DNA of 64,000 nt from Blepharisma stoltei ATCC 30299 (taxonomy: Eukaryota; Protista; Ciliophora): assembly GCA_965603825.1 (NCBI GenBank), contig CBFDEM010000003.1, forward strand, positions 496,001 through 560,000. Direction: 5' to 3'. The notes below the pieces were generated by a model. The model was not told the DNA's origin, made no database searches, and saw only the letters and a list, made by a program, of their open reading frames with translations. A program made the translations under genes and the position numbers. Positions within the stretch are counted from its first letter, which is position 1. Each line of letters begins with the position of its first letter. Shown here one piece after another: positions 1 to 64,000 of this stretch.

Positions 1-3000
1 TTCTGCTTTGACTTCAACTTTTGGAGCACTTGGAGCCTCAGATTGAGCTTTTGCCTTTGGTAGCTCAGCTTTTAATTTGATTCCACCATCACTTGAGCTG
101 CTACTTGAAGACTTTTTCTTTCCTACTTTGATATCAGCTTTTATGGCAGGGCCTTTTACGTCAGCTTTTAGTCCTGGAAGTTTTGCATCAGCTTTAACTG
201 CGATTCCGGCTTTCTTTTTCTTTCCACTATCACTTGAACTGCTGCTTGAAGAGGATTTTTTCTTTCCTCCGATGCTTATTGCTGCTTTTCCAGCTGGTGC
301 TTTAGGAGCTTCAATCTTAGCTTCAACTTTTCCTTTTGGTGCTTCAACCTTTACATCAGCTTTAGGCAACGCTGGTGGTTGTGCTCTAATTGCTATACCA
401 GCTTTTTTCTTATTGTCTTCACTGCTAGAACTGCTGCTGCTTGAGGATCGTTTTTTCTTTCCTCCAATATTAATTCCAATGCCTGGGGCTTTCACCTCAG
501 CTTTTCCTGCTGGAACTTTGACATCAGCTTTGACGTCAACTTTTGCCTTAGGAGCTTCTGCCTTAACAGCAATTCCTGCTTTCTTTTTATTGTCTTCACT
601 GCTAGAGCTGCTACTTGATGATGATTTCTTTTTTCCTCCGATATTTATACCTCCTTTAATTGCAGGAGCTTTTACGTCAACTTTGGCTGATGGTGCTTTA
701 GGTGCCTCCACTTTGACTGCGACTTTCTTTTTGTTGTCTTCACTAGAGCTACTGCTGCTTGAAGAGCCTTTTTTGAGACCAACTTTAACCCCAGCTTTAG
801 TTTCTGGAGCTTTAGGAAGATTTACGTCAGCCTTTGCGGTTGGGCCTTTTACGTCAACTTTAGCTGATGGTGCCTTAGGGGCTTCTGCTTTGATGTTGAT
901 TCCAACTTTCTTTTTCTTGTCACTATCACTGGAAGAGCTGCTTGATGAAGATTTTTTCTTTCCTCCAATTTTGAGGGCAGGTGCTTTAACATCTGCTTTT
1001 ACATCAGCTTTACCTTTGATTTCTGGACCTTTGACGTCAACTTTTGCAGCTGGAACTTTAGGAGCGTCTACTTTCACTGCAATTCCTGCTTTCTTCTTGT
1101 TGTCTTCACTGGAGCTGCTTGATGATGATCTCTTCTTGCCTTTGACATCAATACCTGCTTTAATTGCAGGAGCTTTGACATCAACTTTTCCAGATGGTGC
1201 TTTAGGTGCTTCAACTTTAACCTCAGCTTTGGCAGCTGGGACTTTAGGACCGTCAACTTTGATTCCAATTCCGCCTTTCTTTTTATTGTCTTCGCTAGAG
1301 CTGCTTGATGATGAAGATGACCTTTTCTTTCCTCCAATCTTAATATCTGCCTTTACTGCTGGAGCTTTGACGTCTACTTTTCCAGATGGGGCTTTAGGTG
1401 CTTCGGCTTTGACTTCAACTTTAGCTGCTGGGACTTTAGGAGCGTCAACTTTGATTCCAATTCCCCCTTTCTTTTTATTGTCTTCACTAGAGCTGCTGGA
1501 TGATGAAGAAGATTTTTTCTTTCCTTTGATATCAATACCTCCTTTAATTGCAGGAGCTTTGACATCAACTTTAGCAGATGGGGCTTTAGGTGCTTCAACT
1601 TTAACCTCAGCTTTGGCAGCTGGGACCTTTGGAGCGTCTACTTTGACTGCGATTCCTGCTTTCTTCTTGTTATCTTCGCTGGAGCTGCTTGATGATGAAG
1701 ATGATCTTTTCTTGCCTCCAATTTTGATGTCTGCCTTTACTGCTGGAGCTTTGACATCAACTTTTCCAGATGGTGCTTTAGGTGCTTCAACTTTAACCTC
1801 AGCTTTGGCAGCTGGGACTTTAGGAGCGTCAACTTTGATTCCAATTCCGCCTTTCTTTTTATTGTCTTCACTAGAGCTGCTAGATGAAGAAGATGATCTT
1901 TTCTTTCCTTTGACATCAATACCTGCTTTAATTGCTGGAGCCTTGACATCCACTTTGCCAGATGGTGCTTTCGGTGCTTCAACTTTAATTTCAGCTTTGG
2001 CAGCTGGGACTTTAGGAGCTTCAACTTTGATTCCAATTCCGCCTTTCTTTTTGCCGCTATCGCTTGAGCTGCTTGAAGATGAAGATGATCTTTTCTTTCC
2101 TCCAATCTTAATATCTGCCTTTACTGCTGGAGCTTTAACATCAACTTTTCCAGAAGGAACCTTTGGTGCATCACCTTTGACTTCAACTTTGGCTGCTGGG
2201 ACTTTAGGAGCGTCAACTTTGATTCCAATTCCGCCTTTCTTTTTATTGTCTTCACTGGAGCTGCTTGATGATGAAGATGATCTTTTCTTTCCTCCAATCT
2301 TAAGATCAACTTTCCCACTAGGGGCTTTTACATCGACTTTTCCTGAAGGAACTTTAGGAGCATCTCCTTTGACTTCAACTTTGGCTGCTGGGACTTTTGG
2401 AGCGTCAACTTTGACTGCAATTCCTGCTTTCTTCTTATTATCTTCACTAGAGCTGCTGGAAGATGAGGATGATCTTTTCTTTCCTTTGATGTCGATTCCT
2501 CCTTTGATTGCTGGAGCTTTCACATCAACTTTGGCAGATGGTGCTTTAGGAATATCGCCTTTTACTTCAACCTTGGCGGCTGGTACCTTTGGAGCGTCGA
2601 CTTTGATTCCAACGCCTGCTTTCTTTTTCCCGCTGTCGCTTGAGCTACTAGATGATGAGGATCCTTTCTTTCCTTTGATATTGACTCCTCCTTTAATTGC
2701 TGGAGCTTTGACGTCAACTTTGGCTGCTGGGACTTTAGGAGCGTCTACTTTGATTCCTGCTTTCTTCTTGTTATCTCCGCTAGAGCTGCTTGATGACGAG
2801 GATGATCTTTTCTTTCCTCCAATCTTAATGTCTGCTTTTACGGCTGGAGCTTTGACATCAACTTTTCCTGATGGGGCTTTAGGTGCTTCAACTTTGACTT
2901 CAACTTTGGCAGCTGGGACCTTTGGAGCATCTACTTTGATTCCAATTCCACCTTTCTTTTTATTGTCTTCACTAGAGCTGCTTGATGATGAAGAGCCTTT

Positions 3001-6000
3001 CTTTCCTCCAATCTTTAATCCTGGAGCTTTGACATCAACTTTTCCTGAAGGAACCTTTGGTGCATCACCTTTGACTTCAACTTTAGCTGTAGGAACTTTA
3101 GGAGCGTCAACTTTGATTCCAATTCCGCCTTTCTTTTTGTTGTCTTCACTAGAGCTGCTTGATGATGAAGATGATCTTTTCTTTCCTCCAAGCTTAAGAT
3201 CGACTTTGCCACTAGGAGCTTTTACGTCAACTTTGCCTGAAGGAGCTTTAGGAGCGTCACCTTTGACTTCAACTTTTGCTGCTGGTACTTTAGGTGCATC
3301 AACTTTGATTCCGATTCCTGCTTTCTTCTTATTATCTTCACTAGAGCTGCTGGAAGATGAGGATGATCTTTTCTTTCCTTTGATATCGATTCCTCCTTTG
3401 ATTGCTGGAGCTTTCACATCAACTTTGGCAGATGGTGCTTTAGGAATATCGCCTTTTACTTCAACCTTGGCGGCTGGTACCTTTGGAGCGTCGACTTTGA
3501 TTCCAACGCCTGCTTTCTTTTTCCCGCTGTCGCTTGAGCTACTAGATGATGAGGATCCTTTCTTTCCTTTGATATCGATTCCTCCTTTAATTGCTGGAGC
3601 TTTGACGTCAACTTTGGCTGCTGGGACTTTAGGAGCGTCTACTTTGATTCCTGCTTTCTTCTTGTTATCTCCGCTAGAGCTGCTTGATGACGAGGATGAT
3701 CTTTTCTTTCCTCCAATCTTAATGTCTGCTTTTACGGCTGGAGCTTTGACATCAACTTTTCCTGATGGGGCTTTAGGTGCTTCAACTTTGACTTCAACTT
3801 TGGCAGCTGGGACCTTTGGAGCATCTACTTTGATTCCAATTCCACCTTTCTTTTTGCCGCTATCGCTTGAGCTGCTTGATGAAGATGATCTTTTCTTTCC
3901 TCCGATCTTAATATCTGCTTTTACTGCTGGAGCTTTGACGTCAACTTTGCCTGAAGGAACTTTTGGAGCATCTCCTTTAACTTCTACTTTGGCTGCAGGA
4001 ACTTTTGGACCGTCTACTTTAATTCCAAGTCCACCTTTCTTTTTGCCGCTATCACTTGAGCTGCTTGATGATGAAGAGCCTTTCTTTCCTCCAATCTTTA
4101 ATCCTGGAGCCTTGACATCAACTTTTGCTGCTGGGACTTTAGGTGCATCAACTTTGACTGCGATTCCTGCTTTCTTCTTTCCGATATCACTAGAGCTGCT
4201 TGAAGATGAGGATCTTTTCTTTCCTCCAATCTTAATATCTGCTTTTACTGATGGAGCTTTTATGTCAACTTTACCTGAAGGAGCTTTAGGAGCGTCTCCT
4301 TTGACTTCAACTTTGGCTGCTGGGACTTTTGGAGCGTCTATTTTGATTCCTACTTTCTTCTTTCCACTGTCACTTGAGCTGCTTGATGAGGATGATCCTT
4401 TCTTTCCTCCAATTTTGAGACCAGGAGCTTTGATATCAACTTTGCCTGAAGGAGCCTTTGGAGCTTCACCTTTTATTTCAACTTTTGCTGCTGGGACTTT
4501 AGGACCATCAACTTTGACTGCAATTCCAGCTTTCTTCTTTCCGCTATCACTAGAGCTGCTTGATGAAGAAGATCCTTTCTTTCCTCCAATTTTGAGACCA
4601 GGTGCTTTAATATCAACTTTTCCAGAAGGAGCCTTTGGAGCTTCAGCTTTGACTTCAACTTTGGCTGCTGGGACTTTTGGAGCATCTATTTTGATTCCTA
4701 CTTTCTTCTTTCCACTGTCACTTGAGCTGCTTGATGAGGATGATCCTTTCTTTCCTCCAATTTTGAGACCAGGAGCTTTGACATCAACTTTGCCTGATGG
4801 AACCTTAGGAGCTTCAGCCTTGATTGAAATTCCCGCCTTTTTCTTTCCATCACTGGAGCTGCTAGACGAGCTTCTTTTTCCGCCTATTTTAACTGCTGGT
4901 GCTTTGATATCAACTTTTCCTGATGGTAATTTCGCACCTCCTTTGATTTCTAATTTGGCTTTTCCTTTTCCATCACTGGAACTTGAGCTTGATGACTTCT
5001 TTTTGCCTCCTATACTAACTGCTGGTGCTTTAATTTCTACTTTTCCTGATGGCAATTTAGCGTCTCCTTTAATTCCGATTTTCGCTTTCTTTTTATCGTC
5101 ACTAGAACTACTGCTGCTTGATGATCTTTTTCCTCCAATTTTCAAATTAACACCTACTGGTTTGATTTCTACTTTGGCTTCTGGAGGTTTGTTTTCGACT
5201 TTTGCGGTTTGTCCTTTAGGAAGCATAATTCTCCCAGTTTGTTTTGGTAGCATAATTTTGGCTGAAGGCGCTTTTGGAACTTCAGCTTTTACTTCGATTT
5301 TTCCTTTAGCCTTTCCATCACTTGAGCTGCTGCTACTTGAAGAGTCTTTTTTGGTTAATTTAACTTCTACTTTTGCTGCAGGTACTTTCGGAGCATCGAT
5401 TTTTACACCCACTTTCTTTTTTCCGTCGCTTGAGCTGCTGCTGCTGGATGATCTTTTTCCGCCGATTCTAATCCCAGGAGCTTTGACATCAACTTTTCCT
5501 GATGGTAACTTAGCGTCTCCTTTAAGCTCTACTTTCGCTTTTGCTTTTCCGTCAGAGCTACTGCTGCTTGATGATCCTTTTTTGCCTCCAACTTTCAATT
5601 CTGCTTTGATTCCTGGAGCTTTAATATCAACTTTTCCTGCAGGCAACTTAGCGTCACCTTTAACTGCAACTTTTCCTTTGCCCTTTCCGCTGTCACTTGA
5701 GCTGCTACTTGAAGATCCTTTTCTTTTAATTTCTGGAGCTTTTACTTCAATTTTTCCTGATGGCAACTTAGCGTCTCCTTTAATAGTGATTTTTGCTTTG
5801 CCTTTTCCGCTATCACTGGAGCTGCTGCTTGATTTATCGACTTTAATACCTACCTTTGGCCCTTTAATATCTACTTTTCCAGCTGGTAGTTTAGGTGCTT
5901 CTCCTTTGATTTCGATTTTACCTCTTTTCTTTCCGTCAGAGCTAGAGCTGGAACTAGATGATTTTTTGACTTTGAGACCAACTTTAATTTCTGGCTTAGG

Positions 6001-6380
6001 AGCTGCAACATTTACTTTTGGCCCTTTCAAGTCAGCTTGAACTACAACTTTTCCTTTCTTTTTGCCATCACTGCTGCTAGAAGAGCTGCTTCCTTTTTTC
6101 TTTTTATTGAGGTTAATATCAACTTTAGGCCCTGCAACGCCTGCTTTGATATCCCCGCCAATTTTGATTTCTGCTTTAGGTTTTTTCTTTTTACCATCAC
6201 TGCTGCTACTGCTGCTTGAGCCCTTTTTCTTTTTAGGTACATTTACCTTAACATCTAGACCTCCTTCAATTTTTGCCTTTTTGTGGTGTTTTTTGCGCCT
6301 TTTCCCTGGATCAGCACTGTCGCTAATGCTTGAGCTTGAGCCAGAGCTAGAAGAACTTGAAGATGAGCTTTTTCTTTTAC
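1..6380 (-). repeat. Coding tandem repeat array, roughly 40-62-aa units such as KKRSSSSSSSSEDNKKKGGIGIKVDAPKVPAAKVEVKAPKAPSGKVDVKAPAVKADIKIGG
   Basis: Recurrent gagctgcttgatgatgaag / tcaacttt motifs. Near-identical higher-order blocks: ~2421-2960 vs ~3315-3854 (offset 894) and ~4300-4440 vs ~4650-4790 (offset 348). Confidence 0.95.
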
Positions 6381-7551
6381 TTGGGACGTATGGCTCGACC
6401 TTTAATTCGACTGCTGCTCCTCCATCTGGGGTCGTTAATTTTTTATTTATTTCTTTAGGCTCTCCAGCTTCAGTTTTCTTTACAACTTTCATTGTTGGGC
6501 CAGTTCTTGGGGTGTTTTGGTCTCTCTTTTTACTTCCAATGTTGAAAATCTGCCATGATTTTTCGCCTGGTCTTCTGAAGGCGAATTTAGGGAAGGAAAC
6601 AAAAACTGGGGCACTTGTGCTGGTTACTGCAGGGTAGTTTTCTGGGAACTCAAAGTTTAAGGCTTCAAGGAGTTTTACCTCAGGTGTAGAATCTGCCATG
6701 TTGACTAAGTAGCTTTGAGAATTTGGTTTATTTGTCTTTGGGTCGAATCCGCCGACAATGGTAACTTCATTTCCTTTAACTGCACAGATTGGCTTAACAG
6801 CTTTGATAGGAAGTGAAAAAGGTTCCTTCTTAAAGGCAAGAGAAGTCAAGTCCAAGCTGTAAACGTTTTTATTTACTTTATTTTTGCCATGTTCATCAAA
6901 TCTATGGCCACCTACAAAGTAAATTTTATCATTATAAAGGAAGGTTCCTGGTAATAGTAGACCACTGAGTGGGAATTCTTTGTCCGCATGTGTTTTTTCT
7001 TTTTTCTCTTCGTCTTTTTTCTCTGTTACTTTTTTCTGGAGAAAGACAGTAATTTCGTTTTTCGCAATGTTCTCTTCTACGCTTTTGAAGTATTCCCAAG
7101 AATTTTCTTCTAAGTTGAATCTCATTAATGGTGCTGGTTCTTCTGTAGAAGATGCGACTTCATCCTCAGGCTCAGCCAATCCTCCTACATAGTAAACCCA
7201 ACCCTTGTGTTCATACAAACTACCTTCTTTGGATGGTATTGGCAGGTTGCAGAGGTTGGTCAGCTTCATTGCTTCAGTATCGGCAAGGACAACTTTATTG
7301 GTAAGACATGAAGAGGAATCGCTGCCTCCAGCGAGCATAATCCTGTTCTTTGATAAATATCCGACAGCTGAATCAGAACGAAGCTTGATGCCTGTGGAAA
7401 ACTGGATTTTTTTGATTTTTCCATCAGGGTGGAGGTGAAGAATTTTCTTTTTATGTCTATTTAGGTAATAAAACTCTGGCATTTTTGCGCCTGCTTGGGG
7501 TCTAATTGTACGCTGCGTGGCAACGTCTTGCTTTGAAGTGCATGCTCCCAT
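1..7551 (-). CDS. Giant (>2517 aa, runs off the window) Kelch-like beta-propeller protein with N-terminal MGAC acylation motif and a long K/P/A/V/G + poly-Ser repeat tail
   Basis: ATG at 7551: MGACTSKQDVATQR...PEFYYLNR...RIMLAGGSD...VYYVGG...IYFVGG...VTIVGG (Kelch-type GG motifs). The frame is consistent down to base 1 (spot-checked). The N-terminal ~330 aa are clearly paralogous to 11787..13517. Absent from the ORF track because no stop lies in the window. Confidence 0.9.
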   Translation of the reverse strand, partial: MGACTSKQDVATQRTIRPQAGAKMPEFYYLNRHKKKILHLHPDGKIKKIQFSTGIKLRSDSAVGYLSKNRIMLAGGSDSSSCLTNKVVLADTEAMKLTNLCNLPIPSKEGSLYEHKGWVYYVGGLAEPEDEVASSTEEPAPLMRFNLEENSWEYFKSVEENIAKNEITVFLQKKVTEKKDEEKKEKTHADKEFPLSGLLLPGTFLYNDKIYFVGGHRFDEHGKNKVNKNVYSLDLTSLAFKKEPFSLPIKAVKPICAVKGNEVTIVGGFDPKTNKPNSQSYLVNMADSTPEVKLLEALNFEFPENYPAVTSTSAPVFVSFPKFAFRRPGEKSWQIFNIGSKKRDQNTPRTGPTMKVVKKTEAGEPKEINKKLTTPDGGAAVELKVEPYVPSKRKSSSSSSSSSGSSSSISDSADPGKRRKKHHKKAKIEGGLDVKVNVPKKKKGSSSSSSSDGKKKKPKAEIKIGGDIKAGVAGPKVDINLNKKKKGSSSSSSSDGKKKGKVVVQADLKGPKVNVAAPKPEIKVGLKVKKSSSSSSSSDGKKRGKIEIKGEAPKLPAGKVDIKGPKVGIKVDKSSSSSSDSGKGKAKITIKGDAKLPSGKIEVKAPEIKRKGSSSSSSSDSGKGKGKVAVKGDAKLPAGKVDIKAPGIKAELKVGGKKGSSSSSSSDGKAKAKVELKGDAKLPSGKVDVKAPGIRIGGKRSSSSSSSSDGKKKVGVKIDAPKVPAAKVEVKLTKKDSSSSSSSSDGKAKGKIEVKAEVPKAPSAKIMLPKQTGRIMLPKGQTAKVENKPPEAKVEIKPVGVNLKIGGKRSSSSSSSSDDKKKAKIGIKGDAKLPSGKVEIKAPAVSIGGKKKSSSSSSSDGKGKAKLEIKGGAKLPSGKVDIKAPAVKIGGKRSSSSSSSDGKKKAGISIKAEAPKVPSGKVDVKAPGLKIGGKKGSSSSSSSSDSGKKKVGIKIDAPKVPAAKVEVKAEAPKAPSGKVDIKAPGLKIGGKKGSSSSSSSSDSGKKKAGIAVKVDGPKVPAAKVEIKGEAPKAPSGKVDIKAPGLKIGGKKGSSSSSSSSDSGKKKVGIKIDAPKVPAAKVEVKGDAPKAPSGKVDIKAPSVKADIKIGGKKRSSSSSSSSDIGKKKAGIAVKVDAPKVPAAKVDVKAPGLKIGGKKGSSSSSSSSDSGKKKGGLGIKVDGPKVPAAKVEVKGDAPKVPSGKVDVKAPAVKADIKIGGKKRSSSSSSSSDSGKKKGGIGIKVDAPKVPAAKVEVKVEAPKAPSGKVDVKAPAVKADIKIGGKKRSSSSSSSSSGDNKKKAGIKVDAPKVPAAKVDVKAPAIKGGIDIKGKKGSSSSSSSSDSGKKKAGVGIKVDAPKVPAAKVEVKGDIPKAPSAKVDVKAPAIKGGIDIKGKKRSSSSSSSSSEDNKKKAGIGIKVDAPKVPAAKVEVKGDAPKAPSGKVDVKAPSGKVDLKLGGKKRSSSSSSSSSEDNKKKGGIGIKVDAPKVPTAKVEVKGDAPKVPSGKVDVKAPGLKIGGKKGSSSSSSSSEDNKKKGGIGIKVDAPKVPAAKVEVKVEAPKAPSGKVDVKAPAVKADIKIGGKKRSSSSSSSSSGDNKKKAGIKVDAPKVPAAKVDVKAPAIKGGVNIKGKKGSSSSSSSSDSGKKKAGVGIKVDAPKVPAAKVEVKGDIPKAPSAKVDVKAPAIKGGIDIKGKKRSSSSSSSSSEDNKKKAGIAVKVDAPKVPAAKVEVKGDAPKVPSGKVDVKAPSGKVDLKIGGKKRSSSSSSSSSEDNKKKGGIGIKVDAPKVPAAKVEVKGDAPKVPSGKVDVKAPAVKADIKIGGKKRSSSSSSSSSDSGKKKGGIGIKVEAPKVPAAKAEIKVEAPKAPSGKVDVKAPAIKAGIDVKGKKRSSSSSSSSSEDNKKKGGIGIKVDAPKVPAAKAEVKVEAPKAPSGKVDVKAPAVKADIKIGGKKRSSSSSSSSSEDNKKKAGIAVKVDAPKVPAAKAEVKVEAPKAPSAKVDVKAPAIKGGIDIKGKKKSSSSSSSSSEDNKKKGGIGIKVDAPKVPAAKVEVKAEAPKAPSGKVDVKAPAVKADIKIGGKKRSSSSSSSSSEDNKKKGGIGIKVDGPKVPAAKAEVKVEAPKAPSGKVDVKAPAIKAGIDVKGKKRSSSSSSSEDNKKKAGIAVKVDAPKVPAAKVDVKGPEIKGKADVKADVKAPALKIGGKKKSSSSSSSSDSDKKKKVGINIKAEAPKAPSAKVDVKGPTAKADVNLPKAPETKAGVKVGLKKGSSSSSSSSEDNKKKVAVKVEAPKAPSAKVDVKAPAIKGGINIGGKKKSSSSSSSSSEDNKKKAGIAVKAEAPKAKVDVKADVKVPAGKAEVKAPGIGINIGGKKKRSSSSSSSSSEDNKKKAGIAIRAQPPALPKADVKVEAPKGKVEAKIEAPKAPAGKAAISIGGKKKSSSSSSSSDSGKKKKAGIAVKADAKLPGLKADVKGPAIKADIKVGKKKSSSSSSSDGGIKLKAELPKAKAQSEAPSAPKVEVKAE

Positions 7552-7672
7552 ATTAATTATATTAAGGAATTATGGCCACATAATCTTGGCTTATACGTTA
7601 AATAGGACTTAAATAAGAGATAGAGATAAGGACAGAGCATAGAAATAATCACGTCTTAAAATTAGAAATAAC

Positions 7673-7685
7673 GGCGATTTTTAGA
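7673..7685 (-). promoter_or_regulatory. Candidate upstream motif TCTAAAAATCGCC
   Basis: Identical 13-mer at 39196-39208 upstream of the sterol desaturase, and a variant at 62565-62578. Function is inferred only. Confidence 0.4.
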
Positions 7686-9023
7686 TTTCATTTTATCAGG
7701 CATTTTTTTGATTTAAAATTTAGATTTAAGTTGAAAAGAAGGTTGGTCAGTAAATATTTTTAAATAAAAACAGAAAATTAGGGTGAGAAAAATTTGAAAT
7801 TTTAAAAGACTGAGGGGAATATTTGATTTTTAGACCTGAAGAAGTGATGACGAAGGTTGAAAAATGGTCAATAGGCGGTTAAACAAAGTTCTTTTAGAGG
7901 AAAGGGTTTTTTATAAAGCTGGTAAGCTGGAATTAATATTATTCGATATAATCTGATAGAATTTCCTTTTTTTCAGAAGAATTTATTTCATTTTGGATCA
8001 GTCAGACAAGACTGTTCATAATAAAGAGATGTTTGGCTGAAAAACTTGAAATTTAGGTTTAAAACTATAGAGGAAGAATAAAGATTTGGATTGCAAGCTG
8101 AAGTAGACTTTAATTTATCTGCTTGTGAAGTATTAAGATCGTTGGCATATTATAGCTAGTCGTTATTTATAAGCTTATTTTAAAGAAATTGAATAAGAAA
8201 TTTATATATTGCAAGTTTAATAAAGTAGTCTGAAATTAAAGCTTAGAATAATTTTAATTTAGATTATAAGCATTATATTTTGTGTTGGATTTGATAATGC
8301 TAGTTTATATTATATTACGCTATGCCTAAGATTTAGATTTTAGTTATGGGTATTATAAGGTAATTCAATCGTTAATATATATATCATTAATCTTAATATA
8401 GAGATTTATGTAAATTTTTGTGATAACAGTAATTAGTTTTTAATCTTTTAAATGACTTAGCAGTTAACCGAAAAATAGCCAGACAGCAAGAAAATAAAGG
8501 AGGAATTTATATTTAATTGCTGGTGAAAAAATACCAAGTAAAGTTCAAGTCCAAACTTTTTCAAAAATTCCAATAGATTACTTAAATATAAAAATAAAGG
8601 AAAAAATGTCTTAATTTTTAAGTAAAAAAATTGATATAGAAAGTCTAAAATATTAAAATATCTATTTTTAAAAGAATTTTTTTTATTATTTAGGCTTAAA
8701 GACTATTGACTCATCTATAGATATCAATAAATGATATTTATTTTAAGAATAATCTAATAATCAATTAAATATATTGAAATTGATTTTCTTTATATCGCTA
8801 TAAAATCTCCTCTGTGAGAGTATTTCAAAATTGAGTAAAAGACAATTATGCCAAACTCCGAGATTTGCATGAAAATTATCCTAAAAAATACCAGATTTCT
8901 AATTTTCTACAATTAAATAAAAATAACTTAAAGTTAGCTACTGGATGCTTAACATAGTTCATTAAATATACATCTGATATAATTTTCTATTAATTTTAAC
9001 AAGATAATTGCAATTCTAAACGC

Positions 9024-10004
9024 TTAATTGTTCTGAAGTAAAGCTCCAAGAGCTCCCATATACGCTCCATATTCTGAGAAAATCAATTTCCCACTTCCTC
9101 TTGACCAAAAATTCACACTTTCCTGCGCCTTATGCATAAACAAAGGTGGGCTTACCGCATTTCCAATAACCACAATATTTTCGATCATCTCTACCTTTGA
9201 CACCATATAAGCAATCAGAGTCAAATTATAAGCAAACATCACCAACAAAGATCTCGCTAAATCCCTTTGATTTGCAATTTTTGTCGTAAGTTTAGCACAA
9301 GAAGAAGCTATAATGTCAGCTCCTAGGCCGATGTTGGAGTAGTCTCCTCCATAGATATCCCCAACAGTTAAATCAGCTTGCCCATTGTCACCTAAAGCAG
9401 CTTCTTCTATAGCTTCTTCAGGGGTTTTATAGTTTGTGCAGAGTTTTATGAGTCCTCAGAAGGTGGATGAGCCTATACTTGTTCCGCTTACTTTTTCACA
9501 AGAGTCTGGGGATGAAAACTTGTAGATGCTGAGACCTTCTCTGACATTGACTATTAAACAAGGATAAATGCTGGATGATATTGGGATTTTGGTGGTGTTT
9601 TCAGGCTGGCCGCGGTGGATAACATTAATTCTGGTGCAAGATCCTCCATAGTAGAAAAAGCTATTGAGAGATAATGTATTGAGAGTATCCAGAGCTTTGG
9701 AAATGCATTGGCTTGTTACAACAGAGTTATATGTAAAGTCGTAATAGTCGCTAATAGTTTGATGCATTCCATCAAATCTCATCCCTGTGATAGTGATGGG
9801 GATATTTTTGTGTTTAATAATTTTTTCATATATAGGAAAAGATTCAAAGGAACGGTACTCTTCTTTGAGAAGCTTGAAATAGTAAATAACTCCAAAATGT
9901 GTTTGGAGATAAAAAGATGATAAAGAATTATTACACTCTTCTTGAATTAGTACTGCAATTCTGATATAAACAGGCCCTATATCAATTCCTACTTGATTTC
10001 CCAT
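9024..10004 (-). CDS. Type II (fumble-family) pantothenate kinase homolog with degenerate catalytic motifs, 326 aa
   Basis: GIDIG, YPCLIVNV, SGTSIGSSTF[TGA=W]GL, DLTVGDIYGGDY, IIASS, EYGAYMGALGAL. TGA at 9456-9458 joins the two track ORFs in frame. Confidence 0.85.
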
Positions 10005-10560
10005 TACTATATTAATTTAAAAATGCCTTTAGCCTTCCTATCTATTTTATCTTTATTTTTAATAAATTTCAACGATTAAAAGGTCTTTAAACTCTCTTTC
10101 CTTTATCACTTAGTTTTTGAATTTTAAATGCTCTTAAAATAAGAAAATTGATTTTTATCAATAATCTTTAGGCTAGAACGTCAAACCAAATAGGCCATCA
10201 AGTCTTTTTGATATAAAATTATTGTTTCATTGATATTTGAGTCAAAATTTAACAATTCTGGCGAAAAAATTGGAGATTAAGGAAAAGCTTGATCTAATTT
10301 AGATAAGTTAAATGCAACTAGTTAAACCCTTTGAAACCAATGATCTAAATTCAAATTAATTTTATAAATATTGTCAATCAGAACACCCATATTCCATATT
10401 TTTATACTTAATTTACTGACATTTTAGCTGGCCAACAGCAATTTAAAATCATTAAAATATTAAGCAATCAGAATAAAAATAGCTTGGCCAGACTAATATT
10501 TAAGCTTTAATAATTAACAAAAAACTCTTAAATACATTGTTTTTAATATATTGGCGACTC

Positions 10561-11088
10561 CTAGTTTAGTGGCGAAAGAAATTTCGCAATTTCTTCTAAA
10601 ATCGAAAAATCGGTTGTTTCTATTTGACTCTGAATTTCACTCAAGCTTAGAACTGAGCATGCTTTTGGGGCTATATCTTCGCTTCTTAGCTGGATTTTTC
10701 TTCCAGGTTTTCCTAACTCCTCAAAATCTTCAAATCTCAGCCTTTTCCCCCTTATTTTTCTTGCAATTTCTTTGTCCTCTTGCAACGGGTGCACAAATTT
10801 AAGGTCTTTTTTCTTCAAAGTTCCAACTTTTTTCAGCATTAACCTTCCCAGACTCATTGTGCTTCTTATCTTTTTGGCTTCTAAATAAGCCTTTCTAGCT
10901 TGGTCATACTGGTCGAATATTTCATATAAAATACCAAGATTGATCCATGCTTCTCCTCTATCAAGGCCTAAATGGATAGCTTTAATGAAGCATTGGAATG
11001 CATCGCATGGCATATATGCCTCAGCATACCTAATCCCAAGCCTGCAAAGGTTTGAATAGCTGTTCTTATTAATGTCCAAAGGCAACAT
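10561..11088 (-). CDS. Small TPR-repeat protein, 175 aa
   Basis: TPR consensus: LGIRYAEAYMPCDAFQCFIKAI and EAWINLGILYEIFDQYDQARKAY. Confidence 0.75.
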   Translation of the reverse strand: MLPLDINKNSYSNLCRLGIRYAEAYMPCDAFQCFIKAIHLGLDRGEAWINLGILYEIFDQYDQARKAYLEAKKIRSTMSLGRLMLKKVGTLKKKDLKFVHPLQEDKEIARKIRGKRLRFEDFEELGKPGRKIQLRSEDIAPKACSVLSLSEIQSQIETTDFSILEEIAKFLSPLN

Positions 11089-11786
11089 TAAATATTATAA
11101 TAGTTCTCTATAGAAAATTATGGCAAATTGTTGGTTTTGGTGTGGTGATAATTATTTCGTATAAAATTATTTAAAATTAATCTTAAATATTTGTGCCTAG
11201 TGTTCTGGCTTTAAAATAACTTAGAGAGATATCATTCTTTAATAATTATGCTGCTGATTTTCTTGGGCTAGAATTTATTAAAAGTTGGACTATCCTGGCT
11301 ATTTCGAGCTATACCGTATAATTTTTCTGGTGGCTTGCTACTATGTAGAGTGAAACAGGCATTATAAAATGATTTTTATTAATTATAACTGTTTTGGTAA
11401 ATGATTAATGAATTTTTGAGTAGGACAGTCCAATATATGGAAAATCATTATTTTTTGTCATGAGACTTAATAAATTTTAAAGCCAAATATCTTCTCTCCA
11501 TTTACTAGGTGAAATTTATAAGACAATTATTTAAAAATTTCATATTGTATAAAGCACTGATATTTTAAATAGTCATAATTGAAAACAAGATTATTCGAAT
11601 TTGCATTAATATCAGAATTTTAACATAAATTTATTAAAGACTTATGGTTTAAAATTTATTGCATAGTAAAATTAATAGTTCTCCTTTGGAATATTTATTG
11701 ATTGATAAAAAATTGATAAATTTACAAAAAAATATAAAATATCAGATAATCAAGCATTTATATGAAAACCGTAATTTCAATTAAAA

Positions 11787-13517
11787 ATGGGAGCGTGTAT
11801 ATCAAAGGAAGATGTAGCAGCCCAGAAAAAGAGACAGCAGAAAGGAGATTTAAAAGTTCCTGAGTTTTTTTATCTTAACAGACTTAACAAAAAAATACTC
11901 CAACTGCACCCAGATGCAAAAATCAATAAAATCCAGATTCCAAACCCTTTTGATCTTCATACTGAATCAGCAATTGGCTATTTATCAAAAACAAGGATTA
12001 TGCTTGCAGGTGGCACTGATTCTACTTCCTGTCTTACCAATGATGCTTTCATTATTGATATTGACGGGATGAGACTCTATAATATATGCGGTTTACCAAT
12101 TCCAGCCAAAGAAGGAACATTGATTGAGCATAATGGCTTTGTTTACTATACCGGTGGGCTTATAGAAGCTGAAGACGAAGCTTATTATCTCAATGAAGAG
12201 CCAGCGCCTCTAATGAGGTACAGTATTAAAAATAATTCCTGGGAATATTTAGAAATCTCAGAAAAAAACGGTGAAGTCACTTTGTTTATCCCAAAAAAAG
12301 TGATGGAAAAAGAAGACGAGGGAAAAATAAGTCCAAAATATGACAAAAATTTTCCATTAAGCGATATTATATTGCCTGGAGTATTTTTATATGGTAAAAA
12401 GATTTTCTTTATTGGTGGTCATAGTGTCAATATTCATGGCAAGATCAAGATGAATAAAAATGTTTACAGTTTAAATTTGGATTCTCTTGAGTTTGTAAAG
12501 GAAAATTTTAAGTTAGCTATTAAGGCAGCCAAGCCAGCTTGTGGGATTGATGGTGATAAAGTTATTATTGCCGGTGGGCATGATCCAAATACTGGAAAAT
12601 CAAATTCTCAAGTCTATGTTGTAAATATAGCAGAAGCAGATATTGGGTCAAAAAATTTAGAACCACTAAGCTTTGAATTATCAGAGGGTTACCCAGCAAT
12701 TATTTCCACAAGTAGTCCAATATTTATTTCCTTTCCTAAATTTGCATTTTGGAATGTCAAAAAAGAATGCTGGGAAAGTTATGATATTGGAATAACAAAA
12801 AAAGACCCAAAAATGAGTAAAAAGGCTAAGAGAAAATCCTTAAAAATTTCCTCTTTAGACACCGAAGATTCTGAACCAAAAAGCCAAAAATCAACAAATT
12901 CTTTTGAGGCCAACAAAAGTGAAAAGGAAGAGGAAAGTGAGAATTCCAGCGAAATAAAAGATAAAGATAGTATAGATAGTGCTGCACAGGAAGAAAAACC
13001 CGTTAAAATTAAATCCCCAAAAATTGAAGCTCCAGAAATTGAAGAAGAATCACACAGCTTCAGTAACGATAAAAGCCAAAGCATAAAAGCTCCTCCTCAA
13101 GCTCCTATTAGATTACCTCCTGGAAAGGTAGATATAGTAGCTAGGCAATTAATGGCTGATTTAAAGCTTGGAAGCAAAATCTTGCCAATATTGAATAAAC
13201 ATAGTGAAAAAAAATATAAAGAAAATATCATAAATCTAAATCCTAAACTTAGAAGACCAAAAATCCATTTAGAAGAATATTCAGACATAAGCTCGAGTGA
13301 GGAAGAACAAGAACCCAAAATTAGGAAAAAAATAAGTTCTTCAGTGTTGCTTAAAGAAAAACAAGAAAACTCTAGTAGCAGTTTAACTGACGATAAATCT
13401 GAATTGATTATTGATCCTAATGGAGATATTTCACCAATACAGGTAAAAAAAATCATAAGCCAAAATGGAAAAGCTAACACGGAGTTTAAATTGAGCTTGA
13501 AGAGTGCTTGGAGTTAA
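11787..13517 (+). CDS. Kelch-like protein with MGAC acylation motif, short paralog of the 1..7551 gene, 576 aa
   Basis: MGACISKED...PEFFYLNR...RIMLAGGTD...YYTGG...FFIGG...IIAGG, then a low-complexity S/E/K tail containing a single RLPPGKVDI motif. Confidence 0.9.
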   Translation: MGACISKEDVAAQKKRQQKGDLKVPEFFYLNRLNKKILQLHPDAKINKIQIPNPFDLHTESAIGYLSKTRIMLAGGTDSTSCLTNDAFIIDIDGMRLYNICGLPIPAKEGTLIEHNGFVYYTGGLIEAEDEAYYLNEEPAPLMRYSIKNNSWEYLEISEKNGEVTLFIPKKVMEKEDEGKISPKYDKNFPLSDIILPGVFLYGKKIFFIGGHSVNIHGKIKMNKNVYSLNLDSLEFVKENFKLAIKAAKPACGIDGDKVIIAGGHDPNTGKSNSQVYVVNIAEADIGSKNLEPLSFELSEGYPAIISTSSPIFISFPKFAFWNVKKECWESYDIGITKKDPKMSKKAKRKSLKISSLDTEDSEPKSQKSTNSFEANKSEKEEESENSSEIKDKDSIDSAAQEEKPVKIKSPKIEAPEIEEESHSFSNDKSQSIKAPPQAPIRLPPGKVDIVARQLMADLKLGSKILPILNKHSEKKYKENIINLNPKLRRPKIHLEEYSDISSSEEEQEPKIRKKISSSVLLKEKQENSSSSLTDDKSELIIDPNGDISPIQVKKIISQNGKANTEFKLSLKSAWS

Positions 13518-14422
13518 GATACAGAGTATAACTCATTGACTAAAAGAACGAAATTTCTATTTAATAATTATAAAATCAATCAATCAAGCATTGCATCATT
13601 TTATTTTATACTTAAAATCAGTAATTACTTTATTCCAACCTTCATAATAATTAATGTCTTTAATCTCTTGCTTATTTAATTTTATAAGTGGACTTAATTA
13701 GTGATAATATAAAGTATATTTATATTTTGGGGTTGGCCAGCAATTAAATTTACTAATATCAAATATATTTAATACCGAATAATGCATTTGAAACAATTTA
13801 TCGAGCTAGACATTAAAGTTAATATTTATTTTGGCTCTTATTCTTATTTTTTAGATTTTTATAATTGTCTAAATAGTTAACTACTTTATAAATTAAAAAT
13901 ATTAAATATAAATGCAAAGAAATTCTGTAAAAACCTTACAAAAGGAAAGTTTGGCTAGATTAACACCTATAAATAAATCTTAAAGGCTGCATTACTTAGA
14001 TAACAATTAAGCTTAGCTTATTAAAAAATATACTTGTAATAAACTAACTAAAAATTCCAGAAAATCGTTTGGGATTTGGAAAGCACCAATGACTTTTAAT
14101 AAAAATCATTTTTATTAATTTCCGTACCCCTTAAAGGAATTATCATATTCCCTAAGTCTATTATATTTTCTATCAAACTTTACCATTCCTATAAAGACTT
14201 CTTCTTTATATTTTATCATGCCTAACTGCGATTATATCAATAATTAATTTTCTAATTAAAACAATTTTTTACTATCTTAATTAACTCATCCTCTAAAATA
14301 GGAATCCCTATCTATCCACTTCCTTCTAATCTTTTTATTTTGTGCCTCAAACCCATCAAAAATTTTCTAAAAAATATATCAAGGCCATTAGTCTATTGGA
14401 AAACGCATAGTAATATTTTAAA

Positions 14423-17400
14423 ATGTCAAGGAAACTTTGGATTGCCTTGTGGATTTTGATACTTTTCGAAGGAACTTTAGCTATCAAAAGCGATATTAAT
14501 CAGCAAAAATTAGATAACAACCAAATCTTCGTTCAATTATCTCAAGAAGAAACTGCTGGAGAAAGCACTGGAGAGACCACGACTGCTGAGTCTGAAGAAT
14601 ATGCTTCAACTGAGGAGCAAACTGCTGAGGAGTCATCAGTTGATACGAGTACAGAAGAAGAAAGTGAGGATTCTAGTACTTTTACAGAAACAACCTCAGA
14701 AGAGACCTCAACTGAAGAAAGCGCTGCTGAATCTCAAGAAGAGACTGCCGCTGAAGAGAGCTCTGAAACTCAAGAAGAGGCTGCAAGTGAAGAAGAAGCA
14801 GCTCAAAGCTCTGAAACCCAAGAAGAGGCTGCAAGTGAAGAAGAAGCAGCTCAAAGCTCTGAAGCCCAAGAAGAGGCTGCAAGTGAAGAAGAAGCAGCTC
14901 AAAGCTCTGAAACTCAAGAAGAGGCAGCAAGCGAAGAAGAAGCAGCTCAAAGCTCTGAAACTCAAGAAGAGGCCGCAAGTGAAGAAGAAGCAGCTCAAAG
15001 CTCTGAAACCCAAGAAGAGGCTGTAAGCGAAGAAGAAGCAGCTCAAAGCTCTGAAACCCAAGAAGAGGCTGCAAGTGAAGAAGAAGCAGCTCAAAGCTCT
15101 GAAACTCAAGAAGAGGCTGCAACTGAAGAAGAAGCAGCTCAAAGCTCTGAAACTCAAGAAGAGGCTGCAACTGAAGAAGAAGCAGCTCAAAGCTCTGAAA
15201 CTCAAGAAGAGGCCACTGAAGAAGCTGAAGAAGACGTTGATGAAGATGAAGATGAAGATGAGGATGAAGATGAAGAAGAGGATGAAGATGAAGATGAAGA
15301 TGAAGTAGATGTTGATGAAACCTCTGAAGAATATGAAGAAACTGCCGAAGAATATGAAGAAGCTGCCGAAGAAGCTGCTGAAGAAGCTGCTGAAGAGGAC
15401 GTTGATGAGGATGAGGATGAGGATGAAGATGAGGACGAAGATGAAGTTGAAGTTGAAGGGTCCTTGACTCAAACAGAAATATCAGACGAGGATGAAGATG
15501 AAGAAGCAGAACCAACAGCAACTTATATCCCAACCGCAGAAACAGAAGAAGAATCTGAAGCTGCTGAAGAGGAAGAAGATAGCGCACAATACGACGAAGA
15601 CGTTGCTGAAAGCATGGAAGACACCCAAGACGAAATCGAAGATGAAAATGAAGAAGACGCCGATGAAAAAATGAACGATGTTGACGAATTAGATGAAGCA
15701 ATTGACGAGCTTGAAGATGTCAGCGGTGAAAACTCTGAAAATGGCTATGTTATGCTTGATGAAGACACCTTAGAAGATGTAAACGAAGCCTACCAAGAAA
15801 TCCTCTGGAACCTCGACGAAAACTCCACAGTCGAAATTAACGGCGAAATCTATACTTATGACGACATCCAAGCTGCAACTGAAAACACTGACAAACTGAT
15901 TGAAGACTTCGACGAAAACGACGCAGAATACGTCACTTTCTCAGAGACGGGGCCACTTTATTTAGATGAAGACGAAGCAGAAACAGTCGAAGAGATTAAT
16001 GAAGCCAACGATGTCTTAGTCTCCACTGAAACAACAGTAACCCTTACCCTCGACGATGTTGAAGAGTTAATTGACTATTATACTGAAGCTGTCGCAGGCT
16101 TAGAAGAAGGCGAAACTATGGACACTATTGTAGGAGAAGACCAGACTGCTGAAGAAGTCAATGAACTTATTGTCAGTTTAGAAGACATCAGTGAAGATAT
16201 GGATGACGGAGACCTTGTCACCATTGACACAACCACCATGACTTATACCATTTATGATGGCGATAACATTGAAGAAGGTGAAGAAGACAGAGAAGAACTC
16301 ACTGACGAAGTCGCTGACTTGCAAGAATACTATGATGAAACCCAAGAAGAAATCGCTGAAGGACAAATCGAAAAGACTGAAGACGACCTTGAAGATTTAA
16401 TTGACGATTTAGAAGATGTCGACGAACTGTTAGAAGAAGGCGACACTGTCCTAGTGGGAGAAAAGACATATACACAAGAAGATATCCAAGGGCTTATTCA
16501 AGACGCAGAAGCCTTAATTGATAATCTTGACGAAGAAGACGCAGAGTCAGTTACTTATAATGTGGAAACCCAAACAGTTTCATATATAAGTGAAGACCAG
16601 TATGAGATGGTAGAAGATATTGAAGATGAAGGATACTTGGTAAATCAAGAAGTCATTGATACGGATGAGGATGAAGTCACTGATGTTGATGAAGTCGACA
16701 CAGACGAGGTTGATGTAGATGAAGTCGATGAAGCTGATGTCGATGAAGTTGACGAAGATGAAGCTGACGTCGATGAAGTTGACGAAGATGAAGCTGATGT
16801 CGATGAAGTCGACGAAGATGAAGCTGATGTCGATGAAGTTGACGAAGATGAAGTTGATGTCGATGAAGTCGACGAAGATGAAGCTGATGTCGATGAAGTT
16901 GACGAAGATGAGGTTCAAGCAGAGTCCACAACTACCAATATTCTAGTCCCAACAGAAACTGGAGAAACAGAAGATCTTGATGAAGATGAAGAAGAAGACC
17001 TAGAAGAACTAGAAGATGCCGTTGACGAACTTGAAGATATCGAAAATGATGCATATGACGAATATGGCGAAGATGTACAAATCATTGACGAAGATACCCT
17101 TGAAGACGTAGCTGACGCCTATGAAGTTATCGTTGAAAACATGGACCCTGAATCGACTATTGAAATAAGTGGAGTAACTTACACTTATGAAGAAATCGAA
17201 CAAGACTATGCTGAAATTGAACAAACTCTTGAAGAAATTGATGAAAATGATGCTGATGCTATCTTAATTACTGATGATGACGAAATTGTACTAGCTGACG
17301 ATGATACTCTTGATGAAGCTGAAGAAATCCAAGAGGCAAATGAAGTCCAAGCTTCTGATGAAACCTACGTTCTTTTAGACTATGAAGACGTCGAAGAGCT

Positions 17401-18541
17401 ATTAGACTGGCTTGAAGACGTAGAATTAGAAGAAGGAGAAACAGTTAGCACAGTCCTTGGTGCCAACCTCACAGCTAGTGATGTAGACGAGCTTCTTGTC
17501 AGCTTAGAAAACATGCTTGATGATATTGAAGAAGACGGTGACGACCTCGTCAAAGTCAACTTGTCAACAGGCACTTATGAAATCGCTGAAGGCGACTTTG
17601 TAGAAGATGAAGCAGATAGAATTGAAGACCTCGATGAAGAAGTCGAAGACTTAGAAGACGTTTATAATGAACATCTTGAAGATGGAACTACCAGCTCTCT
17701 TACTGATGAAGAAGCTGAAGACTTACAAGAAGACTTAGAAGATGTATTAGACTTAATGAGTGAAACAGATACCATCACAGTCGGAGAATTGACCTTAGAC
17801 TCTGAAGGTGTTGAAGCTCTCGTTGATGACGTTGATGAATTAGTCAAAACTTATGATGAAAACGACGCAGTCGAAGCCAGCTACTCAGAAAGCGCAACCT
17901 CTATTGTCTACGCTGACGAAGATGAAGCTGACCTTAAAGATGAAACTGAAGATCTTGAAGAAATCTACAATGAATTCGCTGCCCAAGCTGAAACTGGCTA
18001 TATTACTACCACTATTGAGGATTCTGAAGACAAAATTGACGAAATTGAAGACGTTCTTGACGTCCTCCCAGAAGACGGCACCATAACCCTCGGCACCACT
18101 ACATTTACAGCAGCCGATTTAGACGAAAAAATAGAAGCCAATGAAGACTTTATTGATGAACTTGAAGATGAAGATGCAGAAGGCGCCACCGTAATCTTGG
18201 CAACTGGAGAAAAGGTTTATCATGAAGAAGACGAGCTTGACTTACAAGCTGATTATAATGATATTATAGACGATCTAATTTCAAATGAAGATGGCACATT
18301 TACAATGACTGAAGACACAGTGGACGATTTCATTGAGTTCTTAGAAGACGTCATTGACTATTTGGATGATAACGATTTAGAGTATATCACTATTAATGGA
18401 TATGATGTCACAACTGAAGGAGCTGAAGCTTATCTTGCTCTTTTAGAGGACTGGGCAGATGAAATAGATGATAGTGATAGCAATGCTGTTACAGTGATCC
18501 CAAGCTCAAATACCTTTATGTATGTTGAAGTTGAAGAATAA
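14423..18541 (+). CDS. Secreted hyper-acidic repeat protein, 1372 aa
   Basis: Signal-peptide-like N-terminus (MSRKLWIALWILILFEGTLA). Strongly D/E-rich with very few K/R and no Cys in the translation. Uninterrupted ORF with internal repeats. Confidence 0.9.
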   Translation: MSRKLWIALWILILFEGTLAIKSDINQQKLDNNQIFVQLSQEETAGESTGETTTAESEEYASTEEQTAEESSVDTSTEEESEDSSTFTETTSEETSTEESAAESQEETAAEESSETQEEAASEEEAAQSSETQEEAASEEEAAQSSEAQEEAASEEEAAQSSETQEEAASEEEAAQSSETQEEAASEEEAAQSSETQEEAVSEEEAAQSSETQEEAASEEEAAQSSETQEEAATEEEAAQSSETQEEAATEEEAAQSSETQEEATEEAEEDVDEDEDEDEDEDEEEDEDEDEDEVDVDETSEEYEETAEEYEEAAEEAAEEAAEEDVDEDEDEDEDEDEDEVEVEGSLTQTEISDEDEDEEAEPTATYIPTAETEEESEAAEEEEDSAQYDEDVAESMEDTQDEIEDENEEDADEKMNDVDELDEAIDELEDVSGENSENGYVMLDEDTLEDVNEAYQEILWNLDENSTVEINGEIYTYDDIQAATENTDKLIEDFDENDAEYVTFSETGPLYLDEDEAETVEEINEANDVLVSTETTVTLTLDDVEELIDYYTEAVAGLEEGETMDTIVGEDQTAEEVNELIVSLEDISEDMDDGDLVTIDTTTMTYTIYDGDNIEEGEEDREELTDEVADLQEYYDETQEEIAEGQIEKTEDDLEDLIDDLEDVDELLEEGDTVLVGEKTYTQEDIQGLIQDAEALIDNLDEEDAESVTYNVETQTVSYISEDQYEMVEDIEDEGYLVNQEVIDTDEDEVTDVDEVDTDEVDVDEVDEADVDEVDEDEADVDEVDEDEADVDEVDEDEADVDEVDEDEVDVDEVDEDEADVDEVDEDEVQAESTTTNILVPTETGETEDLDEDEEEDLEELEDAVDELEDIENDAYDEYGEDVQIIDEDTLEDVADAYEVIVENMDPESTIEISGVTYTYEEIEQDYAEIEQTLEEIDENDADAILITDDDEIVLADDDTLDEAEEIQEANEVQASDETYVLLDYEDVEELLDWLEDVELEEGETVSTVLGANLTASDVDELLVSLENMLDDIEEDGDDLVKVNLSTGTYEIAEGDFVEDEADRIEDLDEEVEDLEDVYNEHLEDGTTSSLTDEEAEDLQEDLEDVLDLMSETDTITVGELTLDSEGVEALVDDVDELVKTYDENDAVEASYSESATSIVYADEDEADLKDETEDLEEIYNEFAAQAETGYITTTIEDSEDKIDEIEDVLDVLPEDGTITLGTTTFTAADLDEKIEANEDFIDELEDEDAEGATVILATGEKVYHEEDELDLQADYNDIIDDLISNEDGTFTMTEDTVDDFIEFLEDVIDYLDDNDLEYITINGYDVTTEGAEAYLALLEDWADEIDDSDSNAVTVIPSSNTFMYVEVEE
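14758..15212 (+). repeat. 48-bp (16-aa, EEEAAQSSETQEEAAS) coding tandem repeat, 9 copies plus a partial
   Basis: gctcaaagctctgaa recurs every 48 bp from 14801 to 15185. Confidence 0.95.
16736..16912 (+). repeat. 30-bp (10-aa, DVDEVDEDEA) coding tandem repeat, about 6 copies
   Basis: gatgtcgatgaagt(t/c)gacgaagatgaag recurs with a 30-bp period. Confidence 0.95.
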
Positions 18542-18883
18542 AGAAGATTCATAAATTAATTAGTTATAATTCTGTTTTTGAAAATATTAGTGTTATAGCC
18601 AGTGTTGAATTAGAATTGTTTAGGATAATTTAGGGTATTTTTTTGTAAGGATTTATGATATTTTTATTTGAGAAAGATATAGCTTGGTGATGCATAAAAT
18701 AAGGATTATCTATAAATTTGATTAGATTTATTATTGCCTCTAAAATTAAAATAGATTTTTAATATAAGAAATTTAATCAATAGTAAATTAAAATGCCATA
18801 ATTTTTAAAGTCATATAAAATCTTGTAATGGCCTTTAAATTGATTTGTTTACATATTTGCTATGCACAAACACCAATAAAAAT

Positions 18884-21800
18884 ATGTCTGACGAAGACGA
18901 ACGAATTGCCTTAGAAAATTACCTTATTCTTAATGATAAAGATTTAGCTCTTGAATCGTTTCCACCTACAAGCCCTTTTGGAAAGTATCTAAAAGCAAAC
19001 AAGCTGCTGAAATCAGGCCAATTTAAATCACCTAAATTTAAAGCAGAGTTAAAAGAACTTAAAAAGCTTAAGCCAAGCTTCCATAGCACTTTAGAATTAA
19101 GGCAGCTTATAAAGAGCCTTGAACATTCTACGAATTCTACTGAAAAATCAAAAATCATAAAGAAACTTAACGATAAATATTTTCATTATAAATTTGACTA
19201 TGAAATTCCAGATCTAGCTGAAAAACCCCAGAATTCTGAGTATAGTTCACATTTGAACGAAAAACTATTTGAAAATGATTTATCAAAGGCTCACCGCGAG
19301 CTGAAAATTTATTCTATACTCGATAGTGACGGCAAACAATGTCTAAACGCAAATCAGATGACAATAGCAGTTTTTCAAATTTTTGCAAGAGAAATGCCTT
19401 ATCTTCATGATATTCCTGGAGTCCCAGAAAAATTCGCAGAAGTCCTTGATAACGGAGAAAATTATTCAATAGATTGGTTTAAAAAAATGAGTGTTAGTCA
19501 GCTAAATAAACTTATGGAATTGCATAAAGAGATAGCTAAAAATGTTGAATTTGTTTTATGCTATTTTGAGAAGAAATATTTGTATAAGATAGATAAAAGT
19601 GATGCTTGAAATAAATTAGAAATTTATAAAAAAGTGTGATTTGAGATTCAAGATTATTCTGAAAACATAAATCAAATAAAAAGCATTGTTTTGATTAGCA
19701 TTTTGAAATTAAACTTGAGATTTGGTGTTTATGATGAAGATTTATTTATTAAATATTTAAATAATCATAGACCAACCCCCTTAATATACAAGAATAACCC
19801 AAAATGAGATCATAATGGTCGTTTTTATTATCATATGAAAAGTCTTCCCGATGAAGAAAAGCTTATAGAGCAATATTTAGAAGAAATATTTAAAAATAGG
19901 GTGGATTTCAAAGAATATGAAGAATTTTTCACAAATGATTTTATTAGAGCACAGTTTGCTAGAGCAAAAATTTTGTCTGGGGAATCTTTATTAAATTATA
20001 GCAAAAATTTACCACAAGCCGAAATAAATAAAATTGCAGAATTGATTGAACTGGAGCCATGCAGAGAAAATCCAAAATTATTTGAGAGAAATCAATTGAT
20101 AAAATTCTCATTAATTACCAAAAATATAACAAAACTTTTAGTCAAAATTCTAGAAATAAATACAAAGTCCTATTATTTAGAAAAAAATATGGAAATTGAT
20201 CAATCTATAGAGCTAGATGGCTTATTAGCAAAGCATGAAATTATTTATGAGTTTAATGATTCACCATTAATTCGTGTTAAAAGGACGTTTGAGTTCCCAG
20301 AAATCACGGATTTATGTGGAATCTTTGTTATTGAATTTATTGGAAACGGCAGATGCTGCAGGACGATCATTAAAAAAGGATTTTTGAAATATGTTTCAAA
20401 AATCACCGATGCAGGACATTTATTTATGATTTTGGACGAAAATAACCAAATATGCAAAAATCCTGGGTCAGGTGTGACTGTTGATGGAAGGTTTTATTCT
20501 ACAGAAAATGAAAAAGGTCAAGCTTTCGTGCCTTTTGCAAACCAAATGTCTGAAAAAAATATAATAATAAGTGATGGGACAATTTGTGAATTAATTCAAA
20601 GATTTGAACATTTAAGTGAAAACTATAAACTAAAGGCAGCCTTTTTTGTAAATCAAGAACAATTTATAAGCAAGAAGAAGATCACAATTTCTATAAAGCC
20701 AAGACTCTACATAAATGATGTAAAAGCTTTAAATTCTTTATTGACAAATTGCAAAGCGACAATATCTACTGTGGATCTTGATAATTGCACATCTTCATCT
20801 GTATATGAAAATCTTTCAATTCCCAAAAAAAACTCCCTAATAAATCTTGACTTCATAGTCCCCTCAAATTTGCAAAAAATTTTTATCAGCTTTTCAGGAG
20901 AAATCGAAAGCATCATCAACAAAAATAAAGTTTCTCTCGAAGAAAAATTTGAAATGAATATAAAGGAAAAATCGGAATCTGAATATATTTATGGTGCTTA
21001 TTTGAGATATGGAATGAAAGGCTATCAAATAGAATTAAGGGGGAGAAATGGAGAATTTTTGCCTTGGCAAAAAATTGAACTGACTTTAAGACATAGGTAT
21101 TGAACAGATACTAAAACAGAAATTTTAATATCAGATGAAACAGGAAATGCTTATCTAGGCGATCTAAAAAATATTTATGCCATTAAAGCGTCAATAAATA
21201 TCAACCAAGACTGCCAAAACTTTCTATGAAAGATAAATGACTTCACTTGCAAGATAAATTATCCCTGCAAAATTAATCTCTGCCAAGGAGACGAATTTGG
21301 AGTGCCTTTTGATATTAATGGAATAAGAGATGTGCACCTTGTATGAGTCAGCCTCACAGAAATGAATAATGGAACCGTTATTGATGATTTAACAAATTAT
21401 ATAGAAATTGATTATGGAAAATCAATGATATGATTACGAGGCTTACCAATAGGAAGATTTCGTTTGAAAATTAATCAAAATTATATTGATATTGAAGTTC
21501 ATGACGGAATTCATTTGTTGGATAATCAATTTATTCTAACTGACCACTATGCTGTAAAAACTCCAAAGCAATATAGAACTCTAAGTATTGGCGCTTATGA
21601 AATCAAGGATAATCAGTTAAAAGTAAATTTATTAGGAGACTCACAAAACTCAAACACTTATGCATTTTTTTCAAATTATATTTTTAATGAGAATGCTGAC
21701 GTCTTTGATAACCTCAGTGCTTTGCTAGGTGAAATTGGCAAGACATACAATTTTTCAAAAAAAAAGTCTATATATAAGAATAGCGAATTTTTAGATGAAG

Positions 21801-24800
21801 AATACAGATATATAATTGATAGAAAATACCAACCCAAAGATGTTGGAATAGGATTGAAAAAACCTCAATTGCTTTTAAAAAGATTGTTGAGAAATGAAAC
21901 TCACACTGAAAATCAAATTGCTAAGCATGGGGATAGGTGTTATATGGCTACAAAAGGAGGAAAGGGATTGGCAAGCAGAGCCAGAAAAAAATGCGGACAT
22001 TCTTCTTCTGATCTTTATGCTTATATGGATAACTTAGGAAAAACAATTAATATCAATTATACAAAGAAGCCTGCAATTGATTTCTTAAAATACGCTGCAG
22101 AATGGGTGTTTTCTCCCGTCTCAGAGCATGGGACAGTTTCTATTCCATTAAAAGACTATAAGTATCCACATATTTTATTAATCGCAACTAATGGAGACAA
22201 CACTTCTGTGAGATTAATAACAATACCTCAAGCAGAAATTCAAATGCAATCCCTTCAGCATCAATCAGTATTGGATTTAACTCAGTACTATTCAGAGCAA
22301 ATACAATGCAGACCTGCATATCCAGGAGAAATAATTACAATAAACAATTTCTCAATCTATCAAATTATTTCATCAATTTCTAAACTTTACCATCTGCAAA
22401 AAGAGCTGATAATATTGAGCAATAATAATATAGATTATGACGAATGAAGCTTTTTAGATAAGTGGCAAAATCTAAAATTAGCAAAAAAACTTGAAATTTA
22501 CGATAAATTCGTATCTCATGAACTGAATCTATTTTTATATAAAAAAGACACAAACTTTTTTGATGAGATAATTGCCCCTTTCTTGGGATGCAAAATGGAG
22601 AAAGATTTTATTGATAAATATTTATTATCAGAAAATCTTGATGAGTATATGGATATTCATAAAATCACGAATTTAAATGCTCTTGAAAAAGTTCTGCTTA
22701 TTGAGAGAAATGTTGAAAAAAATCCATTATTTGCAGAAGAGTTGGCTAGATTATTAAAAAATGAAAGTGACTCATTACCAGTTGAGTATAACGTGAGAAA
22801 GCAAAGAATCGAGCTGGCGCTGAGATTTGATTCTAATAAGGTGGATGAAAATATATCACCTGCTTCTCCATCTGGTAGCCCTAAAGAAGAAGAAGAATTT
22901 GGCAGCGCTGAAGAAGACGAAGAAAATGAAGATGAAGAAGATATACAAGAAAAAGCAAATATTATGAGTGCTAGAAGAGATATTCCAGTTTATTATAAAA
23001 ATCCTCCAGAAGTCAAAGAATTTTGCGAAACTTTTTACTATGGGATTAAAAATTTGAACAAAAATAAAGAGCTAGTCAAAAATAGTCCATTTTGGTCAGA
23101 TTTGGCATTATCAATTCTTAATAAAAAGCCATATGTTTTGAGTGAAGATGTGCTAGCAACTACAAGGACTCTTACAGAATTAATAAGTTCATTAGCATTC
23201 ACAGACCTTCCTTTAATTGAAAATCCTATTGAAACTGCAACATCTAGAAATTCAGTTTCCTTTAAATCCAATAGCAACTTTTTGATTTTCTATAAGGAAA
23301 TTGTGGCTACACCGAGTGAAAATTATGATCCAATATTGATGAGGCATAAATATTTTGATCCAGCTGATAGATATACAGAGAATGAATTTGGGAAAAAAGA
23401 TAAAATAGTCACTGAATTTATTAACTCTTGATAGGCAATTTTTTTTTTAATGAAAATATTTTTTAAAAAAAAACTTAAATAATCTTCAATCAATTGTTAC
23501 CATTTAGATTAAGCAAAAAACATATGGCTGCCAAGTAATAATTACCAATACTACAGGATGGGAAATTAATGTTGATCTTTTTACAGAAATTCCTCAAGGT
23601 AGCATCCCTATAAAACCGCCAAAGAGCTACACTAGCGAAATTTTTAATATTGAAAATTTCTATACAAAAACATATGAGTATTTATTTTATTTCCCTTATA
23701 GTGGGCAATTTACTCATTATCCAGGTAGTGCTTCATATAAGGACAAAGTTATAGCAAAATGTGAGCCATCTAATTTGCTTGTGCATGAAAAAGTTGCAAT
23801 ATCAAATTTTACAAGCTTTAAAGATTTGGCTTTGACTGGACAAAAAGATATGATTTTGGAGTTCTTGAGAGCTGAAAATTTATTCATAAAAACAAAAGAA
23901 TTCAACGTGAAAGATTTTTGCTGAATGCTGAAAGACGAAATTTTCTGGAAAAAAACTATTGAAATTCTAAAGCAGAGAAATTATTATTTTGCCGAAATTT
24001 GAAGTTTCGGGATTTTTCACAACGATATTAGCATTATTCGTGAGTTAATGAGCATGAACAAGCAGATTTCAACAGAGCTTGGGCGATTTTTTGATTCATC
24101 AATAATAACAACTGACAAAGGAGACTACATTCATTTAGAGTATGATCCATTAATAAATACAAGAGCCCATAAATTGGGGAAAAATCCAAGAATAGCCAAT
24201 ATAGAATTTAAAAATTCTTATAGAGCCTTTTTAGAATTACTATGTGAAAAAGGAAGCCTTGATATTTCAGATCAACTCTGCTTTGTCCAATATTTAGCTT
24301 ACCAAGACCGCATTTCTGAAGCTAAAGAAATTTTTGGCACAATCCCTCTCCATCCTTCAACTGAAAAGCCTGGCTCATCATATTTGCAAATCCAATATGA
24401 TTACTTTTGCTGCTATTTTGACCCTGAAATGCTGCCCATAATATCAGCTTTATATGAAAATTATCCAATAGAATCATGGAGAAAATTATTCAACGAAGCA
24501 GCCAAATTTTCAAGAGAAACTCAAGACCAAGATATTTCTATACTTGACCCTCAAGAAAAAGAGCCTACATTGATGTTTTCTATAGAAAAAGATTACATAA
24601 GTCTGCAGTACAAATGGGTTAAAGCATGCAAAATCCGATTTTATCGAGTTGATTTAGAAATCTTATTCTCAAAAAATCCATTTTTCATTGGAAATTCTCA
24701 ACATTTTAAATACGTTAAGCCATATTTTGATATAGAAATAAATTTGCAAGATGATGGAGAAGCAAAAATAAAAATTCCTGAGCTGCTTATAGGGCAAAAT

Positions 24801-25130
24801 ATTGTTATTGAAATTGATTATGGCGTGTATACAGTGTCGAAGTCTCATTTTTCTGCGAATTTAAAATTCAATTTGATTGAGAGGTATGGGATTATTAAAA
24901 TTATGAATGAAAATTTGGCACCGATAGCAGGAGCTTATATAAAAGTGTTTGTAAAGCAGAAAATCGGAGATATTAAGTTTTATAAGGATGGGTATACAGA
25001 TATAAAAGGAAAATTTGATTATGTGTCGCTAAATGTTAATAAGATATCAGAAGCTGAACGATTTGCAATTTTAGTAGTCGATGAAGAGCTTGGATCTTTG
25101 GTTTTGGAAGCAAATCCACCTCCTCAATAA
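18884..25130 (+). CDS. Large uncharacterised protein (2052 aa after removing the 88-bp insert at 23420-23507), possibly with macroglobulin-like beta domains
   Basis: The track ORFs at 18845, 19835, 21464 and 22583 share one frame, joined through TGA=W codons with no TAA/TAG between them. The frame changes only at the insert. Conserved-looking motifs: SHELNLFLYKKD, YGCQVIITN, EIPQGSIP, FYFP..G.F.HYP, LEYDPLINTRAH, FYKDGYTDIKGKFDY. Confidence 0.85.
23420..23507. mobile_element. Putative retained internal eliminated sequence (IES), 88 bp, ATTAA terminal direct repeats
   Basis: ATTAA at 23420-24 and 23508-12; about 15 of 88 bases are G/C; carries an in-frame TAG. Excision leaving one repeat restores ...EFI-KQKTYGCQV... 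and the exact downstream frame. No GT-AG intron solution removes the stop. Confidence 0.75.
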
Positions 25131-25771
25131 TAATCTAATTAGAATAATTTATATTCACTCACTTTCCAATTTAGCTCTAGTTTATAGCAGTAAGCAGCCA
25201 GCTCCAGGCTTCATATTGAAATAAGGTGCTCAAATCTCAATAGAATGATTTTGTCTTAAATTTTATTAATTTAGCCTAAAAAATTGGGCAAAATGGCAAA
25301 TGTCTGATAAAAACCTAATTTTTTGTATTAAATAAAATTATCAAATATTAAGCTGCATCGATGAAAACAAAGAGATAAAGAGAGATAAAGGCTATATAAA
25401 CTCAAAATAAATTTGAGAAAGTCATTATACTAATAGCGAGGGTCTTAGCAGAAATATTAAAGTGCATTTAAATATAACAAAAAAGAGTGAGTTGTATAAT
25501 TTTTCAACAACAAGCAAAATATCATGGTATGACCATTATATTGCTTAATTTTAAATCGAATTAATTACCTCAATTAATCTGCATAACTTTGACTAATAGA
25601 TAAAATAATAAAAACTATATATTTATTTGCTTATAAATAAATTTATATTTTGAATCATTGCCTGAAATTTAAATGTTGCTTATATCTCTGAAAATAGTCT
25701 AATATATAATTATCATTAAAAACTATTAATTTAATTCATTGCCCATGTTGTCGAATTAATATAATTTAAAG

Positions 25772-27805
25772 ATGAGAATTTATTTTTTCATTCTTTTAGG
25801 TATCGTTTTATCTCAATCTACTCTCCTAGAGTGTAGAAGTGAGTGACTGAAAATTATTCAAGCTGCTGGAGGGATTCTTGATCCTTCTCCTTCCAACTAT
25901 TCTAAAATGTTTATGTACACTGGCTTCAATGTCAATAATTTAGGTCAATATGACCCTTGTTTAGAACTAGACAGCTCTAAGTATGCAATTATCCAGTTTA
26001 ATCCATCGCCACCAATAGTGGTAGGACTATGCGGACCTAAAGAATGCTCAAAATATGACTATTTGCATATCTTCGCCAATCTTACATCATCAGATACTAA
26101 AAATGACGACATTTTCGAAAAATCTTTTGGTGACGTCATCCAGGCAACAGCCACAAGCAATATCGAGGTGATATTTCCTAAAGAGTACATAGACCATCAC
26201 TTTAAAGAATACACTGCCGGAGCAATAATTATGCTAATTATTGTTTCAATAATTATTTTGATCGCCATTATTGGAACATGAATAGACTATTGGCTCATGT
26301 CGAAAACTGAAGAGGCTAAAAAAGAATCAGGTAAGCCTCCAAAAGTAACTTTACTTATGAAATATTTCCTTTGTTTTTCTGTTATTACTAACTTAAAAAA
26401 ACTTTTTACGAGCCGCAGCCAAGAAAAGTTAGGTAAAAAGGACACACTGGAAATCTTAAATCCTGTAAGAGTTTTATCAATTGGATGGGTAGTTTTCGGG
26501 CATAATGGCATGATTTTAGTGACTTCAACAGTCTTGGTTAACGTCAATAAAATTGTTGATATTATGAAATCACCTAAAATGATTATCACAATTGCAGGTA
26601 CTTTATCAGTTGATTCTTTTTTCTGTATTTCTGGAGTCCTAATTGGCTATCTACTACTTTTAGAAATAAATAGTGGAAGAAGAATGAACTGGCCTATGCT
26701 TTATATTCACAGAGTTTTAAGGATTTGGCCTCTTATGCTTTTTGTTTTATTCTTTTTCTGGGCCTTACAAAGGCATATGGGGAATGGCCCGATGTGGTAT
26801 AATGGTGACTTATATAATTCCCAATGCAAAGATTATTGGTGGTCAAATCTTTTGTTTATAAATAATTTTATACCTGATTGGAAAGGCAGTGGCTGCTTAG
26901 GCCAAGGGTGGTATTTAGCTAATGACATGCAGTTTTACATTATAACTCCACCCATAATATATTTATATCATAGATACCACAAATGGATAGGCTGGGGAAT
27001 TTTGATGTCTTCAGTTGGATTTACTGTTATCATGTCAGGAATTGTCGCTCATCATTTTTCATTGAATACTGTCGTTTTTGCTGCAGTTAATGGGACTAAT
27101 TATATGGATTTTTACTATACAAAACCATATTGTCGAATTGGAGCCTATGCAATCGGAATTTTGGCAGGTTTTATTGTATACTCATATAGGCTTTACAAAG
27201 AAAAAGGTATCGTATATGACCCTATCTGTGTTTGGATAGGCAAAAAATTGGAAAATAAATACGTAAGATACACTATTGGGTTGATTGGGCTAGCACTTAT
27301 AAACTTTGTGATATTTATTCAATATGATACTATGAAAAATCCTGGAGGTTTTGCATTAACTTATCCTAACTGGACTCATGACGAAAATGTGGTATTTATT
27401 GCTTTTCATAGGATGATTTGAACATTTGCATTGATGTTTGTGCTTCTGCCAGGCCTTTTAGGCCATTTTTCATGGATGTCTTGGATTTTATCATTAGATA
27501 TTTGGACTCCATTTTCTAGGCTGACCTATTGTGTATTTTTACTACAGTCAAATCTGATAGAAATATTTTATAGATGCCAAAGGTCTGCATTGTGGTTTGA
27601 CGAGTTTCTTTATCTTAGAGACTCAACTTGGTTCTTTTTCTTTTGCTATTTGTGTGCGATTCCTTTTGTGGTCTTAGTGGAGATGCCTGCTCTGCAAGTG
27701 GAGAAATTGGCATTTATGTCACTAAGATCAAAACCACCGACTGATGAAAAAGCTAGGTCATTGCTGATGGTATCGATGGATAAAGAGACAAAGGAGTCAT
27801 CATAA
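25772..27805 (+). CDS. NRF-6/acyltransferase-3 family membrane O-acyltransferase, paralog 1, 677 aa
   Basis: Signal peptide; NRF-type N-domain (NLGQYDPC, GLCGPKEC); RVLSIGWVVFGH, SVDSFFCISG, YIHRVLRIWP, WYLANDMQFY, YTKPYCR, EMP. Three TGA=W codons join the pieces. Confidence 0.92.
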
Positions 27806-29149
27806 TTAAGCCTTTTTAGAAATATTTAAGTATTGAAATTAAATCCATTATTCAATAATAAAGGTTTTAAGTATTTAAATCTATGAAAATTTTTAATTTT
27901 AAGGAAAAATAAAATAATGTTATGGCATTATGTAACTTTTTAAGACTGCATATAAATAACTATATTTTTGCTCTTAACTTGAATAGAAATAATTTCAACT
28001 ATCCTATCACTATTTCAATACACTTAAGGATGAACTAATTTTGTATGAGTAAAATTAAAATTATTAAACTTATTGAAAATATTTGTAGAATTAAAACCAA
28101 AAAGTTTAAATGGCAATTTTGTATACGGCAAGACATGTCCTCAGCAAGCAGCACTAAGCTTTCCAAAACAGACTCCTGCTCCACAGCAACCAAATCAAGC
28201 AATTCATGAATCCCGCACCTTTTCTCAGTCTTTGCTCTTTCAAGTGGACACAATTCACCGCTGCAATGCGAACAAAATATTTTTGTTTAGTCACTAATGG
28301 GAGTAAGTGAAATTTAAGAGAAAAAATTTAAATGCATGAAATTTCGTTATATTCGGATAGATTTGTGAAGTGAATTGAATTGAAGAGAGACATGAAGAAA
28401 GGTTCATAGAAATAGACAACAGATTTAAACGCTTATATATGGAGTAATGAAGGTGAGAGAGGATAATGCTGAGACTCAGCGTTGCAGAAGTTAATAATAA
28501 TATAAATATTGTTGAATTGATGAAGAGTTGACAAGAGTAATTTCTTACTATAGGCATGCTATTATGATTAAAATGAGAGTCATTGCAAGGTATTAAAATA
28601 GTTAATTTTAACTTAATCACATAGCAATTGGTAGAATCTTTAATTATCTTTCCAAAATTCTTTTACACATAATTTATTGAAAATAAAAGTCTTTATTGTT
28701 GATATAATACCTAAGTTTAAAATAACTTTAAATAGGAATTATTTTATTATATCGATTTAATTATAGCACACAACTTATATTTCTAAGACTTATATTCTCA
28801 TTAGGCAAATTTTATTTTTCTTAACTTGACTTCCAAAAAATATTTTTTGCTAAGCAGTTATAATATATCAAGCCACCCCAGCATAAGAAATATTAATAAA
28901 AATACAAAAATTCCACATAGCTTTCTGAATTATTTTTCCAAAAAATAAAATTTTTTATTTGAAAAGATTGTCACTGATCTATTAAGCCAGCCTGAATTTT
29001 TTCAAGGTCATCCAAATTTAAACTTCTAAACCTTCAAAGACAATTTTTAACGGGTTTTGCTAAATATCCTTTTACATAAATCTAACTGTGGAAATAATTT
29101 TTTGCTTCCATTTTCTCTTATGCTTATTGTTGATAAAATTAAATTCAAA

Positions 29150-31180
29150 ATGAATTATCTCTACCTCCTCTTATTTACAATTGCCAGCTCTGAGCCTGTT
29201 TTAAATGAGTGCCAAACTGAGTGGGCAAAAATTATTGAATCAGGAAAAGATATACTTTCTTCAAATCGTTCAGATTATACCAAAATGTTCATGTATTCAG
29301 GATTCACCCTCAATAATCTCGGTCAGTATGACTCCTGCAATGAACTATCCCACGCAAAGTATGTTATTATGCTATTATCAGGGCAGCCTCCTTTACTAAT
29401 AGCATTATGTGGGCCTAAGGTCTGCAATGAAACTGATTACCAAAATATTTTCCCCAAATTTTTATCTAATGATTTTGATGGAGGAATAGTACCTTCTTCC
29501 TTAAAATTGCCACTAGAAGCTGCAAGCCAAGGGCCATTTATTATGTTTTCTAAAGAATTTGCAGATAAGCACTTTGATAGTTATAACGCTGGGGCTATTC
29601 TTATGATTATTTTTACTTCAATAATAATAGGAATAATTATTATAGCTACAGGTTATGAGTACTGGATCACAGAGAAAGCGTCGCTTACCAAGCAAATTGA
29701 AAAAGACTCAAAGCCTCAGCAGCTATCAAATGCAGAAAAATATTTATTATGCTTTTCGTTAATTACAAATTTGCAGAAGCTGTTTTTAAGTAGAAGTCAA
29801 GAAAAGTTTGGGAAAAAAGACACGTTGGAGGTGCTAAATGCAATGAGAGTTTTGTCGATAGGATGGGTTATACTAGGCCATACAATTGTTAATGCTATCA
29901 CAATTTCGGTTTTAGCAAATCCCAATAAACTTTTAGACTTTATTAAAACAGAAAGCATGGTTATCCCTCTCACAGGAACTTTTTCAGTCGACACATTCTT
30001 TTGGATTTCTGGATTCCTCGTCAGCTACTTATTAATAATTGAACTGAACAACTCCAAAAAAGTGAATTGGATCATGGTTTATGTCCACAGATATTTAAGA
30101 ATCGTCCCACTGTATTTATTTATCATTTTATTTTCTTGGGCACTCCAAAAGCATATGGGCAGTGGGCCAATGTGGTGGAACGAATACTGGTATAACAATG
30201 ACTGCAAAAAATGGTGGTGGACTAATATTTTATTCGTCAACAATTTAGTGCCTGATTGAAAAGGCAGCAATTGTTTAGGCCAGTCCTGGTATTTAGCTGA
30301 TGATATGCAGTTTTTTATTATAACTCCTCCAATTTTGTATTTATACCATAAATTCAATAGATATATTGGGTGGGCAATTTTGACATTTTTAATTGGGTTT
30401 TCTATCATTATTTCAGGGGTAGTTGCCCATCATTTTACTTTAAATGCTGTTGGGTTTTCATCAGAATCGTGGACGAATTATAATAATTATTACTATATAA
30501 AGCCGTATTGCCGTGTAGGGGTATATGCGCTTGGGATTATTACTGGAATTGTTGTGTATTCGTATCGCCAGTATCAAAAAGATCAAAAAGTTTATGACCC
30601 ATTAGGTTTATGGATTGGGAAAAAGTTGGAAAATAAAATTATTAGATACATTGTTGGGTTTTTGGGACTTGCACTTATCAATATTATCATATGGGTAGAA
30701 TATGACACTACGAAAAACCCAGGATCTGCAATGGAATTTCCTAATTGGACTGATGAAGAAAACCAAACTTTTATAGCTTTTAATAGGTTTGTGTATGGCC
30801 TTGGGTTAACCTTGATTCTTCTTCCTACACTTTTAGGTCACTTTACATGGATTATATGGATAATGTCATTAGAAATCTGGACTCCATTAGCAAGATTAAC
30901 GTTCTGTTGTTACTTGGTGCAGTCTAATGTTATTGATATGATTTATCATGCCCAAACTTCTGCAGTTTACTTAGACAATTTCTTGATCTTCAAAGATGCG
31001 ACATGAAATTTCATGTTCAGCTTTTTAATTGCTTGGCCTTTTGTCCTTATGATCGAAATGCCTGCACTAGCACTCGAAAAATTAATGTTTTCCTCAGTAA
31101 GAGCAAAACAACCGCCTATTCAAGATGAAGAGAAAAGTAGGTCTCTTTTGGTCATGAATGGGAAGAAATCGGAAGAATAA
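29150..31180 (+). CDS. NRF-6/acyltransferase-3 family O-acyltransferase, paralog 2, 676 aa
   Basis: Colinear with 25772..27805. TGA codons at PD-W-KG and AT-W-NF align with TGG in the paralog. TAA at 31178-31180. Confidence 0.92.
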
Positions 31181-31231
31181 AGGTAAAAGAGTATCTTTAA
31201 TAAACGATTCTTAATAACCTCTTTTTATATA

Positions 31232-31963
31232 ATGGAAAATAGTCATTATTTATATCAATCTGAGAGTCAAAAAATAAAAAAAGTGGTTATTTCAGAATCA
31301 GAATCAATTTCTCCTTACTGCGAATCCCCAATTTCTCCAAACAAGTCTTCATCAGATCTTATGCTTCTCAATGATTTGAAATATATGATAGAATTAATAC
31401 AAACGACACTTTCGCGTTCAAGTGTAATTTTTCAGCCGCCTCATTTACGGTCAAATGATATTAGAGCTACTTTAAATTCTTTGAAATACCTTACAGAAAC
31501 ACTTTGTGATGAGTTTCTTGTTTTAATTAAACGGCCACTTAAGGAATCATCTGAAGTTACAAGTCCAACTATCGCTTCGATTCCAAAAAATGATGAACTT
31601 TTATTTTATACAGAAAAGTTAAGAATTTTCCCAAATTCCCAAGATTTGATACAAAAAATCGCCAAATCTCCTCACGAAGTTTTATTATCACAACAAGACT
31701 GCGAAGATCTTACCAAAATTTTACTCACCTCAATCCGGAATTTTAAAGAGATTTCATATAAAGACAAATACAAAGAAATGGCCGAAAAAGCTATAATATA
31801 CGGTAAACTTCTATCAGACCTCCGAAAACAAGTAAGGCTTAAAGAAGAACACATAGAAATCCTTGAAGAAAACATCAGAAAAAGTACTTATTATACAGAT
31901 TGCAATAATATTGCTAATATCGTCGACTACGCCAAGCACCGTCAAAATTTAATAAATTTTTAA
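31232..31963 (+). CDS. Hypothetical protein with C-terminal coiled coil, 243 aa
   Basis: ATG-TAA ORF with coding-like composition; heptad-like LLSDLRKQVRLKEEHIEILEENIR. Confidence 0.7.
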   Translation: MENSHYLYQSESQKIKKVVISESESISPYCESPISPNKSSSDLMLLNDLKYMIELIQTTLSRSSVIFQPPHLRSNDIRATLNSLKYLTETLCDEFLVLIKRPLKESSEVTSPTIASIPKNDELLFYTEKLRIFPNSQDLIQKIAKSPHEVLLSQQDCEDLTKILLTSIRNFKEISYKDKYKEMAEKAIIYGKLLSDLRKQVRLKEEHIEILEENIRKSTYYTDCNNIANIVDYAKHRQNLINF

Positions 31964-31977
31964 AAATGTAAATATTT

Positions 31978-32967
31978 TTATAAGTTAGCTAAACTGCTTA
32001 AAAGCGGATTTTGGCTTCTGCTGGATGGACACACATTTATTTTTGGGACTTCACAGTTCAGGAATTCTGAACAAATCACATCAATTCTTTCTAAGATCAT
32101 TGGGGACAAAATGGAATTCTGATGAGAATCTATGCTTGAGGTGCTGGTCGCCGGGGTAATTGAAGGGGTCTCAAAATCGTAGTTAGGTATTCAGCTGGCA
32201 TCTGAAAAAGTCAGCTTTTTATTTTTGGGGTAATTTATTGAAGTCGCTAATGTTGTATCTTCTGCGTCTCGAGAAAAATCTCTGGAAATTGCACTATCAC
32301 GAGGATCTGACATGTAAGGAGGAGCCATTTGTAAAATGTCATCGACATAAAAGTTGTAGTCGACCAGGCTTTCATCTTGTGGAGCTGTGAGTTTTTTATA
32401 AATACAATTCAGCTCTCGATCTGTAACCTCCAGGCAGTTTCTGTTTCTTTGGGTTCACTGCATATAATTGTTGTAAAAATTGCTCATCTTCGACGACAAG
32501 TACTTTAAATAAGGAGTGACATCTGAATTTGTGTAGCTTTTCGCTGATAATGCTGAATAATACAAGACGTAGTCCAGCTTGGCTGTGTTGTCAGTTCATA
32601 CGCATTTGTCGAGAAAAATTGCCCAAACTGATATTTCGACCTCATTTAACGCTAATACTTGACAAGCGTCAAGAATCAGACGAAACAGAGTTTGGGATCT
32701 AAATTCGCATGGAATTTTTGGATTTTGAATTATCCTTCTCAAAAGCAAAGAACTTAGCTGGGATGGGCCGTTTTGGAGAAAGTCTGAGTGGAGACTTTCA
32801 TAATCTTCAAGCTGGTCTTTACTTTCTTTCGGAAGAGAATCGTCACCTCCCGTCAGCTCATACAGCTCATACGGCGGGAGATCATTTGTAAGCCCAATAC
32901 TATTGTTGAAGAATTGCGGCTTTCTTTCGTTGCTTTTGCTTTGCTGTACACTATTTTCACTATCCAT
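31978..32967 (-). CDS. Hypothetical protein, 329 aa
   Basis: ATG at 32967 (MDSENSVQ); open through three TGA codons to TAA at 31978; motif DYNFYVDDILQMAPPY. Confidence 0.8.
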
Positions 32968-34186
32968 TAAATTTATTAAGACAATCAGTTTATTAAAAAG
33001 TTTATTAATTATAGTCATCCATCTTAATTTCACGGAAGAAGCTGAGAGATAATTTATAAATTATGGAAATATTATAGGAAGTTAATGTGGAGAATAATCT
33101 CAATTCGAGTAGTCATTTAAAATTTAAATTTGTGAGTGGTTTCATATTAAAAAAAAATTATTAGAAAGTGGAATAATATTGAATTTATAATTTTCTTTGA
33201 GCTTGGCTGGTATATGGAGATTTAAATTTTTAGAAATTAAGACTTGAATCTAAATACTTAATATCGATCATTTTTATTGCATATCAAGCTGATATTGATT
33301 TAAATAATTTTTTATGAAAAAAATCATCTAAAGATTTATTTGTCAAAGATACTTTTACCTCTAAATTATTGAGCTATAAATAGCTGTAAAAATCGGGATT
33401 ATTTTGTAAGAAACTGCTTGGTGAAAATTTTGACATTTTTTGAAATTATCTTTGAAGAATTTAATCGAAAATTCAAGATCAGAATTGTTTATTCTAAACA
33501 GTTTTATAAGAAGTACTAATGCCATCAATGAGAATAAAACTAATATAAATTTAATAATAGCATTCCTTAAGCAAGAAAAATTATTTTGCATAAAAATTTA
33601 GGAATAAACAGAAAAAAATACCAAATAAGTAAAAAGGATTTAAATTAGCTAAAATCAAAAAATTGAAAGCTTATTGAACGGCAAGCTAATTTAGAAGTAA
33701 TTTGTTTAATAAAAATGAGATCAGTTATGAAATTAAAAGGTCATACTTTTTCTCAAAATGAAATGATTTGAGACAGGAATCTGCATGATTATAACAGAAG
33801 TTTTTTCCTAAAGCTTCTTTAAAAAATAAAAGCAAAGAATAGAGTAATTTAGAATATAATAAACTGATTACTTCTAAAACATAAATTTTTAGCTTTATAA
33901 GAAATTTGGATCAAAGAAATGTCTTTTAATAAGTTTAACGTCTTTGGTCTCGGTTATTACAAGATATCAACCAGATTCGCATTGAAATCATAGATTTTAT
34001 GAATGTTTGAAAAATAATTATAATCTTTGAATAGATTTGAAACATAAATATCTCATTTAGCCAAAATTATAAAATATCTAAAGCCTAATAAATGATTTAT
34101 TGATATGAAAATTTACCTATAAGGTACAAGCTAGTATATTCTTGATATGGACTAAATAAGCACTAAAAATGTATAATCAAACATAA

Positions 34187-35071
34187 ATGGAAAAGCACAA
34201 GTTTTTCCCTGAGTTTAAAGGGTTTATATCAGGGGTCATAGGGTCATGATGCGGAGTTTGTGTAGGACAGCCTTTTGATATCATAAAAGTTAGACTTCAA
34301 AACAATGGAGGCTCAGCAGTTGGTACTCTAAAATGTCTAATTACTCATGAAGGATTTTTCACGCTATGAAAAGGCTCGCTACCACCATTAATAGGCAATG
34401 GCTTAGCAAGCTCTATATCTTTTGGTATTAATGAAAACTCTAAAAGGATAATAAGCAGCTACAATAATCCTGGAGAAGTTTTATCAATTTCCCAGCATTC
34501 ACTCTGTGGGACTATTTCAGGATTTTTTCGCGCTTTTATTTCATGCCCTACAGAAAATATTCGAATCCGCATGCAAATTCAAGGAAAAATTGACCCTCGA
34601 GGAGACCCTTTATACAAAAACTCCGTAGACTGCTTTTTAACAATTTTTAAAAAATATGGGATTTTTGGGATTTATAAAGGATTTCCTATAACAATGCTGA
34701 GAGAATTAATAGGAATTACGATGTATTTTATGGGTTATCAGTATTCAGGGAGAAAATTATTTGGTGGGGATAATGCAAATACAAATGAACTGAAGATGTG
34801 GCAGATTATGATATGTGGAGGACTCGCGGGGTATGCTTATTGGGTTGTTTATCCTATTGATGTAGTGAAATCAAAACTTCAGTCTGATTCATATAAAAAT
34901 ATGAGATATAAGTCAACTATTGAGTGTGTGAAAACAATATACAAAGATATTGGAGTAAAAGGATTTTTCAGAGGCTTTTTACCAGCGATTATAAGAGCAG
35001 CTCCTGCAAATGCAGCGATTTTGACTGGATTTGAAACTATGATGTCTATTTTTGGGAGAAATTATCGATAA
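34187..35071 (+). CDS. Mitochondrial carrier (SLC25), carnitine/ornithine/YMC-like, paralog 1, 294 aa
   Basis: Three Px[DE]xx[KR]x[KR] signatures (PFDIIKVRLQ, PTENIRIRMQ, PIDVVKSKLQ); L[W]KG with TGA; RE, RAAPANA. Confidence 0.93.
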
Positions 35072-36073
35072 TTTACTCCCCCAACGCCTCTTTCCACTAT
35101 TTAAAAATGTAAAGAAAATTATATAAAATTAATCACATAAAGCAAATAACTGTCCGATTAAAATAGAGCAAGTTTTTTCCTCAAAATTAAGAAAAATATT
35201 AAAAACCGAGTAGCCCCTTTTTATAAAATAATGAATGATATGGAAACCAGTTTGTACCAATGCTTCTCAAACCTCCCAACTTAGAGAGAAACTCTGCAAG
35301 CCCTAGCTCAACTGCTTATGGCATAAAAGAAGTTTTGAAAATGGTTTATGGCGATCGAATTCATATAATAGGCTCCTATATTTCAAATGTAAAATCTTAT
35401 TTTACATTTCAGCTATAACTCAATCACTTGAGAATGATAGATATGCTCTTAAAAAACTACTTGTTGCATTTTGGAAATCAAAAATCCTCAGCCAAGTTTC
35501 AGAATCACAGAATCAGAGGTAAATACTCTAATCGAGTAAAAAATTAGAGAGTAATTGAGATAAGGACATGTTAGAGCAAAAAGAATTAATTAAGCTGTGA
35601 TACAGCTGATATAATATTGGTGAACAAAAAATTTACAATCCTTACTCAATAATGAATTGTATAATTAGAGGAAAAAATCAAAATAGTATCCTCTCAGGCC
35701 TTATTGAATCTTTGCAACTGCCTTTAATCATCTGGTCCTAGCATTTAATCCCCTGCAATCTTATGATGAATTGTTTGAAATAATGAGAACTGGCTATCTT
35801 GTATTGTGAGAAGAAATTGGTAGCTATATAAATTTGTAATTAGATCTCAACAGCACAAAAAAAATTTTGCGCTATTGCTACATGCTGGATATTTAACACC
35901 ATATAGCACAACTAAAAAGGAAAAGAAAAACCTTGTGAGCATTTATATATATGTAGTTCCTAATAGATAAATCAAAAAGCATTTTAAAACTGGAATTAAA
36001 ACTATTATGTAAATTTTAGGAGAATTATAGATAATGTAAATATTTCAGTAATATCTAAAAATAACTAATCAAT

Positions 36074-36958
36074 ATGGAAAGATCCAAGTTTCTCCCAGAA
36101 TTCAAAGGCTTTATTTCTGGGGTTGTAGGGGCTTGATGTGGAGTTTTCGTTGGTCAGCCATTTGACATTATAAAAGTTCGCTTACAAAACTCAGGCGGCT
36201 CAGCCATTTTAGCATTAAAAAATTTACTTTCTCATGAAGGATTTTTAACATTATGAAAAGGCTCACTTCCTCCTCTTATCGGTGTAGGTCTATCTAACGC
36301 AGTATCATTTGGAACAAATGAAAACACAAAAAGAATTGTAAGTTCTTACAATAAACCAGGAGAAATTTTAAGCCTATCTCAGCATGCCTTATGTGGGACT
36401 TCTGCAGGCTTTTTTCGCGCATTTTTTTCATGCCCAGCTGAGCTTGTAAGAATTCGTATGCAAGTTCAAGGGAAAATTGACCCAAGAGGAGACCCGTTAT
36501 ATAAAAATTCCATTGAATGTTTTATTTCTATAATAAAAACTTATGGCATTAAAGGGATTTATAGAGGATTTTCAGCAACTATGATAAGGGAACTTATGGG
36601 AAATACGCTGTTCTTTGGAGGGTATCAGTTTTGTGGGAGAAAAATATTTGGAGGGGAAAAGCTCAATGCGGACGAATTAGGAAAATTAAAAATTATGGCT
36701 TGTGGAGCTTTTGCTGGGTACTGCTACTGGGCACCATATTGTATTGATGTTATTAAATCAAAAATGCAGTCAGATTCATTTGCGAATCCTAGATATAAGT
36801 CTCTTTTGGACTGCCTGAAAATTACATATAAGACTGATGGATTTTCAGGATTTTTTAAAGGCTGAACACCTACGATGCTTAGAGCAGCTCCAGCCTGCGC
36901 TTCACTTTTTTTAGGCTTCGAGGCCACAATGTCTATTTTCGGGCGAAACTATCGGTAA
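36074..36958 (+). CDS. Mitochondrial carrier (SLC25), paralog 2, 294 aa
   Basis: PFDIIKVRLQ, PAELVRIRMQ, CIDVIKSKMQ; same length as paralog 1; TGA=W joins. Confidence 0.93.
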
Positions 36959-37115
36959 TTTCCTTTCTTCTTATTTAATATCAGCCTACTTTACACTATT
37001 AATATTCTTTCATAACATTTATTTTCAATTTTAAAAATTTCCATCAGAACTGCTTATACCCATTTTTCGAATTTCCTCCATTAATTTCTTGTTCATTTCA
37101 CATAAAGTTAAATAA

Positions 37116-38003
37116 ATGGGTGCAACAATTAACTATTATCCTGATTATCAATCTTTTTTGTCAGGCATAGTGGCCTCTTGGACCTCGATATTCATCAGCC
37201 AGCCTCTAGATATAATCAAGGTTCGAATGCAAAATGTTGGCGGTTCTGTAATATTAACTATTTCAAGCCTCTTGAAACAAGAGGGGTTTTTTGCGTTTTG
37301 GAAAGCGGTCTCCTCGCCGCTTGTTGGTTCAACAATTACAAGCTCATTGTCGCTTGGAATTAATGAAAATATTAAAAAATACTTCAAAAACCCTTCAGAC
37401 CAGACAGAGAGTTTAAAAATTTGGCAACACACGCTGTGTGGATCTATTTCTGGCGTCTCGAAAACTTTTTTTTCATGTCCATTCGAGCATGTGACTGTAA
37501 AACTTCAAGTTCAAGGAAAAATCAGTCCTAGAGGCGACCCAATATACAAAAATCCCAGAGACTGTTTTATATCAATATATAAAAAATATGGGATAGTTGG
37601 GTTGTATCGAGGATTTAGCATTTGTTTATCCAGAGATATTTTTGGATATGGAATATTCTTCGCGGCATATCAAACTGCTGGCAAAAAGCTCTTTGGTGGG
37701 GATAATATAGACACTCACCAACTACCCCTATGGCAAATCATTATGTGTGGAGGAATTGCTGGGATTGCATATTGGATTGGGATTTTTGGACTTGACGTTA
37801 TTAAATCCAAAATTCAGGCAGACTCTTTTGTAAACCCAAAATATAAAAATATAAAAGACTGTATAAAAATCACCTGGAACGAAGGTGGACTAGCTGGGCT
37901 GTCCAAAGGCTGATTTCCAGCTATTATTCGGGCTTTCCCTTCTAATGCAGCTTATATGGCTGGTTTTGAAGTGTGTATGAAAGCCCTGGGGAGAGATAAA
38001 TAA
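37116..38003 (+). CDS. Mitochondrial carrier (SLC25), paralog 3, 295 aa
   Basis: PLDIIKVRMQ, PFEHVTVKLQ, GLDVIKSKIQ; KG[TGA=W]FPAIIRAFPSNAA; TAA at 38001-38003. Confidence 0.93.
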
Positions 38004-38054
38004 TTAAACTAACCCATCTCTTAACCATTTATTTTATCAAATAACGCACCATGT

Positions 38055-38720
38055 TTACAAATCAATATTTAGCACATTGTTCATTATTTTTTTCTTCTTC
38101 ATATACACTTCTACTATATCTTCGCTTTTCTTTACTTCATAGACGCTCTTTCTAGATGAACAAATTTCTATTATTTCTTCATCTTCCAAGCATACACAAT
38201 CGTCCTCCATTTCTTCTTCTAAAAATTTCTTCATATTAGCTGAAATCATTCAATTTATGTCTGGATCATGTAAATACACGTCAATTTTTTTTTTAAATTT
38301 CGGCTTATCAATATTTATCAGCAGCTTGAGCTTTTGGAAGCCAAATTTTTCGTCCTCGGGGTCTCGTTTTGTGCTTTGTTTTATTATAAAATTTTTCAAT
38401 AGAGAAAATTTGTTTTCTTTGAAGACTGCTAATATAATATTTTTGGGGACTTTTTCTATAAGAATTCGAAGAGGCAGAAGGTCGCCGCAGCGGAATAATG
38501 ATTCGTGAAGGATTGGCTTGCCTCCTTTGAGGAAAAAGTTGCCAATACTGATTTGTGAATAAACTGATAATGCTTGATAGAGCAAGGAGTAATTTTTGGT
38601 CGAAATACAATCAAGTCAAGCAGCTCTGATTTCGTCTTTATTTGGCCTGCGCCGGATGAAGGAATTTATAAGGGATTCGTTGGATGATTTTTCAGATCGA
38701 TCTCGCTTTTGGCCAAGCAT
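38055..38720 (-). CDS. Hypothetical protein, 221 aa
   Basis: ATG at 38720 (MLGQKRDRS); two TGA=W codons join the in-frame track ORFs 38250..38585 and 38055..38249. Confidence 0.7.
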
Positions 38721-39195
38721 GTGTCTTCTATTATATTATATATCTATAACTTAAAAGTTCATAGTCATTTTATAATTGCTAATCACTATAATAAGCTGAA
38801 ATATTGGATTTATCAAAGAAATCTAATTATGAGATGATTAAATTTCTTTAAGAAACACAACACTAGAACTTATATCTGCGTCTTTTGCCATCAATTCACG
38901 CCTTTTAGTCAATTCTCAGTTCATTTCTGTAAATTAAGCTCTTCTTATCCTGAATCAAATTACCTACTGATTTCTCCCTATTCAGTCTACCCACAAAAAC
39001 CAACATTTTACTATAATTATTTTTTGCTTTTATTTTTGCTTTTCTGAGTTTCTAATTATTTCTTTACTAATTCCAGTATAAAGGTCCTTATATATGCTTA
39101 TTATTTTATAATTAAACCTAAAATTTTCTTAGTATCGTCTGGTAACTTTTAATAAAAAGGAGTTACGATCCGTCTCAGGTTCCGTCTCTTGTAGG

Positions 39196-39208
39196 TCTAA
39201 AAATCGCC
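39196..39208 (+). promoter_or_regulatory. Candidate upstream motif TCTAAAAATCGCC, preceded by two CCGTCTC copies
   Basis: Ends about 42 bp before the ATG at 39250; identical to 7673-7685 on the minus strand. Confidence 0.4.
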
Positions 39209-39249
39209 TTACTCCATATCTAAATCAGCTTAATTTTAATGGAATAATA

Positions 39250-40563
39250 ATGCTTGAATTTCTAGAAGGCTACTTAACCACTACCAACATCCTACTTACA
39301 CTATTCCTTGCCTTGTACATTCTTTACTACAGAACGTTCCACCACTACAGGTTCGAACAAAAAAGCGCCTTTACCAAAGGCCGCCGGTCTATGGGAAAAA
39401 CCCTCCCAGCTTTTCCCAACGGATGGTTCTGTGTGGCAAGGTCTGGAGAAATCAAGAAAGGCGAAGCCAAACATATTGACATGCACGGCCAAAACATCGC
39501 AGTTTTCAGAGGAACTGATGGAATTATATACGCAATCGACGCCTATTGCTCACACATGGGCGCAAATTTGGCTGAAGGAGGCAAAGTCAAATTCGGCAAA
39601 GGACTACAGTGTCCTTTCCACGGGTGGGTTTTTGATGGAGAAACAGGGAACTGTGTATCTGGCGCTGACATGAAGCAAAGAGAAGCCGATAAGTTTACTT
39701 ATAGCGAAAAAGCTACAGAAGGGCTTAAAAAGGAATGCAAAACTAAAATCGGCGTCAAAAAATGGCAAGTTAAGGAGTTTGGCGGTTTTATTTTTGTATG
39801 GTATCACTCAATAGAAGAGCTTAGAACTGCTCCGCCACCTTTTGAGCCGCTAGACATTACTCCATTCATGGAAAAACTCTCATATCGTGGGGTAAGCATA
39901 AATAAAGTCCAAAGCCACGTCCAAGATATCCCAGAAAATGGTGGCGACTTAATGCATTTTTACTATGTCCATAGTGCCTTCTTACCATTTACCGACCTCT
40001 TCAAAGCCAGATGGAGAGCCAAATGGACCAAAGGCGACGACCCAAAACTCAGAGAAATCATGAAGCACGAGGTACCATTAATCGACCAGTTCAAAACTCA
40101 GCTGATGGATAGGTTTTTAACTGAACAAAACGCCAAATACATTGGCGTCCTTTCTTTAGACAGCTATATGATCCTCCCAGGCTGCAGCGAAATTTTCTTC
40201 TTCAACGCCACTGCGTTCCAAGTTGGCTCAGGGCTGGTCTACTTGTTCTTAAAAAGCCAATTTTTCGAAGCCGTGCTGTTCCAGCACTTGTCGCCGCTCG
40301 AGAAATATAAGCACGAGGTCTTCCATGACATGTGGGCGAGTAGTTATTTGCCTTATTGTATAACAGCACTTATGCTGAGATTGGAAGCTCAACAGGTCAT
40401 GAACGACGGAAAAGTATGGGATAATAAGCAATTTGCTATGAGCACTTATTATGATTTGAGAGAAGAACCGGATAGGATGCTGCTTAACTGGAGATCATGG
40501 TATGCGCAGTTTTATGAAGGATGCAGAGAAGCTGAGGAAGAAAAAGAAAGGTTGTCATGGTAA
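39250..40563 (+). CDS. Rieske-type sterol C7-desaturase (Neverland/DAF-36/Tetrahymena Des7 family), 437 aa
   Basis: N-terminal TM; PAFPNGWF; Rieske CSHMGA...CPFHGW; non-heme iron ENGGDLMHFYYVH; DGKVWDNK; WRSWYAQFY. Confidence 0.92.
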   Translation: MLEFLEGYLTTTNILLTLFLALYILYYRTFHHYRFEQKSAFTKGRRSMGKTLPAFPNGWFCVARSGEIKKGEAKHIDMHGQNIAVFRGTDGIIYAIDAYCSHMGANLAEGGKVKFGKGLQCPFHGWVFDGETGNCVSGADMKQREADKFTYSEKATEGLKKECKTKIGVKKWQVKEFGGFIFVWYHSIEELRTAPPPFEPLDITPFMEKLSYRGVSINKVQSHVQDIPENGGDLMHFYYVHSAFLPFTDLFKARWRAKWTKGDDPKLREIMKHEVPLIDQFKTQLMDRFLTEQNAKYIGVLSLDSYMILPGCSEIFFFNATAFQVGSGLVYLFLKSQFFEAVLFQHLSPLEKYKHEVFHDMWASSYLPYCITALMLRLEAQQVMNDGKVWDNKQFAMSTYYDLREEPDRMLLNWRSWYAQFYEGCREAEEEKERLSW

Positions 40564-41198
40564 TAAGCTTAATATTCTCTTTATGGTAATAACAGGGATA
40601 TATGAGAAGATATGAAATTTTATTTTTATGGTATTTTTGGATAAATTAAGCTGTGCCTGGATTTGCACTGCATTTTGACGTTTTAAAATATTTATTTTAT
40701 AAATTCTATGCTAATTTTTTCGAGCATGCTATAAAAAGCAATTGATTATGAATAATTAATCTCTGAGCTCGAAGCCATCCATAGAAATTTTACGATAGAA
40801 TCCTTGGTATTTGTATATTTATAAAAAAGAAGAGTTTACTATTTATCTTTTTATATATTTTATGAATTCGTCAAAATAGACCTATATATCTGCATAGTAA
40901 TTTCCATTTAAAGTATGCACATATTTATATGCTGATGCAAAGCTCAACTAGATACTATTTCACTTTTCATATGATCTCTATGGCAAAAATATTAAAGATT
41001 AAATCTAATCCAGGGGTTCCAAACATTCTCTATCGTCTATAACTCAATCAGTTAAGTGTTTAGTAAATTTTGAGGTTTTTCATATCGAATTCTTCAATAA
41101 AACTTCATTATATTCTTAAGCAAGTAAAGCCATCATTCATAGAATATAGAATTCCATAAATAACCCATATTAAAAATCAGTCTCTACATTTATTAAAT

Positions 41199-41549
41199 TT
41201 AAAGATTAAGGTGAGCAAATATTTTAGCATCTGTTTGCGCTGTTATTTTTTTGAATACTTGCAATCGATCAATTTTCTTTTGATGTATAAAAGTGCACCT
41301 TTCTCCATATTTGCAAAATCCATATGCAAAATTTTTGCATTCTTCTTTTTTGTAGTTTGGGCCTTTTGCTTTTAATTCTGTTTTGCCATGTGCAAAAGCA
41401 CAGTTTTCTCCAAAAGTGCATTTGTTAAGTGGTCAATTCTTGCATATTTCTGTTTTATATTTCGGTTTTGGACTGCTCTGCTTGCAGGATTTAAAATTTT
41501 TCAAATGATTTTCTAGTAAAGTTTCAATTATAAGGTCTTCTGCTGGCAT
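41199..41549 (-). CDS. Tandem CCCH zinc-finger RNA-binding protein (TTP/ZFP36-like), 116 aa; not in the ORF track
   Basis: KYKTEICKN[W]PLNKCTFGENCAFAHG and NYKKEECKNFAYGFCKYGERCTFIH, followed by RLQVFKKIT. ATG at 41549, TAA at 41199. Confidence 0.9.
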
Positions 41550-41874
41550 TTTTTATAGAAAGTTTTATAAAGATTAATAGATATAATGGAAATTCTGCAC
41601 GTTTTTGTAGAATATATAATATTTAAAGAAAAGCTCAGATTTTATAATATCTAATATTTATTTTACGAAAATTTGGCATGCCAATATCCTGTGTAGTCAT
41701 TTGTGTGATAATAATGCATGTGATAAATTAGCCTTTAAATATTTGCGTTTAAATGCAATCACATGCTAATTATTTGTATATTTATTGTAGATATAACTGA
41801 CAATTTTTGCTAAAATATCTTATTTAAGCATTGAAAAGTGCTTAGCTAAGTATAAATAATTTTTGCCGAAATTA

Positions 41875-42708
41875 ATGGCAAAATCAGAGCCAAGCACTCT
41901 TGAAGCACTTAGCGTGCTCCTAATTTTTGGAAATCCTTCCAATTATGACACAGAATTAATTCCTTCAATCTCCCAACCTCATCTTCAATTCAATTCTGTA
42001 TCTGACATTTTACTATACCCAATTATTTCTTACCTCAAAAGTCTCGGCTATGACCTCGACCATTCTATGCTCTGGTATCATTCTCCATCATCAGATTCCA
42101 AAATTTACTGTGGAAATGATCCTTTGCCATTATTTTCCTCAATTCCACTATACGAGCTAGAAAACAATACCATCACTATCACATCTCGGCAAGCAATTCG
42201 TAACGTTTTTGGGACAATTTCCACTGTAGGATGCCAGTCAAATCCTAAATTAAAGCCACAAAAAGAAGCAATTACAAAAATTAACGCAGCTAGAAGGACA
42301 AAGGAACGAAAAATTGGTTTTATTATTGAAAAAGTGTCTAGCTGAAGAAAATTATATCAGGGAAATTTAGAAGATGAGGTCTCAGTAAAACTGGACCTTG
42401 ATGAAGCTGCTGGCCAAGTAGGGGTTTCAAAAAAATCTCTGGACGATTATTTGTTGCAGATTAGGTTTGGGAGAAAATTCGGGTTTAATTTTCAAGAACA
42501 TAAAGATGATAAAGTAGGGGTTTTAAGAGCTTTTGTGAAAAAATGTAAACATTTGCAAATGTATGCTGCACAGATAGAAGCTGGGGAAGAACTTCCAAAA
42601 GAAATTGTGATGAAATTGCAAGAGCCAGGAACTCCAGCTTGTAAGCATAATAGGTGTTGTGCGCCTAAGTTTTCGCTAAAGTTTAAATGTGGAGAAGGGC
42701 AGTATTAA
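41875..42708 (+). CDS. Ciliate-type putative helix-turn-helix DNA-binding protein, 277 aa
   Basis: RTKERKIGFIIEKVSS[W]RKLY...LDEAAGQVGVSKKSLDDYLLQIRFGRKFGFNF; the AAxxVGVSKKSL pattern is HTH-like. TGA joins two track ORFs. Confidence 0.8.
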
Positions 42709-43316
42709 ATAAATTTAAATGATCTTGATCCCTTTTAAATTATTATGATTTGAATATATTTTTATAAATTACAGCATTTTTATTTTTAAAATTCAATATT
42801 TTATAAAAATATTTATAAAAATTTCAATCAAATATTTTGATAAAAAATGAAAATAAAGATACCAAACATTTGAGGAATAACGCTTATTCAGTCATTGATA
42901 ATATTTAGAAATTGTTTTTAATATTCTTTTTAATATAGAGAAAATGCTCAAGCTAAAAGCTATAAGTTTCTCTGGCACTTTTTTGTAATTATTATTGAAA
43001 ATTTGTAGAAGAATATATTCAGATTCCAAAAATGAGAAGCAAAATCTTTTTGATTTTAAAGAATAATTCTTCACAGCAAAATTTGAGACTTAAAAGTAAA
43101 TCTCTATTATATCAGAATATAAATAAATCCAAAGAATCTCAATATGAAACTCTTCCCACTTTATAAACATTTTCTTCGAAACGCATCTGTTTTTTATCTT
43201 TAAAACTGCCTAAAGTTTCTGTTTTAATCGTTAAGGCGGTTACCAAATCTGTTTTTTTCATGAAATTCAATTCCGACATAATAAAAGAGAATAAATATAA
43301 AATCAGAATCATTATA

Positions 43317-43574
43317 ATGATAAAAGTACACCAAATGAGCTTAGCAATTGTGGTTGCTGAATTAATAGCTCTTGTCCTCAGTAATTTTGAGCCCTGGGAT
43401 AGCAACTACATTTACCTATATTGCTCACTTCTCGCAAGCGGCCACCTCTGGTGCTTAATAGGAAAGTTAAATAGTCTAAGAAATAGCACCAAATTTGACT
43501 CTGATTGGTGCATTGAAGTGCAGGGCCCAAGCGAAAACAAGAAAGTGGAGTGGTTTCCTCTCACCCCGGTATAA
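43317..43574 (+). CDS. Small two-hydrophobic-segment protein, 85 aa
   Basis: ATG after an AT-rich leader; GC above the flanks; two hydrophobic stretches; no family recognised. Confidence 0.45.
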   Translation: MIKVHQMSLAIVVAELIALVLSNFEPWDSNYIYLYCSLLASGHLWCLIGKLNSLRNSTKFDSDWCIEVQGPSENKKVEWFPLTPV

Positions 43575-44156
43575 ATTTTGCTTAAATAAATATTGACCTC
43601 TTAATCCATTAAATTAAAACAAACATGATGTATAAGGTAATTCATGAATAATTTGAGCAAAGGCAGTGAAGGAGAGGGTTTATCTTATAAGAAAAGTCAA
43701 TAATGAAACAGTTAGACAGCACTGAATGGCTTTAAGAAGAATAGGCTTATGCAAATAGAAAAAGGAGACTATTTTTTGGATAGAAACTGGGAGAATAAAA
43801 TTAATTGTGTTTTATATCATTGGCTATTGAAAATGAGCTGATTTTTTGGAAGATTGAGCTTAAAAGGCTTATTTAAATATCCTTGAGCTCATTTGAATAC
43901 TCATAGAAACTATAATGATATGCAATTTTGGAATAAAATTTTGAGCACAGCTGGAAATTTAAAGTTAAAACTCTAATGAGTAATCATAAGAAGGAGCGCA
44001 TAAAGCAAAAGCATATGATCTTATCATTGCATGCTATTTCATCTGAAGTTACTTTGGATTAAGGCTCAAATTAATCGAAAAATATAAATTCCTACGTATT
44101 TTACTAATTTTTCGCTTTAATATATAATCAATTTCTGTATCATATACAACTGATTA

Positions 44157-45062
44157 TTAACTAATTCTTTGACTTATCCAATTCAGGACTTTCTCTATAA
44201 TTTCTTCAATTTCTGGCTCATTGCATACCTCATGCCTCATTTCTTCATAATAAACAAACTCTTTATCCTCCACAGCCGAATTTTCCACAAATTTTCTATT
44301 CACCTCAATATTTACCTTTGTATCATTTCCTCCTTGGAAAATAATAAAAGGAACCCTCACATTTTTAAGCCTCGGCCGCAATTTATCAAAAGATTTCAGT
44401 AAAGCAGATCCAGTCCTTGCCTTGGTTTTTCCTGTATAATATTCAGGGTTTTCTTGATACCACCCTTCATTATATGGGTTTCTCGACAATGATTTCAAAT
44501 CTGGAGACTTTGTAGGCATTCTTGGGCACAGACATCCCAAACATCTTGCAAGTTTAATTAAAAATGGACTAAATGAAGGACTTGCAGCTAATGCAGGGGC
44601 AAATAAAACCATCCCTTTTATCATACTTTGCATTTCCAAGGCAATATTCATGCATATAGTCCCACCCATACTTTCTCCAAGTATAAAAATCGGGGTGTTT
44701 TTAGGGTAATTCTCTATTGATTTTTCAATGTATTTGATCCCACAATTTATGTATTCGTCGATTGTATAGATAATTCCGAGTTTTCCTTGACTTTTCCCAT
44801 GGCATTCTTGGTCAAATGCTAAAACTGCTATATTTAGCTCGTATAGCCGCTTAGCGAGGTATGAAAAAATTCCAGATGAAACGTGGATTCCGTGAAATAA
44901 AAAGACAATAGCTTGAGGGGCTTCGAGGTGGAAGCGGTAAGTGTGAAGTTTATAGCCTCTGCTTGATTTTAGAGAGATTCAGTCTTCATCAGGGAAAAAA
45001 ATCCCTGCGCATGGGATGTGACCTTGGTATTTAATTCATCATGTTTTGTCTTTTGAAGACAT
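44157..45062 (-). CDS. Monoacylglycerol lipase/lysophospholipase (Hydrolase_4 alpha/beta hydrolase), paralog A, 301 aa
   Basis: MSSKDKT[W][W]IKYQG (TGA TGA), LFHG, FDQECHGKS, GESMGG nucleophile elbow, QGGND, MRHE. Confidence 0.92.
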
Positions 45063-45479
45063 AGGAATTATTATTGAAACTAATAATTTAAATTATCCAA
45101 ATTTTATATCCCAAGAGAGTTATTTCTGAAACTGTTGATTTTGCTATTAATAAATATAATTAATTTCATTAAATGTCTAGAGATTTTATTTTTTATATGC
45201 AAAATAGTTTTTGCATTCAAAATGAGACCGAAAAAATGAAAGATAAAAATATCACAGATTTTAATTATCTTAAAATTCTTTTAAAATCAAGACAATCCAA
45301 AAAAAAGAAGAAAAAGAGTACCGCTGACAAAGTTTAAGCTCCAAACAGAAATCCCTCTGTAAGACAGTAAAATAAATTTGGCCATTCAAAAATTTAAAAA
45401 AATCATTAAACTACGCATGGGATAAAATAAATCAATTAAGCCTAATTTAAGATGGCTATTAAAAATGCAGTCTAAAATA

Positions 45480-46382
45480 TTAACTCTTCGATGGAGCTCT
45501 TTTATTAATCCAATCTACTATTTTTTGAGTGATTTCAAAAATCTCTGGCTCGTGGCATATATCATGTCTCATTTCTTTATAATACACCAATTCCTTATCT
45601 TCCACCTTAGAATTTTTCACAAAATCTTTATTCAGTTGCTCACTTACCATAATATCATCTCCGCCCTGAAACAAAATAAAAGGAACTCTCACATTTCCTA
45701 GCTGAGGGCTTAATTCATCAAAAGCTCTTAATAGCGCTGCTCCAGTCCTCGCATTAAGTCTTCCATTATAATTTACTGGGTTTTCTCTCTGATACTGTTC
45801 CACATAAGGATTTCTTGACAGCATACTTATATCAGCAGGCTTTGTAGGAAGCCCAGGACAGCAGCAGGCCAAACATCTAATAATTTTCACTAACCATGGC
45901 TCTAAATCTGGATTAATTCCTAGCGCAGGTGCAAATAAAATCATCCCGGTGACTATATTTGGTATCTGCAAAGCAATGTTCACACAAATGGCGCCTCCCA
46001 TGCTTTCCCCTATTATAAATACAGGCGTTCCTTCTGAGTAATGTTCCCTTGCTTTTGAAATATACTCGATTCCGCAATTAACGTACTCGTCCACACTTCT
46101 AATGTTTCCTCTTGGACCACCACTGTTTCCATGGCTTTCTTGGTCAAATGCTAAAACTGCGAAGTTATTTTGATATAAAATACTTGCGGTGTAAGCGAAA
46201 TTGAATGATGAAACGTGCATCCCATGAAAAAGAAATACAAGAGCTTGGGGGTTTGGGATGTGGTATCGGTAAGTATCTAACTTGCAGCCTTTGCTTGATT
46301 TTAAAAGGAGCCAGGACTCTTCAGGGTAGTCTATTCCAGCTCCGGGGACATGGCCTTCATACTTGCGCCACCACTCTGACAT
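45480..46382 (-). CDS. Monoacylglycerol lipase family, paralog B, 300 aa
   Basis: LFHG, FDQESHGNSGG, GESMGG, QGGDD, MRHD. Confidence 0.93.
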   Translation of the reverse strand: MSEWWRKYEGHVPGAGIDYPEESWLLLKSSKGCKLDTYRYHIPNPQALVFLFHGMHVSSFNFAYTASILYQNNFAVLAFDQESHGNSGGPRGNIRSVDEYVNCGIEYISKAREHYSEGTPVFIIGESMGGAICVNIALQIPNIVTGMILFAPALGINPDLEPWLVKIIRCLACCCPGLPTKPADISMLSRNPYVEQYQRENPVNYNGRLNARTGAALLRAFDELSPQLGNVRVPFILFQGGDDIMVSEQLNKDFVKNSKVEDKELVYYKEMRHDICHEPEIFEITQKIVDWINKRAPSKS

Positions 46383-46553
46383 TTATTTTAATTTTAGACA
46401 AATAATGAAACTGTGAGAAATTGCATCAAATAATTTATATAAATTAATAAGCAACATATTAACAAAAATCTTTAATATATTGATTTATAATTATAACAAA
46501 ATTCTGCGTATCATTAAATTTTCTATTTAATTTATCCTTATATTGATAATTAT

Positions 46554-49500
46554 TTAAACTTCGCCTTCATCAAATTTTCTCTGAGCCTTCAATTTCTGCG
46601 GCTTTGGGCAGAGTCTGCCTAATTTTTTGCACTCTATGCATTTATCAGGACTATACACATCTTCTCCATTATATTCAGCATGAAAGTTACATTCTGGCCT
46701 ATGATAATGATTTCCATGCACTAATGTTGGCGCTCTTATGCACGAACACCTAAAGCAAAATTCAATTCCACAATCAGGCTGGGTGCATTTTACATGATCG
46801 CAGGCGTTGTCCTTTAGATAAGGATAATGGCATCCTGGACATTCAGATACTGACTCTCCTTCTTTTTCTAAGTCTCTCAAGAGTTCTTTTCTTTCATTCT
46901 CATCACAGCTTCCTTCGTGCTGATCTTTCAGACATGCAGCACAAAATTTAGCTTTACATTGAGGACACCTTACCTTGTTTTGATCTATTTCAAATTCTGA
47001 ATTGCACTTAGGGCATTCTGTGATTTTGTATTGCTTTTTTATTGAAATTTTATTATAATGGTCCCATTTTTCTGGACTCAAATTGGCAATCATAATACTT
47101 CCGTCTACTATCTCTAGGCACTCTGGAATAGGGCATTTAATTCCATTTATTATTCTCCCAGAATCTATTTCGCTTTCTAAATATCCCACTAAGCAATTTT
47201 TGCAAAAATAATGGTCGCAGGACAATGTAAGCATTTCTGCTCTTGAAAACTCTTCAATGCAAACCGCACAGCTTTTTTTAGATGGCAGAGGAGCAGGGTC
47301 TTCAAATTTCTTTAAAACTGAGATGTCAATCTCTTCTATCATTCTCCCACAAAAATAACAGACACTACCATTATCATTTACACATGAGTTAAAGCAGCCT
47401 TTACAAATTGTGCAGGGACACAAGCTTGGATTTAAGTCTTCTTGATTAAAGCTTCCCTTACAAATGTCACAGTAAAATTTATGATGGGTAGAAATCAGTT
47501 CATACTCTCCTTTACTGAAATTTCTGTGACAGAAAATACAATTTTGTGGTAAATAGCTGAATGATTCACAATTGATACACAGTCAATGTGTCTTACACTT
47601 TACCAAGCTAAATTCTGTAATAACCTCTTGGCAATACCCACAAACAGGCTTCACAATCCCAACAATTTCTTCCATCCTAATTTCTTCTTCACAAATAGGA
47701 CAAATTTTGGTTTGCGACACAATATTACTAATGCAGCTGTCACACATGCACTTGTGCTTATTCCTAAAATCTTCCTGCTTTTTCCTTCCTTCACAGTTAG
47801 GACATATGATGATTCCTTGTCCCCTATCTATTTTGTGCTGATATTGTTTTTGCCTTTCTTCTCTCATCTTGTCATAGTCTTGCCAGGTATTTCCTAATAC
47901 GGCTTTTACTTCGTCTTGACTAATTTCTTGGGTACACATCAGGCATGTTATAGGTGAGGTTTTTTCGAATGGGTTTAGTAAGAACATCCCTGCTGTTTGC
48001 TGCTCTAGGCAGTCGATTATGTCCTCTTGGCAGTATAAGTGACCGCATTTTAGCATAATGCAAGCTTGTTTTTCTTGGCAGTAAAAGCAGATTTCTAATA
48101 GTCGACAAGCGAAATTATCGCTCTTAGCCAATTTTAATAGATTTTCTTCAGCTTTAGTCAAATCGCTTAAGGATGGGCTATAATTGCAGTTATCTAAGCT
48201 TGTAAATTCATTCCAAAAGCTAGAAATCCTCTGACCGAAATCTGGGAGAAGATCCGATCTATGCAACTTATTACTCACTGATAAATGATATAAATTTTCA
48301 TATAAATACTGGACATGATTCAGCAGTTTTGCTGTGTAGTCTTCTGGAGCTCCTCGGACTGCTTGTTGATCACTACGATTCTGTGATCCTTGAGGCAAAA
48401 ATTGGCATGTTTCTAAGTCATAGCAGTCGTCTTGAATTTGTTTATGGGTGTAAAGCAAATCATAATGCCCAGGCTTCAATAGTAAATACATATCAGAATT
48501 ATTGCTTTCTTCAGGCTCAAAAGTATGAATGTCCAGTCCATCTCTTCTTAAGCAAATATGGTGGATCCTTATCTGAAGAGCTTCTGACATACAATTAAAG
48601 GCCACTCCTTCAGCTTCTTCTCCCATTTTCATCATTTTCATATACACAGACTGAGTAGTCCCGTATCCAATTTCATCAGAGATTAGAAATCCAGAAAGTT
48701 TTGTGCTTGTAGAATTATCAACTAAGTATAAAGAAGCAATTGCTCTCATTTCTCTGACAATAGTCTCATCATCGTTTATATCTTGAAAAATATTTTGAGC
48801 CTCTTTTATAGCTGACCATACATTTGCCTTTTTGCAGCTATATAAATAATCTAGGAGCTTTAAAAATTCTTTTCTGCGACTAAACCCATTAATTTCTCTA
48901 AAAATTCCTTGTCTTTTCTCAAGCTTGCTTATAAACTTTTCAAACTGGCTTAAATTTGTAGTTGGTCTACACAAGTGCTCGATATAGCTGACTCCTACAG
49001 CGCGATAATAGCAGTTCCCATCACCTCTTGACCTTCTGAATGCTGCATATTCTGTCCCCAATTTTTCAATACATTCTATTATTTTGCTGTTAAAAGCAAA
49101 TTCACTCTTCAGATAATATATATTTATTCTTGATTTTCCTACAGTTTCTGGGTATTCTTCATCGCCACCTTCTATCTTTTGTATCTCTGGTTCTGCGTTT
49201 TTTTCTTCTTTAACTATTACGTTCCAAATTTTCCCATTTTCAGACTTGTATAGAGTGACTTGAGATCCGACTAAAGGTTTAACTTTATCGATTGTAAACA
49301 GATTTTTTGGGACTATTATGCAAACAGAAGAATTGTATGAGGCTTGAACATTCACTAAATAGTTCTCTATTCGGTCTTCAACGATAATTCCGTCAACTGT
49401 GGAGTATGCATTGTATAGCTCAGCTTTATGATATTTGTCATTGTAATGGTAAATCCTTATCACAGAGTTTATAGGGGCTTTACTAATTCACGATGACGGG

Positions 49501-49598
49501 AGTGCAAGGTGCATTTGGTCTTCTGGTATGTATACTAGCAATTTATTGTCCTTGACTATCTGAGCACGCCCAAATACTTCCCTTTTATTTAGTTCCAT
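46554..49598 (-). CDS. OTU (otubain-like) deubiquitinase fused to multiple RING-like fingers and an RBR (RING1-IBR-RING2) E3 ligase, 1014 aa
   Basis: ATG at 49598. TGA codons near 49488 and at 47583 read as W; no TAA/TAG between 47583 and 47423. OTU: RRSRGDGNCYYRA...LLKPGHYDLLY. RBR: CAVC..CDHYFCKNC..CPIPEC; CPKC..CPQCKAKFCAAC..H...C; CPGC..KDNACDHVKC..CGIEFCFRC. Confidence 0.9.
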
Positions 49599-49743
49599 TT
49601 TCAATATTTATAGAATATAAAGCATTTTTATAAGGTTTTTCTTAATATAATCTCAGAATTACTATTTGAAAGTCTTAATTATTTACAGAAAAATAAAAAT
49701 TTATTTTATTATCAATCATTTGGACAGTTTTTCAATACATTCA

Positions 49744-50409
49744 CTATTTCACATCCACAGAAATCTCATCTTCACTAATATTATTGCTGATATCTATCGG
49801 ACTAGATGGGATTTCAGTGTTATCTAGCGCTCCACTAGCAGAGATTTTTGAATCAGTACTTTTTTGCTTGTTTTTAAAGAATTGGAACATTCAAAAAGCT
49901 ACAAATGATCCTGCCTCAATCAGAGTTCTGCAAACAATGAAGCAATATACAGCAATAAAGCCTAGTGATACTGGAGCACTGTCCTTGGAGAATTTGATAT
50001 GCTCACTCACATTGGAAATCATAATTGAGCCAAAAACTGCTAAGAAAATATAAGAGACCAACAAAAAGATTATTGAAATATTTTGAAATTTTTCCCAGTT
50101 GAGGTTTGCTGCTCTTTTTGATATTAGAGATTCAGCAAATACAAGGGTAAAATCAGCAAATAATATAATAGCTGAGGTGATTAAATATACTCTGGCATAT
50201 GTTTGCTTTGTAAAGGACTTTGGATCGTAAAAAGCAACTACTAAGCACGTAATTGCAAGTAAAACTGTAAATAGCGGTAGCAGGATAGAGCTAAAAAAGT
50301 TCATTTCACCTGAAACAATAGAGTCGTCGATGGGTTCTGTTCTGTACTTTTCTCTTCCAGTGCTGTGGTTGCCCAGTGTAAACGTTCATCCTTCTCTCGA
50401 ATCGTCCAT
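49744..50409 (-). CDS. Four-TM membrane protein, 221 aa
   Basis: ATG at 50409, two TGA=W codons, TAG at 49744; four hydrophobic helices. Confidence 0.75.
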
Positions 50410-50557
50410 TTATATAAAATTGCAGACACATTAGGTCATTCTTTGTTTATAAGAGTATTTAGAAATTTAAATATCTTTCTCTAGAAGCAGGGAGGCATTA
50501 TTTAATCATTAAATTAATTTGTCATATTTTTATAGCAGATATTTTATTAATGATATA

Positions 50558-52120
50558 CTACTCTTTCTTTGCCGCTTCAGCAGCCTTTTTTTGTTTCTTC
50601 CATGACTCAGCTGTCTTTAAGATTTTATCTTCAAGCTCTTCCCCTTTTATATCTATATCAATGTCTTTGAAATCTTCAAAAAAATCCGCTTCTTCTATGT
50701 CATCTTTCCAAAGATGAGAATCATCCTTAAATGGCCCTTTATTCGCTTTCTCTTCAAATATTTCATACAGATCCTCAAAATATTCGTCTTTTTTCTCTGG
50801 GAACATGACCTCTTTAAAAGCCTCAGTATTTTTAAAGGTTTCAAGCTCCTCATTAAGCTCTTCATTCTTAAGATCCCAACTTTCCCAAACCTTTCTGGCT
50901 TTTTCATAAGTCTCGTCCTTTTCGAAATCTTCTTCAGAGTCCTCACCTTCTCTATGGTCTCCAAAAGACCCTTTGAGTACTTCTTCGTTGTGCTGCTTCA
51001 TCAGTCCAAACATTTTTTTCATGTTTTCTATATCTTTTGCTCGAGTTTCACTAGGGGGTTCATGCGCAAATAAGTCTTCTGGGTCTTTTTGAGCATCTCT
51101 GTGGGAAATTGCATCAAATCTTTCTAAATGGTCAATGTGAGAAGTATTGTAGAGGACATCGTATTTTTTCTTAATTTCTGCTTCTAAGCCAATTATGTCT
51201 TTTAATTTTTGATCCCAGGCGTTATAGGAGTGTATTTTATGTTTAGGACGGCCTAAGAATTCTCCAAAGTCATACTCAAAAAACCCTTGGTTTGTTTTTC
51301 TGCCTAAACAGCCTGCTTCAACCATTTGTGCAAGCAGAGGACATGGTCGAAATTTATCATCCCCAGTCTCCTTATGAAAAATCCTCAGTCCTTCTAACAA
51401 TACATCAATCCCAATATAATCAGCATATTCCAGCGGCCCAATAAAATTAAAAAGTGACCTTCGCACTGCATTATCAATATCTTCTTTCCTCGCCACCCCT
51501 TCATGCAAAGCATAAGCAGCTTCATTTATAAGTAAATAAAGAGCCCTATTCGCAATAAACCCAGGGGTATCAAGACATATAGCAGGCTTAAAGCTCATTT
51601 CTATAGCATAATCACACGCCTTTTGTACTACCGCTTCTGAGCTACCCGAATGCGCCACAATTTCACATGCATTATATTTGATCGGATACTGTGGAAAATG
51701 CATCCCAAGAATCCTATGTGGTGCCTTTGTATTTTTTGCTATTTTCCCTATTGAAATATGATTAGTCGTGCTTGCTATCACAGAATTTTCACTTGTGTAT
51801 TTCTCAATCTGTCTTATGACGTCGTTTTTAAGCACCAAGTCTTCATCAATGCTTTCTATTACAAAATTAGCATAGGATGTGTCTTCAAGATTCTGAGACC
51901 ATGTGATTCTTTCTATTACTTCATAAGCGTATGAGGTGCTTATATCTACCAATTTATTTTTGTCATACAGCCATTTCTGAAAATATGCGTTGGAATATGC
52001 TAGTTTTTCTTCTGAAATATCGATTAGACGGACTAAAGCCTTTGAATTGCAGCTTGCAGCTAATGCAATAGCAGATCCATAGTGTCCTGCGCCTACTACT
52101 GCAAGGGAAAGTAAAGACAT
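50558..52120 (-). CDS. 3-hydroxyacyl/3-hydroxybutyryl-CoA dehydrogenase-like protein with a ~235-aa acidic C-terminal extension, 520 aa
   Basis: VVGAGHYG Rossmann motif, VIESIDEDLVLK, GMHF, DTPGFIANR, GPLEYADYIGID, GRKTNQGFFEY. Confidence 0.88.
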   Translation of the reverse strand: MSLLSLAVVGAGHYGSAIALAASCNSKALVRLIDISEEKLAYSNAYFQKWLYDKNKLVDISTSYAYEVIERITWSQNLEDTSYANFVIESIDEDLVLKNDVIRQIEKYTSENSVIASTTNHISIGKIAKNTKAPHRILGMHFPQYPIKYNACEIVAHSGSSEAVVQKACDYAIEMSFKPAICLDTPGFIANRALYLLINEAAYALHEGVARKEDIDNAVRRSLFNFIGPLEYADYIGIDVLLEGLRIFHKETGDDKFRPCPLLAQMVEAGCLGRKTNQGFFEYDFGEFLGRPKHKIHSYNAWDQKLKDIIGLEAEIKKKYDVLYNTSHIDHLERFDAISHRDAQKDPEDLFAHEPPSETRAKDIENMKKMFGLMKQHNEEVLKGSFGDHREGEDSEEDFEKDETYEKARKVWESWDLKNEELNEELETFKNTEAFKEVMFPEKKDEYFEDLYEIFEEKANKGPFKDDSHLWKDDIEEADFFEDFKDIDIDIKGEELEDKILKTAESWKKQKKAAEAAKKE

Positions 52121-52133
52121 TTTATAATTACAT

Positions 52134-53051
52134 TTATAAATGATTATTCATTTCTAAGTGCTCAAGCCGAAGTGATAACCAGTTAATAGTCCTCCCAATG
52201 ATTTCTGGGAATTCTGGCTCATTTGCGATGAAATGGTGCATATTTTCGTAGATTACGAATTCTTTGTCTTCAGCCCGCGACCATCTGCCGAACGTTTCTG
52301 CTTGTTCTGGGTCTGAAAAATTGTCTTTTCCACCTTGGAAAAGGATAAAAGGCGTTTTTATGTCCCATAATCTCCCTCTAAGCCTCTCTATAGCATTGAT
52401 TAAATTTACCGTTGTACCAATTTGGATTCTCCCTTTTACCATGTCAGGGTTTTCGTTTCACCATGAAGTATTATGAGGATTTCTCGATAAAGTTTCAATA
52501 TCAATAGGCTCTGCCAGCATTGCAGGATAACAAAAAGAAATTCACTTGGAAAACTTATATTGGCATCGTGAAAAATTTGAATTTACTCCAATCTGGGGTG
52601 CAAAAAGAATAAGGCCTTTTATGACAGCTGGGTAGCTTAAAGCGATTTCTAGACAAATTGTGCCACCAATTCCGTCACCTGCTAAAAAGATTGGGGTGTC
52701 TTTAGGGTAATGCTCTTTTGCTCGAAAAATGTATTCGGCTGCGTCTTCGTAGGTATTGTTTAGATCAGAATATACACCTCGAGGACCGCTGCTTTTGCCA
52801 TGGCCAGCTTGATCGAAAGCAAGGACTTCAAATTTCTGCTTGGCAAGTTTGGAGGCGAAGTGGGTGTAATAGCTTGAAGAAGAAAATGACCCGTGAAATA
52901 GAAAAATAAGAGCTCGGGGGTTTGATACTGGGTAGCGGTAGGTATGGAGCTTGTGGCAAGAGCTGGAATGCAGAGATAGCCAGTCTTCTTCTGGGAAAAA
53001 GACACCTGCACTAGGAATCACGCCTTGGTATTTGACCCACCAGTCACTCAT
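52134..53051 (-). CDS. Monoacylglycerol lipase family, paralog C, with the nucleophile Ser replaced by Gly, 305 aa
   Basis: MSDWWVKYQG, LFHG, FDQAGHGKSSG, GDGIGG (vs GESxGG), QGGKD, MHH; two TGA=W joins. Confidence 0.88.
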
Positions 53052-53188
53052 TTTAATTAGCAAGCAGTTATCTTAATGTAAATTTAATCATAAATTATTA
53101 AATGAGCTATAAATTTAAAAGCAAATGGTTATTAATAAAGCAAATTTACTGGCAGTAGTCTTTAATTATCTATTTTCTAGAGAATCTA

Positions 53189-54094
53189 TTAAATCCTATC
53201 ATTCATCCATCTTAGAGTTTTATCGACTATCTCCGGAAATTCAGGCTCATTTCCAATCGCATGATACATTTCTTCATAAAACACGAATTCTTTGTTCTCA
53301 ACTGCACAGCTGCTCACAAAATCTCGGGCATGACCAGGATCACAGGACTGATCTTTTCCTCCTTGAAAATATATAAATGGGGTTGTTAAGCCATAAAGCT
53401 GCCTGCTGAGCTTATTTAATGCGTCTACCATAGTAAGAATGCTTCTCATTTCTATTGCTCCTGAATAACAATCAGGGTTATCATCCCATCAGCTTCCATG
53501 GGCAGGGTTCCTTGAAAAGAGATCTGAGCTCATTTTGGGGATAGTTATGCTTGGCTTGCACCAGGTTAGAAATCTCATTATTTTTATATTACATGAGGAC
53601 AGTTTAGGCCCATTACTGATTCCTGGAGCATAAAGGATCAGCCCTTTAATAAGATTTGGGATCTTTAAAGCAATGCTTAAAGCAATAGTCCCTCCCAAAC
53701 TTTCTCCAGCAAGAAAAATAGGTGGATTTTCAGGATACAAAGCCCTCACTTTTTCAATATACTCAATATGGCTTGTATAAGTAGCCTCAAGATCTAGAAT
53801 CAGCCCTCTTGGCCCTGAACTTTTTCCGTGACCTAGCTGATCTATTGCGAAAACTGCAAAGCCATCTTGATATAGTCTGCTTGCCAAATAAGTATGATAG
53901 CTAGCTGCTGAAAAGGAGCCGTGAAATATAAAAACCAGTGCTTTAGGCTCTGAAACGTGAAACCTATAAGTGACAAGATCGCCATAAGCTCTATCAGATT
54001 TTTGAGTTATAGGCATCCAATTTTCAGACTCATAGAAAATTCCTGCACTAAGTATCAAGCCTTGATACTTCTGCCACCATTCTTGATTCGCCAT
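53189..54094 (-). CDS. Monoacylglycerol lipase family, paralog D, 301 aa
   Basis: IFHG, DQLGHGKSSG, GESLGG, QGGKD, MYH; TGA at 53489 joins the pieces. Confidence 0.92.
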
Positions 54095-54135
54095 AATTTA
54101 TTAGTGTTATTAGCACCTGTTATTTAAACAATTAG

Positions 54136-55389
54136 CTAATCGAATTTATTCGCTTTTATATCTCCAGTCAAAAAGTCAGGAACTTCGTCATAGGTTTGGG
54201 ATCTTGGTGCATTTTGGTAGTAGCCTCTGGGCTCTTGATAATAGTTTGGCTCTTTTTGGAAGCTCCTTTGTTCTTCTCTTTGGTAGTTTCTTTGTTCTTC
54301 TCTTTGATAGCCTCTTGGTTCCTCTTGCTGATAATTTCTATCTTGGGTATAACTTCTGCCATTATTTTGGTATCCAAACGCCCGGTTAGGCTCAACTCTA
54401 TTCTGGTTAAAATACCTTTGGTCTTGCCTTGGCTGCACCAATTCTTCATCCTTTTTCCAGCTGAATTCTCCAGTAGGCGGGACATAATTTCCTCTCTGCG
54501 CTCCTCCATACTGTGAATTAGTCTCTGGATAAAACAATTTTTCCCCTGCATCATTTGGAACATCATCAATATCTCTATACAGCGAAGGCTTTCCATTTCC
54601 CCTTACTTTTGAATATGCCGCATAAGCTCCTTCAGATACATACCCTCCTACAGTGCTGAGGGCGTCTAATGATTTTTCTCCTATGCTGCTTTCCCTTATT
54701 TTCTCCGCAATATTCCCTCCTACTTCTTTTGATTTATCAATTACCACTGATGCCCCGCTCTTAATACTTCCTATGAGCCCATTATCTTTTACAGTTTCTA
54801 CAGCTGAAGAAGCCCATTCTGAAGCTTTAGAAACTGCCCCGCCCAGCAAAGATTTAGAAGTTCCCCACCAAGAAGAGCTTTCGGCAGAGTCTGAACGGTA
54901 GTTTGAGGCAAAATGGGGGTTTTCGATTGACGTCCGATTATCAACAGGACGAGGGACTTGAGGTCGTGGAACTGGGGCTTGGGCAAAAGGCTGAAGGGCT
55001 GATGATTGGGTAGGAGGTGGAAAATTAAGCTGACGTCTTTCGACCTCTGCTTTGAGGAGCTCTCTATAATATTCAGCTGCTTTTGTGTAATATCTGAATT
55101 GAATTGTGCAGTTTGGAGGCATTGAGTATGAGTTAAAAAATTCTCTGAGTCGCCTATTACCTCCGTTGGACATCAGCTGAAGCTGCTGAGGAGACCAAGA
55201 GTCCATTGTGGTGGATCTTACGAAGCTTATGTGAACTCCAAGCGCACGGTGCTGACCTGAACACTCTAAGCACAGGAAGATGCCAAGATTCACTGAGGCC
55301 CACTGAGCTCCAGCTTTTCCACAGTCAAAACAGCGGCTATTTTCTCTATCTGCTTGAAGCTGTCGAAAAATATCGCTGGATGATGACAT
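54136..55389 (-). CDS. ArfGAP1/Gcs1-type ARF GTPase-activating protein, 417 aa
   Basis: CFDC-x16-CLEC-SGQHR zinc finger with Arg finger, LGVHISFVRS, GGN; amphipathic ALPS-like region (SSWWGTSKSLLGGAV...); Q/R/Y-rich tail. Confidence 0.93.
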   Translation of the reverse strand: MSSSSDIFRQLQADRENSRCFDCGKAGAQWASVNLGIFLCLECSGQHRALGVHISFVRSTTMDSWSPQQLQLMSNGGNRRLREFFNSYSMPPNCTIQFRYYTKAAEYYRELLKAEVERRQLNFPPPTQSSALQPFAQAPVPRPQVPRPVDNRTSIENPHFASNYRSDSAESSSWWGTSKSLLGGAVSKASEWASSAVETVKDNGLIGSIKSGASVVIDKSKEVGGNIAEKIRESSIGEKSLDALSTVGGYVSEGAYAAYSKVRGNGKPSLYRDIDDVPNDAGEKLFYPETNSQYGGAQRGNYVPPTGEFSWKKDEELVQPRQDQRYFNQNRVEPNRAFGYQNNGRSYTQDRNYQQEEPRGYQREEQRNYQREEQRSFQKEPNYYQEPRGYYQNAPRSQTYDEVPDFLTGDIKANKFD

Positions 55390-55922
55390 TTATATAAAAT
55401 TAGGAAAACTGGTTTCTGCATATACAGATAAGATAGAAGGAAAATTTAAAGATTTTGCATATAGATTTTTGAGTATTTACAATTATTCAAGACTGGGTTA
55501 AATTGAAGCGATAGCTTGCTACATAAAAAAATCCAACAATTACAATATATTTTATTTATAGTGTGTACGTCATAAATATTGAACCTATATTAATAAAATC
55601 AAGATTTTGATATAAAAAATTGCTGTGATTTTATTGATGAAAATATATTTAATCGATGGAATTGAAAATGCTTTTATACAGTTAAATTTGATATTTCCAC
55701 TAATTTTAGAAAAATTAAATGCCAAATTTTTTAATTAAAAGTTGAAATTTCATAATCGTTTATTTTTAAATATATGCAATGCAAATTTTGTTTATTAATT
55801 CAATTGAGTGCCTACTGAATATAAAATTTATCGAACTATTCTTGGTCGCTGTTATTTTGAAAAATTCCATTTAATACCAGACTATATTTCTAATAAGAGC
55901 CTATTTTATTACTATATCAAAA

Positions 55923-56735
55923 ATGGCTCTATCACATCCAAGCGTCTCAGAGGTGCAAGCCTACTGAAATGCTGCCTCAGAATGGTACATTGAATCAGCA
56001 GAAGTCTCAGCACTTACTATCTATTCTGCTTTGCTTCCAGTTATAGACACAAAAAATGCTCATAAAATTTGTGATGTTGCATGTGGCTCAGGGAGAGAAA
56101 TATCTCTTTTACTTAGTCTTCTTCCTCAGGATTCAGAAATATGGGCAAGCGATATATCAGATGCTATGGTCGATAAAGCTTTGCAGAGGAATCTTCCTAG
56201 AACTCACATAATTCAAGCTTCCAATGACGCTTTGCCATATATAGACAATAATTTTGACAGATATATTGCCAATTTATCTTTAATGTATGTTCCCGATGCT
56301 AGTTTGATGATAAGAGAAGCTTGAAGAGTTCTCGCCCCTGGAGGAATTGCTATTTTTTCAGTATGAGGGAGAAGAGAACACTGCACCTTAGAAGCACTTT
56401 GGGAGCAAGCTTTATTCGATGTCGTTGGCAGCCAAGCCAAATCCAAGAGATCTCCTTTTTACTTATCTGATTCAGGAGAGCTGAAATCTCTAGTAAAAAA
56501 TTGTGGATTCAATAAAGTTTTTAGCTATTTCACAGCTGCACCTTTTGCCGGCACAGGATTTGAAGAGACGATGTCTTTTTATGCCCATTTTCCTAGAGTT
56601 CTTGCAATTAAAAACCAATACGATGAGTCTACATTTCAAAGATTTTGGACCAGGCTTACAGAGCTGGTCCAAGAAATCGTAGAAAAAGAAGAAGTCTTGA
56701 TGTTTGACGTCCAGGTGGTTTTAGCATATAAATAA
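55923..56735 (+). CDS. Class I SAM-dependent methyltransferase (UbiE/Methyltransf_11-like), 270 aa
   Basis: ICDVACGSG, SDISDAMV, LPYIDNNFD, EA[W]RVLAPGG, FSV[W]G; TAA at 56733-56735. Confidence 0.9.
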
Positions 56736-56746
56736 GTTATAACTAA

Positions 56747-59700
56747 ATGGAATCTGAGCTCATTAAGCTGAAAAACCAAAAAGCCCGCTTAATGAGGCAG
56801 TCAATCTTAAACCAACAGGCTTATGAAGCTTTACTTGACGAGAAAAACAACCTTATTGACAAGATCGTAGATATGGAAAATCAAATTCCTGAGGATTTTG
56901 AAACAGAGCCTGATATTTTGGTAGAAGAAGAAGACCAGTTAGAAAAGCCAAAAACAATAGAAAATGATATGCTGAAAAACAGCTTGCTTTATCATGGAAC
57001 TGTTATACTTACCAGAGTCACTGCATTGCAAAGGTATTTTCAAGGATTTTTCGGTTCACATTCAAGCCCATCTCACCCAATTAATTTTGTGTCGGTACAA
57101 AACTGAGAATATGTAATTGTCTTGCCGAACCCTGATTTCCCTACTTTTTTAGGCAGATCTATCACCTTGTTTCAGGCTGAGAAATTATTTAAAAAATGCT
57201 TTAACCCTGAATACTCACAAAATATGGAAACTCTTAGAAATAACCAGCTGGTCGAGCTTTCTGCTTATAAAAAGTGCTTAGACTTAATCCCAGACGTTGG
57301 GAAAGATAAGCAGTTTAAGTATGGCGGAAGAATCAAGAAAACTCAATTTAATGCCTTCATGGACTTAGGAGGACCACCTAAAGACGTGCTGACTTTAATT
57401 AGAAATGTTCTGCTAGTCAAGCTAGGGATCCATTTGGGACTATATACAAGGCAAGTTATTAGTGAAAATGGCAAGTATATTTATTTATTGATTTATGCCC
57501 ATGAAAATGAGCTGCTTAAAGAAGCAGAAGCTATAGAATTTAATTTGCAGCTGGAAATAGGAGTAACAGACCTAGCGTCATTAGAGCCTTGTGATAAGTC
57601 GTATAGGCCGTACAGAGTTTTGACCTGCCCATCAGATATTAAGATGCTATTAAAAGGGCTGGACGAAGATTACAGCGAAATAATGAACTCTTTCAGATTT
57701 AATGAGTCAGAAGGCCAAGAATACGAGCCTAATGGGGTTACATCCCAAGATTGAGAGTCCTACAAAATGTATTTGTTTCAGCTACGGCAAGGCCTGGACG
57801 AGCTAAAAGAGGTCCAGCTGCCTTTTAACCAGCGAATGATGTACTACCAAAAACTAATCAGAAACTGCATGGATAATGTAAATGCTTCTAGATTTGACAA
57901 ATTTAAGCTAAAAAATCTATGAGACAGGCTAAAACTTCCTAAGCCAATTGGTGCTTATTGTGATTATAAACAAAAAATTGACCCTGTAACTGATGAAGAT
58001 AAGTACTCAAACTTGTGAAGAAGGCACAAAATTGATCAGAATGAAAGAAGATCAATTTTCAGGAACACAGACAGGCTAAAGCTACTGCAATCTCTTATCA
58101 GCCGACAAGTGAAATTGCAGTATTTACAACGTAAAGGAGCAATCATAGCTCATTTCCCACTTACTAATAAGTGAGAGCTAAATGGAAAAGAAAACCTGGC
58201 TAACATGACAGATGACCTAAATATGAACACAATTTTTTCACAAGTTTCTATAGGATATTTAAATGAGAGAAAAAAGCATGCTCAAGGACTAGCTAATATA
58301 TGGAAAGGAGATTTTTTTGGAAGGAGGATCCCTCTAGGCAAAATCCGTGGGTATTTTGGAGAAAAAATTGGGCTATATTTTGCATTTTTAGGGTTTTATA
58401 GTAACGCTTTAAAAATCCCAGGAATAATTGGGCTTGTGGTATTTATTTTTCAAAGGAGCTATCCAGATGACAGCAATTTTGTAACAGTCCTGAACGCATT
58501 TTACTGCATTTTTATAGCGACATGGGCAACTTGTTTATTAGAGTACTGGAGGAGAAAAGAAAATTGTTTAGCAATCAAGTGGGGGCAGATGGATTATGAA
58601 GAAGACGAGGTACCAAGATCACAGTTCAGAGGAGAAACTAGAAGGTCTCCAATTGATGACGATCTTGAAGAAGTCTTCTTTCCTGCAGGAAAGAGAAGAC
58701 TGTATCTTATGCTTACCTATTTCACGTCCTTGCTGTTTATTCTTCTAGTTCTTGGCATTGTTGCAGGGATAATTGTTTTGCGCTGGACTCTGACTGATTA
58801 TCTTTTATATTCTGGCTATGATTTTGCTGGGCCGGTATGCTCTGTTTTGAATGCTTTTCAGGTGCAGATTTTTAACTTTATATACGGGAAATTAGCAATT
58901 AAATTGAATGATAGAGAAAATCATAGGACTCAGAGCTCATATGAAAACTCATTAATTATAAAAACTTATACGTTTCAGTTCATCAATTCATTCAATTCTC
59001 TTTTTTACATAGCATTTTTAAAAACCAGCATGGAAGGCTGCATCGTTGATGACTCAAACGGCAAAAAAGTTAGAAAGGTCGGGGCTAACTGCATGGGCGA
59101 GCTTTACACCCAACTAATTTCACTATTTATCGTAGCCTTTTTGAAAAACGCTGTCGAGCTTGGCTGGCCTTATGTGCAATACAGAATGAAGAAAAATGAA
59201 TTTTACCTTGGAGAAGAAGAAAGAAAAAAGCTTCTTTCTTTGGTTTCCGCTGATGAATTTGGAGCGCTGAGAGATGAAATTGACATTCAAATCCAAAAAC
59301 CAGCATATATTACAAGAGAAGTTGATGGGACATTAGGAGATTATATGGAATTGGCTGTATTGTTCGGGTATATTACTCTATTTGCCGTCGCTTTTCCGCT
59401 GTCGTGCTCCCTTTCTTTACTGATGTGCTTATGTGAGCTGCAAGTCGATAAATATAAACTTTTGTATTTAGTAAGACGGCCACAGCCTATGGGGGCAAGA
59501 GGCATTGGAACCTGATGGGCAATTTTCAACATAAACTGCGTCATAGCTATTTTCACCAATGTAGCGCTCTTGTGCTTTACAATGCCTACTTTTGACGACT
59601 GGCAGGTTGCTAGTGATAATATTTATGCCACTTTTGCGGTTTTTTCTATATGCTTAATAGTCTTCCGGAGTTTTCTGCAAAAAGCTATTCCAGATATCCC

Positions 59701-59860
59701 AGAAAAATATCTTTATGTTTTTAAAAGACACCAAAACATAGAAGATAGGCATCTCAGAGGCTGGGAGTACAGCAAAGGCAAGGTTGCAGGGCAGATGGAA
59801 AGCGGAATTGACCCAAAAATCTACTGCACAGTTAAGCCTGAAAATATAATTGTATCATAA
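56747..59860 (+). CDS. Anoctamin/TMEM16 Ca2+-activated channel or scramblase, 1037 aa
   Basis: IRGYFGEKIGLYFAFL, EYWRRKE, RENHRTQSSYENSLIIK, FQFINSF, DYMELAVLFGYITLF, ELQVDKYKL, RRP, IGT[W]; four track ORFs in one frame joined by TGA. Confidence 0.95.
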
Positions 59861-59873
59861 TAGTTATTAAATT

Positions 59874-60296
59874 ATGAATTCTATAGAAAGCCATGAGCTA
59901 AATGTAATTCCTTATGACGAAGAAGAAGAGAAATACAGGAATTACCAAGAAATACACAAGGAACTGGCGTCTTTAAAAGAAATTGAAAAAGATGTAGGCG
60001 AACTTGTGGGTGATCAGCAGGAAATTATAAAAGAGGTTGAGAAAAACACCGATAAAGCGCATAAAGAAAGTGTAGAGGCAGGGAATGAGCTGAAAAAAGC
60101 AGCTGTAACACAGGCCAAAGGGTGAAAGTGGATGATTGGAGGTGGGATGATGACTATTGGAGGAGCACTAGGAGTTATTGGAGGACCGGTTGGGATTGGG
60201 ATAGGCTCAGCGTTAGGAGGAGCCCTTGGAGCTAAAATTGGTAGTTCTTTTGAAAAGAGACAGAAAAATGCGATTGATTCTATAAAATTTAACTAG
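59874..60296 (+). CDS. Minimal syntaxin-like Q-SNARE with a glycine-zipper hairpin anchor (STX17-like), 140 aa
   Basis: SNARE motif IHKELASLKEIEKDVGELVGDQQEIIKEVEKNTDKA...AGNELKKA, then G[W]KWMIGGGMMTIGGALGVIGGPVGIGIGSALGGALGAKIG and a basic tail; TAG at 60294-60296. Confidence 0.85.
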
Positions 60297-60540
60297 ATTT
60301 TGGTTTGAATTCAAAAGGCTTCAAATTTCTGCTGAGATTTTTTATGCTAGAGTTATCAAAAATTTCTAGTATAGGTGCATATATAAAGTAAGGCTAGTAC
60401 TATTCTTTAAAAACAACAAAAAATAAAGGCCGCAAGCTAAGATTTCATAAATTTCTCTTTGGTATTAATTTATAATAGATCATTTATTATTTAAATATCT
60501 AATCCAGCTCAATTTAAAGAAAATATTTGATCTAATTTTA

Positions 60541-61161
60541 TTAATCGCTACTTGTAAAACAGCAACAAATCTTCTTCTTAATTGTCCTTTTCTCTTCTAC
60601 AGCTGGTTGCTTTGCTACTGGAGTCTCAGGAGCTGTGAAACTAGTCTCGTCATCTAAATTGACGACAGGCTGCATCTTATCCCTTGATTTTTCGTCAAAC
60701 CTTTTTTCACACAATGCAAATCTCACAAAATTTGTCTCAATAACAGACTGCCCTGAGTCAAGAACTGGCATATCTGTCTTTGGCTTGCCTTTCTTATCAG
60801 CAAATCTTAATAAATATGCAGAAGGGTCTCGAGGAGCACTGTATTTTGCAGAGAAAAATTCTGACGCCCTTGTAATCACGTCAAAAACTCGGTCATTTTG
60901 AAAAACTTCTATTTCTTGCATGTAATGATCACCGTCGTTATATTGGCTTCAGTAGTGGATCACGACAGGGACTTTGTTAGGCTTTATTTGCATGCTTGTA
61001 TGGGATGGACCATCGCCACCAATCATTCTGCTCAGTTGGCTTGTGGCTGCTCGGCCTTTTTCTTCTTGTGCAAAGCTGCCGTGGTGAGAATTACCGGGAG
61101 AAGAGGGAGGAGAAACGCTGCGATTGTTTGGAATTAGAGGTTCTTGAAGTTGCTTAGACAT
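60541..61161 (-). CDS. SIN1 CRIM-like (ubiquitin-fold) domain protein with C-terminal KKKICCCF, 206 aa
   Basis: TGA at 60949 joins two in-frame ORFs; AYLLRFADKKGKPKTDMPVLD...FVRFALCE resembles the CRIM pattern Y.LriaeddGe.d.DfP.Ld...FaLve. Confidence 0.65.
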
Positions 61162-61658
61162 TTTTATCACCTATAAGACGATAAGTTTTTAATAAAATCC
61201 TTAGTATTTTGAATTAGAAAATTATAAGCTTATGATCTTCATTAGTATGATTTATTCCAATGATGATCTTATGAAAAGCTTTCAAAAGAAAACATTATTA
61301 GTGACATAATAATATATGCTATTTAAAATTAACTCCTGTATTTGTCCAGTAAGTCTATCTTGTTCTGCACTTTCTATCCAATCTATTTATCTTCCCTTCA
61401 TTATTTTTTCTTATCCTCATTTTCCTCCCTCTTAATTTTAAACTTGAATTTCATTTTCTCAAATATCCCAATCTTTCCTTCAAAATCTTAATTTTTAAAA
61501 TTAATAATAATAAAGATATCTTCAAAGATTTTTTAAAGTCCTCAAATTCCCTTCAAATTTCCGGCAGTTAAAAAGTATCCTTCGTATCCTCCTATTCAAA
61601 ATGTATCTCCTCAATGATCATAAAAGTTACTAAACTCCTTTCTATTATAATTATAATA

Positions 61659-62561
61659 ATGCATTTTGACACTGGCATTTTTCATAGGCCTGAAGACTCT
61701 TCATTTATAACTGCTCTATTTCCACATTTTTCAGATACTCTTTATGCATCTGCCGACGTCTACATTTCAATAAGGGCAAGAGAGCAAATTTCAAAAACAG
61801 TTGATTGTCTAGCGAACCACAGGATCACCCCGGACCGCAGATCTTGTATGGTAAACTGAATGATAGAAGTTTTGTCCCAATACGAAGCCTCACTTCAAAC
61901 ATTTTTCCGTGCCGTGAAAATCATGGACAAATTTTTTCAACTTTCGCCAAAGTCAATTTCTTCGTCAAAACTGCACATTATTGGGGTCACCTGCATGTTT
62001 ATTGCGTCTAAATTCGAAGATACAGACCCTTTAAGGCTGGCTATTGTAAGAGAAGAAATCGGGCATGGTAAATTTTCGAAGGAGGCCATTAAAAAGATGG
62101 AAAGAAAGATCGTGAGAGCTTTGGAGTTTGACGTGGCTGTTCCTAATTGTAATGAAGTTTTTGGGTATTTGAGTGAAATTGTAGAAGTCCAGCCTGCGGT
62201 GAAGAGGACTGCGGAAATGATTTTGGTGCTTTTACAAATTTATTATAACATGCAATTGCTACCATCACAAGAAGCTGTGGCAGCTTTTATAATTGCTGCA
62301 AAATCACTGAGGCAGGATGATGATGTCATTAAAAGGATTTTGCTTGTGTCAGGATATTCAGAGGATGAAGTTGTGGGGCTTGCTGATAGCATTTTTCGTG
62401 AATTATTACTTTTTCCGGATCATTATGGAAATTGTCAAAATGCAATGAGATTTTTTCAGTTTAATTTAATTTTAAGAGTGCCAGGCCCGCTGTTTGAGTT
62501 TTGGGATGCTGACCTCAGCAGAAATCAAGAACAATTGCTTGGACTTTTTAATAATAACTAA
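61659..62561 (+). CDS. A/B-type cyclin, 300 aa
   Basis: Cyclin box RRSCMVN[W]MIEV, TFFRAVKIMDKF, LHIIGVTCMFIASKFED, MERKIVRALEF. Confidence 0.92.
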
Positions 62562-62564
62562 ATT

Positions 62565-62578
62565 AAGGCGATTTGTAG
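62565..62578 (-). promoter_or_regulatory. Variant of the candidate motif (CTACAAATCGCCTT) in the cyclin-FEN1 spacer
   Basis: 13 of 14 bases match CTAAAAATCGCCTT at 39197-39210; about 130 bp upstream of the FEN1 ATG, in reverse orientation. Confidence 0.3.
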
Positions 62579-62705
62579 GTATATAATCAAATTTAACTTG
62601 AAAAATGTTAATTAAATGCAAATTAATTACCCTTAACCTTTAGACCATTTTTTTCTAAAATAATAATGCTTCCTTTTCTATAGGGGGCAATATTTGTAAT
62701 AAAAT

Positions 62706-64000
62706 ATGGGAATAAAGCAATTGATGAAGCTGATCAACGAAAAGGCACCATCAGCAGTAAGAAAAATCACCTTAGAACAGTACTCAGGCAAAGTTATAGC
62801 ATGTGACGCCTCTATGGCAATTTACCAATGTCTAATTGCTCCACTATTCAAGTCTCAATCAGGAATGCTATCTGATGAATCAGGAAATCCGACTTCTCAT
62901 TTAATGGGTCTTCTTAGCCGGACCATCCAATTGCTTGAGCATAATATCAAACCAATCTGAGTTTTTGATGGAAAAGCGCCTGAAGAAAAATCACAAGAAC
63001 TCACCAAAAGAAAGCTTTTAAAGAAAAAAAATCAAGATAAATTAAGAGAAGCCCAAGGAGAAATACTCCCTACAAAGACTCCTCGAGAGGACTCCCACAT
63101 CCCATATACACCTACAGAATCCCACATCCCAATGCCTAAATGTGCAGAAATTCCTATTTCCAACGAAAAAAATTGGAAAAACCGAAAAGAAAACCAAACC
63201 CACCAAAGGAGAAAATTCAAGAAAAAAGTCGACGATATTGAGACTGAGCTTCGGCTAAAAATATCCTCCTTACTAGGATATGAAATCCCTATTATAGAGT
63301 CAGAAGATTATTTATGCAAAGGAGAAAGTGACGAAGAAGAAGTTGGGTTAATGAGAGAAATCGACGCTATGGTCGGATATCTCAGCAAAAATAAATATTC
63401 TGATATAGAAGAAGTCAAAAAAATCGCAAGAAGGACTGTACATATTACTAAAGAAATGGTTGACGACGCAAAGAAATTACTGCATCTTATGGGAGTGCCG
63501 GTTATTGAAGCTCCTGGAGAAGCAGAAGCACAGTGCGCAGAATTAGTGAAAAACTCAAGGGCTTATGCAGTTTTAACTGAAGATATGGATACTTTGGCCT
63601 TCGGAGCAAATATTATGGTGAGAGGAATGGGCAGTAAAAATGAGCCAATGGTAGAAATTACTTTGGAAAATATTTTGAGGGATTTTCAAATGAAATTGGA
63701 GACTTTTATTGATTTATGTATTTTATTAGGCTGTGATTATACTTCTACAATTGAAGGAATTGGGCATAAAAGGGCTTTTGCGTTATTGCAAGAGTGCTCG
63801 AGTATTGAAAATGTTATTAATGTGGCAGATAAAGGAAGCAAAGGAAATTTTAAAGTGCCTTCAGATTTTGATTATAATAAAGCGAGAAATTTGTTTTTGC
63901 ATCCTGTAGTGAGTGAGCCTGATCAGCTAGATTTAAATTGAGAAGTACCGAATGAAGGAGATTTAAGAGATTTCTTAATGGTTCAAAAAGATTTTGGGAA
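62706..64000 (+). CDS. FEN1: Flap endonuclease 1 homolog with a ~110-aa insertion (continues beyond the window)
   Basis: MGIKQLMKLI, ACDASMAIYQ, GNPTSHLMG, KPI[W]VFDGKAP, APGEAEAQCA, TEDMDTL, FIDLCILLGCDY, GIG; LN[W]EVPNE continues past 63941. Confidence 0.9.

Follow-up and report, generated by a model that had tools for sequence, protein, structure and literature searches.

The window analysed here, a stretch of 64,000 nucleotides from Blepharisma stoltei ATCC 30299, covers positions 496001-560000 of contig C3 in an assembly of 41.46 Mb in 64 contigs. Its long open reading frames are broken when TGA is read as a stop and joined when TGA is read as Trp; this code and the AT-richness agree with those of the somatic (MAC) genome published for the strain (PMC9942806). 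With translation table 4, the plus strand contains two neighbouring open frames, 18839-23431 (1531 codons) and 23508-25127 (540 codons), which differ in frame. Removal of 88 bp between them leaves one stop-free open reading frame of 2052 codons, running from ATG 18884 to TAA 25128-25130. The upstream part of this host gene (18884-23424, plus strand) comprises codons 1-1513 and 2 nt, and the downstream part (23513-25130, plus strand) comprises 538 codons and the TAA and is the best-conserved portion of the family.

The segment that interrupts the gene (23425-23512, plus strand) lies between two copies of a direct repeat, ATTAA, spaced by exactly 88 bp, and its length includes the right copy. 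The left copy (23420-23424) closes the upstream part of the gene; it contains TA, TTA/TAA and TTAA, and its codons, ATT-AA(G), encode Ile-Lys of a conserved FIKQK motif. At the right copy (23508-23512) the downstream frame opens, immediately after a TAG in that frame (23505-23507). The upstream frame enters the insert as ...GAA TTT ATT AAC TCT TGA TAG, where TGA is Trp in this code; the product of the gene as assembled thus gains N-S-W after the left ATTAA and ends at the in-frame TAG (23432-23434, plus strand), giving 1516 aa. The GC content of the insert is 17.0%, versus 30-32% in the flanking kilobases, and only 0.13% of the 88-bp windows inside the host gene are as AT-rich; runs of T10 and A9 are present, and the insert puts the TGA-TAG in frame. 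The ATTAA repeat is not an effect of composition: only 0.23% of the positions in the window show identity over 5 bp with the sequence 88 bp away, a figure that falls to 0.075% when the identical letters have to include TA. The original prediction had described an 88-bp, ATTAA-flanked insert of about 17% GC with an in-frame TAG, each of which we re-found in place, and had proposed that its removal yields EFIKQKTYGC and the frame of the ORF at 24048, as the stop-free 2052-codon frame bears out. Ribosomal frameshifting was also considered and was ruled out, because there is no overlap between the open frames, of which the upstream one closes at 23434 and the downstream one is closed by the TAG at 23505-23507.

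A DNA search of the genome with the insert matched its own locus alone, showing that it is single copy and largely non-repetitive. We found no terminal inverted repeat at its ends beyond a weak TAA(C)TCT; the only other pairing is between internal T-runs and A-runs. Compared with a MITE or another cut-and-paste transposon, with a piggyBac (TTAA) or Tc1/pogo (TA) target, the insert carries a target-site-like duplication containing TTAA/TA, and it has neither the terminal inverted repeats nor the multiple copies of such elements.

The same genome contains four uninterrupted paralogs of the host gene, C8 (162540-168830; L015 1041-7331), C4 (L016 1206-7436), C44 (L017 752-7018) and C33 (L018 1129-7230), with 2097, 2077, 2089 and 2034 codons, respectively. 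The family is an orphan one, with five copies of about 2050-2100 aa in this genome. A metagenomic homolog from another organism (L003, 5004 bp), the sole homolog matched by a word-based protein search with a 327-aa piece, also has one continuous frame across the equivalent site. The word-based search with this 327-aa query returned no near-identical protein from other Blepharisma data that might span the junction, and the protein of the 24048-25127 ORF had no exact match on record in public assemblies. After deletion of the 88 bp, the host sequence KDKIVTEF-IKQKTYGCQVIITN aligns with the paralogs free of gaps: host ...VTEF followed by IKQKTYGCQVIITN stands against ...ITQFIKQKIYACQVVITN and similar sequences, the paralogs reading KDKTITQFIKQKIYACQVVITN, KEKSITQFIKQKIYTCQVVITN and KEKNINQFIKQKIYGCKVVLTN at the site, and the Phe is invariant in 6 of the 6 aligned sequences. 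In the DNA of the paralogs there is one target copy at this point (ttc/ATAAAA, ttc/ATAAAG and ttt/ATCAAA); the second ATTAA of the host gene is therefore a duplication brought with the insert. As judged by these sequence comparisons, the 88 bp is a true DNA insertion into coding sequence, because the four paralogs and the metagenomic homolog run through the site and the conserved FIKQK motif is rebuilt by the 88-bp deletion only. The proposal that a coding sequence had been interrupted, and that the gene is restored by removal at ATTAA, is thus upheld by the colinearity of all five sequences.

The gene calls on L003 are fragmented, and its alignment to the Blepharisma protein changes frame several times, the last time at about 4860-4900. 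These shifts may reflect tiny introns, which would point to a heterotrich-like ciliate in the environmental sample. Elsewhere in the window, four pairs of adjacent same-strand ORFs are seen under TGA=Trp, 38571-40560 (plus), 50561-53072 (minus), 29051-31960 (plus) and 55875-59857 (plus), with gaps of -17, -17, +9 and +14 nt, respectively; they are likely to be either single genes with tiny introns or neighbouring genes packed very tightly. Given these further pairs with small gaps, the 88-bp case may not be the window's sole frame change. A 2523-codon open frame on the minus strand (1-7569) runs off the start of the window; strand composition there is strongly skewed (AT skew about -0.4; GC 42%) and several frames are open, which points to a coding region of low complexity with many repeats. 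Scans of the window for tRNAs and against Rfam gave no match.

We looked for relatives of the host protein by profile and by predicted structure. Pfam gave no match with the pieces of the host gene. The C8 paralog has zero TGA codons and served as the family's stand-in for tools that stop at TGA; its Pfam matches were all below threshold, the best being MG4 at an E value of 0.009. Language-model neighbours of the family include macroglobulin MG2/MG3 clusters at 0.86-0.88. The structure predicted for C8 around the site (overall pLDDT 53) contains a beta-sandwich at pLDDT 60-77, and a Foldseek search with this model retrieved generic Ig/filamin-like matches only, at E values of 1e-3 or above. 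Macroglobulin-type beta-sandwich repeats may be taken as a lead, and only as a lead, to the nature of the family. In the C8 model, which is of low-to-moderate confidence, the insertion site falls in the first strand of the beta-sandwich.

The interruption could in principle mark a gene fission, in which each of the two ORFs now functions as a gene of its own and the insert is a short spacer between them. The insert does resemble the AT-rich intergenic spacers of the window, and the upstream ORF meets a stop 10 nt into it. However, the downstream frame offers its first ATG only at 23850, when 114 codons of conserved sequence have already passed, the break would cut the predicted beta-sandwich at its first strand, and every homolog is a single ORF. 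We therefore regard fission as highly improbable.

To see in which molecules the insert occurs, we turned to sequencing runs, which were examined as assembled contigs; such contigs can hide minor forms. Two runs are DNA: X1, the probable source sample of the assembly, and X6, from another sample (83 Mb of contigs). In both, the insert lies inside one contiguous contig, with 0 differences and at the depth of the contig of its flanks. Neither a joint nor an insert-free form was seen in the DNA contigs of X1 and X6, which can lose rare variants, and a DNA search of the assembly found no insert-free locus elsewhere. Because both DNA runs carry it contiguously, the insert is the dominant somatic form and not germline contamination. 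This result goes against one part of the original prediction, that germline-limited DNA is present in this assembly, as each of the two DNA runs, which come from different samples, has the insert on a single contiguous path. It also makes an artefact, whether a mistake of assembly or the incorporation of germline reads into the somatic reference, barely credible: although one of the DNA runs may itself be the source of the assembly, the independent sample X6 is identical, the depth over the insert is that of the flanks in each run, and the assembly has no alternative locus.

The position of the insert on the main path of X1 and X6, with no joint, speaks for a more serious alternative, namely that the insertion is fixed in a young pseudogene. 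The 88 bp, having entered one of the five copies with either a target-site duplication or a microhomology-mediated filler, possibly in the lineage of this strain only, would then never be excised from germline or soma, and the copy would be dying while the four paralogs cover its function. With four intact paralogs such a loss would be tolerable. We consider this explanation possible, though the less probable one beside a retained internal eliminated sequence (IES), the reading that we prefer. The unique, decayed-looking sequence of the insert, which lacks terminal inverted repeats, is unlike a recent mobile-element insertion, a point against a fixed insertion.

X6 differs from the reference at a second place in the same gene. 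At 23881-23889 (plus strand; TATTCATAA) its contig contains an extra 31 bp, made up of 22 new letters and a second copy of the 9 bp; this segment is partly palindromic and breaks the frame. The reference and X1 do not have the 31 bp, and the paralogs are colinear with the reference at 23881-23889. The segment looks like germline-only DNA that is correctly removed in the soma, although it is far under the first length peak, 65 bp, of published Blepharisma IESs. X6 may be a germline-enriched run, and the 88-bp insert in its contigs is predicted by every hypothesis.

Two further runs of low depth, X8 and X9, are probably RNA according to an automated guess of run type. Their contigs cover both flanks and 0 bases of the insert: those of X8 span 22700-23321 and 23519-23692, and the reference-type contig of X9 spans 22928-23424. 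The X9 contig ends precisely at 23424, which is the last base common to insert-bearing and insert-free forms, as expected if both forms were present, since the assembly graph would then branch there. This suggests that insert-free molecules exist, whose source could be a minority of somatic copies or the second strain in a mating mixture. Chance, or a variant at 23425, could also have ended the contig at 23424, but this is unlikely. If the copy is a pseudogene, the contig break would be explained equally well by an insert-free allele in that second strain; in contrast, the failure of the RNA contigs ever to reach into the insert is at odds with a fixed insertion. No insert-free RNA-type contig spanning the junction was seen in X8 or X9.

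Downstream of the insert, 6 of the 8 variants in X8 and X9 are synonymous in the downstream frame. The mostly synonymous character of these variants argues that this frame is, or recently was, translated, and counts against a dying copy. X8 and X9 carry an allele about 2-3% off the reference (23240-23255 and 23570-24140) that is absent from X1 and X6, and which is probably that of the second strain of the mating mixture. A cluster at 23240-23255 has 4 changes in 16 nt, most of them non-synonymous.

Presence in DNA contigs together with the lack of cover by RNA-type contigs would also be expected of an atypically long spliceosomal intron, removed from RNA only, either as 88 nt with AT..AG ends or as 100 nt with GT..AG ends (23408-23507, plus strand). 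Removal of either interval restores the frame, and the insert resembles the tiny introns of heterotrichs as a non-coding interruption whose removal does so (SI of PMC9942806). In Blepharisma, however, 97% of introns are 15-16 nt long and splicing efficiency drops with length (SI of PMC9942806), whereas the intervals here measure 88-100 nt. The insert has neither the GT-AG ends nor the 15-16 nt of heterotrich introns. None of the 6 registers of the 88-nt removal, the solution colinear with the paralogs, has GT-AG or AT-AC ends, AT..AG being the nearest, and the terminal direct repeat points to an event at the level of DNA. The 100-nt GT...AG candidate was rejected, as its removal, while restoring the frame, takes out V-T-E-F with the invariant Phe and breaks the FIKQK context. 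Moreover, neither X8 nor X9 shows a spliced contig, and splicing from 23407 to 23508 would branch the graph at 23407, in contrast to the end observed at 23424. An intron is thus very unlikely.

We then compared rates of change in the two parts of the gene by Tajima relative-rate tests against three paralogs, with C33 as the outgroup; these three tests are not independent. Upstream of the insert, the unique changes in this copy and in the paralog were 132 versus 142, 147 versus 143 and 130 versus 146, that is, the rates were equal. Downstream, they were 55 versus 36, 59 versus 42 and 55 versus 36 (p 0.046-0.09), and control pairs of paralogs were balanced with no excess. The marginal excess hints at relaxed constraint on the C-terminal part. 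It could fit a period of reduced C-terminal translation, caused either by long-standing partial retention of the insert or by early pseudogenization, and its limitation to the downstream part counts among the points for the latter. On the other hand, the 538 downstream codons are free of stops and frameshifts. Furthermore, the C-terminal 540 residues of this copy are 54-57% identical to those of C8, C4 and C44, as against 43-45% upstream, and a higher C-terminal identity is also seen between pairs of intact paralogs, so the downstream part of this copy has kept the pattern of its intact relatives, contrary to what a pseudogene would suggest.

The insert can be set against what is known of IESs in this organism. 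Blepharisma stoltei has about 40,000 IESs (Seah et al. 2023, PMC9942856), three quarters of which are bounded by TA-containing direct repeats, and TTA/TAA is the likely intrinsic cut-site preference (SI of PMC9942856). About 10,800 of them are 65-115 bp long and largely non-repetitive, and about 70% of all IESs are intragenic and precisely excised (PMC9942856). The insert is like these short TA-bound IESs in lying within the 65-115 bp range, in its direct repeat with TA and TTA/TAA, in being non-repetitive and intragenic and in that its precise removal restores the ORF. Indeed, the size, the TA/TTAA-containing direct repeat and the single copy all fit published Blepharisma IESs. In other respects the insert departs from them. 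The length classes are 64-66, 70-74, 80-84, 90-94, 99-103 and 108-112 bp (PMC9942856), and 88 bp falls between the peaks at 82 and 92 bp (classes 80-84 and 90-94); its 17% GC compares with an IES mean of 33%. The off-peak length and the absence of terminal inverted repeats are equally points for a pseudogene. Above all, true IESs have a MAC retention score of 0.02 or less (PMC9942856), whereas this insert is part of the somatic assembly and of DNA contigs of somatic type; the contigs of X1 and X6, which represent the majority form, keep it, although an IES should be absent from somatic DNA. Development-specific 24-nt small RNAs have low coverage on the periodic IESs (PMC9942856).

Two other classes offer a comparison. 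About 10,000 'cryptic IESs' have been described as MAC-resident segments that are deleted in a minority of reads, with a median retention of 95% (SI of PMC9942856), and they are regarded as genuinely somatic DNA cut out in error (PMC9942856). The insert resembles them in its presence in the MAC reference, its TA bounds and its size range, and the locus would belong to this class in the operational sense if any insert-free reads exist. In contrast to cryptic IESs, however, the paralogs show that the segment does not belong to the gene, and to excise it would be the right result. In Paramecium, IES retention in somatic genomes is variable and partly heritable (discussed in PMC9942856, refs 60, 61). 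Like the retained IESs of Paramecium, the insert is a TA-bounded intragenic segment that stands in the soma and inactivates or truncates its gene; it differs from them in lineage and in IES length regime.

Taken together, we favour the reading that the insert is a retained, poorly excised IES-type segment in the soma of this strain, to which we give a probability of roughly 55%. A short, decayed, non-repetitive AT-rich segment would have entered the gene at an ATTAA target within the Phe-Ile-Lys codons. In this lineage a domesticated PiggyBac excisase clears such segments out of the somatic nucleus as it develops, cutting at the TA-containing repeats and leaving one copy; here this would produce a single ATTAA and an uninterrupted ORF of 2052 aa. 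In the strain that was sequenced, excision would mostly or entirely fail, making the insert part of the somatic (MAC) genome, and most copies of the gene would then encode the 1516-aa product, devoid of the conserved C-terminal 538 residues. The poor excision may be due to the 88 bp lying between the favoured 82- and 92-bp classes. We infer that the segment is of germline (IES) origin, that the excisase acts on it and that molecules lacking the insert exist. A retained IES accounts less well for the off-peak length, the lack of a terminal inverted repeat and the persistence of the insert in both DNA runs, the last being unlike the retention of 0.02 or less of true IESs.

The original prediction had also raised the idea that activity of the gene is regulated by excision, which is speculation. 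A related proposal, that retention versus excision is a heritable or developmentally set switch whose states differ by strain or clonal line, appears very doubtful. If true, it would mean that this paralog makes the full protein of 2052 aa in one state and, in the other, a form of 1516 aa that lacks the conserved C-terminal domain, and would parallel, in an early-branching ciliate, the epigenetic IES-retention switches of Paramecium.

Retention of this kind is a phenomenon already described for this species, and the value of the locus is that of a well-characterized instance and not of a new mechanism. If the insert is a genuine IES kept by the soma, it would be a clean, paralog-anchored natural case of genome-editing failure in Blepharisma, in which correct editing can be specified to the base, the length of 88 bp is off-peak and internal controls are provided by four intact paralogs. 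With such cases one could probe what makes a short IES excisable, be it helical phasing, end sequence or small-RNA cover, and test whether the catalogued 'cryptic IESs' include true IESs that have been retained. At this locus in particular, the idea that an off-phase length impairs excision is testable.

Follow-up and report, generated by a model that had tools for sequence, protein, structure and literature searches.

Ubiquitin ligases (E3s) and deubiquitinases (DUBs) usually meet through non-covalent pairing. For example, in LUBAC the RBR ligase HOIP is paired in trans with OTULIN or CYLD via PUB-PIM contacts, and the OTU DUB partner controls both the auto-ubiquitination of the RBR and its chain output. 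Covalent E3-DUB fusions are rare to our knowledge, and A20 (TNFAIP3) is the textbook case. This classic “ubiquitin-editing” enzyme carries an OTU DUB and ligase-active zinc fingers on one chain. Fusions of this kind show which activities need coupling. A DUB and an RBR ligase on a single polypeptide are also known from the genomes of Agaricomycete fungi, as the VTD-RBR proteins (PMC9741609). The locus described here encodes a 1014-amino-acid ciliate protein in which an otubain-type OTU domain is followed by four RING-like fingers and an RBR module.

How does this protein compare with the described systems? It is likewise an OTU DUB with zinc fingers on one chain, as in A20, but the A20-type OTU matches the OTU model here at a Z of only 8.1, versus 23.5 for OTUB1, and A20 has fingers of its own type instead of an RBR whose Cys forms a thioester. 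Membership in an A20-like group was rejected on the OTU scores and on the lack of any zf-A20 match in Pfam. The likeness to LUBAC lies in the pairing of an RBR ligase with an OTU DUB, which is non-covalent there and fused here; moreover, OTULIN belongs to another OTU subfamily (Foldseek E 4e-8, versus 3e-13 for otubains). In the VTD-RBR proteins (PMC9741609), the DUB is a herpesvirus tegument-like domain unrelated to OTU, the lineage is that of mushrooms, and the RBR sits in a different context. On the DUB side, OTUB1, OTUB2, and the plant OTUB-like DUBs have the same fold (OTUB1 Z 23.5; OTUB2 TM 0.8 by target) and the same GDGNC and GHYD motifs. Otubains, however, are small stand-alone enzymes, whereas the domain here is embedded in a chain of 1014 residues, with beta-barrels ahead of it and the zinc fingers and RBR ligase behind. 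On the ligase side, RBRs of the Ariadne, RNF144, HOIL-1, and parkin types share the RING1-IBR-RING2 order and the catalytic Cys of RING2, and the RING1 here is like those of RNF144A, ARIH2, and HOIP. In contrast to these known RBRs, the protein lacks an Ariadne domain, a UBA, a Ubl, a RING0, and a transmembrane helix. In their place, two further conserved RING-like fingers stand immediately before the RBR, and RING2 is followed by a CxxCx6C knuckle and a tail that is also conserved. No solved RBR is more than weakly similar in sequence (best E 1.9e-10).

One gene across two UGA codons

The gene lies on the minus strand of the window, that is, the whole stretch of 64,000 nucleotides that was analysed:

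46554..49598 (-), entire coding region: 1014 codons (46557-49598) and a TAA stop (46554-46556), without an intron and identical to the public gene model P0001
49488..49490 (-), in-frame TGA at codon 37, decoded as Trp: part of the beta-barrel domain, which is modelled with confidence (pLDDT about 90)
47583..47585 (-), in-frame TGA at codon 672, likewise decoded as Trp: within RING finger 3, flanked by zinc ligands; the relative P0002 has W there

The frame 46557-49598 contains exactly two internal stops, both of them TGA. Under the standard code, the ORF at 47583-49463 begins with GTG, and a reading-frame scan found no ATG between codon 37 and the OTU catalytic Cys. The Blepharisma stoltei ATCC 30299 MAC assembly (41 Mbp in 64 sequences) uses UGA=Trp and has 15/16-nt introns (PMC9942806). 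Within the window, long-ORF content rises from 30 kb to 48 kb once TGA is counted as sense. Around codon 672, the layout of finger 3 is CGYC..C..H, TGA, ..C..C....C..C, with zinc ligands both before and after the TGA. P0002, an MMETSP transcript-derived ORF from a relative that is 75% identical and spans the C-terminal half of the OTU domain to the end of the RBR, carries W at the equivalent position. Three further relatives, P0003, P0004, and P0029 (926-938 residues), show the same domain order in uninterrupted single ORFs on metagenome contigs; we infer from the compact, eukaryote-like character of these contigs that they come from ciliates. Three 16-nt GTA..TAG motifs within the gene resemble introns but were rejected as such, because their removal would shift the frame off the conserved RBR and because their codons are represented in P0002. 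Read with UGA=Trp, the locus is a single macronuclear gene without introns, from a heterotrich ciliate that is most likely Blepharisma stoltei. The proposal of the initial annotation that two separately tracked ORFs form one 1014-residue protein under TGA=W holds, given the single frame, the two TGA codons, the TAA stop, and the agreement of the orthologues and P0002. Every motif that it had listed was found where it had been placed.

Domains of the 1014-residue protein

Translated with UGA=Trp, the protein matched the Pfam profiles Peptidase_C65, IBR, and RING. From the N to the C terminus, its parts are as follows:

49206..49598 (-), tandem small beta-barrels, residues 1-131: ten strands in the AF2 model, pLDDT 76-94
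48429..49163 (-), otubain-type OTU domain, residues 146-390: Pfam, PDB sequence, and structure matches
48099..48398 (-), conserved helical linker, residues 401-500: predicted helices and invariant residues, not assigned to a fold
47934..48089 (-), zinc finger 1, RING-like, residues 504-555: non-canonical spacing, pLDDT 95-97
47820-47918 (-), long helix ahead of finger 2, residues 561-593: seen in the model of the C-terminal half
47691..47804 (-), zinc finger 2, RING-like, residues 599-636: non-canonical, with a sub-threshold zf-C3HC4_3 match (E 0.027)
47529..47642 (-), zinc finger 3, residues 653-690: C3HC4 with the canonical RING spacing, spanning TGA codon 672
47349..47471 (-), zinc finger 4, residues 710-750: C4C4 RING spacing, ligands invariant or nearly so in 48 relatives
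47118..47270 (-), RING1 of the RBR, residues 777-827: Pfam zf-RING_UBOX (2.2e-7) and zf-C3HC4
46905..47015 (-), IBR, residues 862-898: Pfam IBR_1 (2.6e-10), aligned to ARIH1
46689..46841 (-), RING2/Rcat, residues 920-970: Pfam IBR (2.6e-8) over residues 907-953
46557..46640 (-), C-terminal CxxCx6C knuckle C987, C990, C997 (46608-46640) and conserved tail (46557-46607): subfamily-specific

The matches that define the otubain and RBR domains lie well outside chance. Peptidase_C65 (PF10275; MEROPS C65) matches with an E value of 1.1e-27 over profile positions 10-242 of 243, scoring 97.6 bits where the cut-off is 24.3, and sequence matches in the PDB to OTUB1, OTUB2, and a rice OTUB range from 1e-14 to 1e-15. 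The fold agrees with that of otubains (Foldseek probability 1.00, TM 0.7-0.82 by target). Its best structural match is OTUB1 in 4ddg, a chain of an OTUB1/UbcH5b~Ub/Ub complex (VIA-align Z 23.5; 219 residues aligned at an rmsd of 2.5). The motif GDGNC occupies residues 192-196, with Asp193 and Cys196 (codon 49011-49013), and PGHYD residues 376-380, with His378 (codon 48465-48467) and Asp380. Both catalytic motifs named in the initial annotation are therefore in place, and GDGNC and GHYD are identical to those of the 13 stand-alone otubains compared. With its Asp/Cys/His set intact, the domain is apparently an active deubiquitinase.

The region ahead of the OTU domain is harder to name. Pfam returned nothing significant for it, and in a language-model atlas S1/CSD leads only at noise level (score 0.80). 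Profile matches are weak, with eL6 in the PDB at E 0.004 and KOW6_SPT5 at 1.8e-4, the latter for a single member of the alignment. In VIA-align, residues 6-131 match EF-P (Z 9.4) and eIF5A (Z 8.1), and residues 62-133 match the cold-shock domains of Unr and Lin28 (Z 7-8); scores of Z 7-9 fall within what this tool regards as common. Since all matches are weak, the region is called simply “tandem small beta-barrels,” and no function is assigned. The barrels are conserved in P0003, P0004, and P0029, and the pair is likely a ligand- or substrate-binding head, though this role is putative. Between the OTU domain and the fingers, the linker is modelled as helices at residues 419-442 and 454-469 in the N-terminal half (pLDDT 61-75 over 421-470) and 481-501 in the C-terminal half (pLDDT 84-86); L425, H428, E434, L436, and P452 are invariant in five orthologues.

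The four RING-like modules reported at the outset are all present. Fingers 3 and 4 have canonical RING spacing, from which fingers 1 and 2 depart. The Pfam RING matches for the middle fingers stay below threshold, and the four fingers may recruit E2s or simply hold zinc. In finger 1, C504, C507, C518, and C552 are invariant in five orthologues. The second-half ligands of finger 3 are nearly invariant across 48 relatives, and the equivalent finger of P0002 matches zf-C3HC4_3 at 2.4e-4. Finger 4 has weak structural matches to the RINGs of CNOT4 (Z 4.2) and TRAF3 (Z 4.4).

The RBR module is complete, as had been claimed. Its order is RING1 (C3HC4), IBR, RING2, and the Pfam RING and IBR matches lie above their cut-offs. 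The sequence KDNACDH, residues 929-935, supplies the catalytic-position Cys933 (codon 46800-46802), which aligns with the Cys of “GGCNH” in ARIH1 and is invariant in 48 relatives. ARIH1 is the best sequence match among solved RBRs (1.9e-10), over about 200 residues covering the RBR core only. In VIA-align, RING1 matches those of RNF144A (Z 13.2), ARIH2 (Z 11.6), and HOIP (Z 10.7), and RING1-IBR matches HOIL-1, parkin, and ARIH2 at Z 9-12. Assignment to the Ariadne subfamily was rejected: just 44 residues follow Cys970, and they form the knuckle and a short tail, not an Ariadne domain. Among 48 relatives, H966 never varies and C987, C990, and C997 hardly do; the knuckle is a putative third zinc site. 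The tail has the consensus P.KL..PRRF...E. RBR ligands, knuckle, and tail are all near-invariant across these relatives. The protein adds a previously undescribed RBR subfamily, marked by the two upstream RING-like fingers and the C-terminal zinc knuckle and tail.

A fusion family with live and dead OTU domains

The fusion is not a one-off; judging from sequence, otubain-RBR proteins form an unstudied family. A family search gave 2777 matches at E<=1e-3, of which 68 reach E<=1e-30, and the otubain-RBR fusion occurs in at least 21 cluster representatives. The initial annotation had proposed looking for the same architecture among protists, and the family indeed spans ciliate-like organisms and a dinoflagellate, the latter through one protein of Durusdinium trenchii. 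The OTU Cys and His are kept in 10 of the 21 fusion representatives, while Cys and/or His is lost in the other 11; all 13 stand-alone otubains checked keep both. The OTU-dead members retain the OTU domain, the fingers, and the RBR Cys. One such copy is a paralogue in the same genome (G000:C1:590976-593848), in which LDINS replaces GDGNC and the His is missing but the RBR Cys is kept. A large group of relatives of roughly 800-830 residues shows at most marginal traces of the C-terminal sheet of the OTU domain. The “short” relatives could be fragments, or their ORFs may be truncated at reassigned codons.

In a tree of the RBR (quick search, midpoint root), OTU-active, OTU-dead, and OTU-less forms are intermixed. 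Because its backbone is weak (SH-aLRT 54-96), no claim is made on the number or direction of OTU losses. Literature searches found no paper on an otubain-RBR fusion. The initial annotation's statement that no characterised OTU-RBR fusion is known can be kept to that extent, but the fusion of a DUB to an RBR had already been described in the form of VTD-RBR (PMC9741609). What is new is the N-terminal beta-barrel pair, the C-terminal knuckle and tail, the fusion set of at least 21 members, and the loss of the OTU active site. Protein-atlas searches turned up no large cluster in which PF10275 and IBR occur together. They did return a cluster that combines an otubain with a B-box.

What the OTU domain may do for the ligase

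Why would a ligase carry an otubain in cis? We infer enzymatic activity, domain coupling, linkage type, and substrates from sequence. The reading that we prefer, at a probability of about 0.6, is that the product is a multidomain RBR-type ubiquitin ligase with a built-in, apparently active otubain-type DUB that edits or trims in cis. Two beta-barrels, the otubain OTU, the helical linker, the four RING-like fingers, RING1-IBR-RING2, and the knuckle with its tail would then act in the following way. (i) The RBR would take ubiquitin from an E2 onto Cys933 and hand it to substrates or to the ligase itself. (ii) The OTU domain, held in cis, would bind ubiquitin or chains at the ligase and trim them. 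(iii) This trimming would reverse auto-ubiquitination or edit the chains that the ligase builds. Coupling of OTU and RBR in cis is structurally unsupported, because AF2 modelled the N- and C-terminal halves apart (pLDDT 85 and 91, pTM 0.61 and 0.45) and the arrangement of the domains is not reliably predicted.

The family adds a qualification to this scheme. About half of its members are without an OTU active site but with the ligase, so the conserved role of the OTU cannot be catalysis alone, and the frequency of the loss indicates that the ligase works without DUB catalysis. Since these members still carry the OTU domain alongside the ligase, what the fold contributed ancestrally, and what has been conserved, is probably the binding of ubiquitin or E2~Ub; catalysis in the copy described here would be a retained, added editing activity. 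A conserved protist family with live and dead OTU domains would offer a compact system in which to see how a DUB influences the output of a thioester-forming ligase. It also lets one ask whether non-catalytic ubiquitin/E2 binding is the older otubain function.

Could binding be the whole story? The otubain fold might be purely a non-catalytic ubiquitin- or E2~Ub-binding module of the RBR ligase, allosteric or acceptor-positioning, with a minor triad and no editing. The idea fits the well-known ability of OTUB1 to bind E2~Ub without catalysis, and the common activation of RBRs by ubiquitin at an allosteric site. It also fits the 11 of 21 representatives and the same-genome paralogue that lack the OTU Cys and/or His but keep the RBR Cys, and the relatives of roughly 800-830 residues with marginal OTU traces at most. 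The intact triad of the 1014-residue protein may even be dispensable. However, GDGNC and GHYD are strictly kept here and in nine other representatives, as in the 13 stand-alone otubains, which argues for selection on catalysis, and OTU-active forms are spread along the RBR tree (with weak backbone support) rather than confined to a single relic. We therefore hold binding alone to be unlikely, if worth keeping in mind. A wider idea is just as tentative: an otubain fold may have been recruited early in alveolate evolution into a distinct class of RBRs, built of a beta-barrel head, OTU, RING-like fingers, RBR, and zinc knuckle, as their own ubiquitin/E2~Ub receptor, setting chain type or gating the ligase, with hydrolysis optional. 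If this were true, these ligases would be regulated in a way not known from the RBRs studied in animals, fungi, and plants, and the active and dead paralogues that share a Blepharisma genome would serve as a natural experiment.

A more specific variant, already raised in the initial annotation, has the protein regulate its own E2 in the manner of OTUB1, with the OTU domain silencing the charged E2 that serves its own RING/RBR as a built-in brake. The domain is of the otubain subfamily, its best structural match comes from the OTUB1/UbcH5b~Ub/Ub complex (Z 23.5), and a role in binding alone would suit the relatives whose OTU is catalytically dead. In OTUB1, though, an N-terminal helix holds the donor ubiquitin and is needed for E2 inhibition. 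No counterpart of this ubiquitin-binding helix is predicted here: in the AF2 model, no helix lies between the beta-barrels and residue 160, residues 133-141 are predicted disordered (pLDDT <50), and beta-barrels come before them. This weakens the variant and makes it quite improbable. Finally, two genes (one for OTU-RING that stops at TGA 47583, the other for the RBR), an assembly chimera, or a pseudogene would account for the cuts that the standard code makes at 49488 and 47583, but this very remote reading is already contradicted by UGA being Trp in the genome's code (PMC9942806), by the single RING finger that straddles TGA672, by the relative's transcript ORF crossing the site with W, by the same fusion in orthologues without any stop, by the missing ATG in the middle piece, and by conservation that runs full-length across orthologues.

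For annotation, the gene of this putative cis-editing ligase doubles as a clean worked example, with one zinc finger spanning a reassigned UGA codon. The initial annotation had feared that a standard-code annotation would split it; the deposited model, P0001, is already a single unsplit protein of 1014 residues with Trp at both TGA codons.

One gene read through two TGA codons

In Blepharisma stoltei ATCC 30299, UGA is reassigned to tryptophan and introns are 15 or 16 nt long; the macronuclear genome is AT-rich and gene-dense, comprising 41 Mbp in 64 telomere-to-telomere sequences (PMC9942806). The assembly used here has 41,464,486 bp in 64 contigs. Across the 64-kb window, ORFs of 300 codons or more total 30.1 kb, rising to 48.3 kb once TGA is sense, and most long frames carry in-frame TGA alongside TGG. 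The gene under study translates as 1014 codons followed by a TAA stop, with exactly two internal stops, both TGA.

Features of the gene and its product (residues of the 1014-aa protein)
46554-49598, minus strand: the otubain-RBR gene
49488-49490, minus strand: TGA codon 37
47583-47585, minus strand: TGA codon 672
Residues 1-131: two five-stranded beta-barrels (AF2 model)
Asp193 and Cys196: active-site residues in GDGNC
His378 and Asp380: active-site residues in PGHYD
Residues 401-500: conserved helical linker
Residues 504-555, 599-636, 653-690 and 710-750: fingers 1 to 4
Residues 777-827, 862-898 and 920-970: RING1, IBR and RING2
C987, C990 and C997: near-invariant CxxCx6C knuckle, followed by a conserved tail

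Could the locus hold two genes? The initial annotation had joined two ORFs into one protein by reading TGA as tryptophan, and five independent lines concur that this is one gene. Finger 3 has the canonical C3HC4 spacing (C-x2-C-x11-C-x2-H-x2-C-x2-C-x10-C-x2-C); TGA672 directly follows its histidine, so that the codon has four ligands on each side. An MMETSP transcript yields a predicted ORF of 733 aa, P0002, which is 75% identical to the window protein; without a break it covers the C-terminal half of the OTU domain and everything from there to the same C-terminal tail, all the fingers included, and has W aligned to position 672. P0002 was presumably translated without TGA as sense, so we infer that TGG probably encodes its W. 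It begins at the first Met past residue 251, just where an in-frame TGA further upstream would put the start. The relatives P0003 (926 aa), P0004 (937 aa), and P0029 (938 aa), 30 to 38% identical over their full length, keep that domain order within one ORF each; all three come from compact, eukaryote-like metagenome contigs. TGA37 falls within the confidently modeled N-terminal domain. Finally, P0001, the public protein for this locus, has 1014 aa with W at both TGA sites. The two-gene reading is rejected on these grounds. As had been predicted, the standard code does split the gene, giving a 626-aa piece with a GTG start and a 289-aa piece with a TTG start, but the public model is unsplit. 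No ATG occurs between TGA37 and the OTU catalytic Cys codon. Three 16-nt GTA..TAG motifs lie within the gene. Excising any one of them would put the downstream sequence out of frame, and P0002 contains the residues that they encode; the gene therefore has no introns, in agreement with the public model.

The P0003 contig (ENA ERZ27280279, k141_1347888, 96 kb) is very gene-dense, with histone and ribonucleotide-reductase small-subunit genes as neighbors. P0003 and these neighbors were all predicted as intact ORFs by the source (genetic code of its gene caller not stated), suggesting a compact protist genome in which UGA is not reassigned.

Otubain, zinc fingers, and RBR

By all sequence and fold criteria tested, the protein belongs to both the otubain family and the RBR superfamily, bearing out the initial reading of both catalytic ends. 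Pfam PF10275 matches with an E value of 1.1e-27 (97.6 bits against a cut-off of 24.3) over nearly the whole profile, and PDB sequence matches of the OTU region are rice OTUB-like, OTUB1, and OTUB2 (1e-15 to 1e-12). Modeled with AF2 from a 36-sequence alignment, residues 1-480 (mean pLDDT 85.3) match OTUB1 in 4ddg with Z 23.5 and an rmsd of 2.5 over 219 residues, and OTUB2 with a TM of 0.8 by target. Scores for OTULIN, OTUD, and A20 are clearly lower, and an A20-type identity was rejected on that score and for want of a Pfam zf-A20 match. GDGNC and PGHYD are the same as in 13 stand-alone otubain relatives.

At the other end, Pfam RING, IBR_1, and IBR matches exceed their cut-offs. The closest solved RBR relative is ARIH1 (E value of 1.9e-10, about 200 residues), and Cys933 aligns with the cysteine of its GGCNH. 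The C-half AF2 model (residues 481-1014, 48 sequences, pLDDT 90.9) matches several RBR structures.

Structure matches of the C-half model
RNF144A RING1: Z 13.2
ARIH2 RING1-IBR: Z 11.6
HOIP RING1: Z 10.7
HOIL-1 and parkin: Z about 10

The window protein has no Ariadne domain, Ubl, UBA, or RING0; an Ariadne-type identity was rejected for lack of the first. Four RING-like fingers had been proposed between the two ends. Fingers 3 (C3HC4) and 4 (C4C4) do have canonical RING spacing, with ligands invariant or nearly so among 48 relatives; fingers 1 and 2 are noncanonical, and their conservation is limited to the long forms. The C4C4 RING of CNOT4 is a weak structural match for finger 4 (Z 4.2). The knuckle after RING2, together with invariant H966, probably forms a third zinc site. 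The N-terminal barrel pair resembles EF-P (Z 9.4) and eIF5A (Z 8.1), and its second barrel resembles cold-shock domains (Z 7 to 8); weak profile matches (eL6, a single KOW domain) and S1/CSD leads from the atlas, at noise level, agree with this. All these likenesses lie in a range for which a common small-barrel arrangement alone may account, so we assign residues 1-131 no function.

A family with intact and lost OTU active sites

HMMER, run against all 1.84 billion representatives, returned 2777 proteins at an E value of ≤1e-3 and 68 at ≤1e-30. Among the proteins fetched, HMMs from our own alignments place an OTU domain and the same RBR subtype on one chain in at least 21 representatives. The source of one of them, P0027, assigns it to the dinoflagellate Durusdinium trenchii, so the architecture extends beyond ciliates. 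Of the 21, 10 keep the OTU Cys and His motifs and the other 11 have lost them (P0033, P0034, P0050, P0053, P0068, P0083, P0113, P0120, P0125, P0136, and P0163); the RBR cysteine, knuckle, and tail are kept throughout. B. stoltei itself has a paralogue of about 957 aa (contig C1, 590976-593848, minus strand; locus L009, minus strand 211-3093) with the N-terminal domain, OTU, four fingers, RBR, knuckle, and tail of the window protein. There, LDINS replaces GDGNC and the His motif is lost, while the RBR catalytic Cys is retained; judged by its sequence, it is a pseudo-otubain. Of the OTU domain, further relatives of about 800 to 830 aa show no more than marginal traces of its C-terminal sheet. 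Forms with an active OTU, a dead OTU, or none intermix in an RBR-domain tree whose weak backbone support and arbitrary root allow no conclusion on the number of OTU losses.

Other combinations also occur. P0049 (787 aa; contig C26 of the same assembly, locus L010:1-2232, plus strand) joins a complete eukaryotic aspartyl protease domain (Pfam PF00026, 4.7e-52) to a C-terminal RBR of this subtype, with knuckle and tail. Between the two lie a hydrophobic segment and a long stretch rich in Gly, Ser, and Asn; the protein looks like a pepsin-like/RBR fusion that spans the membrane. The ESM Atlas holds a 179-member cluster of proteins of about 750 aa, with no taxa recorded, that combine an otubain domain with B-box zinc fingers. 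Among protists, fusion of otubains with zinc fingers may be more widespread.

Proposed mechanism and precedents

Intact, conserved otubain and RBR active sites share one chain. The RBR would pass ubiquitin from an E2 to Cys933 and onward, while the cis-tethered OTU domain could bind ubiquitin or chains at the ligase and then hydrolyze them, either removing self-ubiquitination or editing the products. Why, then, would so many relatives keep a dead OTU domain? Repeated loss of catalysis with retention of the domain argues that the fold also has a noncatalytic role in this architecture, most plausibly the binding of ubiquitin or E2~Ub. From its motifs, the window copy appears to retain catalysis besides that role. 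OTUB1-style inhibition of an E2 by the OTU domain is less likely, because the AF2 model predicts no helix N-terminal to the OTU core.

Searches of 8.1 million PMC papers and of bioRxiv turned up no description of an otubain-RBR fusion, in keeping with the earlier statement that no characterized OTU-RBR fusion is known. The nearest precedent, known from genomes alone, is in the Agaricomycetes, where a DUB is likewise fused to an RBR but is of the VTD type (PMC9741609); A20 and LUBAC-OTULIN are functional analogues. As the family's sequences are already public with Pfam labels, the novelty lies in recognizing the family, its extra modules, and the active/dead dichotomy, not in the gene's existence. 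Shuffling of ubiquitin-system domains in protists is unsurprising by itself; the family is a useful lead for ubiquitin enzymologists.

Elsewhere in the window, positions 1-7569 and 14338-18538 have raised GC (0.40 to 0.43), extreme AT skew (down to -0.38 and up to +0.29), and very long overlapping open frames on both strands (e.g., 2523 and 2211 codons), with some alternative frames rich in TGA. They look like long low-complexity or repetitive coding sequence.
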